NCBI GenBank assembly: GCA_964507275.1
Contig: CAZDPG010000001.1
Span: 86,503-150,502 of the forward strand
Length of the DNA: 64,000 bases
Direction of reading: 5' to 3'
DNA from: an uncultured Candidatus Saccharibacteria bacterium
GTDB taxonomy: Bacteria > Patescibacteriota > Minisyncoccia > Phycocordibacterales > Phycocordibacteraceae
Shown: in pieces, positions 1 through 64,000 of the stretch
Layout of the letters: each line of letters opens with the position of its first letter
Position numbering within the stretch: position 1 is the first letter of the stretch
The notes under the pieces: model-generated
Told to the model about the DNA's origin: nothing
What the model saw: the letters and a program-made list of their open reading frames with translations, nothing else
Database searches by the model: none
Position numbers and translations under genes: made by a program

Positions 1-621
1 GTCGGGGAGTGGCCGCTGCTGTTCCTGTTTTTCGCGTTGCGCTTTGCATCGTGGTTCAGTCTAGATTTTCTCATGCGTCGCCAGACCATCGCGAAAGAAG
101 AGTACTTGCTGTTCACCAGGGCGTGCTACCGAGAGTTAGGAGGATATGAAGCGTTTAAGAACGATTACCCTATGATATTAGCCTTGTTCAGGGCGGCATT
201 TAAGAAAGGGAAGCATGTCACCATCCTTGACGACGATACGAGGGAAATAACAGCGACGGCGTATGACGGATTCAAGGGAACCCTTAACGGAATCTCAGAG
301 AGAGTGAACTTTCGTCACGTCGGTGTTTTTTCTTTCTTAGGCATTTTTATCGCGATATCTTTCGCTATCGACGGTCTCTTCAAGATGGTGTCTGGTTTCC
401 TGACGGGAGATGGTCTCGCGCTCCTGACGGGGGTCGCGAGCTACCTTATTTTTGCAGGACTCTTCGGCGTGTACCTCGCCATGTCTCGTCAGCCAATCTT
501 CATCGCCGTGTTCGGTCCGCTGCTTGGTTTTAGTTTTCTGATGGCGAGTCTGTTTGCTGCCGTTCGGGCAATATTCGGCGTCTCCCTTCACTGGAAGGGT
601 CGCACGACGAAGGTCCAATAA
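1..621 (+). CDS. membrane protein, 5-prime partial (reading frame open from window edge)
   Basis: Frame 1 is open from nt 1 to TAA at 619-621. The track start at 37 is a TTG. The C-terminal half has about 4 predicted TM helices. No recognisable family. Confidence 0.4.
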   Translation, partial: VGEWPLLFLFFALRFASWFSLDFLMRRQTIAKEEYLLFTRACYRELGGYEAFKNDYPMILALFRAAFKKGKHVTILDDDTREITATAYDGFKGTLNGISERVNFRHVGVFSFLGIFIAISFAIDGLFKMVSGFLTGDGLALLTGVASYLIFAGLFGVYLAMSRQPIFIAVFGPLLGFSFLMASLFAAVRAIFGVSLHWKGRTTKVQ

Positions 622-625
622 CATT

Positions 626-1462
626 ATGATCGAAGACGCTACGTTTAAACATCTCGTATCGCTCAGCAGTCCGAGATTATGGTTTTTCTCAGCAGCAACA
701 TTTCTCCTAGGGGTCGCTATGGGGCTGATGGTCTTTGGGAGTTCATCAGCGGTGGTTCCCACCTGGCATTTCGTCCTGTTTATCTTTTGGGCGATTTCCG
801 TAGGCATGGTGGCCGCGCTTTCGTATGCCCGGGAATCTCCCTCCATCGTCTTTCCCTGGGAGCTTATCGGTAACCTGAAGCATCTTGCGACAGGCACGAG
901 CAGATTGGAGAGAAGCGCGACCATCTCGTCGTTCATAAGCGGTGCCTTCCTGGTGTTGCTTCTCCTGGTTAACCTCGTTTCCCTGGACGGCAAGATATTC
1001 GTGTTGAGTCTCTGTTTGCTCGCCGCAGACTTTATCTATGATTCCCCCTATATCAGGGAACCGTATCGGTCCCGTGTTGCCGCGATGTATGGCGCGGTGC
1101 TGATAATCCCACTGCTTGTTGGGTATGTGTTCAGTACGCATGCCTGGCCGAACCTGGATCTCGTGGCGGCAGGAGTATGCTATGGCATTGCCATGGGAAT
1201 ATATGCGAACGCAGTCAGGGGTGAGTACTTTCTGCCAAAAAACACATCGCTCTATGCCAGTGCTCTCGCAAGTGTTGTATGCGGGTATATTCTTTCTCGG
1301 TACGACGTGTTCTATTCGTTAACCGTGTCCTCACTTCTCGTTGTACTCATACTGAGCGCTCTGGCGAAGGACAGCTCTAAGATGCACAAGATACATGATG
1401 TAGCCTTCTACTTTCATTTTGTGATAGGAACCCTCGTAGGGTTTCATTTCTTCACCGCGTAA
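626..1462 (+). CDS. polytopic membrane protein (UbiA-like topology, no Asp-rich motifs seen)
   Basis: ATG at 626 lies 5 nt after the upstream stop. The product has about 8 hydrophobic helices. The N-terminal SSPRLWFF...LLG pattern is reminiscent of the prenyltransferase fold, but NDxxDxxxD motifs are not found. Confidence 0.4.
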   Translation: MIEDATFKHLVSLSSPRLWFFSAATFLLGVAMGLMVFGSSSAVVPTWHFVLFIFWAISVGMVAALSYARESPSIVFPWELIGNLKHLATGTSRLERSATISSFISGAFLVLLLLVNLVSLDGKIFVLSLCLLAADFIYDSPYIREPYRSRVAAMYGAVLIIPLLVGYVFSTHAWPNLDLVAAGVCYGIAMGIYANAVRGEYFLPKNTSLYASALASVVCGYILSRYDVFYSLTVSSLLVVLILSALAKDSSKMHKIHDVAFYFHFVIGTLVGFHFFTA

Positions 1463-1470
1463 TTCGGCGT

Positions 1471-3087
1471 TTAGACGAGAGTGAACAGTAACAAACCGAG
1501 ACATATCCCAATTAGCAACCAATCGCCCGTCATGTGGTAGAGCGTCGTTCGCGGATGGTTCTCGAAGGTAAAAGAGCTTGTGAGGACACCGTCCTGGCCT
1601 GAATACATCTGAGAGGTTATTGCTCCACGCTGGTTGATGATGGCCGACGGTCCGGATCGGTCGGCTCGGATGACCGGCAGGTTATTTTCCGCAGCCCTGA
1701 ATTGCGCGCTCGCAAGAGTGAATTGGTCGGTCATTTCGTTGGCGAACATGGCATTCGAACCGACCGATAGGAAGATATTCGCTCCCTGTGCGTTCTCTCG
1801 CACGAGCGTGCGTTCGGTGATTTCGGAACAAATGGCACTTCCAAGGCGCATGTTGTCGAGAAGAATCGGTGACTGTTGCTGTGTCGCTCCAGTGATGTCG
1901 CGTCGCGTGGTATAGAACCCTCTATCCTTGGCCCACTGCGGCGTGTAGTCCATGTAGGGGAATACGATCTCTTTGATGTAGGACGCGTGGAGGTATCCGT
2001 TCTGCCAGGCGTGCACGACGTCATGAAGTGTCTCGGCATCGTTTGTCGTATTCCAGGCAACGAACGTTGCGTGGGGTACGGTTTTCGCCACCCACGCAGT
2101 AACACTTGAGAGGGGAGCGGTATCACGGTCGAGCGACACGAGCGTCGAACTTGCACTCAATGTGAAGTCTGCGAGCGCGTAAGGATAGATAATGATATCA
2201 GGCGATGACCGTCTGGCGGACTCAATGAGATCCTCTAATTTCTGGTACTGGAACGTGCCGGCAGCATCAAATGAGCCGAAGGCTCCACCCCACCGGTCGG
2301 CATTCTGTATAAGGGCGACTGAAATTGTCGAGGTCGGTTGGTCATGATGGAGATAATTGTCATGGGCAAAGACGCCAGCACCGAAGAAGACGACCGCACC
2401 GAGAGTACACGCTGCGATAGGAACGCAGTTCAGCATCCGTGTCTTCAAGGGGAGACCTTCATGTTGGAAGAACGTATAGAAAGTAATCGCAATGACCGCG
2501 TTGATAGCAAGGATGACGAATGAAACGAAATGGATACCGCCAATTGCAGATAAACTGACAAAGGAAGATAGTGTGTGGACTGAGAAGGCGAGGATGGAGA
2601 AATCATATCCTCTAGAAAAGAATCCAGATACCATCGTTACGGATACTTCGATAAGCGTGGAGAATAGCGGGAGCGCGAAAGCCAGATACAGAGGTGTCAG
2701 CTCATGAGATTTCTTCAGAAAGGTGATTCCCCTGATAGCGAGGACACCAATACTGCCAGTTATGACTCCACAGAAAAGTGCTAGCGGTAAGGGAAGAAGG
2801 CGCGCCACTGCCTGGAAGAGATGCGCCTCAGGGGTCAACGTAAAGCCAGAGAGGTTCCAGTAGGCGGCAGAAAGAGTAGGAAGGAAACTCACGAGGAATA
2901 TGCCCCAAAATAATGTAGTATGCTGCCCGTGCGTGCGGTATACGAAATAGAAGAATGGCGCGAGTGCCACGAATGCAAACGGCCAGAGATTGAAAGGGTA
3001 AGTGGTAAGTAACAGTAAGAGTGCCGACAGAATCGGGAGGAGTAAATCAAAATTCTTCTTTACTGCAAAGGACAGTCTCGATGTCAT
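1471..3087 (-). CDS. lnt: apolipoprotein N-acyltransferase-like protein (Lnt paralog, distal)
   Basis: N-terminal multi-TM region carries the YPFNLWPFAFVALAP motif (compare E. coli Lnt FSPYDVWPAAI). C-terminal CN-hydrolase domain has AICSEI (catalytic Cys, compare Lnt AICYEI) and GSNAMFAN...AQFRAAENN (compare SNDAWFG...MARMRALE). Its start overlaps the upstream gene stop by 4 nt. Confidence 0.7.
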   Translation of the reverse strand: MTSRLSFAVKKNFDLLLPILSALLLLLTTYPFNLWPFAFVALAPFFYFVYRTHGQHTTLFWGIFLVSFLPTLSAAYWNLSGFTLTPEAHLFQAVARLLPLPLALFCGVITGSIGVLAIRGITFLKKSHELTPLYLAFALPLFSTLIEVSVTMVSGFFSRGYDFSILAFSVHTLSSFVSLSAIGGIHFVSFVILAINAVIAITFYTFFQHEGLPLKTRMLNCVPIAACTLGAVVFFGAGVFAHDNYLHHDQPTSTISVALIQNADRWGGAFGSFDAAGTFQYQKLEDLIESARRSSPDIIIYPYALADFTLSASSTLVSLDRDTAPLSSVTAWVAKTVPHATFVAWNTTNDAETLHDVVHAWQNGYLHASYIKEIVFPYMDYTPQWAKDRGFYTTRRDITGATQQQSPILLDNMRLGSAICSEITERTLVRENAQGANIFLSVGSNAMFANEMTDQFTLASAQFRAAENNLPVIRADRSGPSAIINQRGAITSQMYSGQDGVLTSSFTFENHPRTTLYHMTGDWLLIGICLGLLLFTLV

Positions 3088-4616
3088 AAGACCAAGAGAA
3101 GCAAAGAGATAATCCCGCCAAACACGAACAGGGCATCTCCGGTCAGGCTGTAAAGCGTCTTTCGCGGCTGCTCCTCATACGGGACGTTAGTGACAAACAC
3201 GCCATCTGCTTCATAGGATGTCTTTTGTATGATGCGTCCGTCGGAAGTGATGAATCCAGATGGTCCGAAGCGGTTTGCCCGCACGATGGCGGCATTGTTT
3301 TCAGCTGCCCTGAATTGCGCACTCGCGAGGTCGAACTCTGCGGCAAAACTGTCGCTGAACATTGCGTCAGAGCCTATCGAGAAGAGGATGTTCGCGTGTC
3401 GCGCATTGTTCCGGATAGTCTCTGCAGAGTTAATCTCTGAGCAAACAGCACTCGCGATTCGTGCATCAGAGAACTCGAAGGTCTGCTGCTGCGAATCCCC
3501 CGGGATTTCGTCGACAACGGTGCTGTAGAGACCGATACGCTGCGCCCATTGCGGGGTGTAATCCATGAACGGAAAGAGATTTGTCTTCTGATATGCGCTC
3601 ACGATGCTTCCGTGATGCCAGTACCCTATTTCATTAGAAAAGCCGTCGCTTTTCTCCACAGTGTTCCATGTCACGAGAGTGGTGCTCCCGAGTGTGGTGG
3701 CCGCCCAGGCGCTGAACTCGTCGAGAGGAGCAGTCGCGACAAACGGTGAGGATGACGTGGATGTGGTGAGTATCTCTTTTGATACAGAGAATGGATAGAT
3801 GATGATTGTGGGAACAGGATCTGAATCCCGCGCTTCGCGTATAAGTGATGCAAGTTTGCCGAACGAGAACTCATGTCCCTCGAATGTTCCGAACGCATTC
3901 TGTTGCCGGTCGTTGTTTTGCAGTACCGCGACAGCAACCGTCTGCTCGGTCTGTCCTTGCCTGAGGTACACCGTGTTGGCGAGAAAGAGGGCGATGATGA
4001 CTCCTATAGTGCCCGCCGTCAGGACGAGATAACGCTGTCGCGGGAACGCGACTTCTCCTCGTAAGATAAGTATTAAGAAAGCAACGAATACATTACAAAG
4101 GATCACGATCATCGAGACGGTATGAATACCGCCGAGTGCCGCGAGACTTACGAGGAACGGGATCGAGACAGTCGTATGAGCGAGTATACCGAGATTGTAT
4201 CCACCCGTACCGAACGTAATGAGCCATTCAACAAGTGCCCAGAGCAGGGCGAGTATGAAGATATTCTTCGCGCTCGAGGCCGTGCGCAGTTTCGTGGCAT
4301 AGAGCAGGATTGCTCCGCCAAAAAGCAAGCCTATGGCAAGCGCAATCGGAAGAGATGTCCACCGGATTATCGTCTGGAAGAAGTGCGCCTCGGGGAGCCA
4401 GGTGAAATTCATGACTGTGTCCGACATGAGCGCGAGTGGGAAGAGGAATCCTGTTGTGAAGCCGCTTAGAAATATCCTCGTGTATGCTACCGGATTCTTC
4501 TCCGTGAAATAAATGAGCGGTACGAGCGCGACGAACCCAAGCGGCCAGATATGAAAAGGGTAAAAGCTTACGATAAGAAGCAGCGTCGAGGACAACGGGA
4601 ATAAGAGCCACTTCAT
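3084..4616 (-). CDS. lnt: apolipoprotein N-acyltransferase-like protein (Lnt paralog, proximal)
   Basis: Same architecture as the distal paralog. Motifs are YPFHIWPLGFVALVP, AVCSEI and GSDAMFSD...AQFRAAENN. There are 4-nt ATGA overlaps at both ends (4613-4616 and 3084-3087). Confidence 0.7.
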   Translation of the reverse strand: MKWLLFPLSSTLLLIVSFYPFHIWPLGFVALVPLIYFTEKNPVAYTRIFLSGFTTGFLFPLALMSDTVMNFTWLPEAHFFQTIIRWTSLPIALAIGLLFGGAILLYATKLRTASSAKNIFILALLWALVEWLITFGTGGYNLGILAHTTVSIPFLVSLAALGGIHTVSMIVILCNVFVAFLILILRGEVAFPRQRYLVLTAGTIGVIIALFLANTVYLRQGQTEQTVAVAVLQNNDRQQNAFGTFEGHEFSFGKLASLIREARDSDPVPTIIIYPFSVSKEILTTSTSSSPFVATAPLDEFSAWAATTLGSTTLVTWNTVEKSDGFSNEIGYWHHGSIVSAYQKTNLFPFMDYTPQWAQRIGLYSTVVDEIPGDSQQQTFEFSDARIASAVCSEINSAETIRNNARHANILFSIGSDAMFSDSFAAEFDLASAQFRAAENNAAIVRANRFGPSGFITSDGRIIQKTSYEADGVFVTNVPYEEQPRKTLYSLTGDALFVFGGIISLLLLVL

Positions 4617-5869
4617 GAGAGGTGATTTATGAATCTCTTTAGTTTCGTCGTCTTCGACGAAAGTGCTTCAACGAACTCAACAGTCGGTTCGACAAAAAGC
4701 TTCTTCTCGATAGCGTCGGCAATCGTGACATTCGTACCGACACGAAGTTTCTTGAGAGTGGCTATAATCTGCGGTTGTATGTGGCTCCGAAACGCGTCGG
4801 TGGCAGCGAACCTTGTTTTCTCGATCTCGATGACGATACGGGCAGCTGCTCCATCGGTGGGATGGAAATGAAGCTGATACTGAGTGCCGATGAGAGGAGT
4901 GAGGGGCAGAAAGGCCCTTTCCACGTCTTCGAGAAGGATCTCGATGCCGTTGATACGCAGGCGATCAACATCCTCGCGTCCATACCATGCAAGAGTCGGT
5001 CCGGGGAGGCCGCAGGGACAGGGCGGCAACTCGCTGAAATAGTCACCCGTACGGTAGCGGATGAGTGGGAAGACGGTGTTCTTAAAAGAGGTGATGACGA
5101 GCTCGTTATCGATAAGTTCAGTGACGGCTATGTCGTCATGGATGGTGTGGAAGTAGGACTTCTTCTCGGCGAGCATTTTTTGGCATGGGAAGAAAATGTG
5201 TCGCCCAATCTCTGATGAGCCATACGTATTTGCGAGTGTTGCGTTCGGATAAAGAGAAGCGAGCTCCTCGCGTCGCGCTTCAGTGAGTGTCTCTGAACAG
5301 AGGACAATGAGTCTGATGGCTTCGGTCGAGTAGTGCTCTTTCAGGTGCGGAGCGAGAAGTACTGCGATGGTCGGTGTGGCGTAGAGCGCATCCGGCTCAG
5401 TCTCTTTGGCGATGAGGGCGCTATTAGCAAGATTCTGATAGTCAGCCGAGATGGGGAACACCGGACGCGGCGATTCCTGACACATCTGCACGAACATAGG
5501 ACCGAAGTTCTTGTTGAAGGGAGGATAGGTTACCAGAATCCTGTGTACATCCATACCGAGCGTCGGATCGTACTTGTAGGCATCCAACAGTTTATGGAAC
5601 GAAATGACGGGTTTTGAGCCCGTGGTGCCTGAGGTATAGGCGATAAAGCCAATCTCTCCTTCCGGGGCGTAGAGCCTCGCAAGCGGAGGCGTTTCCTCAA
5701 GCTCTTTGCGGGTGAGAAAGGGGAGCGAGGAGAATTTCTCGGGGTCGAGGATATCCTTTTCGGAGAAACCGGCCGCCACATATTTCTCACGGTAGAAGTT
5801 ACTGAGGGGACTGTGCCATATACGGGACAGTTCTTTCTGGAGAGGTATCTCAGGGTTGGGGAAATACAT
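4613..5869 (-). CDS. adenylate-forming enzyme, PaaK / CapK / coenzyme F390 synthetase-like (ANL superfamily)
   Basis: AMP-binding P-loop YTSGTTGSKP, then YGSSEIG and IRYRTGD motifs. The 418-aa length matches the phenylacetate-CoA ligase-like subfamily. Confidence 0.65.
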   Translation of the reverse strand: MYFPNPEIPLQKELSRIWHSPLSNFYREKYVAAGFSEKDILDPEKFSSLPFLTRKELEETPPLARLYAPEGEIGFIAYTSGTTGSKPVISFHKLLDAYKYDPTLGMDVHRILVTYPPFNKNFGPMFVQMCQESPRPVFPISADYQNLANSALIAKETEPDALYATPTIAVLLAPHLKEHYSTEAIRLIVLCSETLTEARREELASLYPNATLANTYGSSEIGRHIFFPCQKMLAEKKSYFHTIHDDIAVTELIDNELVITSFKNTVFPLIRYRTGDYFSELPPCPCGLPGPTLAWYGREDVDRLRINGIEILLEDVERAFLPLTPLIGTQYQLHFHPTDGAAARIVIEIEKTRFAATDAFRSHIQPQIIATLKKLRVGTNVTIADAIEKKLFVEPTVEFVEALSSKTTKLKRFINHLS

Positions 5870-5941
5870 GATTCTGACGGATGCCGGTCATTATAACGCA
5901 TGACCTTCCAAGAATTATGGACGTATGGTAGGATGGCCGGA

Positions 5942-6193
5942 ATGAAAGCAGATATACATCCGAACGATTATCGCCAGGTCATATTCGAGGATATGGCTTC
6001 CGGCGCGCGTTTCCTCATCGGTTCGACGGTTCACACGACCGAGACCGCTCTCTGGGACGATAAGAAAGAGTACCCGAAGCTCACGGTAGAAATTTCTTCG
6101 CAGTCGCACCCATTCTATACCGGCGAAGAGCGCACGCTCGATAAGGCAGGTCGTGTGGAGAAGTTCAAACAGCGCGCCGCAGCAAAAAAGTAA
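5942..6193 (+). CDS. rpmE: 50S ribosomal protein L31, type B (no Cys motifs)
   Basis: MKADIHPNDY...HPFYTG. Start taken at the internal ATG giving the canonical MKxDIHP N-terminus. Confidence 0.8.
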   Translation: MKADIHPNDYRQVIFEDMASGARFLIGSTVHTTETALWDDKKEYPKLTVEISSQSHPFYTGEERTLDKAGRVEKFKQRAAAKK

Positions 6194-6196
6194 GAG

Positions 6197-6232
6197 CAGA
6201 AAAATCGGACACCAAGTGTCCGATTTTTCTGC
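6197..6232. terminator. intrinsic terminator hairpin after rpmE
   Basis: GAAAAATCGGACAC-CAAGT-GTCCGATTTTTC is a perfect 14-bp stem flanked by A-runs and T-runs. Confidence 0.6.
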
Positions 6233-6244
6233 TATCCTGCCCCT

Positions 6245-7204
6245 ATGGAATATTCTCCTGAATTCAAGAAGAACTTCGCAACCGCGTATCTCGCGGAGGA
6301 GTACGAGCGCCTCATGAAGGAGGCGGCTGAGGGAGTCGAGGCAGCGGGCGATGACGCTGATCTCGCGCGAATGGCAGAAGAGGATAGCGCACGCATCCGT
6401 GCGCGCCAAGCAGACATTTTGACAGAAATTGCCCAGATCCTAGCGAAGGAGAAAGAGCAGGAAGATACCGCGGCGCCAATATCGGTTGTGATGGAGTTGC
6501 GTGCGGGGACCGGCGGAGATGAAGCGTCCATTTTCGCGCACGAGCTGAAGGATATGTATCAGAAATATGCCGAGCGCCGCGGATGGAAAACGCGCATCAT
6601 CGACGATCTGACGCTCGAAGTTGCCGGGGACGGTGCATACGACGCGCTCCGCTACGAGACGGGTGTGCACCGGGTGCAGCGTGTACCGCTCACCGAGAAG
6701 TCAGGCCGTATTCATACATCGACCGCTTCTATCGCTGTGCTCCCGATACGCGCGAAGCCGAAGTTCAACGTCAATCCGACCGATATCGATATGGAATTCT
6801 CTCGCAGTGGTGGCGCAGGCGGACAGAACGTGAACAAGGTGGAAACCGCTGTGCGGCTCATCCACAAGCCGACCGGTATCGACGTGCGTTCGTCTTCCGA
6901 GCGCAGCCAGCTCGGGAACCGCGAGAAAGCGATGCAGATACTCTGCGCGAAACTCGAGCAATTGCACGAAGAGGAGGAGGCGCGCAAGCATGCGGCCGAG
7001 CGCAAGTCCCAGATCGGCACCGGCGACCGTTCCGAGAAGATCCGTACCTATAATTATCTCCAGGATCGCATCACGGATCACCGGTTGAAGGAGTCCTGGC
7101 ACAATCTGCCAAAAATCATGCTGGGCGACCTCGATAGCATCATCGAATCGCTCAGCTCTGCCGTCGCGAATGGCGGGATAGGAGAAGCGTCCTCGGACGA
7201 ATGA
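6245..7204 (+). CDS. prfA: peptide chain release factor 1
   Basis: GGQ motif [16 protein letters not shown]. PxT-type tripeptide region [14 protein letters not shown]. Confidence 0.9.
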
Positions 7205-7250
7205 CGCCAGCGCTTGCATCCCGGTCACTATTCAGGTACAGTAGCTGGAA

Positions 7251-7949
7251 ATGACCGGTATAACCGACACGGCAGGACTGAAGCGCCTCTTCGACACAGG
7301 GGCGCATTTCGCGCAGGTGAAAGCGCGCCGTCACCCATCCATGAAGCCGTTCCTCGTAGGCACGAAGGGCCGCCAGGAGATCATCGATCTCGCGAAGACC
7401 TCTGAGCAGCTCGAGGCTGCAAAGAGTGTCATGGAGACGCTCGCAAAGGAAGGGAAGACCATCCTCTTCGTCGGCGGGAAAGTCGAAGTCGCCGCGATTG
7501 TGAAGAAAGCAGCGCAGGATATCAACGCGCCGTACGTCGCGACACGCTGGCTCGGCGGGACCATTTCCAACTGGGTTGAAATCAAGAAGCGTATTGACCG
7601 CCTCGCGGAGCTTTCTGATACGGGAGCGGCTGGTGCTATGGCGAAGCAGCACACGAAACTCGAGCTCGTGATGATGGATCGCGAGAAGAAGCGTCTTGAG
7701 GAGCGCCTCGACGGCATCACGACGCTCACGAAGCGTCCGGATGTCTTGCTCGTCGTCGACACCAAGCATGAGAAGTACGCGGTCAAGGAGGCGAATGAAG
7801 CAGGCATTCCGATCATTGCGCTCATGAGCTCGGATTGCAACTTCAAAGAGGTCGCGTATCCGATTGTCGCAAATGACGCATCGCGCGAGACTGTGCGGCT
7901 CGTGCTCGGAGAGCTCGTCGAAGCGTTCAAGAAGGGACAGGTTGCGTAA
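7251..7949 (+). CDS. rpsB: 30S ribosomal protein S2
   Basis: GAHFAQVKARRHPSMKPFL, ATRWLGGTISNW and IPIIALMSSDCN align to S2. Confidence 0.9.
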   Translation: MTGITDTAGLKRLFDTGAHFAQVKARRHPSMKPFLVGTKGRQEIIDLAKTSEQLEAAKSVMETLAKEGKTILFVGGKVEVAAIVKKAAQDINAPYVATRWLGGTISNWVEIKKRIDRLAELSDTGAAGAMAKQHTKLELVMMDREKKRLEERLDGITTLTKRPDVLLVVDTKHEKYAVKEANEAGIPIIALMSSDCNFKEVAYPIVANDASRETVRLVLGELVEAFKKGQVA

Positions 7950-8036
7950 CTTCATTACCAAACCTCGTTTGCCGCGAGCAGGCGACGTCTAGTGCGCTTC
8001 CGCTACAATTTTACGTGTTACTATTTTACGATACCT

Positions 8037-8621
8037 ATGGAAATTACGACTGAAATCATCAAGGAATTGCGAGATAAGACTGGCGTTTCTATTATGCAGT
8101 GCAAGAAGGCTCTCGAGGAGGCGGCCGGCGATCTGGCGCAGGCAGAAGTAATACTCAGAAGGCACTCGGCTGCTTCTGCCGAGAAGAAAGCAGACCGCGA
8201 GCTTGCCGCAGGCGCTATCGGGAGCTACGTCCATGACGGTGCGGTCGGCGCTATGGTGCTCCTCTCCTGCGAGACTGACTTCGTCGCTAAGAACCCGGAG
8301 TTCATCGCGCTTGCTCGCGAGCTCGCGATGCAGGTCGCTGCAACGAATCCTTCGTATGCGACGGTCGATGATGTGCCGCAGGATGCGAAGGATGCCGCAA
8401 CCGCCGTCTTCGAGAAGGAAGTCGTTGGCAAGCCTGCCGATATGCAGGCAAAGATACTCGAAGGCAAGCTCTCGAGTTACTTCTCCGATCAAGTTCTGCT
8501 TGAGCAGGCGTTCATCAAGGACGAGAGCAAGACGATACATGGTCTCCTGAACGAGGCGACGCAAAAGTTCGGAGAGCGCGTCCTCATAAGCCGCTTCGCG
8601 CGCCTCTCCACGCGCTCGTAA
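8037..8621 (+). CDS. tsf: elongation factor Ts (short, 195 aa)
   Basis: N-terminal UBA-like ITTEIIKELRDKTGVSIMQCKKALEEA and core CETDFVAKNPEF. Start set at the internal ATG giving MEITTE. Gene order rpsB-tsf is conserved. Confidence 0.85.
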   Translation: MEITTEIIKELRDKTGVSIMQCKKALEEAAGDLAQAEVILRRHSAASAEKKADRELAAGAIGSYVHDGAVGAMVLLSCETDFVAKNPEFIALARELAMQVAATNPSYATVDDVPQDAKDAATAVFEKEVVGKPADMQAKILEGKLSSYFSDQVLLEQAFIKDESKTIHGLLNEATQKFGERVLISRFARLSTRS

Positions 8622-8627
8622 CTCTCC

Positions 8628-9041
8628 GTGGCGAACCTCATCTCGCTATCGATCGCGCTCGCACTCCTCGCCGGATTCATCGCACTTACGCGTTATGAGG
8701 CGAAACGGGGAGTCCGTTTCTTCGCGGCCAAGCGAACATGGCTCGATGAGGGAATCGAACGTATCGAGTTCATCGTGGAGCATGTCGACCTCATAGCGTT
8801 CGCTCGGGACGAAGTGCGCCACGCGATGACCCGTCTCGGGCATGCAATCGCACATCTCTCGCTGCAGGCGGTGCGCTCGGCGGAACGTCTGCTTACCCGC
8901 CTCGTGCGCTATCTGCGCGTGCAGCATGAGGACGAGGTCGCACCGCGCGAGACCGCCCGAGAATTCGTGAAGACCCTTTCCGAATTCAAGGATGGCCTGA
9001 ACGCGACGCATCCCGATATTGATTCGCTTGAGGTAAAATAG
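8628..9041 (+). CDS. hypothetical membrane-anchored coiled-coil protein
   Basis: N-terminal TM (LISLSIALALLAGFIAL) followed by a charged helical region. No family recognised. Confidence 0.4.
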   Translation: MANLISLSIALALLAGFIALTRYEAKRGVRFFAAKRTWLDEGIERIEFIVEHVDLIAFARDEVRHAMTRLGHAIAHLSLQAVRSAERLLTRLVRYLRVQHEDEVAPRETAREFVKTLSEFKDGLNATHPDIDSLEVK

Positions 9042-9049
9042 AGAAGTAA

Positions 9050-9125
9050 GCCGGAGTAGCTCAGTTGGTAGAGCAACTCACTTGTAATGAGTAGGTCGTC
9101 GGTCCGAATCCGACCTCCGGCTCCA
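9050..9125 (+). tRNA. tRNA-Thr (anticodon UGU)
   Basis: 76-nt cloverleaf read by hand. Acceptor GCCGGAG/CTCCGGC, D arm GCTC-AGTTGGTA-GAGC, anticodon arm ACTCA-CTTGTAA-TGAGT, T arm GTCGG-TCCGAAT-CCGAC, encoded CCA. The T-loop reads TCC rather than canonical TTC. Confidence 0.8.
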
Positions 9126-9127
9126 AA

Positions 9128-9796
9128 TTATCTTGTTCTTGAAGTCGTTGTCGCAAGCGCCCCCTTGGGGAATTGTTTCTCGAGGTCATCGAGCGAGGTA
9201 AATCCATACGATTGCTTGCCGTTTATGACGAACGCGGGAAGCTTGTTCTGCACCTTCATGACCGCTTCGAGTGTCTTCAGGGCACCGAGGTCGAGGTTGT
9301 AGTCGAAGGAGTAGACACGGAGTGATGGATACGTGGTGCGCAGGTATGAAAGCGCATAGCCAGCCTTGTCGCAATCGGCGCAGTCACCAGCATTGCTATA
9401 GAAATAGAGGACCGTCACCGGCTTCGTGCCGCAGGCTGCCGCGAGCTGCTTGGTGAGGAGATAGTCACGGATCTCAAGAAGGGAATAGCGTTCCTTCAGT
9501 CGCACGACCTGAGGGTTATCGATGCCGAGCTGGTCCTCGGCTGTTGCGAGCCGGCTACCGAGATCGGACAGCTCGCTTGCGAGCATCGTTGACGATGCTG
9601 CACTATCGCACGGTGTCGCAGCGAGGAGTGAGAGCTGTGTATCGAGCGAGAGAGTATCGATCGAGAGCTGGTCTTCTATTGCACCGAGCTCAGCGATACG
9701 GGCGCGATTAAGGTATCCGACAGCATACGCCACCGTGCCAGCGAGCACGATTGTGATGAAAAGCGATATAAGGACATTTCGAGTTACGAGAGACAT
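9128..9796 (-). CDS. membrane-anchored thioredoxin-fold protein with CxxC (CADC) motif
   Basis: N-terminal TM, a coiled region, then VLYFYSNAGDCADCDK...PAFVINGKQ, which is typical of thioredoxin/DsbA-like folds. Lies 10 nt downstream of the GT2 gene on the same strand. Confidence 0.45.
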   Translation of the reverse strand: MSLVTRNVLISLFITIVLAGTVAYAVGYLNRARIAELGAIEDQLSIDTLSLDTQLSLLAATPCDSAASSTMLASELSDLGSRLATAEDQLGIDNPQVVRLKERYSLLEIRDYLLTKQLAAACGTKPVTVLYFYSNAGDCADCDKAGYALSYLRTTYPSLRVYSFDYNLDLGALKTLEAVMKVQNKLPAFVINGKQSYGFTSLDDLEKQFPKGALATTTSRTR

Positions 9797-9806
9797 GTAT
9801 AGATAG

Positions 9807-11045
9807 TTATTCGCGCCATCCGCGTTCCTTACTGAGAGTCACGTCAGCGGTAGCACGCATGAGCCAGAGCGGTGCGACAAATCCATAGAGGAAGGTGTAG
9901 GAGATGAGACCGAGTACGATTTTCCCCGGAGTCTTGGAGATATATTTCCCGATAACGACGAAGGAGAGCGATATGAGCAATGTCGCGATGCTGAGGATAA
10001 GCAGGAAATCTACTGGCACGTAGAACCAGTCGAACGTACCGTGCGGGAGGAGCGCGTAGGAGAGCGGGATGCCCGCACGAACCTCAATGGCCGTAACGAG
10101 ACTCTGCGAAAGTTGGAAGAGCATAAGGAAGAAGACGAAGATGCCGCTGCCGATGGTGAGGACAGCGGTTGGAAGCACAAGCATGCCGAGGACGCCGTGT
10201 TTGGGTGAGCCGACGAGGTCGCGGTATTCACCGAGAACGTTACGGATGAATCCTGCGGTCCAGCGTGTGCGCTGCTTCACGAGCTTGGTGAGGGTATTCG
10301 GCGACTTGGTATAGACGCGCGCTCTCGGTGCGTTCTCTATCTCGTAGCCCGCACGCTGGATGCGGAGCGCCATTTCCATGTCTTCGGTCTGGTGCGCGTG
10401 ACGGAATGCGCCGAGTTCGTCGAGGATGCTGCGGCGGTAGAAAGAGAACGGTCCGGGAGTGACGTAGAGGCCGTTGATCGAGGCGAAGACGTGCCGGTAG
10501 GTGATACCGAAGGCATATTCGGCCGCCTGCATGTGCTGAAGCAGACTCTTGGGTTCATGTACCGACATGGCCGCAGTCACCGCCGCGACCTTCTCACGCT
10601 CAAAGCACGGAATGATCTCTTTGAGGGCATCCGGCTCGACGAAGGAATCGGCATCGAGGCAGCCGATGAACTCAGCCCCGGTGGAGGCGATACCGGCGTT
10701 CAGCGCGGTGTGCTTCCCGCCGTTCTCCTTGCGAATGATGCTCACGAGCGGATGGTCGGCGAAACGTGCCATAGCGAGAGGGGTAGCATCGGTCGATCCG
10801 TCGTCGACGAGGATTATCTCGAGCTTGTCTGAAGGGTAGTCAAGCGCAAGGAGCGATTCGCAGGTCGCGGCTATGGTCGTGGCTTCGTTCCAGCAGGGCA
10901 CGATGATAGCGACCGATGGTGCAGCTTCGCCCGGCCGTCTCGCCCGGCCGTCTCGCGCTGGCTTCGAGAGGAGTGTCACGAGGACGAACGACTCGAAGAA
11001 TATGGCGAGGAATATGAAAGGATACGTCAGCACCTCTGGGCTCAT
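9807..11045 (-). CDS. family-2 glycosyltransferase, processive synthase type (PgaC/IcaA/NodC/CesA-like)
   Basis: IIVPCWNE, DDGSTD, CLDAD, TED and QRTRW (QxxRW) motifs. TM helices at both the N and C termini. Confidence 0.75.
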   Translation of the reverse strand: MSPEVLTYPFIFLAIFFESFVLVTLLSKPARDGRARRPGEAAPSVAIIVPCWNEATTIAATCESLLALDYPSDKLEIILVDDGSTDATPLAMARFADHPLVSIIRKENGGKHTALNAGIASTGAEFIGCLDADSFVEPDALKEIIPCFEREKVAAVTAAMSVHEPKSLLQHMQAAEYAFGITYRHVFASINGLYVTPGPFSFYRRSILDELGAFRHAHQTEDMEMALRIQRAGYEIENAPRARVYTKSPNTLTKLVKQRTRWTAGFIRNVLGEYRDLVGSPKHGVLGMLVLPTAVLTIGSGIFVFFLMLFQLSQSLVTAIEVRAGIPLSYALLPHGTFDWFYVPVDFLLILSIATLLISLSFVVIGKYISKTPGKIVLGLISYTFLYGFVAPLWLMRATADVTLSKERGWRE

Positions 11046-11095
11046 GATGACGTAACTCTAGCACATTTCTCCTTTTTGCTGTTATATTTTGAGGC

Positions 11096-11833
11096 ATGAC
11101 TCAATCGGGCCGGTTGCACCCTATTTCCATCAGTATCCGCGAGATTGCGGACATATTCGGCCGCATGGGATTCGGCATCGCCTACGGACCGGAGCTCGAA
11201 GACGACTGGCATAACTTCACGGCGCTGAACGTCCCCGAGGACCATCCCGCGCGCGATATGCAGGACACCTTCTGGATCAAGGGAGAGCCGGGGAAGGTAT
11301 TGCGCACACATACGACCTCGGTCACGATGCGCGCGCTCGAGGAGATGGCGAAGACGGGGGCAACCGAAATGCGTCGTATTAATCCGGGCAAGGTCTTCCG
11401 CAACGAAGCGACTGATATGACGCATGAAGCGCAGTTCTATCAGCTCGATGGATTCGCTGTCGGGCCGACCGGCTCGGTGACGCTCGCTCACTTGAAGGGC
11501 ACGTTCGACACTTTCTATCGGGAATACTTCGGACCGAACACGAAAGTGCGCTTCCGCCCGAGCTTCTTCGGCTTCACTGAGCCGTCGGTCGAGATAGATG
11601 TGTGGTTCGAAGCACCAGGGAAGGAGGGGCGGTGGCTTGAGGTCGCGGGGGCGGGAATGCTTCATCCGAACGTGCTTCGGAACGCAGGACTCGATCCCGA
11701 GAAGGTACAGGGCTTTGCGTTCGGCGGCGGGCTTGAGCGGCTGATCATGGTGAAGTACGGTATACCCGACGTGCGCCTCTTCCACTCAGGCGATATCCGT
11801 TTCGTGTATGGGTTCGAGGAAAAGAAGATATGA
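11096..11833 (+). CDS. pheS: phenylalanine--tRNA ligase alpha subunit (minimal 245-aa form)
   Basis: Class II core motifs: HPARDMQDTFWI, RTHTTSVTMR, FRNEATDMTHEAQFYQLDG and GAGMLHPNVL. Lacks the usual N-terminal extension. Confidence 0.9.
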   Translation: MTQSGRLHPISISIREIADIFGRMGFGIAYGPELEDDWHNFTALNVPEDHPARDMQDTFWIKGEPGKVLRTHTTSVTMRALEEMAKTGATEMRRINPGKVFRNEATDMTHEAQFYQLDGFAVGPTGSVTLAHLKGTFDTFYREYFGPNTKVRFRPSFFGFTEPSVEIDVWFEAPGKEGRWLEVAGAGMLHPNVLRNAGLDPEKVQGFAFGGGLERLIMVKYGIPDVRLFHSGDIRFVYGFEEKKI

Positions 11834-13644
11834 AGATTTCGCGCGCATGGCTTCAGACCTATTTCGATACCCCTCTGCCTCCGGCAGAGAAGATAGCAGA
11901 TGCCTATACGTTCCACGCTTTTGAGATAGACGAGATGGAGGGCGACCTGATGGATGTAAAGGTGCTGCCGAATCGAGCGGCAGACTGCCTGAGCCATCGC
12001 GGACTCGCGAAGGAGCTCTCTGCGATACTCGACGTGCCGCTTGCGCATGACCCGCTTCGTGCCGTGATGTCTGATTTCGAGCGCACCGAGGCGCTCGCGG
12101 TCCGGATCGAGGACCCGAAGAAATGTCTGCGCTATATGGGAGCGCTCGTGAAGGGTGTGAAGGTGGGTCCGTCACCCGCATGGCTCACCGAGGCTCTCGA
12201 GGCGGTCGGGCAGCGTTCCATCAATAACGTCGTCGACGCGACGAATTACGTGATGCTCAATATAGGACAACCGCTCCATGCATTCGATGCGGCGAAGCTC
12301 AAGTCGGAGGACGGGACGTATGCCATTGGTGTACGCAGCGCGAAGGAGGGCGAGAAGATCACGACCTTGTCGGGCGAGGAATACGCGCTCACACCGAACA
12401 TCCAGATCGTCACTGATGCGCATGCAGATGCGCCTATCGCTCTTGCGGGTATAAAGGGAGGTAAAGCAGCAGAGCTCACGGCGGATACGGTCGACATCAT
12501 CGTGGAGTCAGCGAACTTCGACGGCACGACGACGCGCCGTGCGGCGCAAGCGCTCAAGCTCTTCACTGACGCCAGTCTGCGTTTCCAGAACCGCCCTTCG
12601 CCCGAGCTTGCGGCGTATGGCATGCGCGACGTACTCGCGATCATCGCTGACATCGCCGGCGGGGAAGTGGTAAGCGTGGTTGATGAATACCCGTCTCGCC
12701 CCGAGAGGAGTCGAGAGGTCTCCGTCTCGCTCTCAAAGATTAATAGTGTTCTCGGTTCAGATTTCTCCCATGAAGACGTCGCACAAGTATTCAAACGCCT
12801 CGGATTGGATACGGCAGTCGAAGAAGATGTCTTCACCGTCACGCCGCCTTTCGAGCGTACCGATCTCATCATCCCTGAAGATCTCATCGAAGAAGTCGGG
12901 CGCACGATTGGGTATGACCGTATCGTGTCACAGGAATTGTCAGCATCGGCAGTTGCACCTGACCAGGCGCGGTATCGCGGCATGGAGCGGATGAAGGACC
13001 AGCTCGTCGAGCAGGGCTTCATCGAAGTTTCGACGCAATCGTTTGCCAAGAAAGGCGATATCGCACTCGCGAACCCGCTCAATAAGGGAATGCCCGCATT
13101 GCGCACGAATCTCGAAGATAATCTGAAGTCGGCGCTTGAACAAGCGAAGCACTACGCGCCGCTCGTCCTTCTTCCAGGACAGAAGCCGAAGCTTTTCGAG
13201 ATTGGGACTGTCTTCCCGAAAGAGGGCGAGTTCGTCGAGCTCCGCATGACCGAGCGTGTACCGGCATGGGGTGAGAACGCAGGAACATCTGATAATCTCT
13301 CAGTCGCGAAGCTCGAGGAGTACGGGAAAGACTATGCGCCAGTGCGGTATGCGCTCGGTGCGTATCAGTCGTTCTCGAATTATCCGTTCATTGCCCGTGA
13401 TATTGCGCTCTGGGTGTCGAGTGATGTGGCGGAAAGCGATATTGAAAAGATAATTCATGAGCGTGCAACCGAGCTCCTCGTGCGCTTCGATCAGTTCGAT
13501 CGGTTTGAAAAAGAGGGGAGAGTGTCCTACGCCTTCCGGCTCGTGTTCCAGTCGATGGACCGCACGCTTACTGATGATGAAGTGAACGGCATCATGGACA
13601 CCATCTCCGCCTCACTCCGCGAGGCGGGGTACGAGGTGCGTTAG
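11830..13644 (+). CDS. pheT: phenylalanine--tRNA ligase beta subunit (short 604-aa form)
   Basis: N-terminal MKISRAWLQTYF (B1), a B3/B4 region and a B5-like segment. The ATGA start overlaps the pheS stop. Confidence 0.85.
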   Translation: MKISRAWLQTYFDTPLPPAEKIADAYTFHAFEIDEMEGDLMDVKVLPNRAADCLSHRGLAKELSAILDVPLAHDPLRAVMSDFERTEALAVRIEDPKKCLRYMGALVKGVKVGPSPAWLTEALEAVGQRSINNVVDATNYVMLNIGQPLHAFDAAKLKSEDGTYAIGVRSAKEGEKITTLSGEEYALTPNIQIVTDAHADAPIALAGIKGGKAAELTADTVDIIVESANFDGTTTRRAAQALKLFTDASLRFQNRPSPELAAYGMRDVLAIIADIAGGEVVSVVDEYPSRPERSREVSVSLSKINSVLGSDFSHEDVAQVFKRLGLDTAVEEDVFTVTPPFERTDLIIPEDLIEEVGRTIGYDRIVSQELSASAVAPDQARYRGMERMKDQLVEQGFIEVSTQSFAKKGDIALANPLNKGMPALRTNLEDNLKSALEQAKHYAPLVLLPGQKPKLFEIGTVFPKEGEFVELRMTERVPAWGENAGTSDNLSVAKLEEYGKDYAPVRYALGAYQSFSNYPFIARDIALWVSSDVAESDIEKIIHERATELLVRFDQFDRFEKEGRVSYAFRLVFQSMDRTLTDDEVNGIMDTISASLREAGYEVR

Positions 13645-13709
13645 TTTTATAGGAAAACAAGGATCCGCCAAGTGTCTTTCGACATGGCGGATTGAATTTC
13701 GAACGGTAA

Positions 13710-14114
13710 TCAGAGAGACCAGAGGATGGTCGGCCGCTTCGGGCCAAGAGACACGACTTTCATCGACCACCAGCTGGCGAACCGCACGTCCTGATGGAAG
13801 AGGCGGATGGAGGCTTTCGCGCCCGCGATGACGATTGGTATCGTCAGACTAAGGCTGAGCAATAAAGCCGTCCCCACCATGTCTTGTCCGTATACAGTGG
13901 TCTTGTCAACGGCGTAGCTGATTCCGGCCCAGAATACTGCAGTGAGCGTATAGACGAGGCCGAGAAGCAAGGTAAAAGGCTCGGCATCACAGTCTTCGTT
14001 CTTGAATCTCGAGATGAAGCCTCGTCCGGCTAGGGCGAAATAACAGAACATCGTGGCGAGAAGTAGCAGGACTCCCAGCGTCTCTATGGTAGCGAACAAG
14101 GTAAAAGCGTTCAT
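13710..14114 (-). CDS. small 4-TM membrane protein, hypothetical
   Basis: Hydrophobic profile only. Convergent with pheT. Confidence 0.4.
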   Translation of the reverse strand: MNAFTLFATIETLGVLLLLATMFCYFALAGRGFISRFKNEDCDAEPFTLLLGLVYTLTAVFWAGISYAVDKTTVYGQDMVGTALLLSLSLTIPIVIAGAKASIRLFHQDVRFASWWSMKVVSLGPKRPTILWSL

Positions 14115-14245
14115 AAGCGACTCCTTTCTTCGGTCTGTCAGATTGAACTTCCCGAGGCGAAGAATACCACAGACAAGTATCCTGTAAAGTCGTTGCGGGA
14201 GCGGCTAGAATCATTGATTTCGGGCAGGAAAATAAGGTCAATTCG

Positions 14246-14254
14246 TGCTATACT
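14246..14254 (+). promoter_or_regulatory. extended -10 element TGcTATACT upstream of gyrB
   Basis: TGCTATACT lies 27 nt before the gyrB ATG. The identical nonamer recurs upstream of nusB at 27971. Confidence 0.3.
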
Positions 14255-14280
14255 AAGGATACCGGAATCCGGCTATTTTT

Positions 14281-16347
14281 ATGGCTAAAACAAGCGAAAA
14301 AGAACCGAAACAGAAGGCGTACGACGCCTCTTCTATTACCGTCCTCGAAGGGCTAGAACCGGTCCGCAAACGTCCGGGCATGTACATCGGGACCACAGGT
14401 CCCGAAGGTCTCCATCATCTCGTGTGGGAGATCTTCGACAACGCGCGCGACGAGGCGATGGCCGGCCGCTGCGATGATATCGAAGTGGCGCTTCTGCCAG
14501 ACGGCTACGTGCGCGTCGCTGACAACGGCAACGGCATCCCGGTCGGTATCCACCCTAAGACGAAAGTCTCCGCACTTGAGACGATTATGACCGTGCTGCA
14601 TGCCGGTGGTAAGTTCGATAACGAGGCATACAAAGTTTCGGGCGGTCTGCACGGCGTCGGCGCCTCGGTGGTGAATGCGCTCTCTGAGCACACGAAGGTC
14701 GTCGTGCATCAGGACGGCGGCATGCACCTACAGGAATACAAGATCGGCAAGCCGCTCGCGAAGGTGAAGAAGGTCGGTACCTCCAAGGAGCATGGCACAA
14801 TCGTGCTCTTCAAGCCGGACATCACCATCTTCAAGGAAGGAGTCGTATACGATCTCGATAAGATCGTGACGCGTCTGCGCCAGCAGGCATATCTCGTGAA
14901 GGGCGTGCGCATTTCGGTCGTTGATGCGCGTACCGAGAAGAAGGGTTTCGAGACGGAGACTATTTTCCTGCGCGAGCAGAAGCTCGACGTCCCCTCGACC
15001 ACGTTCTACTTCGAGGGCGGACTGAAGTCGCTCGTCGCTTTCTATAATCGGCACCAAGCGCCTGTACATAAGAACATTTTCTATATCGATCGCGAGCAGG
15101 ACAAAGTGGCGGTCGAGGTCGCGCTCCAGTATGTCGATGACATAACTCCAAGGATCACCGCGTTTGCAAACAATATCTATAACAGCGAGGGAGGCACGCA
15201 CATCACCGGCTTCAAAACCGCGCTCACGCGCTCTCTGAATACCTACGGACGAGCGGCAAATATCCTGAAAGAGAAGGATGAGAACTTCACGGGCGACGAC
15301 GTGCTTGAGGGTATCACGGCGGTCGTGTCGGTGAAGCTTCCCGAAATCCAGTTCGAGGGACAGACGAAGGCAAAGCTCGGCTCGATGGAGGCACAGGGCG
15401 CCGTCGCTACTGTCTTCGGTGAAGCACTCGCAGCCTTCCTCGAAGAGAATCCAGACGATGCGCGCTCGATCATCAACAAAGTGCTCCTCGCACTGAAGGC
15501 GCGTAAGGCCGCGAAGGCCGCGAAGGACTCGGTGCTCCGTAAGGGTGCGCTCGAGGGTATGACGCTCCCGGGCAAGCTCGCTGACTGCCAGACCAAGAGT
15601 GCGGAGGAGAGCGAGATCTTCATTGTGGAAGGAGACTCGGCCGGTGGTACCGCGAAGATGGGTCGCGATCGCCGCACGCAAGCCATCCTTCCACTGCGCG
15701 GTAAGATCCTCAACGTCGAGCGCGCACGTATCGACAAGATGCTCGCTTCCGAACAGGTGCGCAATCTCGTGGTGGCGATGGGCACCGCTATCGGCGACGT
15801 GTTCGACCTCTCGAAGCTGCGCTACCACAAGATTATCATCGCGACCGACGCCGACGTCGACGGTGCGCACATCCGCACGCTCATCCTCACGCTCTTCTAT
15901 CGTCACTTCCGCGCGATACTCGATGGCGGGTTCGTATACATCGCGCAGCCGCCTCTCTATAAGATTTCGAAGGGAAAGACCGTCGTATATGCGTATTCCG
16001 ATCCTGAGAAGGAAAGAGCGCTCAAGGAACTGGGCGTCGCTCCGACAGAAGTAGCGGTCGTCGGCGAAGAAGAGGAACCTACTACGCTAGAAGCGGAAGA
16101 AGAGGTCGCAGCAGCAGTAAAGAAATCAGCGAAAGCGAGCGTACAGCGCTACAAGGGTCTCGGCGAAATGAATGCGAGCGAACTCTGGGAGACCACGATG
16201 GACCCGGCGCGTCGCGTGCTGAAGCAGGTGACCGTCGATGATGCTGAGGCTGCTGACCGCATCTTTGATATTCTCATGGGCACGGATGTCGCCGCGCGCA
16301 AGTCGTTCATCCAGTCAAACGCGAAGTTGGCGAATTTGGACGTATAG
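14281..16347 (+). CDS. gyrB: DNA gyrase subunit B (688 aa, no large C-terminal insertion)
   Basis: YDASSITVLEGLEPVRKRPGMYIG, GHKD ATPase N-domain, Toprim EGDSAGG and PLRGKILNVE. Confidence 0.9.
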   Translation: MAKTSEKEPKQKAYDASSITVLEGLEPVRKRPGMYIGTTGPEGLHHLVWEIFDNARDEAMAGRCDDIEVALLPDGYVRVADNGNGIPVGIHPKTKVSALETIMTVLHAGGKFDNEAYKVSGGLHGVGASVVNALSEHTKVVVHQDGGMHLQEYKIGKPLAKVKKVGTSKEHGTIVLFKPDITIFKEGVVYDLDKIVTRLRQQAYLVKGVRISVVDARTEKKGFETETIFLREQKLDVPSTTFYFEGGLKSLVAFYNRHQAPVHKNIFYIDREQDKVAVEVALQYVDDITPRITAFANNIYNSEGGTHITGFKTALTRSLNTYGRAANILKEKDENFTGDDVLEGITAVVSVKLPEIQFEGQTKAKLGSMEAQGAVATVFGEALAAFLEENPDDARSIINKVLLALKARKAAKAAKDSVLRKGALEGMTLPGKLADCQTKSAEESEIFIVEGDSAGGTAKMGRDRRTQAILPLRGKILNVERARIDKMLASEQVRNLVVAMGTAIGDVFDLSKLRYHKIIIATDADVDGAHIRTLILTLFYRHFRAILDGGFVYIAQPPLYKISKGKTVVYAYSDPEKERALKELGVAPTEVAVVGEEEEPTTLEAEEEVAAAVKKSAKASVQRYKGLGEMNASELWETTMDPARRVLKQVTVDDAEAADRIFDILMGTDVAARKSFIQSNAKLANLDV

Positions 16348-16363
16348 ATACAAAAAAAGAAAG

Positions 16364-16393
16364 CAGCGCCGAATCATACGGCGCTGTTTTTTA
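16364..16393. terminator. bidirectional intrinsic terminator between gyrB and the convergent gene
   Basis: CAGCGCCG-AATCATAC-GGCGCTG followed by TTTTTTATTT and preceded by an A-run. Confidence 0.6.
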
Positions 16394-16412
16394 TTTGAAA
16401 CACTCCGGTTCT

Positions 16413-17144
16413 CTATCCGGGAATCTGCTCGCGGGCCTGCTTGGCTTCCGCTACGATCCTTCTGGATTCATGAATCAACTGTTGCAGAGGTGCCGTTGCG
16501 GTCTCGAATCTCTCCTCCATCCCGGCGGCAGTCCTTCTCGCGATTTGCAACATATCGCTGTATTCCTTTTCAGGGAGTAACGACGTCTCAGTTGCGGGAT
16601 CTCTCATGTACTCCAAGAAATCCTCTTGGTCGCGTATCTGGGCCTGGAGCGCTAGGAAATGCTCTTGGCGCTTGATCTTGTATCGATCGTCGGCCTTCTC
16701 GTACGTCTCGCGCAGTCTGGCAAGGGATTTCTCGATCCTTGCCAAAGTCTCCTTCTTCATTCGCCGCGACATTTCCACTCGAGACTCGTGAAGGTGAAGT
16801 CCTGATTTCATGTCCTGCACCTCCCGAGAGAACTTCACGATGGCTGCCTCGCACATCGAGATGGTTATCTCCTCGCCGCGAATCATGGTATCGAGCTCTC
16901 TGCGGACGAGCTGCGGGTCCTTCCTCGCGACAAAGAACATGATGACCATACCCAAAGGGATGGCGGTCATGATTGCCGCAAGAAGAGCGAAGGGCCACAG
17001 CTTGCTGCCAATAGGATAGCCCAAGGCGGCCGCTATCATGATGGCTGAGAATACGAGCGCAAGCATCAAGACGAGCGGCACGAGTACTCGGATAGCGGCG
17101 GCCCGTCTCCCGGCTCGTTGCCGAGCTTCTTTCAGAACGTTCAT
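16413..17144 (-). CDS. membrane protein with cytoplasmic coiled-coil domain, hypothetical
   Basis: Two N-terminal TM helices, then a charged heptad-like region. No family recognised. Confidence 0.45.
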   Translation of the reverse strand: MNVLKEARQRAGRRAAAIRVLVPLVLMLALVFSAIMIAAALGYPIGSKLWPFALLAAIMTAIPLGMVIMFFVARKDPQLVRRELDTMIRGEEITISMCEAAIVKFSREVQDMKSGLHLHESRVEMSRRMKKETLARIEKSLARLRETYEKADDRYKIKRQEHFLALQAQIRDQEDFLEYMRDPATETSLLPEKEYSDMLQIARRTAAGMEERFETATAPLQQLIHESRRIVAEAKQAREQIPG

Positions 17145-17238
17145 GACAGTTTCCTTTCAAATCCAACAGTGAGGAATATCCTCACTTCCGTGGTCATATA
17201 TACAATACATGCAGACATAGTGTCAAATCTCTCTATAG

Positions 17239-17266
17239 AAAAACCCGATCATATGACCGGGTTTTT
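17239..17266. terminator. bidirectional intrinsic terminator
   Basis: AAAAACCCG-ATCATATGAC-CGGGTTTTT is a perfect 9-bp stem with A/T runs on both sides. Confidence 0.6.
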
Positions 17267-17298
17267 CTTACGTATGAGATTGCAGAGACAGGCTAGCG

Positions 17299-18066
17299 TT
17301 ACGATCCGAGGATGGTGATAGAGGTCGAGGCGGTATTGTTTGCCTTGCTCGATTCGGTGATGCCGCTGTCGAAGTTCGCGGTAATCGAGATGACTTTGTT
17401 CGTACCACTTATCGCCTGGTCGAAACCGAGTGTGTAGTCGATACTGTCTCCCGGGGCGAGCGTCTGCTGTGCAGGAGACTGATATACATAGGCGGTCTGT
17501 GTCGGGATAGATGCACTGAAGCGCCATGCGCCGCTCGCATTCGTGCCGACGTTCTTTACCGTGAAGCTGACTGCCGGACGGCTGCCGACCGGGACGGTCG
17601 AGCTTGCCACGAACGAGCTTGCTGAAGTCGTTGCGAGGTAGCCGATTTGGTTGATAGTCACAGAAAGGTCAGGGAGACCGGAGAGCGTCGCGGGTGAACC
17701 GCTGATCTCGGTGACGCTCGTGGTCTGTGCGCCGGCGACCGGCTTCACAGGCGTCGGGAGCGACGGCGTTTCATCCTCCGGAATATTTGTTACTGGTGTC
17801 GACGTAGCATCGCCAAACGGAATAGTCGTCGAAGCGGTGTCGATGACCGAGAGGGTAGGCTCGGCAGGAGTGAAGACTGAACCGAGATACACGGCAGCCG
17901 CACCCATGCGTCCGACTACCGACGGCACGAACTGTGTCGAGTAGATAGCAAGCCACATACCCGCACCTATAAGCGCGATGAACCCAACTATTGCGAGACC
18001 ATGCGTTGCCGCCTGGCGGGAAGGGAGGTCGTTTGCGTACATTTCCATATACTGAGTGTATAACAT
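17299..18066 (-). CDS. membrane-anchored Ser/Thr-rich surface protein with CARDB/Ig-like C-terminal domain
   Basis: N-terminal TM, a low-complexity T/S/P linker, then a C-terminal beta-rich segment (SFTVKNVGTNASGAWRFSASI...) typical of CARDB-like domains. Confidence 0.5.
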   Translation of the reverse strand: MLYTQYMEMYANDLPSRQAATHGLAIVGFIALIGAGMWLAIYSTQFVPSVVGRMGAAAVYLGSVFTPAEPTLSVIDTASTTIPFGDATSTPVTNIPEDETPSLPTPVKPVAGAQTTSVTEISGSPATLSGLPDLSVTINQIGYLATTSASSFVASSTVPVGSRPAVSFTVKNVGTNASGAWRFSASIPTQTAYVYQSPAQQTLAPGDSIDYTLGFDQAISGTNKVISITANFDSGITESSKANNTASTSITILGS

Positions 18067-18079
18067 GCCAATATTTTTA

Positions 18080-18134
18080 TGTCAAGTACCCGCGCAGAGG
18101 GGGACTTGACATATTAATTACAATGGTGTATTTA
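18080..18134 (+). promoter_or_regulatory. candidate sortase promoter (TTGACA-17-TATTTA) overlapped by an 8-bp inverted repeat
   Basis: TTGACA at 18106-18111, a 17-nt spacer, then TATTTA at 18129-18134. TGTCAAGT (18080-18087) and ACTTGACA (18104-18111) form an inverted repeat across the -35. Confidence 0.3.
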
Positions 18135-18147
18135 TGTATAAGACGAT

Positions 18148-18813
18148 ATGAAGGAAATCACCGGATTTACGGCGCAGCTCGCTGAGGCGATTGCGCGGGT
18201 ATATGCGAAGAAGGAGAACTTCTTCGGTGTTTTCACCGTCACATTCATCGGGAGCGTGCTTGTCCTCGCTTCGTTCGACCTCTTGCCGAGTCGCGCCCTC
18301 GTGCATGCCGAGCCGGACGTCGTACTCGGCACGAGCACGGTCGTGAACGCGAAATCGACTCCCGAGGATCCTGTGAAGATCGTCATCCCGACAATCGGGC
18401 TCTCGGCACCCGTTGCGAATCCGACGACGACCGATATCAAGACCCTTGACCAGAATCTACTTACGGGCGCCGTGCGCTACCCGACGTCAGCGCGTCTCGG
18501 CGAAACCGGAAATGTCGTCATCTTCGGACACTCGAGCTATCTGCCGGTTGTCGGCAATCAGGCATACAAGGCGTTCAACGGCATCCAGAAGCTCGTCGCG
18601 GGAGATACGATAACGGTATATTCATCCGGTACGGCATATACGTATCAGGTGCGCGATGTGGCGAAGGAGAGCGCGGCAAGCGATGCCGGGATCAATCTCG
18701 CCGTCACCGGCCGCGTGCTCACGCTCGCGACGTGCGATTCCTTCGGCGCGAAGAGTGATCGTTTCATCGTCACGGCAGATTTTGTCGAAAGTCACTCGGT
18801 CTCTACTCTGTAG
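18148..18813 (+). CDS. srt: sortase (transpeptidase) family protein
   Basis: N-terminal TM anchor, the conserved His in IFGHSSY, and the catalytic TLxTC motif as VLTLATCD. Confidence 0.8.
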   Translation: MKEITGFTAQLAEAIARVYAKKENFFGVFTVTFIGSVLVLASFDLLPSRALVHAEPDVVLGTSTVVNAKSTPEDPVKIVIPTIGLSAPVANPTTTDIKTLDQNLLTGAVRYPTSARLGETGNVVIFGHSSYLPVVGNQAYKAFNGIQKLVAGDTITVYSSGTAYTYQVRDVAKESAASDAGINLAVTGRVLTLATCDSFGAKSDRFIVTADFVESHSVSTL

Positions 18814-18926
18814 AGGTCGGCTGACTCTCCGCAAACGGGGAGAGAAGTTCTTTGAACCAGTGTTCGGCCATCGGTCGGACGTGTCCAACCAAATGTCGCC
18901 TGTGCGGCACAGCAAAGGAGAGCAAC

Positions 18927-19817
18927 ATGAAAAAGAATATCGTGAGGATTGCCCTAGCGGTCATCCTTCTCTTGTTCGGTGCGGCGGCTCTCATGTCGGT
19001 TGCACATGCGGACGAAGGCTTCCAGTGGAAGCATTTCGGCACCGACCCGTACGCGGCCACGCGTACGGAAGCGATGCGAACGCGCGAAAGTGCATTCCGC
19101 AGCATGGGTCTCCCGGCACCGGTCATCGCGAAGTTTTTGCGTATGACCGAGAATCCGGGCGAAAAAGTACGGATTGTGAATGGCGACAAATTCTCGGCGA
19201 TGATGTCGAAAAACGGCGTCGTCCACCGAGACGTCACTGTCGCATTCGTCGCTCCTCCCGTGAGCGGCAAGATGGAATACGCGGCACCCGCGGAGATGTG
19301 GCAGGTTGTCTGGGAGGGGAAAGTCTTTACGATCCTCCTTCCGGAGATCTGCAACAATTGGTCCTACAAATGGACCAGTCGCGAAATAGCTCTCGCATGC
19401 GCGAGCGTTGAATTCTCCGTGAAGCCGGGCGACGAAGTTCGCTTCGCTGTCCTTTCGCGGAACCGCCTTCCGGCTTCGGCTTGTTGGCAGCTCTGCGATG
19501 GCAATGATTGTTCCATGTTCCCGTCGCCGTGCGACACGTGCGATTGGATTGGTCCGTTATCGGTCATTCCGACCGGATTCGTGCCGCTCCACACAGGAAG
19601 ATACGTCGCCCGTGCGGAGCATCAGGTTTTGCGTTTCCCTCGGGAAGTGATGAGCAACTACATCGCTCTCTGCGACGAACGCAAAGGAATGGGACAATCC
19701 GATTCGTGGATAGTCCAACCGTCTGCCTGGCGTGACAGCATGGTGGTGTATGTACCGTATGGCGGTCAGCGATGGCCAACATGGGGCGAGGTCGATCTCT
19801 CGAAGTGGAAACGCTGA
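18927..19817 (+). CDS. secreted cysteine-rich protein, hypothetical
   Basis: AAAGGAGAG Shine-Dalgarno 6 nt before ATG 18927. Signal peptide MKKNIVRIALAVILLLFGAAALMSVAHA. About 10 Cys residues in the mature part. Confidence 0.5.
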   Translation: MKKNIVRIALAVILLLFGAAALMSVAHADEGFQWKHFGTDPYAATRTEAMRTRESAFRSMGLPAPVIAKFLRMTENPGEKVRIVNGDKFSAMMSKNGVVHRDVTVAFVAPPVSGKMEYAAPAEMWQVVWEGKVFTILLPEICNNWSYKWTSREIALACASVEFSVKPGDEVRFAVLSRNRLPASACWQLCDGNDCSMFPSPCDTCDWIGPLSVIPTGFVPLHTGRYVARAEHQVLRFPREVMSNYIALCDERKGMGQSDSWIVQPSAWRDSMVVYVPYGGQRWPTWGEVDLSKWKR

Positions 19818-19889
19818 AATGAGACCGAATCTCTTTTGGAGTCTGGCGGCAGAGTAACATCCCGCCGTCAGCACTCCTTTTTGTAGAAA

Positions 19890-21581
19890 ATGAAAACTCA
19901 CAACTATTCTCATAAAAAGCATAATCCGATTCTTGTCGGGTTCTTTGTGCTGTTCGCAACAATTTCGTTCGGTATGTCGGTTGCCTTCGCACTCGGCCTC
20001 ACGACACCGACCCAGGTATTCGCCCAGCTTGCCCCACCGTGTTGCACGCTGCCCACTCCTCCGGCACCCATCGCGCCACCTCCGCCGCCAGTACCGGAAC
20101 CAGCTCCAGTACCACCGCCGCCGCCAGCACCCATCGCTCCGGTCCCGCCACTGGTAGCACCAGTCGTGGTTCCTCCTCCTGCCATCCTTGGGTGTATGGA
20201 CCCCGCTGCTACGAATTACAATTCAGCTGCGACAGATCAGACGGGCGTAACGTGTACGTATCCCGTGGTTCCTCCTGCGGTTGTCTTCGGCTGCATGGAT
20301 CCGGTCGCGACTAATTTCAATCCGGCAGCGACAGATCAGACCGGCATAACGTGTACCTATCCAGGTGGTGGAGGCGGTACACCGGCACCAGTTTGTACCC
20401 TTACGGCCGCTCCTTCGGCAGTGACAGCAGGCTCCTCCTCGACACTCTCGTGGACGGCAAGCAATGCAACCGCACTCACTATCGATAATAGCGTTGGCTC
20501 GGTGACACCAGTTGCTGCAGGCTCAAGCTCGGTGACACCAGCCGCTACGGTTACCTATACGGGCACCGCGACGGGTCCCGGAGGTTCAGCAGTCTGTTCC
20601 GCGACGGTGACCGTGGCGACCCCTTCAGGTGGTGGTGGCCCGTCCGGTGGTGGTGGGGGAGGAGGCGGTGGTTCTTCTATCACGCCGACTATAACCCTTG
20701 CCGCGCTTCCTCATATCAATGCTCAGCCGCTCGTGTACCTGTACCTCTCTCAGATTCCGTACACGGGTCTTGATCTCGGACCTGTCGGTACGGCGCTCTA
20801 CTGGATTGCGCTTATTGGATGGTCAATCGCACTCGCGTACCTCGCGCTCTTCACCATCGTGCCATTTCTTCGTCGCACCGCGCATAGTTTCGGCGAGCAT
20901 GTTTCAGCACTCCTGAACGCGCAGCAGAACACCGTTCTTGCGGCACCGGTCATGACAGTAGCAGCGCCCGAAGTGTCTTCTCCGACACCAGAAGTAGCTC
21001 TTCCGTCCCACGACTACTCCTCGTACGAAGGATTCAAATCCTTTGCGCATAATGGCGCACTCTCGATTGAAGACATCGTGAAGGGTCTCTCACGTGCGCA
21101 TTCCGCTCCTCAGGCAGAGCACGCGTCCGTAGAGATTGCTGCTCACGAATCTCCTTCGGAACATGCACCGAACGTGTCGACTCCGTCCTCTATCGAGACT
21201 CTCTCCGTTGATCCTCATCCGGTGGTAGATGCGTTTGCAGCAGCGGCTCTCGCACCGATGGACGCGAATGGCTTCATCGCGGCGCTCGTCGAAGGCGATC
21301 GTAACGCGGTGTTCAGTACCTTGCGGCACTGCGCGGGTGCAGGCAAGTCGCCCGATAATCTCATTTCCTCCGTCGTGTGCTCGCTCGATGATGCGTACCG
21401 TGCACGCGTCGACGGCTCGTCCTGCGACGCCGCCATCGCTCGTCTGACCGCGCGCCTCGATACACCGACCCTGGAGAATCTCGTGACCGCGCTCGCGACG
21501 GCCGTCGACTCGAGCTATACCGACAAGATGACGGGAGCGAAGTTGGCGCTGACGCGCGCACTCGCGGTCCTCGGCGCTTAG
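19890..21581 (+). CDS. proline-rich surface protein with tandem Cys-bracketed repeats and internal sorting-signal-like motif
   Basis: Signal/TM at the N-terminus, a PPPP-rich linker, two copies of GCMDPxATNxNxAATDQTGxTCTYP, a Gly run, then IPYTG + hydrophobic helix + RR, then a 270-aa C-terminal domain. Confidence 0.55.
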   Translation: MKTHNYSHKKHNPILVGFFVLFATISFGMSVAFALGLTTPTQVFAQLAPPCCTLPTPPAPIAPPPPPVPEPAPVPPPPPAPIAPVPPLVAPVVVPPPAILGCMDPAATNYNSAATDQTGVTCTYPVVPPAVVFGCMDPVATNFNPAATDQTGITCTYPGGGGGTPAPVCTLTAAPSAVTAGSSSTLSWTASNATALTIDNSVGSVTPVAAGSSSVTPAATVTYTGTATGPGGSAVCSATVTVATPSGGGGPSGGGGGGGGGSSITPTITLAALPHINAQPLVYLYLSQIPYTGLDLGPVGTALYWIALIGWSIALAYLALFTIVPFLRRTAHSFGEHVSALLNAQQNTVLAAPVMTVAAPEVSSPTPEVALPSHDYSSYEGFKSFAHNGALSIEDIVKGLSRAHSAPQAEHASVEIAAHESPSEHAPNVSTPSSIETLSVDPHPVVDAFAAAALAPMDANGFIAALVEGDRNAVFSTLRHCAGAGKSPDNLISSVVCSLDDAYRARVDGSSCDAAIARLTARLDTPTLENLVTALATAVDSSYTDKMTGAKLALTRALAVLGA

Positions 21582-21609
21582 TCGAGTCGATAATTCAATA
21601 CAAAACAAA

Positions 21610-21640
21610 ACACCCGGACGCGAGACGTTCGGGTGTTTTG
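21610..21640. terminator. bidirectional intrinsic terminator between convergent genes
   Basis: ACACCCGGACG-CGAGA-CGTTCGGGTGT is an 11-bp stem with one G.U pair, flanked by AAAACAAAAC and TTTTG. Confidence 0.6.
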
Positions 21641-21649
21641 TCTTACTGT

Positions 21650-22879
21650 TTAAGAACGCGCTTTGATCTCGCTTGTCGCGCGCGCGACGAAGTCCGTGAT
21701 GGACATCGCGTCAAGCTTGCCGGCATCGCGGCTCTCGACCGATACCGTCTTCGCCTCGACTTCTGCATCGCCGATGACGAGTAGGTAGGGAATCTTTTCT
21801 GTCTTCGCGGTACGGATCTTCTTTCCGAGCGATTCGTTTGCCAGGTCGCTATCTGCCCGGATGCCCGCATCGCGGAGATCCTGTACCACCTGATTCGCGA
21901 AGTCCTGGTGCGCCTCGCCGATAGGTAATACGCGTGCTTGGACGGGGGAGAGCCAGAGAGGGAATGCACCGGCATACTTCTCAATGAGAAATGCCATGAT
22001 GCGCTCGATAGCACCGATGGAGGAGCGGTGTACGACGAATGCGCGGTGTGGAGCACCGTCTTCGCCGATGTATGAGAGGTCGAATCGCTCGGGCATCACG
22101 AAGTCGTATTGCACGGTGAAGGCGGTGTCTTCTTTCCCGTTCACGTTCTTCATCTGGATATCGACCTTCGGGCCGTAGAATGCAGCTTCTCCTTTCGCTT
22201 CTTCAAATTTAGAACCGCGGTTCTGCATGAGCCTGCGCATAAGGTCTTCGCCCATCTCCCATGCGGCGTCATTCTTATAATATTTCTCCGTAGTATCCGC
22301 GCGGTCGCCGAGCGAGAGGCGGTAGCGGTAGTCGACATCGAGTTTGAGACCGAAGACCGAGGTGACGTATTCAATCAGGTCGAGCGCGTTGCCAATCTCT
22401 TCGATAGCCTGCTCTTCAGAAGCACAGATGATATGCGCGTCAGAGAGGCAGAATGTGCGCACACGCTGGAGGCCCATGAGCTCGCCGGATTGCTCGTAGC
22501 GGTAGAGCTTCGAGAGTTCCGCGATGCGCATCGGCAGTTCGCGATAGGAGACTGGTTTGCGCAGGAACAGTTCGAAATGATGCGGGCAGGTCATCGGGCG
22601 GAGCATAAACTGCTCTTTATCTATCTCGATGGGAGCATACATCGAATCCTTATAGTGCGGATAGTGTCCGCTTTTCTTATACAAATCGAGCTTAGCGATG
22701 TCCGGCGTGTAGACGTGGAGGTAGCCGCGCTTTATTTCCTCATCCACGATGAAGCGCTCAAGCTCGCGGCGTATGACCGAACCCTTGGGGGTGAAGAGAG
22801 GGAGACCCTTACCGACGGAATCTGAAAAAGTGAAGAGATCGAGCTCTTTGCCCAGCTTCTTATGATCGTGTTCGTCCAT
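21650..22879 (-). CDS. thrS: threonine--tRNA ligase, catalytic + anticodon-binding domains only (N-terminal TGS/editing module absent)
   Basis: Begins MDEHDHKKLGKELDLF, which matches the start of the class II catalytic core (E. coli RDHRKIGKQLDLY, around residue 243). Contains motifs 1-3 and a C-terminal anticodon-binding domain. The in-frame upstream extension is at most 86 codons and has no resemblance to N1/N2 domains. Confidence 0.85.
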   Translation of the reverse strand: MDEHDHKKLGKELDLFTFSDSVGKGLPLFTPKGSVIRRELERFIVDEEIKRGYLHVYTPDIAKLDLYKKSGHYPHYKDSMYAPIEIDKEQFMLRPMTCPHHFELFLRKPVSYRELPMRIAELSKLYRYEQSGELMGLQRVRTFCLSDAHIICASEEQAIEEIGNALDLIEYVTSVFGLKLDVDYRYRLSLGDRADTTEKYYKNDAAWEMGEDLMRRLMQNRGSKFEEAKGEAAFYGPKVDIQMKNVNGKEDTAFTVQYDFVMPERFDLSYIGEDGAPHRAFVVHRSSIGAIERIMAFLIEKYAGAFPLWLSPVQARVLPIGEAHQDFANQVVQDLRDAGIRADSDLANESLGKKIRTAKTEKIPYLLVIGDAEVEAKTVSVESRDAGKLDAMSITDFVARATSEIKARS

Positions 22880-23345
22880 CGGGCTATGATAGCACTCATA
22901 TTCTATCGGGTAAAAGGGAGGGGATAAACGCGTTGCGACGCTTCGAGGGCGGTGGTATATATACATGAGCTGTCGCTGACCTTCCGTGCAATGCGCGGCA
23001 CTCAGGAGGATGGCTGCTGTACAATCCCTCGTTCTCCCAACGTCAAAAACGAAAGGAAACAACCATGAAGACCCGCCCCTGTGCTCTGGAGTTCCGAATG
23101 CCGCTGACCGCCTCGTCCGATTCCGGCCGCCACGCAAAGCTGCGGCCCGGCGCCAAGAAGATCACGGCCGCAACGAGCGTCAGGCTCCTGCAATAAGTCG
23201 GCGGCAAGGTCCAGTGTTTCAAAGCGGGTGCCGTCGTACCGACGCCGCTCACTCGAGATATGCTTCTCACCGAAGCACCTCTCACCACCGGGGGCTCGTG
23301 CATCGCGAGCTTCCCAAAGGCCCTCTCCGGAGGGCTTTCCCATTT

Positions 23346-26300
23346 CTATAACGGTTTCAATTCTTCTATCGCAAGCGATGGTTCTCCATTGCGAACTGAG
23401 ACTTTCCCTTTCACGAGCAGACAGTTGCCAGGTGCGATGATTGCAGAATGCACTTTCAGTAACTTAGGGAATACGACCGCTTCGATGGAATCGGTTGCGT
23501 CCTCGACTGTGATGAATGCCATCTTCTCGCCGCTCTTGGTGAGCATCGTGCGCACGACCGACACGAGTACGGGCAGGATGAGTAGCATGCCGGATTTCGG
23601 ATCCTCTTTTATCTTCTGTATGGAAAGGCTCGCTTTCTTCGTGACCGAACCGTGCGCATCGAGCGGATGACCGGAGATGTAGATGCCGAGCAGCTCCTTC
23701 TCCCAGGTGAGCTTGTCTGTGAGTAATGCGGGTTTGCCCTCGGGGAGGGTGAGCGCTGGCGGTGCGATGAACGCACCGAAGAGCGAGTCCTGCGGCGCGG
23801 TAGCAGTCGCTTCTCGATGGAAGGCAAGCAATGTCTCGATACTCTCAAGCAACGTGCCGCGCGCACCGGCACTGAGCGAGTCGAGAGCCCCGCACTTGAT
23901 GAGTGATTCGAGCGATTTGCGGTTCAGATTTTTCGAGCCGACACGAGAGAGGAATTCAGAGAGGGAAGCGAACGGACCGTGTGCCTCACGCTCAGCAATG
24001 ATTGCTTGCGAGATGCCCTCGCCGAAGTTCTTTATTGAAGAAAGTCCAAAACGGATGGCTTCTTTCTGAACGCCCACCACCGTGAATACACTGCCGCTCT
24101 CATTCACGTCTGGCGGGAGGACGGGGATGTTCATGCGCTTCGCTTCGGCGACGAATATCGCGATGGCATCGGTGTCGCCGGAGTCGGCAGTGAGGACGGC
24201 AGCAAGATATTCGACCGGGTAGTTCGCCTTCATGTAGGAGGTCTGGTATGCGACCTTGCCGTAGCTGGCAGCATGCGCCTTGTTGAACCCATATGCAGCG
24301 AACGGTTCGATAAGTTCCCATAATTTCTCAGCGAGTTTCTTGGAGAGCTTTCCGTATTCGATGAAGCCCTTCAAAAGCTTTTCCTTTTCCGCCTGCATGA
24401 CCGCCGGAATCTTCTTACCCATGGCTTTGCGGAGCGCATCGGCTTCGAGCCAGGAGTAGCCGGCGAGCTTGATAGCGGTGAGGAGCACATCGTCCTGGTA
24501 CACAAGGATGCCGTATGAGAAGTCGAGGTACTCCTGCATGCGCGGGTCGAGGTAATGGATGAGTTTCGGATTCTGTTTGCGCTCGATGTAACTCGGGATG
24601 GTTTCCATAGGTCCCGGGCGGTAGAGCGCCACCATGGCGTTGATGTCGTGGATGGTCGTTGGCTTCAGCTCCTTGAGCCAACGCGTCATACCGGAACCGT
24701 TCAGCTGGAATGTGCCTTCCGTCTCGCCACGTGCAAGCATCTGGAAGGTCTTCATGTCGTCGATAGGCACGTTCTCGATATCGACGACGATTCCGCGTGT
24801 CTCTTTGACCCGGGCGACAGCATCAGCGAGGATCGCGAGGTTCTTGATGCCGAGGAAGTCGAATTTAAGCAGTCCAACGCCGCCGTATTCGTCGGTGATG
24901 GAATACATATCGTACTGGGTAATCATCTTGCCGGTGCCTTTGGGGTCAGGCTGTACCGGGGCCCATTCGATAAGCGGTGTCGGAGCGACCACGACGCCGG
25001 CAGCGTGAACGCCGACGTGCCGCACGCACCCCTCGATGCGGCGCGCGAGGTCGATGATCTCACGCGCGTCATCGTCCTCGTCATAGGTCGCCTTTAGATC
25101 CGGCTCAAGCTCAAGCGCGTGCTCAATGGTCATCGGGAATCCTTGGGAGCCCATAGGGATGAGCTTCGCGATGCGATCGCCGATGGTGTAGGAGTGGCCG
25201 AGCGCGCGTGCGACATCGCGTACGGCCGCACGCGCCATCATCGTACCGAACGTGCCGATCTGTGCCACATGGTCTTCGCCGTATTTGCGTTTCGCGTACG
25301 CAATCATGTCGTCACGACGATCGTCGGCGATGTCCATGTCGATGTCCGGCGCTTTGGGGCGCTCGGGGTTCAGGAAGCGCTCGAATGGGAGCTTATAGAA
25401 GAGGGGATTCACGTTCGTGATGCCCACGAGGTAGGCCACGAGCGAGCCCGCCGCCGAGCCACGAGTCGTCGTGAGGATGCCATCGCTCTTGGCGAAGCGC
25501 AGGAGGTCGGCGACGATGAGGTAGTACACCGCGAATCCTTTGGTGATGATGATGTTCAGTTCGTATTCGATGCGGTCAGTAACCTCTTTCGTTGCTTCCA
25601 TTCCGCGCATAGCGATGCCGGCGTAGGCCGTCGCACGAAGCTCTTCATCATGCGTCTTAAATCCTGGGGAGACCGGGACAGCAGGGAAGGTCCACTTCCC
25701 GAGATCGAATGAGAGGGTACAGCGATCCGCAATCATGCGCGTGTTGTCGACCGCGTCCGGGGTGTCTTTAAATAGAGTGAGCGCCTGTTTCTCGCTGATG
25801 AAAGAGAAGTCCTCCTGCTCGTTTCGGCCACGCCCGCCCTGCTGGATACGTCGCATGATTTCGGTCGCCTCACGGTCATCTGGGTTGAGGTAATAGACAT
25901 CGTGAGCCGCAACGAGCGGCGTGTCGGTTCCCCTGGCCATCTCGATAATCTTCTTCATGAGCTCTTCATGCCCGGCGACATGCGGATGGTGCGTAATCTC
26001 AAGGAAAAGGTTCCCGGCGCCGAAGATATGTTTGAGCTCATCGAGCGCCGCTGCCGCTCCTTCTACACTGCCTGCGCGCAATGCTTGTGCGATGTCACCA
26101 GCGAACGAGGGAATGATGGCGATGATTCCTGTGTGGTGTTCGCGTAAGAGCTCTTTATCGATACGAGGACGCTCGAAGAAACCCTCCGTCCACGATTTCG
26201 TGACGAGCGCGAGAAGGTTCTTGTAACCGTCATTGTTTTCGGCGAGGAGCACGATGCGTGATCGTTTCGCGTCGATAGTCGGGTCTTTCTCGAATCGCGA

Positions 26301-26522
26301 ACGCGGTGCGAGGTAGGCGTCGACGCCGAGGATAGGCTTCACGCCCGCTTTGGTTGCCGACTTATAGAACTCAATCGCGCCGTGCATATTTCCGCCGTCG
26401 GTGAGTGCGACCGCATCCATACCTTCCTTTTTCGCTTTCTCGACGAGTTCGTCGATCTTCGGCAGCGCCTGGAGGAACGAGTAGTGGCTATGGGTGTGGA
26501 GGTGGATGAAGCGCGATGCCAT
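23346..26522 (-). CDS. dnaE: DNA polymerase III alpha subunit
   Basis: PHP domain start MASRFIHLHTHSHYSFLQALP. Polymerase core and OB fold present. Start placed at the canonical Met. Confidence 0.9.
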   Translation of the reverse strand: MASRFIHLHTHSHYSFLQALPKIDELVEKAKKEGMDAVALTDGGNMHGAIEFYKSATKAGVKPILGVDAYLAPRSRFEKDPTIDAKRSRIVLLAENNDGYKNLLALVTKSWTEGFFERPRIDKELLREHHTGIIAIIPSFAGDIAQALRAGSVEGAAAALDELKHIFGAGNLFLEITHHPHVAGHEELMKKIIEMARGTDTPLVAAHDVYYLNPDDREATEIMRRIQQGGRGRNEQEDFSFISEKQALTLFKDTPDAVDNTRMIADRCTLSFDLGKWTFPAVPVSPGFKTHDEELRATAYAGIAMRGMEATKEVTDRIEYELNIIITKGFAVYYLIVADLLRFAKSDGILTTTRGSAAGSLVAYLVGITNVNPLFYKLPFERFLNPERPKAPDIDMDIADDRRDDMIAYAKRKYGEDHVAQIGTFGTMMARAAVRDVARALGHSYTIGDRIAKLIPMGSQGFPMTIEHALELEPDLKATYDEDDDAREIIDLARRIEGCVRHVGVHAAGVVVAPTPLIEWAPVQPDPKGTGKMITQYDMYSITDEYGGVGLLKFDFLGIKNLAILADAVARVKETRGIVVDIENVPIDDMKTFQMLARGETEGTFQLNGSGMTRWLKELKPTTIHDINAMVALYRPGPMETIPSYIERKQNPKLIHYLDPRMQEYLDFSYGILVYQDDVLLTAIKLAGYSWLEADALRKAMGKKIPAVMQAEKEKLLKGFIEYGKLSKKLAEKLWELIEPFAAYGFNKAHAASYGKVAYQTSYMKANYPVEYLAAVLTADSGDTDAIAIFVAEAKRMNIPVLPPDVNESGSVFTVVGVQKEAIRFGLSSIKNFGEGISQAIIAEREAHGPFASLSEFLSRVGSKNLNRKSLESLIKCGALDSLSAGARGTLLESIETLLAFHREATATAPQDSLFGAFIAPPALTLPEGKPALLTDKLTWEKELLGIYISGHPLDAHGSVTKKASLSIQKIKEDPKSGMLLILPVLVSVVRTMLTKSGEKMAFITVEDATDSIEAVVFPKLLKVHSAIIAPGNCLLVKGKVSVRNGEPSLAIEELKPL

Positions 26523-26545
26523 ACGGCACAGTATATACTTTCTCC

Positions 26546-27139
26546 ATGAGATTTCTGCTTGGGATAGACGAGGCGGGTCGGGGCCCTTTAGCGGGGCCGG
26601 TATCGGTCGGTGTGGTCGCTGTGCCGGAAGGGTTTGATGTGGCACGAGAGTTTCCAGGCGTCGCGGACTCGAAGAAGCTTAGAGAGGAGAAGCGCGAGAA
26701 GATATTCACGGAGCTTGAGGCGCGTTCGGCTCTGGGAGACGTGCGCTTCACGGTCGAGCTCGAGAGCGCGGATACCATTGATAGGGAGGGCATCACTCTC
26801 GCCGTGCGCCGTGCAGTTTCTCGCGGCGTGAACTCTCTTGCACCAGACGCGGCGCTCGTACATGTACAACTTGATGGGTCGCTCCGTGCCCCGGCAGAAT
26901 ATGCGCAAGAGACGATCATCCATGGCGACGATCTCATCCCAATCATCTCGCTTGCGTCCATTGCGGCAAAGGTCGTACGCGACCGTTTGATGGTAGAGCT
27001 CGCCGCGCAGTATCCTGACTACGGATTTGAGAAACATAAGGGCTATGGCACGCGCCTGCATTACGAAATGCTCGAAAAACATGGTCTCTGTGTTATCCAC
27101 CGGCGGTCTTTCCTGCATCTTGCAATGGAGGGCAAATAG
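26546..27139 (+). CDS. rnhB: ribonuclease HII
   Basis: LGIDEAGRGPLAGPV and DSKKL motifs. An alternative upstream start at 26516 would overlap the dnaE start codon. Confidence 0.85.
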   Translation: MRFLLGIDEAGRGPLAGPVSVGVVAVPEGFDVAREFPGVADSKKLREEKREKIFTELEARSALGDVRFTVELESADTIDREGITLAVRRAVSRGVNSLAPDAALVHVQLDGSLRAPAEYAQETIIHGDDLIPIISLASIAAKVVRDRLMVELAAQYPDYGFEKHKGYGTRLHYEMLEKHGLCVIHRRSFLHLAMEGK

Positions 27140-27208
27140 GACTATACTATCCGCTTGTGTCCAGCAATGTCTGCAGGGGGCACAAATGAACTTTCTGGAG
27201 GAAGAAGT

Positions 27209-27481
27209 ATGAACAATAAGGTAAGTCAGCTCGTGTCGGAACATCATCCGCTCGTGCAAATGCGGAACCCGATGGTTGCACACGAAGTGTTGAATCGTTG
27301 CGGCTTCGATCAGGTGCGCTTGTGCATCTGCTGCTGGAACCACGAAAAGGTGTTGTGTCCATACCGCGGCAATGAGCCAGCTGGTGCCTGTCCGTCGTTC
27401 GTCCTCGATGAGGCGAATATTGAGAAGACGGAAAAGCGCATCATGGACTTTCTCGCCACCCCTCAATTGCTGGCTGCCTAA
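27209..27481 (+). CDS. small Cys-rich protein, possibly a minimal DUF177/YceD-like protein
   Basis: GGAGGA Shine-Dalgarno 8 nt upstream. Cys cluster RLCICCW...VLCPYRG...GACP. Position immediately upstream of rpmF is where yceD usually sits. Confidence 0.4.
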   Translation: MNNKVSQLVSEHHPLVQMRNPMVAHEVLNRCGFDQVRLCICCWNHEKVLCPYRGNEPAGACPSFVLDEANIEKTEKRIMDFLATPQLLAA

Positions 27482-27566
27482 CCGGCCAAGCCAGAAACGC
27501 TAAAGTGCCACCTCACGAGGGTGGCGCTTTTGATTTTTTATACGGTGCATGGTAGGGTTCCTGCAT

Positions 27567-27920
27567 ATGTCAATTCGAATGCGCCACACCCGCGGACACA
27601 CCAATAACCGCCGGTCGCACCATGCCCTCAAGAATACGAATGTCGTCACCGATAAGGAGACTGGCAATTCCCGCCTTCCGCACCACCTCGACGAGGTGAC
27701 GGGTATGTACCGCGGGAAGCAGATTGCCCCTGCTCGCGCACCGCGCGTGTCCAAAGAGAAGGTGAAGGGCGCCTCGACCGAACCGGTCGTGAAGCATGTC
27801 CATGAGCACGCGCTTGAGGAGCACTCGAATGCAGAAGTGAAGGCTTCGAAGGGAGTCGCCGGCAAGGTCGCTACAGGCGGTCGGCCGAAAGCGAGAAGCG
27901 GTTTCGGCGGAGGCGCGTAA
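27567..27920 (+). CDS. rpmF: 50S ribosomal protein L32 with a C-terminal extension of about 60 aa
   Basis: RRSHHAL...[14 protein letters not shown]...YRGKQI aligns to the L32 core (RRSHDAL...SGEKHLRHHI...YRGRKV). A basic Gly-rich extension follows. Confidence 0.7.
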
Positions 27921-27939
27921 ACTATTTTCCATTGCAATC

Positions 27940-27967
27940 AACACGGCCGCGCTTGCGCGGCCGTGTT
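27940..27967. terminator. intrinsic terminator after rpmF
   Basis: AACACGGCCGCG-CTTG-CGCGGCCGTGTT is a perfect 12-bp stem, followed by ATTTG. Confidence 0.65.
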
Positions 27968-27970
27968 ATT

Positions 27971-27979
27971 TGCTATACT
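27971..27979 (+). promoter_or_regulatory. extended -10 element TGcTATACT upstream of nusB
   Basis: Identical nonamer to the one at 14246. Lies 24 nt before the nusB ATG. Confidence 0.3.
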
Positions 27980-28002
27980 GCTTGAGCACCTAAGATCTTT
28001 CC

Positions 28003-28902
28003 ATGGCAAACCGACATCTCGCTCGCTCTATCGTCCTACAAACGCTCTTTGAGTGGGACACTACGGAAGCATCGAATAAGGACGCCGCTGCGATACTCGC
28101 ACGCAATGTCACCGAGTTCGGCGGCGATGATGTCGATCATCCGTTCATGGATCACCTCCTCGATGGCGTACTCGCCAAGAAAGACGATATCGATCTCGTT
28201 ATCGGGAAAGCCGCTCCCGAGTGGCCGCTCGAGCGCATCGCGCCGGTCGACCGCAACATCTTGCGTCTCGGTCTCTACGAGCTTCTTTTTGCTGATCGCG
28301 CGCAAGTGCCGGCAAAGGTCGCCATCAATGAGGCTATTGAGCTCGCGAAGACCTTCGGCGGGGACTCATCCGGCCGTTTCGTGAACGGTGTCCTGGGGGC
28401 CGTCTACAAAGAGCTCGGCGAACCAGGCAAAGATGAGCAGGGCGGGAAGAAAGTGAAGCGCGAAGAGCTCCCGCTCGAGAAGATGGGCGGCGCTATCGTG
28501 TATGCCAAGCATGATGGGCAGTACTATCTTGCGCTCGTGCATGATGTATTCGGACGATGGACCCTCTCGAAGGGACATATCGAGCAGGATGCCACGCCAG
28601 AGGCTGGCGTCACGCGTATCATCAAAGAAGAACTCGGCCTTGATGCGAAGGTTGAGAGCCAGGTCGGCGAGAATGAATACGTGGCTTCACACCCGGAGAA
28701 AGGGAAGGTGCGCAAGCACGTGTGGTTCTTCCTCGCCGCAAGCCAGTTCGAGCCTTTGATGTTGAAAAAGAGCGGCGGACTCGATGATGCGAAATGGTTC
28801 CGTCTGCAGGACATCATTGACCTTAATTTCTATGATGATATGCTCCCCATCGTCACGGTGGCCGTCCAAAAGCTCCTCGACCACGCGAGCACGCATGCCT
28901 GA
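28003..28902 (+). CDS. nusB: transcription antitermination factor NusB fused to a C-terminal Nudix-fold domain
   Basis: Residues 1-150 align to NusB (KVAINEAIELAKTFGG..SGRFVNGVLGAV). Residues 160-299 carry a Nudix-like box GRWTLSKGHIEQDATPEAGVTRIIKEELGL, which is degenerate at two Glu positions. Confidence 0.8.
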   Translation: MANRHLARSIVLQTLFEWDTTEASNKDAAAILARNVTEFGGDDVDHPFMDHLLDGVLAKKDDIDLVIGKAAPEWPLERIAPVDRNILRLGLYELLFADRAQVPAKVAINEAIELAKTFGGDSSGRFVNGVLGAVYKELGEPGKDEQGGKKVKREELPLEKMGGAIVYAKHDGQYYLALVHDVFGRWTLSKGHIEQDATPEAGVTRIIKEELGLDAKVESQVGENEYVASHPEKGKVRKHVWFFLAASQFEPLMLKKSGGLDDAKWFRLQDIIDLNFYDDMLPIVTVAVQKLLDHASTHA

Positions 28903-29587
28903 TTTCTCTTCACTCGAACAACGTCTCGAACTCTCGTTCACGACTCTCGACCTCCTTGTCGAGGCTTTGACGCACCGCTCCTACCTGAACGAGCATCGCG
29001 AATACAGTGGGTCGCATAATGAGCGGCTGGAGTTTCTCGGCGATGCCGTACTCGAGCTCGCCGTTACCGACTTCCTCTTCAAGAAATTTCCTGCGAAGCC
29101 TGAGGGAGATTTGACGGCATACCGTGCCGCTCTGGTGAACACGGTCTCGCTTGCCGAGAGCTCGAGCGCTCTCGGGATAAGCGACTACCTCCTACTCTCG
29201 AAAGGCGAGTCGAAAGATACAGGCCGCGCACGCGACGTCATCCTCGCCGACGCTTTCGAAGCAATCATCGGCGCTATCTATCTCGATGCAGGGTACGCCG
29301 CCGCCGAAGCGTTCATCGCAAAGCACTTGTATAAAAAAATAGACGACGTCATCGCCAAGCGCTCATACCAGGATGCGAAGAGTCTCTTCCAGGAGACCGC
29401 GCAGGAGAAGCGCGGCATCACGCCTTCCTATGAGACGCTCTCCGAAGTCGGTCCGGATCACGACAAGGTTTTCGTGGTGGGCGTATTTATCGGTGATACA
29501 GAAATCGCGCGCGGAGAAGGGAAGAGCAAGCAGGAGGCAGAGCAAGCAGCAGCGCAAGCGGGGCTTGATGCAATGAAGTGGGCGTAA
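28895..29587 (+). CDS. rnc: ribonuclease III
   Basis: Signature ERLEFLGDAVLE, catalytic DAFEAIIGAIYLD and a C-terminal dsRBD. The start overlaps the nusB stop (ATGCCTGA). Confidence 0.9.
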   Translation: MPDFSSLEQRLELSFTTLDLLVEALTHRSYLNEHREYSGSHNERLEFLGDAVLELAVTDFLFKKFPAKPEGDLTAYRAALVNTVSLAESSSALGISDYLLLSKGESKDTGRARDVILADAFEAIIGAIYLDAGYAAAEAFIAKHLYKKIDDVIAKRSYQDAKSLFQETAQEKRGITPSYETLSEVGPDHDKVFVVGVFIGDTEIARGEGKSKQEAEQAAAQAGLDAMKWA

Positions 29588-29618
29588 AGCCGTCTTCCAT
29601 TTGGTACAATAAACGACA

Positions 29619-31817
29619 ATGCTGAAGCGATTAGAGATCGTCGGATTCAAGTCGTTCGCGAAGAAGACGACGCTTGATTTCGTCAATACGACGACGGCCA
29701 TCGTCGGGCCGAACGGGTCGGGCAAGTCGAACGTCGCTGAGGCGTTCCGCTTCGCGCTCGGCGAACAGTCGATGAAGAGCATGCGTGGGAAGAAGAGCGA
29801 AGACCTCATCTGGGGCGGCTCGCACATGGCACCGCGCTCCAATCGCGCCTCGGTGGCAATCGTCTTCGATAATGCACGCCGGCAATTCAAGATAGACTTC
29901 GATGAGGTCTCTATCGAGCGCGCCGTCTTCCGCGATGGCACGAGCGAATACTCCATCAACGGTTCGCGAGTGCGCCTGCGCGATATCGAGGAGCTCTTGG
30001 CAAGTGCGAATATCGGCGAGACCGGGCACCACATCATTTCTCAGGGTGAGGCAGACCGTATCCTGCTCTCGTCCCCTCGGGAGCGTCGTGCGATGCTTGA
30101 GGATGCGCTCGGGCTCAAGATGTTCGAGTTCAAGAAGAACGAGGCAATCCGGAAGCTGGAAAAGGCTGATGAGAATATCGCTCAGGTGAATTCGCTCCGA
30201 CGTGAGCTCGCGCCGCACCTGCGCTTCCTGGAGAAGCAGGTGGAGAAGCTTGAGCGCGCTGATGGGCTGCGCACCGAGCTCGTGAACCTCGCACAGACGT
30301 ATTTCGCAATCGAGGATCGGTATCTCGCGCAGGAAAAGCTTCGTGTCGTGAAAGAGAAAGAAGCGTCGGCTGAGCGGCTCGCAGTCGTCACGGCAGAGCT
30401 TTCGAACATTGAGGAGCGCGTCACAATCGACGCCGAGGGGATAAAATGGCTCGAGCTCGTGCGCAAGACGGAGCGCGATGTCGAACGAGTAAGCGGCGAG
30501 CGTGGCGTGCTCGCCCGCGAGATAGGCCGTGTCGAAGGCGCGCTTGCTGCCGCAAAGGATCGCAGTGCGCGTATCGCTCGCGAGCCGTATGCGAAGGTGC
30601 CGCGCGAAGACCTGCAGGCGCTTGCGCAGGAGGTGGGGAAGCAGGCTGAGGAAGCGAAGACGCCGGAAGCCATCCGGGTTGCGCTCGATTCGATAGCTTC
30701 GCTCATCAAAGTATTCGTCGGCAGGTTCGCTTCGCCCACGGACGACTATCTCGCCGATGAAGAGCGGACGGCGTATGCGCTTGAGAATGAGCGCACCGAA
30801 CTGCTTGCCAAAGACGCACGTCTTGGCGCAGAGCTCGAACATGCGAAGTCGGCGCTTGCTCGTGCGCGCGAAGCGCTCACCGCACACGACGAGACTGGGC
30901 GTGAGCTGCGCCGCAACATTCTCGAGCTCGCCCAGACGAAAGCGCGCGAAGAGGGTGCGCTTATTGCGTTCTCTGCGAGAGAGCGCGAACTCGTCTCTCT
31001 TGCGGAGTCGCTCGATCGCGACAAAGCGGAGGCAGGCGCGCTCGCTGGCATGGCGGCCATCTCCTATTCGCCGCTCGATACACTTCCTGATGAAGACCGT
31101 CGCACGCAGGAGGAGCGCAAGCGCCTGCTTGAGCGCATTCAGATCCGCCTTGAGGAAGCCGGCGGCACGGGTGAAGACATCCGCCACGAATACGACGAAG
31201 TGAAGAGTCGAGAATCATTCCTCTCTTCCGAACTCGAAGACCTCGCGAAATCAGCATCGGGTCTCCGGGCGCTCATCGACGACTTGGATACTGAACTCAG
31301 CAAGCACTTCTCCGAAGGGCTCGCGAAGGTTAATGCCTCGTTCGGTGAATACTTCGCGCTCATGTTCGACGGCGGCGGTGCACGGCTCACGCTCGAAGAG
31401 CCCGAGGAAGACGAGGATGCCGAGAGCGAAGAGATGCTCGGCGAGCCGAAGGAGAAGGAGCGGGCAGGTATTGAGATCGCGGTCAATCTGCCGAAGAAGA
31501 AAGTGCGCTCCTTGATGCAGCTCTCGGGCGGCGAGCGAGCGCTCACTTCGATTGCCCTTATCTTCGCGATGAGCCAGGTGAATCCACCGCCATTTTTGAT
31601 ACTGGACGAGACCGACGCTGCGCTCGACGAAGCGAACAGCCGCCGCTATGGCGATATGATCGAGAACCTCGCAGAGAAGTCGCAGCTCATCGTTATTACG
31701 CACAACCGCGAGACCATGAGCCGGGCAGGCATTCTCTACGGCGTGACGATGGGCAACGATGGGGTTTCGAAGTTGTTGTCGGTTAAGTTTGATGAAGCGG
31801 TCGCCGTGGCGAAATAG
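29619..31817 (+). CDS. smc: SMC-family ATPase, short hinge-less form (732 aa)
   Basis: N-terminal MLKRLEIVGFKSFAKK and Walker A GPNGSGKSN. C-terminal LSGGERALTSIALIFAM, Walker B FLILDETDAALD and a D-loop. Coiled-coil middle has no Gly-rich hinge and no CxxC hook. The rnc-smc gene order is conserved. Confidence 0.7.
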   Translation: MLKRLEIVGFKSFAKKTTLDFVNTTTAIVGPNGSGKSNVAEAFRFALGEQSMKSMRGKKSEDLIWGGSHMAPRSNRASVAIVFDNARRQFKIDFDEVSIERAVFRDGTSEYSINGSRVRLRDIEELLASANIGETGHHIISQGEADRILLSSPRERRAMLEDALGLKMFEFKKNEAIRKLEKADENIAQVNSLRRELAPHLRFLEKQVEKLERADGLRTELVNLAQTYFAIEDRYLAQEKLRVVKEKEASAERLAVVTAELSNIEERVTIDAEGIKWLELVRKTERDVERVSGERGVLAREIGRVEGALAAAKDRSARIAREPYAKVPREDLQALAQEVGKQAEEAKTPEAIRVALDSIASLIKVFVGRFASPTDDYLADEERTAYALENERTELLAKDARLGAELEHAKSALARAREALTAHDETGRELRRNILELAQTKAREEGALIAFSARERELVSLAESLDRDKAEAGALAGMAAISYSPLDTLPDEDRRTQEERKRLLERIQIRLEEAGGTGEDIRHEYDEVKSRESFLSSELEDLAKSASGLRALIDDLDTELSKHFSEGLAKVNASFGEYFALMFDGGGARLTLEEPEEDEDAESEEMLGEPKEKERAGIEIAVNLPKKKVRSLMQLSGGERALTSIALIFAMSQVNPPPFLILDETDAALDEANSRRYGDMIENLAEKSQLIVITHNRETMSRAGILYGVTMGNDGVSKLLSVKFDEAVAVAK

Positions 31818-31886
31818 TCGTTTGGATGTTCATCCTCAAGACTGGTATAATTACCGCGTGTTCAACCAGTGCGAAAGGAGCATGTC

Positions 31887-32051
31887 ATGGCCTCACCGGC
31901 CGGAAGTAAGGGCGGAATTCCCGCCGATTTCAGACAGGAACTGAAAGATCTCCGCGCAAAAGACATGGCACAAAAAGCCACTGCTCCCGGCAAAGAGGAA
32001 ACATCGCCTCAATGTCAGCCAGCGAAAACGGCAGAAGATTCCAGTTCATGA
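31887..32051 (+). CDS. small hydrophilic protein (54 aa), hypothetical
   Basis: AGGAG 6 nt upstream of the ATG. Low-complexity charged product. Could be spurious. Confidence 0.25.
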   Translation: MASPAGSKGGIPADFRQELKDLRAKDMAQKATAPGKEETSPQCQPAKTAEDSSS

Positions 32052-32070
32052 CTGCAATGCAGTTGCAACG

Positions 32071-32102
32071 GACGCACGACCTACGGGTACGGCGTCTTTT
32101 TA
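32071..32102 (+). terminator. intrinsic terminator
   Basis: GACGC...GCGTC stem closing an internal palindrome, followed by TTTTTAT. Confidence 0.5.
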
Positions 32103-34049
32103 TACAACCGGTACGAAATCGAGCTCCCGCTCCATGACGCGCGCGGCGAGGAGCTTCACGCGGATAGGGTCGCCGAGGCGGAATGACTTACGTGTGCGTT
32201 TGCCGAGGATCTGGTAGTGCTTCTCGTCGTATTCGAAATAATCATCACCGACGTCTTTGATGCGGATCATGCCGTCGGCATGAGTCGTCTGCTCCTCGAC
32301 ATAGAGGCCGCGCTCGGTGACGCCTGAGATGACCGCGTCGAATTCTTCGCCGATGCGGTCTGCGAGGAATTCGACCTGCTTCATCTTGATGGAGTCCCGT
32401 TCGGCAGAAGCGGCAGCGACTTCGCGCTCGGATGCATGGAGGGCGAGCTTATCGAAGGCCTGCATCTCGGCAGGCGTGATAGGGTCGCCGCCGGCATGCG
32501 CCTTTACGAGGCGGTGGATCACGAGGTCGGGATAGCGGCGGATAGGCGAGGTGAAGTGCGTGTAGAACTCGAACGCGAGACCGAAGTGGCCGATGTTGCG
32601 CGTCGTGTAGATGGCTTTGCTCATCGAGCGGAGCGCGGCGGTCTTTACGAGATATTCCTCGGGCTTGCCTTTGACGGCCTCGAGGAGCTTGTTCAGCTCT
32701 GCACCGGTCACCTTGCCGCTACCGGACGTCTGCAGGTGATAACCCATGACGCGCAGGAGATTCGCGAGGTTCTCGATGCGGTCGGTATCGGGCTCGTCGT
32801 GCACGCGATAGAGTGAAGAGAAGTGCGGTCCACCATTGCTCGTGAGCTTCGCGAGATGCTTCGCCACCGCCTCGTTTGCGAGCAGCATGAAGTCCTCGAT
32901 GAGGAGGTTCGTCGCTTTGCGCTCCTTGAGCCGGATGGCAATCGGTTTGCCAGTCTCGTCGAGCTCGACCTTCACCTCGGCCGTGTCGAACTCGATCGCA
33001 CCCTTCGCCGCACGCCGCGCGCGGATCTTCTTCGAGAGCTCGAGGAGGGTAGCGAGCTCTTCATGCAAATCGCCTTTCCCGGCGTCGAGCACTTCTTGGG
33101 CATTCTCATACGTGAAGCGCTTATCGGAGTGGATGACGGTCTCGCCGAACCACTCGCTCGTGATGTTCGCGTCGCTATCGAGCGTGAAGACGGCTGAGAC
33201 GGCGAGGCGATCCTGGTCCGGGTTGAGCGAGCAGAGGTCGGTCGAGAGGATGTGCGGAAGCATCGGGATGGTGCGATCGACGAGATACACACTAGTCGCG
33301 CGTTCAACCGCCTCCTTATCGAGCGCATTGCCACCCTTCACGAAGAAGGAGACATCCGCGATGTGGACGCCGACTTCGATGAGCCCGTTCTCGAGTTTCC
33401 GTACGGAAAGAGCATCGTCGAAGTCCTTCGCGTCGAATGGGTCGATGGTGCAGGTCGTCACGTTTCTAAAGTCACGTCGGCGCGGATTCTCTGCCTCCGC
33501 TGCGAGTTCAGCACGACCATGCTCTTCGAGCCGCTTCGCTTCAGCCATGACGCCGGGAGGGAAAACAGGCGAGAATCCCTGACCCAGAGCGAGGGCGCGC
33601 ATCTCGGTCTCGTGCACGCCGGCTTTACCGATGATCTCTTCTATCGTGCCGAGCGGGTACTCTTTATCCGCAGCCCACTCTCCGAGACGCACAAGAATCT
33701 TATCGCCGAGCTGTGCCTCACCTCTGTCCAGGATGACGAGCGGCACGTACATCTTCTTGTAGTCCGGCTCGAGCATCGCAAGGCCGTTTTCTTCGATAAG
33801 CGTACCGACGAACGTCTCGCGTGCGCGAGAGACAATCTCTGTGACTTTCCCCGAGGCGCGCGGCGGCATCTTGCCCGAGGGGTCGCGATATTCGCCCATA
33901 GGAGTGACTTTCACCAGGTCGCCTGAGAGCGCGTGGTTGCTCCACTCTGGCGGGATGAGCAGGTCTTCTTGGTCATCGCCCAGGGCAAAGAACCCGAAAC
34001 CTTTCCGGGTCATCGTTATCGGACCCTCGTATATCTCTTTCTCTGGCAT
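32100..34049 (-). CDS. rnr: ribonuclease R / RNase II-family exoribonuclease
   Basis: N-terminal OB/cold-shock-like region, an RNB catalytic domain and a C-terminal S1 domain (GVTERGLYVE...GDPIRVKL). Confidence 0.85.
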   Translation of the reverse strand: MPEKEIYEGPITMTRKGFGFFALGDDQEDLLIPPEWSNHALSGDLVKVTPMGEYRDPSGKMPPRASGKVTEIVSRARETFVGTLIEENGLAMLEPDYKKMYVPLVILDRGEAQLGDKILVRLGEWAADKEYPLGTIEEIIGKAGVHETEMRALALGQGFSPVFPPGVMAEAKRLEEHGRAELAAEAENPRRRDFRNVTTCTIDPFDAKDFDDALSVRKLENGLIEVGVHIADVSFFVKGGNALDKEAVERATSVYLVDRTIPMLPHILSTDLCSLNPDQDRLAVSAVFTLDSDANITSEWFGETVIHSDKRFTYENAQEVLDAGKGDLHEELATLLELSKKIRARRAAKGAIEFDTAEVKVELDETGKPIAIRLKERKATNLLIEDFMLLANEAVAKHLAKLTSNGGPHFSSLYRVHDEPDTDRIENLANLLRVMGYHLQTSGSGKVTGAELNKLLEAVKGKPEEYLVKTAALRSMSKAIYTTRNIGHFGLAFEFYTHFTSPIRRYPDLVIHRLVKAHAGGDPITPAEMQAFDKLALHASEREVAAASAERDSIKMKQVEFLADRIGEEFDAVISGVTERGLYVEEQTTHADGMIRIKDVGDDYFEYDEKHYQILGKRTRKSFRLGDPIRVKLLAARVMERELDFVPVV

Positions 34050-34164
34050 TTCTTGTACTCTAGCAGATTACCCGTCCGATGCTATAGCGCTCATGCCGGC
34101 AGCTCCGTGAGGAAGATGGTCTTTCATTTGCGATTTTGACGTGGTTCTGGTACTGTTCGCCTAC

Positions 34165-34701
34165 ATGTTGATGATCCGATTTCAGCGCATCGGCCGGACT
34201 AATGATCCGGCATTTCGCATTGCCGTTCTTGAGAAGGAACGCGCAGCGAAGGCAGGGAACATAGTCGAACTCTTGGGTACGTACAACCCGAGGAGCAAAG
34301 CGCTTACTCTGAACGAGGAGAGCGTGAAGGGATGGATCGCCAAGGGCGCACAGCCGACGGATTCCATCCGCAACCTCCTCATCTCGAAGGGCGTCATCGA
34401 AGGGAAGAAGGTGAATGTGCTCCCGAAGAAGACTCCGCAGGTAGACGAAGCTGCCGTAGCAGCGGCAGCTGCTACCGAGGCCGCTGCAAAGGCAGAAGCC
34501 GCTGCAGCAGCTAAGGCTGCAGAAGAGGCTGCAAACGCCCCTGAAGCCGTTGTCGCTGAAGAGGTTCCGGCGGCTGAACCGACCCCAATCGCAGAAGACC
34601 TCCCGACCGAGGCAGAGGTAGAAGCAGAAGCAGAGCCAGCTCCGGCAGAAGAGGTGTCCGTAGAAGTTGAGTCGGCACCAGCCGAAACCCCGACCGCGTA
34701 A
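34165..34701 (+). CDS. rpsP: 30S ribosomal protein S16 with Ala/Glu/Pro-rich C-terminal tail of about 100 aa
   Basis: MLMIRFQRIGRTNDPAFRIAV...GTYNP aligns to S16 (MVTIRLARHG...FYNP). A low-complexity AAAEAAAK/PAEE tail follows. Confidence 0.8.
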   Translation: MLMIRFQRIGRTNDPAFRIAVLEKERAAKAGNIVELLGTYNPRSKALTLNEESVKGWIAKGAQPTDSIRNLLISKGVIEGKKVNVLPKKTPQVDEAAVAAAAATEAAAKAEAAAAAKAAEEAANAPEAVVAEEVPAAEPTPIAEDLPTEAEVEAEAEPAPAEEVSVEVESAPAETPTA

Positions 34702-34742
34702 CCCGCTCGCGCCCCGCGAGGCGGTGCTAACATATCCCTATC

Positions 34743-35042
34743 ATGGAACCAGACCAAGCTTTTCTCGAATATGCAGTAAAGGCGCTCGTCGATCATCCGG
34801 AGGCCATCGAAACGACGCGCACTATCGATCAGATGGGCGTACTGCTCACGCTCACCGTCCATCCGGACGACATGGGCAAGATTATCGGAAAGAGCGGCAA
34901 GACCGCTGAAGCGCTCCGCATCATCCTGCGTGTCGTCGGTATGAAAGGGAATGCTCGTGTGAATTTGAAGATTAACGAACCGGTTGGCGGGACGCGCGCT
35001 CCGGAAATGAAGACAGTCGATCAAGTGGTTGAGGAACTCTAA
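34743..35042 (+). CDS. KH-domain RNA-binding protein (YlqC/UPF0109-like)
   Basis: GKIIGKSGKTAEALRIIL is the GxxG KH motif. The rpsP-KH-trmD context is conserved. Confidence 0.75.
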   Translation: MEPDQAFLEYAVKALVDHPEAIETTRTIDQMGVLLTLTVHPDDMGKIIGKSGKTAEALRIILRVVGMKGNARVNLKINEPVGGTRAPEMKTVDQVVEEL

Positions 35043-35054
35043 TTCCTCGCTCAC

Positions 35055-35711
35055 ATGAAATTCCATCTCATCACCCTTTTTGAGGAAGCCTGCGACGCAT
35101 ATCTCTCGGCGTCTATCGTAGGGCGCGCCCGTACGGAGAAGAAGATTTCAGTAACGTATCAGTCTCCCCGTCCGTTCGTTGATAATAAATGGGGCAAGGT
35201 AGACGAGCGTCCGTATGGCGGCGGTCCGGGCATGGTGATGACGGCGCTGCCGGTGGTGCGGGCCGTCGAGAAGTCGCTGAAGTCGCGCAGTACGAAGCTG
35301 CGCAAACAGGTGATCATCTGGTTCAGTCCGAGCGGGAAGCAGTTTACGAATAAAGACGCCGATGCGCTCACCAAGTATGACGACGTGGTACTCGTGTGCG
35401 GCCGGTACGAGGGTATCGACGAGCGTGCGAAGAAAATGCTGAAGACGATTGCGACGGTGAAAGAATTCGCCGTGGGCGAAGCGATCTATACCGGCGGGGA
35501 AGTGCCGGCTCTCGCGATAGTCGATGCCGTCACCCGTCGCTTGCCGGGCGTGCTCGGCAAAGACGCTTCAGTCGAGGAACGCCGCATCGCTTCCTCCGCC
35601 GTCTACACTCGCCCCGAGACTATTTTGTATAAAGAGAAGAAATATAAAGTCCCCAAGGTCCTCCAGACCGGGCACCACGCGAACATCGATGCGTGGCGGG
35701 GTAAGAAATAA
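35055..35711 (+). CDS. trmD: tRNA (guanine37-N1)-methyltransferase
   Basis: MKFHLITLFEE, PYGGGPGMVM and LVCGRYEGIDER motifs. Confidence 0.9.
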   Translation: MKFHLITLFEEACDAYLSASIVGRARTEKKISVTYQSPRPFVDNKWGKVDERPYGGGPGMVMTALPVVRAVEKSLKSRSTKLRKQVIIWFSPSGKQFTNKDADALTKYDDVVLVCGRYEGIDERAKKMLKTIATVKEFAVGEAIYTGGEVPALAIVDAVTRRLPGVLGKDASVEERRIASSAVYTRPETILYKEKKYKVPKVLQTGHHANIDAWRGKK

Positions 35712-35713
35712 AA

Positions 35714-35737
35714 AAAGTCCCGCCGGGGCGGGACTTT
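35714..35737. terminator. bidirectional intrinsic terminator after trmD
   Basis: AAAGTCCCGCC-GGGG-CGGGACTTT, preceded by AAAAA. Confidence 0.6.
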
Positions 35738-35751
35738 CATGGCGGTCAGTG

Positions 35752-36267
35752 TCAGGCGACGCCGAACTTCTCGAGCATCTCAATGAAGCGGGTACCGTCT
35801 CGGTCGCGTGCGCTCATCACGCTGGCCTCGGGGCGTACGGAAGCAATCGCGAGCGTGTAGTTGCCCCAGACACTTCTTGTGGGTGCGTCGAAACGATGGT
35901 TATTCTCGAGCCAGATTTGCGCGTGGACGCCTTTCTTCCCGATTCCGCCTTGGACGTCTATCCAGGAGACTCCCGTGATTGTGTCCATGAGGGTCACAAC
36001 CCCTCCCTTGGTGTCCTGGCAGCAGATAAGCGTTTTCGTATCAGGGCGCAGCTCGGAAAGGAACTGCGTAAGCGCGGGGTACATGAAGCGTCCATGGTAC
36101 ATCTGCGTTCTGATTTGCCAGGGGCGATCGGCGCGATACGCATCCACGACGGCTTTCGGCCAATGGTCCGGGCGAAGATTGAGAATGATCCTCGGATCCT
36201 GAAGCGTCGCTTCGAGAAGCGGATTCGGGGGATCGACAATGAGTGAAGGTACTTGAGATGATGACAT
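35752..36267 (-). CDS. hypothetical cytoplasmic protein (171 aa)
   Basis: Intact ORF with GC-rich codon usage and no recognisable motif. Divergent from rpoB. Confidence 0.45.
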   Translation of the reverse strand: MSSSQVPSLIVDPPNPLLEATLQDPRIILNLRPDHWPKAVVDAYRADRPWQIRTQMYHGRFMYPALTQFLSELRPDTKTLICCQDTKGGVVTLMDTITGVSWIDVQGGIGKKGVHAQIWLENNHRFDAPTRSVWGNYTLAIASVRPEASVMSARDRDGTRFIEMLEKFGVA

Positions 36268-36553
36268 GACAGGTCTCCTTGGTCACTTTCAGTTGCGATA
36301 GTAAATCTCTCTGCGACAGATAATACGCCATAATTCATAGAAGTCAATATATACCAGAGTAATCTCTTGTCCCCAGACCCCTTGCACGAAAGAGGTCCCG
36401 TCTGGTACAGTACGAGCATCAGATACGACTGAGTAACGGAGGGCGGGGCAGATTCATACGGGAACCAAAGAAAAACGCATAAGCGCAAGCGGATTTATTT
36501 CCGTGCGTTCGCATTTGTATATAGTTTTTTTAATCACTTCACGCAACCACCAC

Positions 36554-39500
36554 ATGCGCAAGAACCTCGTCCAGAAGACCTTCGGTGCCTACCAGGCACC
36601 CTCCGTTCCTTTCCCGGATTTCGTCGGGCACCAGCGCAGTTCGTTTGACTGGCTCCTCAAGGACGGTCTCATCGAGCTTTTCAAAGAATTCTCTCCTATC
36701 ACCGATTACTCGGGGAAGAAGTTCGAACTCCAGTTCGAGAGTTTCGAAATCGGCGAACCCAAGTATGACGAAGCATTTGCGCGCGAGAACATGCGCACCT
36801 ACGAAGCGCCGGTCAAGGCGACGGTGAAGCTCGTCAACAAGACATTCGGTTCGGAGAAGACGCAGGAGATTTTCTTCACGGACATCCCGATGATGACGCC
36901 GCACGGCTCATTCATCGTATCCGGCGTCGAACGCGCTATCGTTCCGCAGCTCGCTCGCAGCTTCGGCGCTTTCTTCGTGTCCGAGCTCATCCGCGGCAAG
37001 CAGTTCTTCGGTTCGAAGATCATCCCGCTCCGCGGCGTCTGGATCGAGATCGACTCGGAAGCTGACGGCGCGCTTTTCATGAAGATCGACCGCAAGCGCA
37101 AGTTCCCGATCTCGCAGATCCTCACGGTCTTCGGCGGCGGCTTGGGCGAAGCAGTCTTGAAGCACTTCGAGAAGGATCCGCTCGCGACCGCGACAATCAA
37201 AGCTACGCTCGCACACGATGAAGCGAAGTCGATCGAAGAGGCCTACGTTGAGATACACCGCCGCATGCGCGATGGCGACCTCGCGACGCCGGAGAACGCA
37301 AAGAACTTCGTACAATCGCTCTTCTCGGTTGAGCGCTATGACCTCGGCCGCGTCGGACGCGCGCGCTTGAACTCACGCTTCGGCCTCCCGACCACAGAGA
37401 AGGCGCTCGAGAAGCGTACGCTCACGCTCGCAGACTTCGTCCGCATCATTTCAGAGATCGCCAAGCTGAACGCTGACTCTTCGGCCCGCCCAGACGACAT
37501 CGACCACCTCGGCTTCCGCCGTGTACGATTCGTCGGCGAGCTCCTCCAGGCGCGTATGCGCGTCGGCATGAGTCGCATGAAGCGCAATATCCAGGATCGC
37601 ATGTCGACTATCGAGAGCGAGACCACGCTCCCGATGGCGCTTGTGAACCCACGTCCGTTCCATGCCTCGGTGCATGAGTTCTTCACGGCAAACCAACTCT
37701 CGCAATTCATGGACCAGCAGAACATTCTCGCTGAGCTCGAAAACATGCGCACGCTCTCGGCACTCGGTCCCGGCGGCCTCACTCGTGAGCGCGCCGGCTT
37801 CGAAGTGCGCGACGTGCACCCTTCGCACTACGGACGCCTCTGTCCTATCCATACGCCGGAAGGCCAGAACATCGGCCTCATCCTCCGCCTCGCTACGCAT
37901 GCGCGTACGAACGACTTCGGTGTCATCGAGACGCCGTATGTCCGCGTGAAGAACGGGAAAGTGACCGACGAGATCGTCCACTTGAATGCACTCGATGAAG
38001 AGCTCGAGATGGTGGCGCACGGTGCGACCAAGCTCGACAAGGACGGACGCATCGTTCCTGATCACGTGGAAGCGCGTTACAAGGGCGACCCGATCATCGT
38101 CCCGCGAGAGTCCATCACGCTCATGGACGCCTCGACGTACCAGATGTTCTCCATCGCGACCTGCATGATCCCATTCGTCGACCACGACGACGCGAACCGT
38201 GCACTCATGGGTAGCAACATGCAGAAGCAAGCGACACCGGTCCTCATCCCTGAGGCTCCGCTCGTCGCCACCGGCATCGAAGAGCCAGCAGCGCGCAGCA
38301 CCGGCCGCCTCGTCCTCGCTCTTGAAGCAGGCGAAGTGACGCATGTCGATGCACGCAAAGTAACCGTGAAGAACAAGGACGGTAAGGCGAAGGACTACCA
38401 CCTCCAGGGCCTGACCCAGACCAATCAGAACTCGACGTTCATGCAGCGCCCATCAGTGGTGCTCGGCGACAAGGTGAAGAAGGGCGACGTCCTCGCGGAC
38501 AACTCTTCGACTGATCACGGCCAGCTCGCGCTCGGACAGAACGTGCGCGTCGCCTTCATGAGCTGGAACGGCGCAAACTATGAAGACGCCATCATCATCT
38601 CGGAACGGCTCGTCGAAGAGGCTAAGTTCACGACGGTGCACATCGAGGACTTCGAGTGCGTCGTGCGCGACACGAAGCTCGGTGCAGAGACGACGACGCA
38701 TGACATCCCGAACGTCGGCGAGATGCGTTTGAAGAATCTCGACGAAGAAGGTGTGATTCGCATCGGCGCAGAAGTGCGCCCAGGCGACATCCTCGTCGGC
38801 AAGGTGACCCCGAAGGGCGAGACACAGCTCACGCCTGAGGAGCGTCTCCTCCGCTCGATCTTCGGCGATAAGGCGAAGGATGTGAAGGATACCTCGCTCC
38901 GCATGGAAGGCGGCAAGCGCGGTCGCGTCATCGGCGTGCGCGTCTTCTCTCGCGAGAAGGGCGACCAGCTCGAGAGCGGCATCATCAAGAAGATTGTCAT
39001 CACGGTCGCACAGGTGCGTAACGTCTCGGTCGGCGACAAGCTCGCCGGACGCCACGGTAACAAGGGCGTTATCTCCCGTGTCTTGCCGGTCGAGGACATG
39101 CCGTACGACAAGGACGGCAATCCGGTCGACATCATTCTCACACCGCTCGGCGTCCCGAGTCGTATGAACCTCGGACAGATTCTCGAATTGCACCTCGGTC
39201 TCGCTGCGCACACACTCGGCTACCAGGCTATCGTCCCGCCATTTGCTGGTGCGACTGCCGATGAGATCCGCGATGAGCTCGAAGCCGCTGGCTTCTCTCG
39301 CACGGGCAAGATGCAGCTCTACGACGGACAGACCGGCACGGCCTTCGCGCAGATGATTGCGGTTGGCTACATGTATGTTCTCAAGCTGCACCACATGGTG
39401 GAAGACAAGATCCACATGCGCTCAATCGGTCCGTACAGCCTCATCACGCAGCAGCCCTTGGGAGGCAAGGCACAGAACGGCGGTCAGCGCTTCGGCGAAA

Positions 39501-39730
39501 TGGAAGTGTGGGCACTCCTCGGCTACGGCGCTGCCTACACGCTCCGCGAGATGCTCACCATCAAGTCGGACGACATCCAGGGCCGCTCCGCAGCCTTCGA
39601 TGCAATCGTGAAGGGCGAGCCTATCAGCCACACCGGCACACCGGCATCCTTCGCTGTCCTTACCAACCAGATCCGCGGTCTCGCGCTCGACGTCGAACCG
39701 CTCAATCTGCCGCCCGAGCCGGAAGCATAA
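36554..39730 (+). CDS. rpoB: DNA-directed RNA polymerase subunit beta
   Basis: Full-length alignment to RpoB, including GDKLAGRHGNKGV and NMQRQA-like regions. Start set at MRKNLVQKTFG. Confidence 0.95.
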   Translation: MRKNLVQKTFGAYQAPSVPFPDFVGHQRSSFDWLLKDGLIELFKEFSPITDYSGKKFELQFESFEIGEPKYDEAFARENMRTYEAPVKATVKLVNKTFGSEKTQEIFFTDIPMMTPHGSFIVSGVERAIVPQLARSFGAFFVSELIRGKQFFGSKIIPLRGVWIEIDSEADGALFMKIDRKRKFPISQILTVFGGGLGEAVLKHFEKDPLATATIKATLAHDEAKSIEEAYVEIHRRMRDGDLATPENAKNFVQSLFSVERYDLGRVGRARLNSRFGLPTTEKALEKRTLTLADFVRIISEIAKLNADSSARPDDIDHLGFRRVRFVGELLQARMRVGMSRMKRNIQDRMSTIESETTLPMALVNPRPFHASVHEFFTANQLSQFMDQQNILAELENMRTLSALGPGGLTRERAGFEVRDVHPSHYGRLCPIHTPEGQNIGLILRLATHARTNDFGVIETPYVRVKNGKVTDEIVHLNALDEELEMVAHGATKLDKDGRIVPDHVEARYKGDPIIVPRESITLMDASTYQMFSIATCMIPFVDHDDANRALMGSNMQKQATPVLIPEAPLVATGIEEPAARSTGRLVLALEAGEVTHVDARKVTVKNKDGKAKDYHLQGLTQTNQNSTFMQRPSVVLGDKVKKGDVLADNSSTDHGQLALGQNVRVAFMSWNGANYEDAIIISERLVEEAKFTTVHIEDFECVVRDTKLGAETTTHDIPNVGEMRLKNLDEEGVIRIGAEVRPGDILVGKVTPKGETQLTPEERLLRSIFGDKAKDVKDTSLRMEGGKRGRVIGVRVFSREKGDQLESGIIKKIVITVAQVRNVSVGDKLAGRHGNKGVISRVLPVEDMPYDKDGNPVDIILTPLGVPSRMNLGQILELHLGLAAHTLGYQAIVPPFAGATADEIRDELEAAGFSRTGKMQLYDGQTGTAFAQMIAVGYMYVLKLHHMVEDKIHMRSIGPYSLITQQPLGGKAQNGGQRFGEMEVWALLGYGAAYTLREMLTIKSDDIQGRSAAFDAIVKGEPISHTGTPASFAVLTNQIRGLALDVEPLNLPPEPEA

Positions 39731-39753
39731 TTTATTAAACTCTTCTCTACACT

Positions 39754-42700
39754 ATGGCATTCACTCCCCGCAAACTTCCGCCTCGCGACACCTGGAATGG
39801 GCTCCGCCTCACGCTCGCCTCGCCGGAGCGCATTCTTTCCTGGTCTTCAGGAGAGGTGACCAAACCTGAGACGATAAACTACCGCACCCAGCGCTCCGAG
39901 AAGCACGGCCTCTTCGACGAGAAGATCTTCGGTCCGGAAAAGGACTACGAGTGCTACTGCGGCAAATACAAGGGTATCCGCTACAAGGGCATCGTCTGCG
40001 ATAAGTGCGGTGTCGAGATCACCCGCTCTATCGTGCGACGCGAACGCATGGGCCACATTGAGCTCTGCACACCAGTCGCGCACATCTGGTTCCTGCGCTC
40101 CGTCCCGAGCCGCATGGCACTCCTCTTGGGAGCTTCGGCGGCTGACATTGAGAAGGTTGTCTACTTCGCCGGATACATCGTCACGAAGATCGCTGAGGAT
40201 GAGAAGAAGCGCCTCCTCACTGAGCTCGAGAGTGAATATAAGTCGAAATACAAGTCGCTCGGCTCCGATAAGGAGCGCGATGCGCTCAAGGAGAAGATGA
40301 CGATCACGCGCAACGAGATCGAGGGTCTCGTCGTCGGCAAGGTGCTCGACGAGCTCGAATACCACCGCTTCTCCGTGAAGTATGGCGGCCTCTTCGAAGC
40401 ACGCATCGGTGCAGAAGCCATCTACGACATTTTCAACAAGCTCGACCTCAAGGATCTCGAGAAGACGCTCGCGGCCCGCTACGAGACGGCCGGTGCTGCT
40501 GAGCGCGAGAAGCTCGCGAAGCGTCTCTCGCTCATCGCCGGTCTCCTCGCTTCAGGCGTGCGTCCGGAGTGGTTCTTCCTCACGCGCATCCCGGTCATCC
40601 CGCCAGCACTCCGTCCGATGGTCGCGCTCGAAGGCGGTCGCCATGCGACCTCCGACGTGAACGACCTGTATCGTCGCGTCATCAACCGCAACAACCGCTT
40701 GAAGAAGCTCATCGACATCCATGCGCCGGAAGTCATCCTGCGCAATGAGAAGCGCATCTTGCAGGAAGCCGTCGATGCACTCCTCGACAACTCGATCAGG
40801 AAGAGCGGTGCCGCAGCCGGTGCTATGACCGCCGCTCAGCGCCGTCCGCTCAAGTCACTCGCGGACTACTTGAAGGGCAAGCAGGGCTATTTCCGTCAGA
40901 ACCTGCTCGGTAAGCGTGTCGACTACTCGGGTCGTTCCGTGATTGTCGTCGGTCCGGATCTCGAACTCGACGAATGCGGTCTTCCGAAGCACATGGCGCT
41001 CGAGCTCTTCCGTCCGTTCGTCATCGCCGGACTCCTTGAACGCGAACTCGCATTCAACATCCGTGGCGCAGGCCGCTTGATTGAAGACGGTGTCGCTGAA
41101 GTGTGGGAGATCCTCGAAGAAGCCATCAAGGGTAAGTACGTCCTTCTGAACCGTGCACCGACCTTGCATCGCCAGGGTATCCAGGCATTCCGCCCGCAGC
41201 TCATCGAAGGCGATGCTATCCAGCTCCACCCGCTCGTCTGTAACGCGTTCAACGCGGACTTCGACGGCGACCAGATGGCTGTCCACGTGCCGCTCTCCGA
41301 GGAGGCTCAGTGGGAGGCCGCGAACATCATGAGTGCCAACAAGAACATTCTGAAGCCGGGTTCCGGCGACATGATTGTCCTCACCGGCAAGCCGCTCGAC
41401 ATCATTCTCGGCGTGTACTGGCTCACCAAGGCAGTCGACGGCGCGAAAGGCGAGGGGACGTATCACTCGTCACCGAACTCAGCTATCCTTGCGTCTGAGT
41501 ACGAGGCGATCGACAAGCGCGCCAAAATCATGGTCATGCCAGTCGAAGGGAAGGAAAAATACGCACAATTCGATGGACATCCGTTCGAGACGACGGTCGG
41601 GCGCATGCTCTTCAACACTGTGCTTCCCGCTGATTATCCGTTCGTGAACGAGACCATCACCAAGAAGGTGCTCGCGCGCATTGTGACTGACTGCATCTCC
41701 CGCTATGGACTCAGCGCCGTACCGGATATCGTGAACAAGGTGAAGCGCTTCGGTTTCAGATACGCGACGCTTTCGGGAGTGTCGTGGGCTATCGACGATA
41801 CGGCCGTGCCGGCAGAGAAGGAGCAGATCATCAAGGTTGCAGCAGAGAAAGTCGCGGCTATCCAGTCCGACTACCAGAACGGTCTCCTCTCTGAAGAAGA
41901 GAAGCGCCGCATGTCGATTGAGGTCTGGCAGGGTGCCAAGGGCGAAGTCGAGAAGATCGTCGTGGGTGCACTCAATCCGATGGGTTCAGTCGCAGACATG
42001 GTGTACTCCGGCGCTCGTGGTACGCTCGGCAACCTCACGCAGATGCAGGGTATGAAGGGTCTCATCCAGAACACCGCAGGCGTGACGATCGAAGTGCCGA
42101 TCATCTCCTCAATGATCGAGGGCTTGAATCCGATCGAGTACTTCATGAGTACGCACGGTGCACGTAAGGGTCTCACCGACACGGCGCTCGGTACTGCGAA
42201 GGCCGGCTACCTCACGCGCCGTCTCTTCGACGTCGCGCAGGATTCCATCGTGACCGAGCATGACTGCGGTACGAGCCGCGGTGTGAAGATCAATCGCGTG
42301 AGCGCCTCAGGCATCCAGACTGATTACGCTGAGGCCCTCCGCGGTCGCGTCATCGCTGAAGATGTGAAGGATAAGGATGGCGTCACGCTCTTCAAGAAGG
42401 GACACTATCTCTCGATCAAGGACGCTGAAGCGCTCGATGCTGCAGCAAGCGTGATGACGGTGGTTGCACGTTCCCCGATGTCGTGCGAGACGCGCTATGG
42501 CGTGTGCCAGACCTGCTACGGTATGGACCTCACGACGCAGGACGTTGTCGACTTGGGCGAGGCCGTTGGTACGGTTGCCGCTCAGGCTATCGGCGAGCCG
42601 GGCACCCAGCTCACCATGCGTACCTTCCACGCCGGCGGTGTGGCATCGGTCGGTGGCGACATCACGAGCGGTCTCCCGCGCGTTGAAGAAGTGTTCGAGA

Positions 42701-43473
42701 AGCGCGCTCCGAAGAATCCGGCGGTCATCAGCAAGTCTGACGGTCTCGTGACCGAGATCAAGGAGGAGGGTCGCGAGAAGATTATTGTGGTCGCTCCGCA
42801 AGCAGGCCAGGGCAAGAAGGACGGTTCGGCATACGAATACCTCGCTCCGTATCCGCGTGTCCCGCTCGTGAAGGAAGGAGATACCGTCGTGCGCGGCCAG
42901 ATACTTACTGACGGTTCGGCTGATCTCGATGATCTCTTCGAGTACGCAGGTCGCGCACTCACGCAGGAGTACATTATCACTGAAGCATCGAAGATCTATG
43001 AGCTTCAGGGCGCGCCGGTCTCTCGCAAGCATCTCGAAGTCGTGGTGAAGCAGATGTTCAGCCGCGTGAAGATCGCCGAGGCCGGCGACACCGACTATTC
43101 GGTTGGCGATGTGGTCGAGGATTGGGAGTTCGCGAAGTCAGTGAAGGAAATGGAGGAGGCTGACAAGTTGCCGCCAGTGGCGAAAGAGATTGTGCTCGGC
43201 ATCAAGGAGAGTGCGCTCTCACGCCGTTCATTCCTCTCGGCTGCATCCTTCGAGCAGACGACGAAGATTCTCATCAACGCATCGCTCCGCGGTTCTGTCG
43301 ATCGCCTGCGCGGTTTGAAGGAGAACGTCATCCTCGGTCGCCTCATCCCGTCCGGTACCGGCTTTGCTGGAAGCAAGAAGTTCGCTTCTATCGCGAAGCT
43401 GCAGGCAGAGCGCCCGGTTCCTGAGCCGACGGAGCGTACTTCGTTCGCTCCGCGTGTGCCGCGAGGACTCTAG
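39754..43473 (+). CDS. rpoC: DNA-directed RNA polymerase subunit beta-prime
   Basis: Zn finger [20 protein letters not shown], catalytic NADFDGDQM and a trigger loop. Confidence 0.95.
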
Positions 43474-43516
43474 TAGGTGTTTCTGAGGAAACCAGGCTTT
43501 CCGCAAAAGACAGAAA

Positions 43517-43547
43517 GCAAAAACCGCCGCAAGGCGGTTTTTGCTTT
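43517..43547. terminator. intrinsic terminator after rpoC
   Basis: GCAAAAACCGCC-GCAA-GGCGGTTTTTGC is a perfect 12-bp stem with a GNRA-like loop, followed by TTTGGG. Confidence 0.6.
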
Positions 43548-43564
43548 GGGTATGAAAACAATCG

Positions 43565-43598
43565 CGGCGCGGAGACTTTTCAGTCCCGCGCCGTTTGT
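43565..43598. terminator. second hairpin downstream of rpoC
   Basis: CGGCGCGG-13 nt-CCGCGCCG, followed by TTTGTG. Confidence 0.45.
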
Positions 43599-43622
43599 GA
43601 TTACCAGCCGTGACGCGAATCT

Positions 43623-43826
43623 TTAGCTGGTGCGCATGCACGCAAAGAGTATGGATAGTGTCCCTAGCATTATTGCAATAAGGCTTCCTGCATTGGACAC
43701 TAGCGTTAAGGCAGTCCCGAAGTTGGTCTCGTCAACGAACCAGATACCCAGACCTCCGAAACAGATAAATCCGATCCCGACAATGAACAAGAGCAGTTTG
43801 AATCCCATATAACCTCCGTGGCTCAA
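43623..43826 (-). CDS. small 2-TM membrane protein (67 aa), hypothetical
   Basis: Two hydrophobic helices. Could be spurious. Confidence 0.35.
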   Translation of the reverse strand: MSHGGYMGFKLLLFIVGIGFICFGGLGIWFVDETNFGTALTLVSNAGSLIAIMLGTLSILFACMRTS

Positions 43827-43912
43827 GGGATAATCAACAAGTTACCTGAATGATATAAGCATAGACACTGTAATTTTGTCAAACTTTGTCGCAACGAGGT
43901 AAGATGAGAGTG

Positions 43913-45598
43913 ATGGCAAAGGATACGGTCGCAGAGATTAAGGAGAGACTGAGCATACAAGACATTATCAGTCCGTATGTGAAGCTGCGTCGAGCCGGAC
44001 GCTCGATGGTCGGGCTCTGCCCCTTCCACAAGGAGAAGACTGGGAGCTTCCACGTGAGCCCCGAGCGCGGGACGTGGCACTGCTTCGGGTGCGGGGTGGG
44101 AGGAGATGGATTCTCCTTCATCGAGAAGGCCGAGGGCGTTGACTTCAAGGGGGCTATGAAGATTCTTGCGGAGAAAGCGGGCGTGACTATCGAATATTCA
44201 GGGGGAGGGAATCACGAAGACACTTCTAAGAAAGACAAGCTCCGCGCGGCCATGAGCCGCGCGGCAGAGTGGTACGCCGGGAATCTAAAAGGAAGTCCGG
44301 CGGAGATGTATGCGCAGAGGCGAGGACTCTCTTCCGAGACAATCAAGGACTGGAGCCTCGGCTTCGCACCAGAGGCATGGCGCGCTCTCCTCGAAGCTCT
44401 GACCACTGAGGGCTTCACGATAGAAGAGTTGCTCGCGGCGGGACTCATCAAGGAGGCGGATGGGAAGCCTGGCACGTACTATGACCGGTTCCGCAATCGG
44501 CTCATGTTCCCGATACGCGACGCGAGCGGGAAGGTCGTTGCGTTCACTGGCCGTGCACTTGCAACGGACGACCTCGCGAAATATCTGAATAGTCCCGAGA
44601 CTGACCTCTATCACAAATCCGAGATATTGTTCGGCATGGACCGAGCACGAGATGCGATACGCACGAGGGGCTTCACGATGCTTGTGGAAGGGCAGATGGA
44701 TGTCCTGCATGCGCACCAGGCAGGCTTCAATAACGCGATCGCCCTCTCTGGGACGGCGCTCTCCGAGCGGCATCTTGCGCTCATGAAACGTTACAGCGAC
44801 AACCTTATGCTGGTGCTCGATGCCGACCCGGCTGGACTCAAGGCGACCGCACGCTCGGCGGCGCTCGCGCTTCAGCAGGGACTACGCGTAAAGGCCGCAC
44901 GACTCCCGAAAGGCAAGGACCCGGCAGACCTCTTAAGCGAGGACGCGAAAGATTTCGGAGTGCGCATAGCCAGTGCGAAGCCGATTGTCGAGTTCTTCCT
45001 CGCTGAGCTCGCCGAATCCGAACGCGATCCGCACCGGTTATTGCGCGCCGCTGAGAGTATCGTCTTGCCGCTCATCAGGGCGATACCGAGCCCGATGGAG
45101 CGCGAGCATTTCATACAATCAGCCGCTCGGACGCTCGGATTGTCGAATGAAGCCATCAAAGAGTCGCTCGCACGGCTCCCGAAGCAGGAGTTCAGTTCTG
45201 GTCCCGTACGCGCCGCCGTCCTCCCCGTGCCGGCACGCCGGCCGCCGCGCGAGTTCCGCGCCGAACAGCTCCTCGCCGTCCTCCTGGTTTATCCCAACAC
45301 ACCGCTTGCAGAACGCGTCAAATCGGGGTATTGTCGAATTACTGAAGCTGAGCACGTGCCGCACAACGTACCCCCGGAATCAGTCTTGTTCCAGACGGAA
45401 CAGACATTCGGCGAGGACCCAAACGAAGGCGCTGCGGACGAGCTTCTCCGTGCTTTTGAAGAGACGGTGATCCGCGAATCATATCAAGAAGCGGTGGCGA
45501 ATTTACGCAGGGCTGAATCCGCTGGAGAGACATCGGCGATTGAGGAAGCGCAGGCAGCGTGTACGAAGCTCTCCCTGCGTCTTGCTTCGCTCGGGTAG
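43913..45598 (+). CDS. dnaG: DNA primase
   Basis: Zn-ribbon CPFHKEKTGSFHVS...CFGCG and a Toprim domain. The dnaG-rpoD linkage is conserved. Confidence 0.85.
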   Translation: MAKDTVAEIKERLSIQDIISPYVKLRRAGRSMVGLCPFHKEKTGSFHVSPERGTWHCFGCGVGGDGFSFIEKAEGVDFKGAMKILAEKAGVTIEYSGGGNHEDTSKKDKLRAAMSRAAEWYAGNLKGSPAEMYAQRRGLSSETIKDWSLGFAPEAWRALLEALTTEGFTIEELLAAGLIKEADGKPGTYYDRFRNRLMFPIRDASGKVVAFTGRALATDDLAKYLNSPETDLYHKSEILFGMDRARDAIRTRGFTMLVEGQMDVLHAHQAGFNNAIALSGTALSERHLALMKRYSDNLMLVLDADPAGLKATARSAALALQQGLRVKAARLPKGKDPADLLSEDAKDFGVRIASAKPIVEFFLAELAESERDPHRLLRAAESIVLPLIRAIPSPMEREHFIQSAARTLGLSNEAIKESLARLPKQEFSSGPVRAAVLPVPARRPPREFRAEQLLAVLLVYPNTPLAERVKSGYCRITEAEHVPHNVPPESVLFQTEQTFGEDPNEGAADELLRAFEETVIRESYQEAVANLRRAESAGETSAIEEAQAACTKLSLRLASLG

Positions 45599-45628
45599 TC
45601 AGGTAGATTTTCAATCTTATTTTTCGGC

Positions 45629-46909
45629 ATGGCGAAACCTATTACAAAAAAGAAGCCCGTGAAGAAATCAAAGCCCGTCAAGAAGACGGTGCGTAAGACC
45701 GTATCCAAGAAGTCAGTCGCGCCTAAGAAGAAGCCAGCCAAGAAGCCGGTGAAGAAAACGGTTAAGAAACCCGTTAAGAAGATTGCGCGCTCCAAGAAGC
45801 AAGTCGTGCGCGCAGCCGCGAAGGGAGCAAAAGCAAAAGCGCTCACGCAGAAAGCACTCACCGCCGAGCAGCTCATCGAGAAGGGGAAGGAACGCGGCTA
45901 CGTCACCTACAACGAGATATTGAAGTCGTTCCCGCATGTCGAGGACGATGTCAGCTTCCTCGAATCGCTCTATGAACGTTTCTCCATCGCGGGTGTCGAT
46001 GTGCTCGAGGGCGGTATGCTCGAAGACGCTGCCGACGAGTACCTTGCGACGCGTAACATCAAGGACCGTCACTCGACCTCCTACGACTCCATCCAGATCT
46101 ATCTCCGCGAGATCGGCCAGTACCCGCTCCTTACCGCCTCCGAAGAGCGCGAGCTCGCTAAGCGCATCGAGAAGAGCGATGCTGAGGCACGCAATATCCT
46201 CGCACGCAGCAACCTGCGTCTCGTCGTTTCCATTGCCAAGAAGTATGTCGGCCGGTCGCCCGATCTCACGCTTCTCGATCTCATCCAGGAAGGGAACCTG
46301 GGCCTCTTCCGCGCGGTCGACAAGTTCGATTGGAAGAAGGGATACAAGTTCTCGACGTATGCGACATGGTGGATCCGTCAGGCGATTACCCGCGCCCTCG
46401 CCGATCAGAGCCGCACTATCCGCATCCCGGTGCACATGGTCGAGACCATCGCCAAGTACAAACAGATCTCACGCCGCCTCGCCCAGGCGCTCGGTCGCGA
46501 CCCACAGCCTGAAGAGATCGCTATCGAGATGGGTGTCGAACCGGAGAAGGTGTATCAGATAGAGAAGATCAATCAGGACACGCTCTCTCTGGAGAACCCG
46601 ATCGGCTCGGATGACGACGAGCGTTCGACGCTCGGCGATTTCATTCCAGATGATAAGATTCCGTCGCCAGTGCAGGAGTCTTCGGAGCGTATCCTTTCCG
46701 AGCAGGTGAAAGAGATCCTCTCCGACCTCTCGCCGAAGGAACGCAAGATTCTCGAGATGCGCCACGGACTCATGGACGGCGTGTACCACACGCTCGAAGA
46801 AGTAGGGCGCGAGTTCGGCGTCACGCGCGAACGCATCCGCCAGATTGAAGCGAAGGCACTCGAAAAGATCCGCACCCATGACAAAGCACGGCATTTGAAG
46901 TCGTATTAG
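45629..46909 (+). CDS. rpoD: RNA polymerase primary sigma factor with lysine-rich N-terminal tail
   Basis: Region 2 [37 protein letters not shown]. Regions 3 and 4 with the helix-turn-helix [20 protein letters not shown]. The first 70 residues are KKP/KKPVKK repeats. Confidence 0.9.
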
Positions 46910-46916
46910 GAAAAGA

Positions 46917-46944
46917 AGAAACCCCTTGTTTAGCAAGGGGTTTC
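46917..46944 (+). terminator. intrinsic terminator after rpoD
   Basis: GAAACCCCTTG-TTTAGC-AAGGGGTTTC, followed by TCTT. Confidence 0.6.
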
Positions 46945-46987
46945 TCTTGGTATACAGAGAACACGGAGACAGGGTACACTCTAAAGA

Positions 46988-49912
46988 ATGGCGACCACAG
47001 AAGCATTCGAAGACGCATACAAGAAGCTCAATGCGAAGCAGAGGGAAGCTGTAGACACAATCTACGGTCCGGTGATGGTCGTTGCGGGACCGGGTACGGG
47101 AAAGACACAGATGCTTGCGCTTCGCATCGGGAACATCCTGCAGAAGGCGACCGGGACGAAACCCGATGAGATCCTCGCTCTTACGTATACCGACAGTGCC
47201 GTGACGACGCTCCGCGCTCGACTCGCGCGCTTCATCGGTGCTGCCGCATACCGTGTGCGCATCCATACCTTCCACGGTTTCGCGCGCTCGATACTCGAAC
47301 TACGCCCCGATCTCTTCCCACGCATCGCGCTCGGCTCGCAGCTGGGAGAGATCCGCGGCATTGCACTCATGGAGGAGCTGCTTGATGCCGGAGCATATAC
47401 GAAGATCCGCAGCCCGAGGAATCCGCATCGTTCGGCCCGCGATTTGTTCGGCTTCATGAGCAAACTGAAGCAGGAACATTACACGCCCGAGGCGTACCTC
47501 GCTGACCTGTCGCGCGAGCACGAGTCTGTGCTCACTGACCCAGATCGCATTCACGAGAGTGGGCGGTATGCGGGGCAGGAGAAAGGCGACTATACGCGCC
47601 GCCGCGAGCGCATCGAGAAGCATCTTGAGGTGGCGCATCTCTTCAGCGCCTACCAGGACGCCCTCGAACGCGAGTCGCTCTACGATTACGAAGATCTCAT
47701 CAACGAAGCTATTCGTGGTCTCGAGACCGATGAGGGTTTCCGGTCGCAAGTGGGCGAGCGTTCTCAATTCGTTCTTGCCGACGAGCACCAGGATGCGAAT
47801 CCGGCGCAGAACCGCTTGCTTGAGCTCGTGACCGATTTCGACGGATCGTCGAATCTCTTCATCGTGGGCGACGAGAAGCAGGCTATCTACCGGTTCCAGG
47901 GCGCATCGCTTGCATCGTTCTTCTCTCTCAAGGAGAAATATCCTGATGCGAAGGTCATCTCGCTCAATGAGAATTATCGTTCTCGCTCGAAGATACTCGA
48001 AGCAGCACACGACCTCATCGCTCCTGCGCCCGTGCCTGACCCTACACTCCGTCCGCAGCTCGCAGCCGTTCGCGGCACAGGCGGCGTCGTCGAGGAAGTC
48101 GTGTGCGGCACGCTCCGTGAGGAGCAGGAGACTATCTGCGCGTACCTGAAGAAACTGCATGAGAACGGCGTGCCGTATGAGGATATCGCTCTTTTGGCCA
48201 AGAAGAACTCTGACGTGCTCGCGCTCTCGAGTGTGTTACGTCGCTCCGGTATCCCCGAAGACCATATGAGTGTCGAGATAAGCGCTCTCGCGCATCCGGC
48301 AGTCGTACTTTTCATCGCGCTTGTCCGGGCGCTCGCTGATCTCTCGCAGGATGCCGCACTCGCGCGCGCGTTCTTCATGCCAGGGATACCGATGCCACTC
48401 TCTGCTCGCATGCGCCTGCTCGGCATCCCACGGGCAGGGAACCCCCTCATGAAAGTCATCGGAGAGCATGGTACGAGTGAGCTCCGTGCGTGGATAGGGA
48501 ATATGGAGAGGCTCGCCGAAGAGATGCCGGCGACACCGGTCGTCGCGTGGCTCGCACGACTGGCGAGCGAAAGCGGATTCATCGCAGGCGTGCTCGCGCT
48601 CGCTGAAAGCGAGGATGCGTACGAAGCGTATCAAGGCTTCATGGATGAAGCGGCGTTGCTTACGCGGGAGAATCCGAGCGCGACTGCGCACGATCTCCTG
48701 GAGCGTCTCACTCTCATCGAGAAGCACGAACTCCGTGTGCGGCGTGCACGCACGAAGCATGCAGGGGTGCGCGTCATGACCGTGCACAGTGCGAAAGGGC
48801 TCGAGTTCCCGTACGTCATCATCGCGCATGCCACCGATGAGAAATGGATGCGCGGGAAGTCAGACGAGTTCTCGCTTCTTCTTGAAAAAGAAGACGACGA
48901 GCACGACGTGCGCCGCTTGCTCTATGTCGCGCTCACGCGCGCAAAGGACGGCGTGCTCATCACGCGGTCGGAAGTCACGGAGGAAGATCGCGCCCAGACG
49001 CCGCTCCGGTTCATCGCGGATATGGCCGAGCATCTGGCGCTCGGTATAGCGGCGGTACCGTCCTCCGAATCTGCTCCCTACGAAGAACGCACCATCCTCG
49101 AACCGGAGTATCTGAAGGAGCGGCTCCTCGTGCGTGGGTTTTCGCCGACCAGTTTCAACAATTACGTCCAGTCGCCGTGGCAGTTCTATTTCCGTGCTCT
49201 CTTGCAGCTCCCAGATGCGCCGACGCTCCCGATGATGTACGGCACGGTGATGCACGCAGGACTGAAGGCCTATACCGACGCACAGAGGGCCGGTACTGCG
49301 ACTCCCGAGCATGCGATAGAGGCGTTCCATGCAGAGCTCAACCGCTTGCCACTCTCTCCGCTCGACCGTGCCGAGCTTGCAAAGAAGGGTGAGAAGGCGC
49401 TCCTTGCGTACCTCGTACAGGAGGGCGCTACTATGACTGCGGTACATGAATCGGAATTCCCGATTACGGTCTCGCTCACGGTACCGGGCGTAGGAGAGCT
49501 GCCGCTCACCGGGAAGCTCGACCGGCTCGATCTGCTCGCAGACGGCACGGTCGCCGTGATCGACTACAAGACAGGGAAGGCGAAGAGTGAGAATGACATC
49601 AAAGGTCTTACGAAATCGGGTGATGGTAATTACTATCGCCAGCTTGTGTTCTATAAACTCCTCCTGGATAAGGACAGACGATACTCTATGAGCGAAGGCG
49701 CGCTGCACTTCGTTGAGCCGGATGAGAAGGGGAAGTGTGTCATACGGAAATTCGTCATAACTGATGCCGAGGTCGCCACGCTCGAGGCAGAGCTCATTCT
49801 TGCCGCGCAGAAGATAGCTGACGGTTCGGCATTCACGGCTACCTGCGACCCTGAGCAGTGCGATTACTGCGACCTTGTCGGGTTTCTCCTTGAGCAACAG
49901 AAATTGACGTAG
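46988..49912 (+). CDS. UvrD/PcrA-family helicase fused to C-terminal PD-(D/E)XK nuclease domain (AddA/AdnB-like)
   Basis: Helicase motif I AGPGTGKTQ. UvrD motifs run through VMTVHSAKGLEFPYVII. The C-terminus has GKLDRLD...IDYKTGK...YYRQLVFYKLL (RecB-type nuclease motifs) and a terminal CDPEQCDYC Cys cluster. Confidence 0.8.
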   Translation: MATTEAFEDAYKKLNAKQREAVDTIYGPVMVVAGPGTGKTQMLALRIGNILQKATGTKPDEILALTYTDSAVTTLRARLARFIGAAAYRVRIHTFHGFARSILELRPDLFPRIALGSQLGEIRGIALMEELLDAGAYTKIRSPRNPHRSARDLFGFMSKLKQEHYTPEAYLADLSREHESVLTDPDRIHESGRYAGQEKGDYTRRRERIEKHLEVAHLFSAYQDALERESLYDYEDLINEAIRGLETDEGFRSQVGERSQFVLADEHQDANPAQNRLLELVTDFDGSSNLFIVGDEKQAIYRFQGASLASFFSLKEKYPDAKVISLNENYRSRSKILEAAHDLIAPAPVPDPTLRPQLAAVRGTGGVVEEVVCGTLREEQETICAYLKKLHENGVPYEDIALLAKKNSDVLALSSVLRRSGIPEDHMSVEISALAHPAVVLFIALVRALADLSQDAALARAFFMPGIPMPLSARMRLLGIPRAGNPLMKVIGEHGTSELRAWIGNMERLAEEMPATPVVAWLARLASESGFIAGVLALAESEDAYEAYQGFMDEAALLTRENPSATAHDLLERLTLIEKHELRVRRARTKHAGVRVMTVHSAKGLEFPYVIIAHATDEKWMRGKSDEFSLLLEKEDDEHDVRRLLYVALTRAKDGVLITRSEVTEEDRAQTPLRFIADMAEHLALGIAAVPSSESAPYEERTILEPEYLKERLLVRGFSPTSFNNYVQSPWQFYFRALLQLPDAPTLPMMYGTVMHAGLKAYTDAQRAGTATPEHAIEAFHAELNRLPLSPLDRAELAKKGEKALLAYLVQEGATMTAVHESEFPITVSLTVPGVGELPLTGKLDRLDLLADGTVAVIDYKTGKAKSENDIKGLTKSGDGNYYRQLVFYKLLLDKDRRYSMSEGALHFVEPDEKGKCVIRKFVITDAEVATLEAELILAAQKIADGSAFTATCDPEQCDYCDLVGFLLEQQKLT

Positions 49913-49966
49913 CGTTCTGGGAGTGTTATTATTTCCGGAACAGGTCTTTGAAAGGATTCAGGACGC

Positions 49967-50046
49967 ATGAGACGAGCTTTTTACGGCTTACTTTTTACAA
50001 TTACTGTCGCAAGATAGTTTACTAGGCCGTAAAAAGCTCGTCTCAT
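49967..50046. repeat. perfect 21-bp inverted repeat with 38-nt spacer
   Basis: ATGAGACGAGCTTTTTACGGC at 49967-49987 is exactly reverse-complemented by GCCGTAAAAAGCTCGTCTCAT at 50026-50046. Confidence 0.7.
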
Positions 50047-50103
50047 TGCAGGGACAGAGTCGCCAGTCCGACGGTTCGGACACACTACACAAGGAGAACG
50101 ATC

Positions 50104-50895
50104 ATGTCGGCATCCCCGACCACACCGTCACCCCAGGAGAAACACCTCGACCGCATGGTTGCATTGGCTCGCACGTTTGCCATCCGGGAAATCAATCCTG
50201 ATCACGATGCGTACCAGCGCCTGGCCAAGCGGCAGGGAGAGCTCAACACCGGGCTCACCGCTCTGCTGCGTCATCTCATGGGCGAGGTTCCCGTCTATGC
50301 GCTCGCGAAATCGATCCTCGGCGGTGACTTCATCACTGTTGGAGAAATCATGGCCGCACGTCCCGACATCACCTATAGCTTCGAGCAGGTCGCGAAGTTG
50401 GCGGCAACCATTCCGTCGGAAGACGTATTGCGCTCGTTGAAGGAAAACGGCTACGGTCTCATGCCGCGACCGCCCAAGGCGATTTCGCTGCTCGACATCC
50501 GTTCTACCAGGCCCTCCTACTTCTATTCGAGGACAGGCGGCTGGTACGCAGATCAGGCGTTTGCGCGGGACGACATGACTGGCTCTGGATGGCTCGCCAT
50601 CAAGAAGACGCCGGTCAATGGCTCGCTAAGCAAGAACTGGGACGAGCAGAACAAGCTTCTCTCCAATGTCGAGCAGGTGCCGAACGTCGTTGAGATGAGC
50701 TGGTTCATCACAATCTTCTTCGACGTCCGCGGTGTTCGCCCCTTCGAGAAGGTGTACGTTCGCACGAACAGTCTCGGCTCGGGCGGTACTCGTGTTTACG
50801 TCGGCTTCTTCGACGTCGAGGGTCTCGGCATCAACGACGACTTGGATGATGACCGCGACGATCACCTCGGTCTCGCGTCTGCCCGGAAGTTCTGA
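50104..50895 (+). CDS. hypothetical protein (263 aa)
   Basis: AAGGAG 8 nt upstream. GC-rich codon usage. No recognisable motif. Preceded by the long inverted repeat. Confidence 0.55.
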   Translation: MSASPTTPSPQEKHLDRMVALARTFAIREINPDHDAYQRLAKRQGELNTGLTALLRHLMGEVPVYALAKSILGGDFITVGEIMAARPDITYSFEQVAKLAATIPSEDVLRSLKENGYGLMPRPPKAISLLDIRSTRPSYFYSRTGGWYADQAFARDDMTGSGWLAIKKTPVNGSLSKNWDEQNKLLSNVEQVPNVVEMSWFITIFFDVRGVRPFEKVYVRTNSLGSGGTRVYVGFFDVEGLGINDDLDDDRDDHLGLASARKF

Positions 50896-50969
50896 CCTGA
50901 ACGTCTGTTCTTTGTATCTCTTGAACCTTCGCGCGATCCATCTTCTGGTGGAATTGCGTGGAGGCTCTT

Positions 50970-51638
50970 TTATTTCACTCCAGCAAGCGCTTCGTCGATG
51001 AGCTCTTTTACCGCGCCATACGGATATGCACCGGCCATGACGACGGGAGGCTTCCCGGCGACGATGATGAGCGAATACGGTGTTCCGCGCGCGCCCATAT
51101 CGAGTGCGTTCTGCCGGTCTGCCTGGACGCGCTCATCGATCTCTTTCGGGACAGAGGCGGAGCATGATGCGAAAGCATCGCTCGATACGCCGATCCTTTC
51201 TGCATACGTGCCGTACTCGGCCGGATTGGCGGGCTGGTTCTCGAAGAGTTGCTTTGCGAAGTCCCAGAAGGCCGCATTACCAGCGGCCTGGGTGATGCAC
51301 TCAGATGCTTCAGCGTGCCGCAGCGCATCCGGGTGAATCTCGGAAAGAGGGAATTGGCGGTAGACCCAGGCGACCCTTCCCCCTATTCCTTCGTTCGCGA
51401 TGATGTGCCGCATCGTCTCGTCGAACTCTTTACAATACTCACAGTTGAAGTCGGTGTAGGTGATTATCGTGACCGGTGCGGTAGGGTTCCCGAGGATATG
51501 GTCAGCGGCACCGACCGGGCGCACGAGTGCGGGATTACCTTCACTCGAGGAAGGCTTTGCCATCGAAAAATAGACCGCCGAGGCGACGAGGATGCCGCCG
51601 AGGACGATTGCTGTCGGGATGGCATACGAGGACTTCAT
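50970..51638 (-). CDS. membrane-anchored DsbA-like thiol:disulfide oxidoreductase
   Basis: N-terminal TM, then a thioredoxin fold with the CEYC active site (FNCEYCKEF). Its start overlaps the upstream gene stop by 4 nt. Confidence 0.7.
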   Translation of the reverse strand: MKSSYAIPTAIVLGGILVASAVYFSMAKPSSSEGNPALVRPVGAADHILGNPTAPVTIITYTDFNCEYCKEFDETMRHIIANEGIGGRVAWVYRQFPLSEIHPDALRHAEASECITQAAGNAAFWDFAKQLFENQPANPAEYGTYAERIGVSSDAFASCSASVPKEIDERVQADRQNALDMGARGTPYSLIIVAGKPPVVMAGAYPYGAVKELIDEALAGVK

Positions 51639-52216
51639 AGCTGGAGGGCGTGCGTGAGCGTTGGGAGCGAGCTCTCCGAAAGCCCCCATGCGGCGGTATC
51701 TATCTTGATATCGCGCTTCTCGCGCAAGTCTTTGTATTTCAATTTCCCGTGCTTCATCGCATAGTCGTAGAGCTCGCGCGTGAGACGCACGTCCTCGATG
51801 CAGTATTCGCGTACCAGATCCTTCTTTCCCTCGCGCCACCACTCGCCGGCCTTGAGTCCGTCGCCAGACTTGCCGCGGCCGAGCGTCGCTTCGGCGAGCG
51901 ACTGCAGGCGGATGCGTCGGCCGAGCGCTTTCTGTACTTCTACGAGCAGGTCGAGCGATGGTATGTGCGAGAGGTCCCCCGGGTAGTAGCGATTCAGGAG
52001 CGGTATGTCGAACGAGTCGGAGTTGAAGCCGATGAGGAAATCGGCATGTTCGAGAATGGGCCAGAGCTGCGGGAGCTCTTCGCGCGAATACGACGAATAC
52101 GTGTCGGTGAGCGAATCGTGGATGGCCACGACGATGAGTTCCTGTTCATTCACGTCAATGTGCCCGCGCACGACGGAATCCGAGATCGATTCGATGTCGA
52201 AAGTGATTGCGCGCAT
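51635..52216 (-). CDS. DEDD-family 3-prime-5-prime exonuclease (RNase H-like fold)
   Basis: Exo I ITFDIES, Exo II FLIGFNSDSFDIPLL and Exo III YCIEDVRLTRELYDY. Confidence 0.55.
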   Translation of the reverse strand: MRAITFDIESISDSVVRGHIDVNEQELIVVAIHDSLTDTYSSYSREELPQLWPILEHADFLIGFNSDSFDIPLLNRYYPGDLSHIPSLDLLVEVQKALGRRIRLQSLAEATLGRGKSGDGLKAGEWWREGKKDLVREYCIEDVRLTRELYDYAMKHGKLKYKDLREKRDIKIDTAAWGLSESSLPTLTHALQL

Positions 52217-52219
52217 GAT

Positions 52220-53491
52220 TTAGCTTCCGGATCGCAGACGTGCCGGGAGTTCGGAGAGCGGGAGCCCTGCTTCTTCACCGGTACGGAGAATCTTCATACG
52301 GACGGTCTGATTGGCCACTTCATTTGCGCCGTAGGCGATGAAAAGCGGGATACCGCGCTTCACTGCGTCTTTTATTTGATCGCCGAGTCCACGGTCGGAC
52401 AGGTTTACGAATACGCGACCGCCTTCTTTGCGGAGTGTCGCCGCGAATGCTTGCGCAGCGGGGATGTCGCTTACTGACGGAGTGCCGAGGTAGAGCTGCG
52501 GCCTATGGTTCCCGTCTTTCGGCATGAGACCGTGCGTCTCGAGGAAGTCGGCGAGCGTCACGTCGCCCATGCCGAACCCGATAGCGGGGATGGGGTCGCC
52601 GCCGAAGAGCGCGACGAGCTTGTCGAAGCGGCCACCGCCGAAGAGCGAGCGCGGGTTGGCTGGGTTCGTATCGAATATCTCGAACACGACGCCCGTGTAG
52701 TAATCGAACCCACGGGTGAGCGATGGGTCGAAGACGGCGTTGCCGACGCCGCGTGCCTTGAGCGATTCGATCATGTCGAGCAGTGCGCGTTTCTCATGAG
52801 CAACCTCCGGCGCTTCGCTTGAGTGCTCGATGAGCGTGAGCGGGTCTTTCGCATTGGTTATCGCTCCTCGGGCCGCCTCGAACTCTTCGGGAGTCATCTT
52901 GGACTTCTTGTCGAGCAGACGCAGATACGCGCGTGATGCTGAGCTCTCGAGTCCTGCCGCCGTGCAGGCGGCTGTGAGGAGTGCACGGGAATTGATACGG
53001 ATGATGAAGTCGCTCTCCTTCGCGCCGAGCGCCTTGAGGAGTTCTGCGGCGAGCATGATTACCTCGAAGTCCGCTTCAGCACCGGCGACACCCACAAGAT
53101 CGACGTTCAGTTGGTAGTGCTCGCGTAGGCGGCCTTTCTGTGGGCGCTCGTAGCGGAAGACATTCGGGATGGAGAACCAGCGGAGCGGGAAGGGCATCTC
53201 GCGGCGCTTCGCTGCGACCATGCGCGCCAAGGTCGGGGTCATCTCCGGGCGGAGCGTCACACGACGATCGCCGCGGTCCATGAAGGTATAGGTCTGCTCC
53301 CCGACGATCTCCTCAGAGGTCTTCGCTTCGTAGAGCTCGGCGCGCTCGAGCGGGGAAGCGTTGTATTCTTCGTAGCCCCATGAGCGAAGCGTCGTGCGTA
53401 GCGTAGCGAAGACGGCATCCTTCTGCGCCCAGTCGGCGGGGTAGAAATCACGGACGCCTTTATAAGGATCGGTCGAGAGCGGCTCGGTCAT
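52220..53491 (-). CDS. hisS: histidine--tRNA ligase
   Basis: KGVRDFYPAD, RLRPEMTPTLAR and class II motifs 2 and 3. Start set at MTEPLSTDPYKG. Confidence 0.9.
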   Translation of the reverse strand: MTEPLSTDPYKGVRDFYPADWAQKDAVFATLRTTLRSWGYEEYNASPLERAELYEAKTSEEIVGEQTYTFMDRGDRRVTLRPEMTPTLARMVAAKRREMPFPLRWFSIPNVFRYERPQKGRLREHYQLNVDLVGVAGAEADFEVIMLAAELLKALGAKESDFIIRINSRALLTAACTAAGLESSASRAYLRLLDKKSKMTPEEFEAARGAITNAKDPLTLIEHSSEAPEVAHEKRALLDMIESLKARGVGNAVFDPSLTRGFDYYTGVVFEIFDTNPANPRSLFGGGRFDKLVALFGGDPIPAIGFGMGDVTLADFLETHGLMPKDGNHRPQLYLGTPSVSDIPAAQAFAATLRKEGGRVFVNLSDRGLGDQIKDAVKRGIPLFIAYGANEVANQTVRMKILRTGEEAGLPLSELPARLRSGS

Positions 53492-53600
53492 GAGCTTGAT
53501 TTTATCATGCGTTCGACCAGTGTGCGCGCGGTAGTTGACAAGAGTCCAGAAAAGAGACATCATTTAAATCGGGTAGTCCAAAAACAACAAGGAGAGCGAG

Positions 53601-53855
53601 ATGAGCACCACGCACATCAAGTATTTCGAAGGTGAGGAAGATGAAGACGTCGTCACCCGCCGTTGCTCGCATTGCAAAAAGGAAGTCCTTCCGTCACAGG
53701 CGCACGCCGAGATCACGGATCCCGACAACCACGGCGAGACGCTTCTCTTGCACGACGGCAACAAGCCGATGGACTGTTTGACCAAGTGGTACGAAGCGCG
53801 TCGCTCTCGGGTCCAGGTCGATTCATCGGCCAGTCTGCAGCCTTTCAGAACATGA
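53601..53855 (+). CDS. small acidic protein with CxxC (84 aa), hypothetical
   Basis: AAGGAGAG 8 nt upstream. CSHCKK plus a distal Cys suggest a possible zinc ribbon. Confidence 0.4.
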   Translation: MSTTHIKYFEGEEDEDVVTRRCSHCKKEVLPSQAHAEITDPDNHGETLLLHDGNKPMDCLTKWYEARRSRVQVDSSASLQPFRT

Positions 53856-53865
53856 ACTTCCACCC

Positions 53866-53897
53866 AGGGTCCCGTCTTCACGGGATCCGCTTATTTT
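53866..53897. terminator. intrinsic terminator
   Basis: GGGTCCCG-TCTTCA-CGGGATCC (one mismatch), followed by TTATTTTTAT. Confidence 0.5.
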
Positions 53898-54436
53898 TAT
53901 ACGCTCGTCGTAGTGCTTGATTTCTCGGAAACGTATTTGAGGATGACGTCGCGCATCTGTTCTGGGCGCGGGATGCCTACCATATGGAACTCATCTTCGG
54001 TCCCGGCGGTCTGGACGGTAATAGTACCGATACCGAGGAGTGATGGGAGGACGCCGTTCACTTCGGTCGTCACGTCCTGCACGCGAGCGAGCGGCAGACT
54101 CGACACTTCGCGACTGAAATAGCCGCGCTGTTTGATATTCACGATGCGCTTATTGGTGAGCACCCATGCGTTGAGGAAATAGCGCGTGAACGAGCCCCAG
54201 GCACTCGTCCAGGTGATGAGCAGCCAGATACTGAGTCCTGTCCGACCGACTGTCGTCTGGTAGTCGAGATAGGAAGCATACTGCGCGACCGGCTCTGCTA
54301 GGAGGAGAGCTTTCGGTAGCGCGAAGGGGATTGCTGCGAGTATCGCGTAGGGCAATAGGTCGAGCAGGAAGAGGAACCAATGCTTCCGCGCCTCGATTAC
54401 CGCATGCTCCCCGGGCTCTAGTTCGAATTCTTTCAT
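53897..54436 (-). CDS. membrane protein with bacterial PH domain (YdbT/DUF304-like)
   Basis: Two TM helices followed by a PH-like beta-sandwich segment (NKRIVNIKQRGYFSREVSSLPLARVQDV). Confidence 0.6.
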   Translation of the reverse strand: MKEFELEPGEHAVIEARKHWFLFLLDLLPYAILAAIPFALPKALLLAEPVAQYASYLDYQTTVGRTGLSIWLLITWTSAWGSFTRYFLNAWVLTNKRIVNIKQRGYFSREVSSLPLARVQDVTTEVNGVLPSLLGIGTITVQTAGTEDEFHMVGIPRPEQMRDVILKYVSEKSSTTTSV

Positions 54437-54726
54437 GGCAAGTAGGCGGTGAGGAAGAACGGGTCGCCGGAAAGCGCGTAGGACATGAGCGAGAATGACA
54501 CGAAGGCGTGTGCGGCAATAGCAGGGAAGGCGATCCAGGACGCGTGAGAATATCTGAGCCAGTGATAGACCGCGATAATCGAATACGCGGCCCAGAAGGC
54601 GAAGACGGCGTAGAGCGTCCAGACCGTCGCGACACCGGCAGAGATTCCAGTCGGAACGGGAAGATAGGAGAGTAGCGCGGTAGGGGGCGAGAAGGGCTGG
54701 AGCGGCTGATCGGTCATGAGGGACAT
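54433..54726 (-). CDS. small 3-TM membrane protein, hypothetical
   Basis: 4-nt overlap with the downstream PH-domain gene. Hydrophobic profile only. Confidence 0.4.
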   Translation of the reverse strand: MSLMTDQPLQPFSPPTALLSYLPVPTGISAGVATVWTLYAVFAFWAAYSIIAVYHWLRYSHASWIAFPAIAAHAFVSFSLMSYALSGDPFFLTAYLP

Positions 54727-55445
54727 GATACTACGATAATGCGTGGCTGACCGTACTGGTCAGTGCGTATAGAGGCGCGCATCCCGTGTTTTTCGAACAG
54801 TGAAGCTGCCGCGTTAGCGTGCGCACTGTCGACCTCGATCCATGCTTCACCATCCGGAGCGAGCTTTTGTGGCAGGTCCGCCGCGATGCGCCGAATAACG
54901 GCGAGACCGTCTTCTCCCGCGTAGAGCGCTTGGGATGGCTCGTAGTCGGCGACACTTGCGTCGAGTGTGCGGCCAGAGGGGATGTAGGGTGGGTTCGCTG
55001 CGATGATATCAAACGTTGTGCCGAGTGGTTCGAAGAGGTCGCCGATGCGCACATTGGCACGAGACTCGTCCAGATTATTTTTGCGGATGTTCTTCAGGAT
55101 GGTCGCTTCGTGCGCAGGGTCAATCTCGCCGAAGTACACCTGCGCATCCGGTAGTCGGGCGAGAGCGGCACAACCGATTGCGCCCGAGCCCGCACAGAGG
55201 TCGAGGAACCTGAGTCCATGTGTATCTTTGCGTTCATTGAGTAACTGTTCGGTCCACCACTCCGTCTCGGGGCGGGGGATGAGGGGATGAGAATCAAGAT
55301 GAATTTTCAATCCGAGGAATGGCTGCCAGCCGATGATGAACCCGAGCGGTTCACCCGTAGCGAGTCGCTTCCGGTCTTCTTCGTAGCCCTCGGTAGCCTT
55401 TCCGCCGTACTTTTCCTCCAGGAGCCACTGTTCGTCGCGGGTCAT
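54714..55445 (-). CDS. prmC: release factor glutamine N5-methyltransferase
   Basis: SAM motif LDLCAGSGAIG and substrate-binding NPPY. Start set at MTRDEQWLLEEKYGG. Confidence 0.85.
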   Translation of the reverse strand: MTRDEQWLLEEKYGGKATEGYEEDRKRLATGEPLGFIIGWQPFLGLKIHLDSHPLIPRPETEWWTEQLLNERKDTHGLRFLDLCAGSGAIGCAALARLPDAQVYFGEIDPAHEATILKNIRKNNLDESRANVRIGDLFEPLGTTFDIIAANPPYIPSGRTLDASVADYEPSQALYAGEDGLAVIRRIAADLPQKLAPDGEAWIEVDSAHANAAASLFEKHGMRASIRTDQYGQPRIIVVSCPS

Positions 55446-55545
55446 ACAAGCCACGCTAGCACAGGATGGAGAGCCAGTCGCTCCGCGTTTATCGGTTATA
55501 CAGGAATATACACAGCTTTTACACTGTTTTTTCCTCAGATTTTGC

Positions 55546-55745
55546 TTGACATTCTGAATGCATGGAAGAAAATATAAGGAGTTCATTCTTTTTGGGAAGA
55601 ACCTTAATACCACAATAGGTCCTACACATGCGGATGCCATCCGCTCCCTCGGACCACCTATATTACAGAGGTTTCTTCCCATCAGAGGATGAACGGGCGT
55701 AGGAAAAGCCCCACAGCGGTGGGACTTTTCCCTTGTTATTTTTTT
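55546..55745 (+). ncRNA. orphan promoter-to-terminator unit, candidate small RNA of about 150-190 nt
   Basis: AT-rich block with TTGACA at 55546, internal hairpins, and a plus-oriented terminator at 55704-55745. No plausible CDS on either strand. Confidence 0.2.
55704..55745 (+). terminator. plus-strand intrinsic terminator with no upstream plus-strand gene
   Basis: AAAAGCCCCAC-AGCG-GTGGGACTTTT (one mismatch), followed by CCCTTGTTATTTTTTT. The T-run is only on the plus side. Confidence 0.5.
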
Positions 55746-55773
55746 CATACGGTAGGCATCACTCATACAAAAG

Positions 55774-55807
55774 AAAACATCCGCGCAGTGCGCGGATGTT
55801 TTCTTTT
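55774..55807. terminator. bidirectional intrinsic terminator after RRM-protein gene
   Basis: AAAACATCCGCGCA-GT-GCGCGGATGTTTT is a perfect palindrome, followed by CTTTT. Confidence 0.65.
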
Positions 55808-55823
55808 CGGAACGTGCTATCGA

Positions 55824-56192
55824 TTAGTAGCCACCGCGGCCGTAGCCGCCCTGTGCGCCACCACCGAAGCCGCCGCGATCACCGCCGCCGAAACCGCCTT
55901 CGCGGCGAGGAGGACGATCACCCTGTGGGCGAGCGAAAGAAACGGAGAGCGTGCGCCCGTCCATCTCCTTGCCATCCCAACGGTCGATAGCTGCCTGAGC
56001 TTCCGCCTCGGTAGCCATCTCGACGAAGCCGAAGCCGCGTGAGCGGCCCGTCATACGGTCGCTAATGATGCTGGCAGAAGCGACATTACCGGCCTCGCTA
56101 AAGGCCTTCTTGAGATCGTCTTCTGTCGAGCGATAGGGAATGCCGCCTACGTAGAGCTTGTTTCCCTGAACTGATGCCTGCTGATTATCCAT
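55824..56192 (-). CDS. RRM-type glycine-rich RNA-binding protein
   Basis: RNP2 LYVGGI, RNP1 RGFGFVEM and a C-terminal GGFGGG/RGG-type tail. Confidence 0.85.
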   Translation of the reverse strand: MDNQQASVQGNKLYVGGIPYRSTEDDLKKAFSEAGNVASASIISDRMTGRSRGFGFVEMATEAEAQAAIDRWDGKEMDGRTLSVSFARPQGDRPPRREGGFGGGDRGGFGGGAQGGYGRGGY

Positions 56193-56462
56193 GTGTAGAT
56201 CTAAACCGGTTAATCTCGCCGAAACTGAACACGTGCCGTCTTTTTATGAGAGCGGAGCGAAGCTCGAATACTCTGCGAGTAAAAAACAGTATGCCAGAAA
56301 TCTGTAAAAGGCGCAAGGTAGCTGGGGATAACCGGTAAAGAGTCTTGATTATTTTATAAAAAGATGTATTCTTCAAAAGTCGTATGCCACCTGCCGAGTG
56401 CAGAGAGCCATCGACAAAGGGGAAGTTCTTTCAGAAACGAAAAAGAGAAGGACGTGAGCGCC

Positions 56463-56774
56463 ATGGCAAACATAGATGCAGATGAAGCACCTGATGTGAA
56501 CGAACGTGTCGGCTTTGCGCCGATTCATGACAAGGTTTCCACCGAGGAAGTCGTGGGTATCGAAGTCGCGAGCGATGAAGCTGGCGACGATGACGAACAC
56601 CACCAGCCTTCCTATGGCGGGTTTCCGGAAATCCTGAGAACCAATCTGTTCAACGGCCCGATGATCCGCAGTCGCGACGATGCGCGGTATGACATGCTCA
56701 TGTCGGCTTCGACGGCGCGGGGTGCTCAGGTCGTGCGGGGCGGTCTTCGCGCCTCTGGGCGAATACGTTTCTGA
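56463..56774 (+). CDS. acidic hypothetical protein (about 103 aa)
   Basis: Start set at MANIDADEAP. Asp/Glu-rich product. Has its own terminator. Weak RBS. Confidence 0.35.
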   Translation: MANIDADEAPDVNERVGFAPIHDKVSTEEVVGIEVASDEAGDDDEHHQPSYGGFPEILRTNLFNGPMIRSRDDARYDMLMSASTARGAQVVRGGLRASGRIRF

Positions 56775-56795
56775 CCTTTTTCGCAGCGCAAAAGG

Positions 56796-56836
56796 GCGTC
56801 CGGTTCACCGGGCGCTTTTTTATTTCCCGCCGCCCT
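56796..56836 (+). terminator. intrinsic terminator
   Basis: GGGCGTCCGG-TTCA-CCGGGCGCTT imperfect stem, followed by TTTTTTATTT. Confidence 0.5.
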
Positions 56837-56945
56837 GGCGTACTACTGCGCAGAGGTGTTGACAAGAGGGGTGGACAGGTAGACGATTGTACTATCCACT
56901 GGCGGGGGCCAGCGAGATTATTAGCTCGCGATAATTCCAAAACCC

Positions 56946-59900
56946 ATGAACAACGCCTTTCGTGTGTCTGTTCCCGTCCTCTCTCTGATTTTTGCGTTCG
57001 GAGTTTCTGCTCCAGTTGCGTTTGCTTCGACCTTCTTTGTCGACGCGACGGCCGTAGGTGCAAATGATGGCTCATCTCCATCAGATGCTTTTACAACCAT
57101 TCCTGCAGCCGTCGCTGCTGCGCAGACCGCTGGCGATATTATTAGTATTGCGGATGGAACGTACACGCTCTCCAGCACTTTGGACGTCACACAAGGCGTC
57201 ACGATTGAAGGGGCAAGTGAGAGCGGTACTATTATTGACGCGAGTTCCGTCAATGGTTATGGCATTGCTCCTCATAATGCAGAAGGAGTTGTTCTTCAAA
57301 ACTTCACACTCGCTGGCCCCACAGCGAACTCAAGCGGCAAGTATGGCATTAAGGCGTACGATCTCACCAGCTTCACCATCCGTAATGTAACCGTGCATGG
57401 GTCTGGAAGATCAGAAATTGATCTTAATCGTGTTACAGGCGCTAGTTTAATTGAGAACGTTACTGCCAATGGAGAAGACACTGCAGGTGTCGGCGTCGCT
57501 CTTAGTAATTCGAGTGGGGTGACGCTTCGCAATATAACCACTCTCGGGAACACATGGGGAAGCGTTGGTCTCTATGACACGACTTCTGGCCCTACTACCA
57601 ATATCGTATTCGAGGGTACTAATTCTTTCGGGGAGACAGACTACGTCATTTATATTGATGCCGAGTATGGTTTCGGAGTCTCAAATATCACCCTTCCTCC
57701 GGGTTTTGGCTGGGCGGTGCGCAATACGGTCTTTCGTGCTGGTCGGAGTGATGACTTCACTCTCTTCCAATCTTCAAAGGATGCCGCTGTTGCCACTGCG
57801 CTTTCTCTCCAAACCTCACCATATTCGGTGAACACTGCGTCCTATGTTCAGACAGTCGCGCCGGATGGCTCCCTCGAGAATAGCTTCGTCGTGGGAGAAG
57901 GTATGAGTGTTCAAACTGCGGTCACAGCCGCAGCTCCCGGAGGTACGATTAATGTCGCTGCGGGGACATATATTGAACAGGTAACGATAGTTAAGGACCT
58001 AACAGTAACCGGTGTCGGTGACACGACGATTATTCAATCGCCCAATACCCTTACTACAACGTTCTCGGACTCGAGTAGCAATACAATGAAGCCGATTATA
58101 ACTGTGAGTGGGGCCACAGTAGCCCTCTCGCGGCTTAAAGTAGACGGGCTCGGCAAAGGCAATTCGAACAATCGTTTTGTCGGTATTGGTTTCTTCAATG
58201 CTGGCGGCTCTGTTAACAACACGACAGTGACCGGTGTGCGCAACACACCACTCGATGGTGTTCAACATGGTGTCGGTGTTTATGCGTATAACGCGGACGC
58301 GAATGTTCGTACGCTTACCGTCTCAACAAGTAATGTTAACGATTATCAGAAGAACGCAATGGTGTTCACGGGTGCAGGATTGACTGTTAACGTTAACGGA
58401 AATACCACAACTGGTGCTGGCGCACAAACGATGACTGCACAGAACGGCATCCAATTGGGTACCGGAGTAACAGGCACAGTACAAAATAATATTGTAAGTG
58501 GTAATCTATGCAGTCATTCAAGTTGCGGTAGTGATTGGTACACAAAGACGCAATCTGTAGGGATTATGCTCTACAATGCCGCAGGTCCGGTAACAATTTC
58601 TGGCAACCAAATATCGACCTCCGATATGGGAATCTACGACCAGCACACGATTGGGACTGTTACCATTCAGGATAACGTTCTAGTAAACAATCGTTACTTC
58701 GGTGTCTTGCTTGCAGCAGGAGATGTCTATATCAACAGGGGCTCGATTTCGGGTAGTAACATCGGCGTCATGAATCCTTCGGATCGTACCGCTTCAGTTT
58801 CTGATCCGATGGTGAGAAATATGAACTTGGGTGACAGTACCATTGGTGTCCAGAATGACGCTTCGTATGTTGTTGATGCCGTTAACAACTGGTGGGGGAC
58901 AGCGAGTTCGATGGAAATTTCTGCAAAGATTTTTGGTTCTGGGACCGTTACCTTTGATCCGTGGTACACCAGTGCGGCTATGACAACGCTCTCGGATGGC
59001 GCTGCGACCAATGCGACGTATACCTCTACGACTGCAGGCGAGGTTGATATGCCAACAGGAGCGACCGATGTCGTCCTCACCGACACGACAGTGATGAATC
59101 TTTCTGCTGGATTGGTGAGTGACTCAGTCACTTTGCAATCAGGAGTAGATACGCAGCCAGTCGTCCTGACGAATTCAAGCCTCGCTGGCGTTAGCGCGAG
59201 CATCCCTGACGGGACGACAATCACTGGGCCAAGCGGCTGGGACGGCATATTAACACCTCCGGTCTCCGTCACGTCAAGCGGCAATGCTCCAGCAGGATTC
59301 AGTGTCGAAGGTACTGTTGTTAACATCGGGAGTTCTCTCGGTACGCTCTTGTTCGGTAGTCCCGTAACGGTATTCCTACCGAACGTCACAGGGACGGTTG
59401 GATACAAGGCCGCCGGCTCAAGTTCCTGGAACACAATCGCTGCCTGCGCGGGTAATTATGATAATCCCACGAGCCCAACATCCCCAGGTGAATGCTCAGT
59501 AACCAACGGCACACACACGAAGATTCTCACGTACCACTTCACGACATTCGGTGGTCTTAATCCGGCAACCCCGGTCATCACACCGAACGGTGTTGTCTTC
59601 AGCGGTTCGGTTGATGTGGAGATGAATGTTGTGGCGGGCACAGATATTCACTACACGATAGGCGGCGCGACGCCGACCTGCAGCTCCACGCCCTATTCGA
59701 GCACACTCACATTCCACAGCCCGACAGTGCTGAAGGCAGTGCGCTGCGACGGAACAAAGGTCTCGGAAGTAGCGACGGCGACGTTTGTCCTCGTGTCGAA
59801 CTCAGGCGGTGGCGGTGGCGGCAGCAGTGTCGTTGTAGCTACACCAGCAACACCTGCGACACCGGCAACGCCGACTGTGACACCAGCTACGCCTGCAACC

Positions 59901-60311
59901 CCAGCCACACCGGCAACTCCAGCGCGAGGCCGGGTGCTCGGTGCAGCGACGTTCAACTTCGCCAAGAACCTCATGCTCGGATCACGCGGGGCGGATGTCA
60001 CCGCGCTCCAGCAGTACTTGATTGATTCCGGCTATGCGCTACCAGCTGGCGCAACGGGTTACTTTGGTGCCCAGACGAAAGCAGCGGTCATAGCGTTCCA
60101 GAAGGCACGCGGTATCGCCCAGGTTGGCTCAGTCGGTCCGCTCACGCGTGCCGAGCTCAACAAGGGTGTCATCGCTACGACTCCTGAGACATCAGCTCCG
60201 TCTTCTTCTAGTCTTACGGTCTCGCAAGTGAACTCAGTCATCTCGCTCCTCACCGCATTCGGCGTGGACCAGACGACTATCGACAGTGTGCGCGCGACGC
60301 TCACGAAGTAA
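56946..60311 (+). CDS. large secreted right-handed beta-helix protein with TPA-repeat linker and C-terminal peptidoglycan-binding domain
   Basis: Signal peptide MNNAFRVSVPVLSLIFAFGVSAPVAFA. Many about 22-aa PbH1-like repeats (NxTxxG...). A fn3/Chb-hex-C-like module is present. Poly-Gly then (TPA)n at about 59820-59925. PG_binding_1-like C-terminus (LQQYLIDSGYALPAGATGYFGAQTKAAVIAFQKARGI). Confidence 0.7.
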   Translation: MNNAFRVSVPVLSLIFAFGVSAPVAFASTFFVDATAVGANDGSSPSDAFTTIPAAVAAAQTAGDIISIADGTYTLSSTLDVTQGVTIEGASESGTIIDASSVNGYGIAPHNAEGVVLQNFTLAGPTANSSGKYGIKAYDLTSFTIRNVTVHGSGRSEIDLNRVTGASLIENVTANGEDTAGVGVALSNSSGVTLRNITTLGNTWGSVGLYDTTSGPTTNIVFEGTNSFGETDYVIYIDAEYGFGVSNITLPPGFGWAVRNTVFRAGRSDDFTLFQSSKDAAVATALSLQTSPYSVNTASYVQTVAPDGSLENSFVVGEGMSVQTAVTAAAPGGTINVAAGTYIEQVTIVKDLTVTGVGDTTIIQSPNTLTTTFSDSSSNTMKPIITVSGATVALSRLKVDGLGKGNSNNRFVGIGFFNAGGSVNNTTVTGVRNTPLDGVQHGVGVYAYNADANVRTLTVSTSNVNDYQKNAMVFTGAGLTVNVNGNTTTGAGAQTMTAQNGIQLGTGVTGTVQNNIVSGNLCSHSSCGSDWYTKTQSVGIMLYNAAGPVTISGNQISTSDMGIYDQHTIGTVTIQDNVLVNNRYFGVLLAAGDVYINRGSISGSNIGVMNPSDRTASVSDPMVRNMNLGDSTIGVQNDASYVVDAVNNWWGTASSMEISAKIFGSGTVTFDPWYTSAAMTTLSDGAATNATYTSTTAGEVDMPTGATDVVLTDTTVMNLSAGLVSDSVTLQSGVDTQPVVLTNSSLAGVSASIPDGTTITGPSGWDGILTPPVSVTSSGNAPAGFSVEGTVVNIGSSLGTLLFGSPVTVFLPNVTGTVGYKAAGSSSWNTIAACAGNYDNPTSPTSPGECSVTNGTHTKILTYHFTTFGGLNPATPVITPNGVVFSGSVDVEMNVVAGTDIHYTIGGATPTCSSTPYSSTLTFHSPTVLKAVRCDGTKVSEVATATFVLVSNSGGGGGGSSVVVATPATPATPATPTVTPATPATPATPATPARGRVLGAATFNFAKNLMLGSRGADVTALQQYLIDSGYALPAGATGYFGAQTKAAVIAFQKARGIAQVGSVGPLTRAELNKGVIATTPETSAPSSSSLTVSQVNSVISLLTAFGVDQTTIDSVRATLTK

Positions 60312-60378
60312 GCCTTTCACAGGGCAGTAGACAACCCCCAGCCGTTCCTGGCAGGGGGTTGTTTGTTTGTGAGATTCG

Positions 60379-61380
60379 TTGTATTGTAATCTGACCATGG
60401 GAAACCCTCGCAAGCCGTTCCTGCACCATCTCCACGACTATTTCTTCCCGCATTCACGCAATAATTATCGCCCACATCTTTTCAGCGGCATATCGGTTGC
60501 GGTGCTTGTCATCGCTATTATCCTGCTCGAAGGCGCCTATCTCGTGCAGACGAAATTCGTCTTCCTGGAGACTGATTTCCTCGCGTCCGTATTGCCAGGT
60601 GCGCTCGTAGCGCTCACGAACGAGGATCGAGAGATGCACGGGCTCGCGGGCGTCACTGAAGACGCCGTGCTGAGCCGTGCTGCACAAGCCGCTGCGGAAG
60701 ACATGGCAGCGAACGGTTATTTCGCCCACGTATCGCCGGATGGGAAGACACCGTGGTATTGGCTGGAGCAGGTCGGCTACCGATACAGCTATGCGGGAGA
60801 GAATCTCGCCGTGAACTTCACCGACTCGGTGGATGTCGAATCAGCGTGGATGGAGTCGCCGACGCATCGTGCGAATATTGTGAAGCCGCAGTACACGCAT
60901 GTCGGATTCGGTACAGCGCACGGCATGTACGAAGGACAGGAGACTACGTTTGTCGTGGAGTTCTTTGCGACACCCTCTACGACAGTCGAGGTTAGCGCTG
61001 CGCCCGTCGCTCTCGCGATAGACGTTGTGACCGAGACTACGACGTCTACCACTTCGACACAGGTGCTCGGCACGCAGTCTGCGAGTATTGCCGCAGCCGC
61101 GGCACCGGCTGTCTCTCATACACCAAGCTGGCTCGCTCGCGTGCTCGCTTCGCCTTTGAATACACTTCTAGCAATCCTTTCGGTTCTTCTAGCTATCATC
61201 GTCATCGCATTCACGATTGCCATGCTTATGCGAGCGCAGCACCCGAGCGTGATTGTCGGCGGCGCATTACTGGTCGCGCTCATCGGGACATCGATGCTCC
61301 TCAGTTCAGACCTCGCTGGCTCTGTGGAGCTCGTCCCTGACGCGCAGTCTGCTGCCGTCGGTGCAGCGTTTTATCAATAA
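60379..61380 (+). CDS. membrane-anchored CAP/SCP-domain protein (YkwD-like)
   Basis: CAP signature HRANIVKPQYTHVGFG plus GYFAHVSPDG. N-terminal TM, then a C-terminal Thr-rich linker and two TM helices. Confidence 0.65.
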   Translation: MYCNLTMGNPRKPFLHHLHDYFFPHSRNNYRPHLFSGISVAVLVIAIILLEGAYLVQTKFVFLETDFLASVLPGALVALTNEDREMHGLAGVTEDAVLSRAAQAAAEDMAANGYFAHVSPDGKTPWYWLEQVGYRYSYAGENLAVNFTDSVDVESAWMESPTHRANIVKPQYTHVGFGTAHGMYEGQETTFVVEFFATPSTTVEVSAAPVALAIDVVTETTTSTTSTQVLGTQSASIAAAAAPAVSHTPSWLARVLASPLNTLLAILSVLLAIIVIAFTIAMLMRAQHPSVIVGGALLVALIGTSMLLSSDLAGSVELVPDAQSAAVGAAFYQ

Positions 61381-61465
61381 ACTACTGGCTTATGAAACGC
61401 ATCTTCGCCCTCATCATCGTCATCCTGCTCGCCCTCGGCATGGTCGGGATGCTTTTCTAATCCGA

Positions 61466-63136
61466 TTACGGCTTTGCTGACGTGTGGACGAGGTCTCGTT
61501 TGATGTCCTCAAACGTACCGCCGACTTTTTTCCCGGGATTGAATACGTTCAAGGGGTCGAACACGTTCTTCGTCTTCTGGAAGAGATTAACCATTTCTTT
61601 TCCGAAGAGCATCGGGAGGTACGGCGTGCGGATGATGCCATCGTTGTGTTCACCGGTGGTGGTGCCGCCCTCGGCTATGACGAGCTCGTACACTTTCGGT
61701 GCGAGGTCGAATATGACCTGCCGATTCTCCTCTTTAGATAGGTCCATGAGCGGGATGATATGGAGATTCCCGTCGCCGATGTGGCCTGCGACGGTGTATA
61801 TGAAGTGCGACTCGTATTCGGCAAGAAGGGCATTCAGTTTCGGCAAGAAGTCCGGATATGAGGCGGGTGGTACGACGAAGTCGTCGATGAACGGGGCAGT
61901 GGAGAGGCCATGGAAGTTCTTGCGCAGGAGCGCGAAGCTCTCTCTCCGGACGATCCAGTATTTCTCCGATTCCTTCTCGTCCTTCTCTACTTTTGTCTGC
62001 AGGTGGAGGTCGGCAAGTGCGGCATGTGCTTCCGTTGCCCGCCGCAGAGCTTCCTCATGGGTTGCTTCAGCGAATTCCGCCATGAGGATGAGCTTGGGTA
62101 CGCCGCCGGTGGCGACCATGAGCGCTTCGGGGATGAAGCTCATACCGAGCCGGAAAGCTTTCAGGAGGCCCATCTGCTTCAGCAAATCGGGGAGCAGCTT
62201 TATCGCGAGCGTGAGCGTGTGATCGTCGTAGCTCTCGAACGACTCCGGTTCTTCCTCCAGAACACGCTGTACGACTTCAGGCAGTATCTCAAGGTCGGAG
62301 AGGAAGATGACGAGCATTGCACGATGCTCTTTGGGTGTGACGAGTGAGAGCTTTGCTTTCGTCCAGAGCGCGAGCGTGCCCTGCGAGCCGCAGATGAGTT
62401 TAGCGAGGTTGAATACACCGGTCTGGGAATCGCGGACACTCCAGAGCGCGTACCCGGCAGAGTTCTTCGATACCTTCGGCCGGTGCTCTTCGATGAGCTT
62501 CTTATTCTCCGAGAGGAGTGCATCCATCTCGCGATAGATTGAGCCTTCAAGCGTTCCGAGCTTCTTCTTTTCTTCGAGCTCCGCTCTCGTGAGCGGACCG
62601 AAGTTCACTTGCGAGCCGTCAGAGAGCACGACGTCGACCGAGTCGATATACTTCTCGGTCTTGCCGTATTTGAGCGTGCGTTCGCCGCCAGAATTGTTCG
62701 ATATGATGCCGCCCATCGCGGCGATATTGCGGCTGGCGGGATAGGAGGGAAGCAGGAGACCTTTCTCAAGAGTCGCTTTCTCGAAGTCGCGATAGAAGAC
62801 GCCCGGCTCGGTGACGGCGTAGTCGCTGCCGACCTCACCCATATGATTCATGTGTTTCGTGAACGACATGACGATGCTCGTGGTGAGCGGGCCGCCGGAC
62901 ATATCGGTGCCACCAGCGCGCGCAGTGAGCGATACGTCCGCTCCTGTCTCGCGGGCGTGGGCCACCTCTTTCACTATCGCGCTCACGTCATCTCTATCCT
63001 GCGGATACACGATGAGCTCCGGCATACGGGCGAAGAGAGACGTGTCGCGCGACGCGATGCGTCGATCTTTTCCATTGCTCGTCACTTCGCCCTTCATCAC
63101 TCCTGCAAGCGTTTTCTTCAAATCATCGGTAGTCAT
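61466..63136 (-). CDS. FAD-linked oxidoreductase (GlcD / D-lactate dehydrogenase family)
   Basis: FAD_binding_4 motif RAGGTDMSGGPL in the N-terminal PCMH domain, plus a C-terminal FAD-oxidase domain. Start set at MTTDDLKK. The track start is a TTG. Confidence 0.75.
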   Translation of the reverse strand: MTTDDLKKTLAGVMKGEVTSNGKDRRIASRDTSLFARMPELIVYPQDRDDVSAIVKEVAHARETGADVSLTARAGGTDMSGGPLTTSIVMSFTKHMNHMGEVGSDYAVTEPGVFYRDFEKATLEKGLLLPSYPASRNIAAMGGIISNNSGGERTLKYGKTEKYIDSVDVVLSDGSQVNFGPLTRAELEEKKKLGTLEGSIYREMDALLSENKKLIEEHRPKVSKNSAGYALWSVRDSQTGVFNLAKLICGSQGTLALWTKAKLSLVTPKEHRAMLVIFLSDLEILPEVVQRVLEEEPESFESYDDHTLTLAIKLLPDLLKQMGLLKAFRLGMSFIPEALMVATGGVPKLILMAEFAEATHEEALRRATEAHAALADLHLQTKVEKDEKESEKYWIVRRESFALLRKNFHGLSTAPFIDDFVVPPASYPDFLPKLNALLAEYESHFIYTVAGHIGDGNLHIIPLMDLSKEENRQVIFDLAPKVYELVIAEGGTTTGEHNDGIIRTPYLPMLFGKEMVNLFQKTKNVFDPLNVFNPGKKVGGTFEDIKRDLVHTSAKP

Positions 63137-63183
63137 GGGGATAGTATACTCGCTCTTCGCCTGTCGGTGGTATGTTGAAATCA

Positions 63184-64000
63184 ATGCGCATCCTTGTCGG
63201 GGCGGTTGTGATGCTTTTTATGAGCACTCCACTCATTGGCCATGCCGCTGTGCCTGAGCCATTCACGTATTCTTCGCGTCTCATAGGGATGAGACAGATT
63301 CCAGGAACCCTAGGTGCGGTTACTACTGCCGTACGAACTGGCGATGCTCCGACACTTCAGGTGTACGTGCATAGCGACAACGGTGCACCATCTGTTTCGG
63401 CTGATCTTTCGGATTTCGGGCTTTCTAGCTCGGCTACAACCACAGGGACCTGGCTTGGGTATGGTGCCCTGTATTATCCCGCTTATTTCTACAACTTCGG
63501 CCCGCTTCCTATAATCGCTGATATCCCAGACGGCGTTCACAGTGTTTCAATCATCGCGACCAGCGCCACAGGGAGCGTACACGCATCGACCACGAGTATC
63601 GTCGTCGATAATGCATTACCAACCGTGATCCTTTCAGACATCACGTTCTCGGCTACTCCGCCCCATCATGGCGATTTTATGTATCTTTCAGGCTCATTAG
63701 ATGGGACTGGGAGCGCCGCAAAAGCATCGCAGGTGATGGTGTATCTTTCTGACGTGAGTGGTAATCCGGTAGTGAGCCCTGTCTTGGGAGGGTCGGCCTT
63801 TGGTCTCGATCCGAAGAGTATCAACGATGCTCTTGCTACGTCGACCAGCGGATTGTTCTCGAACGTGCCGATTAGGCTCAGTACCTACGGCGATCCGGAG
63901 CTTATCTCGCGCGCTACGAACTTCACGGTCGAGCTCGTCGTCTACGACGAAGCAGGGAATTTCGGCACGACACGGCTGACCGTGCCTGTTCCGAAACCGC
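63184..64000 (+). CDS. secreted Ig-like/surface protein, 3-prime partial (runs off window)
   Basis: ATG 63184, signal peptide MRILVGAVVMLFMSTPLIGHA, then a Ser/Thr-rich beta-rich sequence. No stop before nt 64000. Confidence 0.45.
   Translation, partial: MRILVGAVVMLFMSTPLIGHAAVPEPFTYSSRLIGMRQIPGTLGAVTTAVRTGDAPTLQVYVHSDNGAPSVSADLSDFGLSSSATTTGTWLGYGALYYPAYFYNFGPLPIIADIPDGVHSVSIIATSATGSVHASTTSIVVDNALPTVILSDITFSATPPHHGDFMYLSGSLDGTGSAAKASQVMVYLSDVSGNPVVSPVLGGSAFGLDPKSINDALATSTSGLFSNVPIRLSTYGDPELISRATNFTVELVVYDEAGNFGTTRLTVPVPKP

Follow-up and report, generated by a model that had tools for sequence, protein, structure and literature searches.

A gene for an adenylate-forming enzyme (ANL) and two genes for proteins resembling the apolipoprotein N-acyltransferase Lnt (LntA and LntB) appear, from their sequences, to represent a variant of the Lnt family that has not been described before and whose adenylating partner is obligate. 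Our best explanation, held tentatively and with rather less than even confidence, is that ANL, LntA and LntB form an envelope acyl-transfer module specific to Patescibacteria. The original prediction knew of no described system with this architecture, and our search of the literature likewise found no prior description of the ANL and Lnt-like pairing.

The operon and its three products

The operon, which comes from a groundwater ultra-small Patescibacteria bacterium, lies on the minus strand of the window, the 64-kb stretch of DNA that was analysed. Its genes are ANL (positions 4613-5869, 418 aa), LntA (3084-4616, 510 aa) and LntB (1471-3087, 538 aa). Read directly in the sequence, the stop codon of ANL (TGA) and the start codon of LntA (ATG) overlap in an ATGA at 4613-4616, and the stop codon of LntA and the start codon of LntB overlap in another at 3084-3087, both on the minus strand, so that the three-gene operon with ATGA overlaps was found as had been predicted. 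The ANL gene and the two Lnt-like genes are thus predicted to be co-expressed and translationally coupled. Overlaps of 4 nt are frequent in operons, and such an overlap alone is uninformative. Among the orthologous operons, the ATGA overlap is seen in the window and in L117, gaps of 6 and 10 nt replace the overlaps in L118, and at other loci the overlap or gap between ANL and the Lnt-like gene is -14 to +2 nt. A perfect TATAAT hexamer, also read directly, is located at 5890-5895 (minus strand), 20 nt upstream of the ATG of ANL and within the short divergent spacer shared with rpmE; it is a candidate -10 box of the operon. Lacking a good -35 box, it was not picked up by a two-hexamer consensus scan.

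The 418-aa protein had been described as an ANL adenylating enzyme of the PaaK-like type, and this identification held: it matched the Pfam AMP-binding family PF00501 with 36.3 bits (cut-off 29.9) and has a PaaK-family fold (TM 0.75). The P-loop YTSGTTGSKP (5609-5638) and the motifs YGSSE (5210-5224) and RYRTGD (5042-5059) were all found as quoted, and are accompanied by GREDVD (4964-4981) and a C-terminal Lys block (4631-4654), all encoded on the minus strand. These core motifs (P-loop, YGxxE, YRTGD, GRxD and the C-terminal Lys) align to those of the PaaK-like protein 4r1l in the PDB (E 5e-14) and are invariant in the ANL family alignment; judged by them, ANL is predicted to be competent for adenylation. 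The best NCBIfam matches were PaaK-type models, well under their equivalog cut-offs. Because the scores for phenylacetate-CoA ligase were so far below the cut-offs (61.6 versus 646 bits for TIGR02155 and 66 versus 700 bits for NF041878), we ruled out that ANL is a PaaK equivalog. By sequence, ANL represents a separate, uncurated subfamily within the PaaK-type enzymes; its family comprises at least 275 clusters, found only in Patescibacteria.

The AF2 model of ANL (pLDDT 91.5) has a short, two-domain PaaK-type fold, and its top Foldseek matches were BT_0428 and PaaK1 (TM 0.75). The nearest structures, those of PaaK, BT_0428, ClxA, AjiA1 and NatL2, all belong to aryl-acid ligases. Some of these relatives form esters or amides without CoA. 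No long-chain fatty-acyl ligase was among the top sequence or fold matches of ANL, and in both respects ANL resembles aryl or short-acid ligases rather than fatty-acid ligases. No transmembrane (TM) segment or signal peptide was predicted in ANL, which is therefore expected to be cytoplasmic.

LntA and LntB each contain an LNT_N (PF20154) and a CN_hydrolase (PF00795) domain by Pfam, in agreement with the Lnt-like architecture first proposed for them, and the remaining quoted motifs, AVCSEI/AICSEI, GSDAMF/GSNAMF and AQFRAAENN, were all present. LntA has 8 TM segments and an outward CN-hydrolase domain. The helix and strand layout of its AF2 model (pLDDT 92.1) agrees with the order LNT_N, CN_hydrolase and C-terminal TM helix. 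When the fold of LntA, the paralog used for this comparison, was searched against the PDB with Foldseek, the top 24 matches were all Lnt (TM 0.69-0.73, E about 1e-22). LntA narrowly passed the cut-off of the curated Lnt family TIGR00546 (139.6 versus 132.9 bits); LntB, with 99.3 bits, was under it. The two paralogs are 37% identical (BLASTP, E 8e-98), and LntB forms the sister clade to LntA in a neighbour-joining (NJ) tree. The positive-inside pattern across 30 family members fits the Lnt topology, with the nitrilase domain extracytoplasmic. Taken together, models and sequences predict for LntA and LntB the whole Lnt fold and the Lnt topology, in which the nitrilase domain is external.

A rewired active site in the Lnt-like clade

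The original prediction had assumed an intact E-K-C triad in the paralogs, but alignment showed that Glu267 is missing from both. In the triad Glu267-Lys335-Cys387, the Lys and the Cys are kept in LntA (Lys344, 3585-3587; Cys392, 3441-3443) and in LntB (Lys372, 1972-1974; Cys420, 1828-1830), and Glu267 is replaced by Phe276 in LntA (3789-3791) and by Tyr303 in LntB (2179-2181), all coordinates in this section being on the minus strand. Lack of the triad in one paralog had been proposed as the mark of a pseudo-enzyme; the triad is incomplete in both, but we argue for a rewired enzyme instead. Further substitutions relative to E. coli Lnt are Trp237 to Phe, Glu343 to Asp (Asp352 in LntA, 3561-3563; Asp380 in LntB, 1948-1950) and Tyr388 to Ser, with Gly342 to Met, Leu or Ser and Trp415 to Met or Ile in the clade to which the paralogs belong. 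Glu389 (Glu394 in LntA, 3435-3437; Glu422 in LntB, 1822-1824), Phe416, Tyr333 and Pro266 are kept. Besides the triad, W237, E343, Y388 and E389, and also G342 and F416, are essential in E. coli Lnt (PMC5500890, PMC3850990); only E389 and F416 among these six are retained.

The loss of Glu267 characterizes a monophyletic clade that is restricted to Patescibacteria; its about 80 clusters (50% identity) carry x-K-D-C-S-E as their signature. The fuller signature F-P-[F/Y]-S...K...D...C-S-E was present in about 78 clusters (50% identity), and all sequences below the score drop carried E...K...E...C-x-E. Position 267 is not Glu in 75 of 78 clade representatives. Across the about 78 clusters, which share less than 50% mutual identity, Cys387, Lys335 and Glu389 are invariant or nearly so, and Phe416 and Tyr333 hardly vary. 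A Glu or Asp that canonical Lnts never have occupies position 314 or 315, on the neighbouring strand, in most members of the clade; Glu at 315 was found in 50/77 clade clusters versus 0/63 canonical ones. The corresponding residues are Asn328-Glu329 in LntA (N314-T315 in E. coli; 3630-3635) and Asp356-Val357 in LntB (2017-2022). At least one carboxylate at 267, 314 or 315 is kept in 66 of the 77 clusters and none in the other 11, and clade members with Asp or Glu at 267 have no carboxylate at 314/315. The general base may thus have been relocated from 267 to a carboxylate at 314/315. Given the invariant Cys, Lys and Glu389 and the gained carboxylate, we argue that the Lnt-like proteins are rewired enzymes and not dead ones. 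LntA and LntB belong to a distinct, Lnt-derived clade.

Linkage of ANL and Lnt-like genes in relatives

Wherever the flanking sequence of an aromatic-267 subclade locus was long enough, ANL and the Lnt-like gene were adjacent (19/19 loci), reversed and divergent arrangements included. Upstream sequence sufficed at 16 dereplicated metagenome loci: at 13 of them ANL immediately preceded the Lnt-like gene on its strand, with a gap of -14 to +2 nt, and at one further metagenome locus it was directly downstream. The reverse test, starting from ANL genes, found an adjacent Lnt-like gene in 2/2 cases, one of them divergent with a 54-bp spacer. Altogether, about 19 dereplicated loci, with identities of 35-87% and several contexts and orientations, showed the adjacency. 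Even at 35-45% protein identity, the pair is still together where the genomic context (L118, L119), the gene order (L006) or the orientation (L121) has changed. The trio of genes is conserved at 70% identity and, where the genomic context differs, at 60%. Thus, conservation of gene order was upheld for ANL plus one Lnt-like gene, and not for the two-paralog tandem, which is specific to the window's lineage. ANL and one Lnt-like gene constitute the conserved module, and the LntA-LntB tandem is a lineage-specific duplication.

The residue at position 267 was aromatic in 22/22 ANL-adjacent genes versus 0/6 ANL-less ones (0/7 with P0190), a correlation that is phylogenetically non-independent, because the genes without ANL all come from a single clade of the unbootstrapped NJ tree. 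On this evidence, the aromatic-267 state and an adjacent ANL gene appear always to occur together. In the ANL-less subclade, which is basal within the same Glu-less family, position 267 drifts freely. Since this subclade lacks an adjacent ANL, either the fold can work without ANL, or ANL is encoded elsewhere in these genomes.

Genes for an MIO-type aromatic amino-acid (tyrosine/histidine) ammonia-lyase were present at 8 relatives' loci, in the same operon in 3, and ICMT/PEMT-type membrane methyltransferases at 12 or more. The start of ANL is overlapped by a lipobox lipoprotein gene in L087 and lies 17 nt beyond the end of one in L092. Neither a lyase, ICMT or OMT gene nor a lipobox ORF is present in the window's 64 kb, so hints about the substrate come only from relatives. 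The operon contains no gene for a carrier protein or a flippase and no CoA/ACP-related gene, and neither an MFS flippase nor a PlsC-type acyltransferase was present in it or in any examined neighbourhood.

Known systems, candidate mechanisms and meaning

Canonical Lnt of E. coli and P. aeruginosa (TIGR00546; PDB 5N6H, 5N6M, 5XHQ), a branch of the nitrilase superfamily, shares with the Lnt-like proteins the 8-TM LNT_N region, the outward CN-hydrolase, the full-length fold (TM 0.69-0.73), the Cys nucleophile and the oxyanion Lys. It moves the sn-1 acyl chain of a phospholipid to the N-terminal Cys of apolipoproteins, in genomes that encode Lgt and LspA as well. It needs no adenylating enzyme, whereas the Lnt-like gene is coupled to an ATP-dependent one, and in place of its Glu267 base the clade has Phe or Tyr and a new Glu or Asp at 315/314. 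That Lnt is normally single-copy, as the original prediction stated, is true with known exceptions in Actinobacteria (PMC3850990). Streptomyces Lnt2 and M. bovis BCG_2279c / M. tuberculosis Rv2262c-2261c are likewise extra Lnt paralogs of monoderm-type bacteria, and some are triad-substituted with an apparently non-canonical role, as here (PMC3850990); however, their change is Cys387 to Ser and not one of the Glu, they are not in tandem, and no adenylating partner has been described. ANL shares its short fold (about 420 aa) and all core motifs with PaaK1/2, BT_0428, ClxA, AjiA1 and NatL2, but only 18-22% identity, and its partner is a membrane Lnt-like protein, whereas theirs are PKS/FAS or catabolic genes. 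A ligase together with a tyrosine ammonia-lyase, resembling ANL and the MIO ammonia-lyase of the relatives, is found in flexirubin (FlxA/FlxY) and bagremycin (BagA/BagE) systems.

In E. coli, Aas re-acylates lyso-PE flipped by LplT (PMC11416262), and Lnt activity, which makes lyso-PE, is thereby linked to a cytoplasmic-face ANL-domain enzyme on the opposite side of the membrane. Aas differs from ANL in being a fusion of a PlsC acyltransferase and an acyl-ACP synthetase that works with an MFS flippase, and ANL is of another subfamily. Membership of the operon in the LplT/Aas system was rejected, as no MFS flippase, PlsC or acyl-ACP-synthetase fusion occurs in it or in the examined neighbourhoods. 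The last step of lipoprotein acylation has been reinvented several times, also as a two-component system (PMC11573676, PMC8275575): LnsA/LnsB of Staphylococcus, Lit of Enterococcus and Bacillus, and Lnb of Bacteroides are precedents for lineage-specific solutions, but their folds are unrelated to Lnt and they have no ATP-dependent activator, whereas the scaffold here is a modified Lnt.

It had been suggested that the Lnt-like active site uses acyl-AMP directly. This conflicts with the predicted topology: the nitrilase domain faces outward and ANL is cytoplasmic, so a direct hand-over is unlikely. In the envelope acyl-transfer module that we favour, the Lnt-like proteins would still act as acyltransferases through a Cys thioester, their base relocated and their acyl pocket remodelled. 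To supply the acyl group, ANL would convert a carboxylic acid, small and probably either aromatic or alpha,beta-unsaturated, to acyl-AMP in the cytoplasm. At the inner leaflet it would then load the acyl group onto a carrier or lipid embedded in the membrane, and it may do so while docked on cytoplasmic loops of its Lnt-like partner. Once the acyl group has been translocated, the Cys of the outward active site would accept it and pass it to an amine, that of the N-terminal Cys of a lipoprotein or of the head group of a lipid. The paralogs LntA and LntB, presumably products of a recent tandem duplication, would have different acceptors or act as a heteromer. The separation of the ATP chemistry in the cytoplasm from the Cys outside counts against such a module, as do the absence of carrier, flippase and CoA/ACP-related genes from the operon, the basal subclade without an adjacent ANL, and the 11 of 77 clade clusters with no carboxylate at 267, 314 or 315.

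The topology problem disappears in a salvage or recycling pathway, where the two enzymes would act on separate sides of the membrane; we consider such a pathway unlikely. There, canonical Lnt chemistry with phospholipid donors would continue with a relocated base, and ANL would re-activate an acid, released or scavenged, for re-acylation of lysolipids, by-products or host-derived, as a functional analogue of the LplT/Aas cycle. E. coli already ties Lnt to the ANL-containing Aas through lyso-PE (PMC11416262); Patescibacteria are lipid auxotrophs without lipid synthesis, are enriched in lysolipids and have no known uptake or remodelling machinery (PMC11665869, PMC7242380). The lipobox lipoproteins beside the pair in relatives and the LntA score above the NCBIfam Lnt cut-off also fit. 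Nevertheless, 4/7 residues essential in E. coli Lnt are altered (PMC3850990), ANL is PaaK-type with top matches free of long-chain fatty-acyl ligases, and PlsC and the MFS flippase are absent from every examined neighbourhood. Salvage also leaves unexplained both the strict co-occurrence of aromatic 267 with ANL and the clustering of the aromatic amino-acid lyase and methyltransferases with the pair.

Improbable in our view is that the Lnt-like proteins serve mainly as anchors, as pseudo-enzymes or with a different minor role, for an inner-leaflet ANL that ligates the acid to a lipid or protein. The canonical base is gone from both paralogs and 267 drifts in the ANL-less subclade, the tight translational coupling suggests a stoichiometric complex, and the PaaK-family enzymes ClxA, AjiA1 and NatL2 make esters or amides straight from acyl-AMP. 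An Lnt homologue, Ppm2, is the partner of the soluble Ppm1 synthase in corynebacteria and M. smegmatis. Triad-variant paralogs without detectable N-acylation are also known, namely BCG_2279c (C387S) and the subsidiary Streptomyces Lnt2 (PMC3850990). Against this, the near-invariant Cys387, Lys335, Glu389, Phe416 and Tyr333 point to strong purifying selection on an extracellular catalytic site, and the compensatory carboxylates at 314/315 argue that catalysis is retained. It is very improbable that the adjacency is meaningless, with ANL and the Lnt-like genes in unrelated pathways. CPR genomes are compact and unrelated neighbours often overlap briefly, and the nearby fam3, fam5, sigma-70 and recA genes look like inherited synteny common to the ANL-less subclade; but the pair persists through changes of context, order and orientation at 35-45% identity, and the state of the active site correlates with the presence of ANL.

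A bolder form of the envelope acyl-transfer reading, in itself unlikely, is that Lnt has been turned into an ATP-driven envelope-modifying system that attaches a non-fatty acyl group to the N-termini of lipoproteins or the head groups of lipids. The PaaK-type ligase would activate, for example, an aryl-acrylic acid from the neighbouring ammonia-lyase; the Lnt-like enzyme, with its relocated base and an aromatic residue lining the acyl pocket, would install it, and an ICMT/PEMT-type membrane methyltransferase would then modify the product. Alternatively under this reading, the ANL and Lnt-like system would be the missing lipid re-acylation machinery of the lipid-auxotrophic Patescibacteria, whose mechanisms of lipid uptake and remodelling were described as unidentified in a 2024 perspective (PMC11665869). 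If true, the ATP-driven envelope-modifying system would represent a class of lipoprotein or lipid modification not known from bacteria before.

Annotation pipelines will call such genes 'apolipoprotein N-acyltransferase', because LntA exceeds the TIGR00546 cut-off despite its missing catalytic Glu. The Lnt-like clade is a natural experiment in the migration of catalytic residues within the nitrilase superfamily. The Patescibacteria (CPR) account for a large part of bacterial diversity. The module is restricted to this phylum and strongly conserved, and it combines an Lnt scaffold, a systematically rewired active site and an ATP-dependent partner; it is a concrete candidate for the tailoring of envelope lipids or lipoproteins in Patescibacteria.

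Organization of the operon and its surroundings

The operon consists of three minus-strand genes, which encode an adenylate-forming enzyme (ANL, 4613-5869, 418 aa) and two Lnt-like membrane proteins, LntA (3084-4616, 510 aa) and LntB (1471-3087, 538 aa). Both gene junctions, read directly from the sequence, are 4-nt stop/start overlaps (...ctcATGAag... and ...cttATGAca...). Pfam placed AMP-binding on ANL, and LNT_N together with CN_hydrolase on LntA and on LntB. ORFs, junctions, Pfam domains and AF2 folds all agree with the original prediction of three overlapping genes, an ANL enzyme and two Lnt-like proteins. A perfect TATAAT lies 20 nt 5' of the first ATG, inside a short spacer common to the divergent rpmE gene, and a terminator scan of the window found no convincing terminator within the operon.

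The operon is flanked by rpmE, prfA, rpsB, tsf and pheST, housekeeping genes of a reduced genome. A very strong hairpin between rpmE and prfA (6195-6233), with an 18-bp stem, a 3-nt loop and T-runs on both sides, looks from its sequence like a bidirectional intrinsic terminator. In L117, a relative of 70% identity, rpmE and prfA are separated by an additional gene (117 aa; 7018-7371, minus strand) from the 23S-rRNA-IVP / bAvd-like family, which the window lacks. The G+C content of the operon was 0.521 vs 0.566 for the whole window, and this low value may stem from the composition of membrane proteins or from another origin. Values near 0.52 were found at 1-6000 and at 56000-60000, and values of 0.55-0.60 elsewhere in the window. 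Groundwater metagenomes contained operons identical to that of the window, on contigs as long as 600-673 kb, and the named relatives are all Patescibacteria (Paceibacterota, Liptonbacteria and Kaiserbacteria).

The tail of an opposite-strand cluster (37-1462, plus strand) converges with LntB, the stops at 1462 and 1471 being 8 nt apart. One part of it is the C-terminal end of a GT2 glycosyltransferase, cut by the left window edge, and the other is a 278-302-aa multi-TM protein with only a weak UbiA-like match; full contigs show the genes in the order UbiA (288 aa), GT2 (401 aa) and the multi-TM protein. Given the Ppm1/Ppm2 analogy, we weighed a functional partnership with this cluster and rejected it because only the closest relatives, including L117, share it beside LntB and it is missing from the more distant L118 and L119. 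It is probably local synteny outside the module. Another envelope-related pair adjoins pheST (9128-11045, minus strand). Its first gene codes for a chitin-synthase-like GT2 of 412 aa and the next for a single-TM protein of 222 aa that matched no family; the relatives L002 and L119 keep this pair as well.

The rewired active site of the Lnt-like proteins

Over its full length, the AF2 model of LntA (pLDDT 92.1) matched 24 PDB structures of Lnt at TM scores of 0.69-0.73. On the NCBIfam Lnt model TIGR00546, LntA passed narrowly (139.6 against a cut-off of 132.9) and LntB, at 99.3, fell under the cut-off. We aligned both paralogs and their relatives to E. coli Lnt, whose numbering is used here. 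Lys335, Cys387, Glu389 and Phe416 are retained; in place of Glu267 (WPESA), LntA has Phe (YPFS) and LntB has Tyr (YPYA). Thus, an intact Glu-Lys-Cys triad, which had been expected in both paralogs, is present in neither. Further replacements were Trp237 to Phe, Gly342 to Met, Glu343 to Asp and Tyr388 to Ser. In E. coli Lnt, E267 serves as general base in both half-reactions, with N314 keeping it in position; E343 counts as the 'fourth catalytic residue', and W237, Y388 and E389 are essential (PMC5500890, PMC3850990).

A profile search over 1.84 billion representative proteins delimited the clade as the top ~78 clusters, scoring >255 bits. These read F-P-[F>>Y,L,...]-S / K / D / C-S-E, and all clusters below the score drop read P-E / K / E / C-x-E. 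Because the ~78 top clusters share the signature, the rewired site is a property of the clade and not decay of one genome.

The positions corresponding to N314 and T315 were mapped by an anchored L-INS-i sub-alignment, as the hmmalign version was shifted by an insertion specific to E. coli. At the T315 site, Glu was found in 50 of 77 clade clusters and Gln in 10. The same site is Ser, Ala or Thr and never acidic in 63 canonical relatives; the N314 site is Asp in 20 of the 77. At least one carboxylate among positions 267, 314 and 315 is kept in 66/77 clusters. Among clusters with an aromatic residue at 267, 50/56 carry a carboxylate at 314/315. Where position 267 is Asp or Glu, as in a few members, 314/315 reads Thr-Gln or Thr-Gly. 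LntA reads Phe-Asn-Glu and LntB Tyr-Asp-Val at 267-314-315. This complementary pattern suggests that the catalytic carboxylate may have moved to the neighbouring strand.

Linkage of the adenylate-forming enzyme to a single Lnt-like gene

ANL matched only PaaK-type NCBIfam models, scoring far under their cut-offs. Its AF2 model (pLDDT 91.5) was closest to BT_0428 and PaaK1 (TM 0.75), followed by ClxA, AjiA1, NatL2 and HCL, and no long-chain fatty-acyl ligase appeared near the top of the sequence or fold matches. By sequence and predicted fold, ANL groups with aryl and short-acid ligases.

A scan of species-representative genomes with a back-translated ANL motif, PL[IV]RY[RK]TGD, returned only 2 true relatives in 80 loci; since this motif is generic to PaaK-like enzymes, the scan was unusable for synteny and a motif of the Lnt-like family, PF[MIL]DYTPx[WF], was taken as the anchor instead. 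A metagenome scan with the latter gave 27 loci, whose ORFs were scored with HMMs built from our own alignments. For sixteen dereplicated Lnt-like genes, 1.25 kb or more of upstream sequence was available: an ANL gene lay directly upstream on the same strand in 13, directly downstream in one, and was lacking in two. In 12 of the 13 upstream cases the two genes had a gap of -14 to +2 nt, and the apparent 188-nt overlap in locus L093 came from an early ORF start call. The reverse search, which took ANL genes of long contigs as its anchor, found a Lnt-like neighbour in two of two cases, one co-directional and overlapping, the other divergent across 54 bp. The conserved unit is ANL plus a single Lnt-like gene.

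The full trio is confined to the window's lineage: it occurs in L117 in the same context as the window and in L118 (60% identity) in another context, where the genes are 6 and 10 nt apart, and L119 (59%) has only ANL and LntA. Conservation in relatives holds for the adjacency of ANL and a Lnt-like gene, and only within this lineage for the second paralog. LntA and LntB (37% identity) form sister clades within the ANL-linked group of a neighbor-joining tree, and the pair thus appears to be a lineage-specific tandem duplication. Actinobacteria also have extra Lnt paralogs, part of them with triad substitutions (PMC3850990).

Within the Glu-less family, a basal subclade occupies a different, conserved context, S6-SSB-S18-efp / LntL (the Lnt-like gene) / sigma-70, in which no ANL gene was found. 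In loci L112-L116 (e.g. L114:5346-9446) the order is rpsF-ssb-rpsR-efp (minus strand), LntL, two small genes (minus strand) and an ECF-type sigma factor; a 236-264-aa opposite-strand protein overlaps the 3' end of LntL. Among all genes with a determined context, position 267 is aromatic in 22/22 ANL-adjacent genes vs 0/6 ANL-less ones, or 0/7 if P0190, another ANL-less member, is counted. The association is striking, and few independent events lie behind it. The idea that an acidic residue at 267 makes ANL unnecessary fitted the first three cases and was dropped, as position 267 in the ANL-less subclade varies among D, E, Q, L and H. What holds is that an aromatic residue at 267 accompanies an adjacent ANL gene.

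Topology, neighbours in relatives and proposed mechanism

Topology was derived from AF2 helix boundaries and K/R counts over 30 family members, a crude hydropathy prediction having missed helices. Loops 1-2, 3-4 and 5-6 were poor in K/R (0.1, 0.0 and 0.7 per loop), and loops 2-3, 4-5 and 6-7 and the C-terminal tail were rich. By this pattern the nitrilase domain faces outward, as in Lnt. We found neither a TM segment nor a signal peptide in ANL. The direct handover of acyl-AMP to the Lnt-like Cys, as originally proposed, is therefore unlikely. With the Cys outside and ANL soluble, the system needs a membrane-bound intermediate, or else enzymes that divide the work between the two sides of the membrane.

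In other Patescibacteria the pair lies within a cluster of genes that recurs between loci; these neighbours offer leads for the family, not facts on the window locus. A MIO-type (Ala-Ser-Gly) aromatic amino-acid ammonia-lyase is encoded in 8 loci (L006:5952-7502, L093:11479-13056, L095:2671-4359, L097:8122-9744 and four more), in L006, L093 and L095 within the same operon. Among families it matched the flexirubin TAL FlxA best, and among PDB entries RsTAL of R. sphaeroides. The selectivity switch NL[VI]RSH is Ser-His and HAL-like and a second block, NQD[VI]VS, is TAL-like; this hybrid signature leaves the call between TAL and HAL ambiguous, and the literature did not settle it. The product may be p-coumarate, urocanate or another acid. 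ICMT/PEMT-type polytopic membrane methyltransferases occur in at least 12 loci (L087:11594-12286(-), L120:9735-10370(-), L121:4806-5414 and 8302-8901, L118:4564-5172(-) and others) and adjoin the pair almost always outside the window's lineage. Three loci have a caffeoyl-CoA-type O-methyltransferase. A small lipoprotein family of ~165-185 aa, without a database match, has clear signal peptides with the lipoboxes LAGC, ASGC and LSAC (L087:8129-8632, L092:1265-1759, L106:3691-4245, L107:3850-4401, L108:3521-4057). Its gene is directly 5' of ANL in L087, overlapping the ANL start by 4 nt, and in L092, with a 17-nt gap. The module might act on this lipoprotein as a dedicated substrate. None of these four kinds of gene occurs within the 64-kb window, nor did strict and loose scans find a lipobox ORF there, a negative that carries little information in a stretch of 64 kb.

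The best reading, which we hold tentatively, is a two-sided acyl-transfer module. ANL would activate a small, probably aromatic, acid and transfer it to a carrier in the membrane. Outside the cell, the Cys of the rewired Lnt-like enzymes would accept the acyl group, which would then go to an amine of a lipoprotein or lipid. A canonical Lnt in a salvage arrangement, analogous to LplT/Aas (PMC11416262), is less likely. That the Lnt-like proteins are a scaffold or pseudo-enzyme, to which the loss of Glu267 might point, is more doubtful still: Cys, Lys and Asp343 are invariant in the clade and Glu389 is present in 77/78 clusters at <50% identity, a conservation unlike that of pseudo-enzymes. Adjacency as synteny without meaning is very improbable.

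The literature search found no prior description of Lnt in connection with Patescibacteria, Saccharibacteria or adenylating enzymes, which bears out the view that no system of this architecture had been described, and the family carries generic annotation only. With its Lnt scaffold, rewired active site and obligate ANL partner, the family is a previously undescribed variant. It bears on the question of how lipid-auxotrophic CPR bacteria build and tailor their envelopes (PMC11665869).
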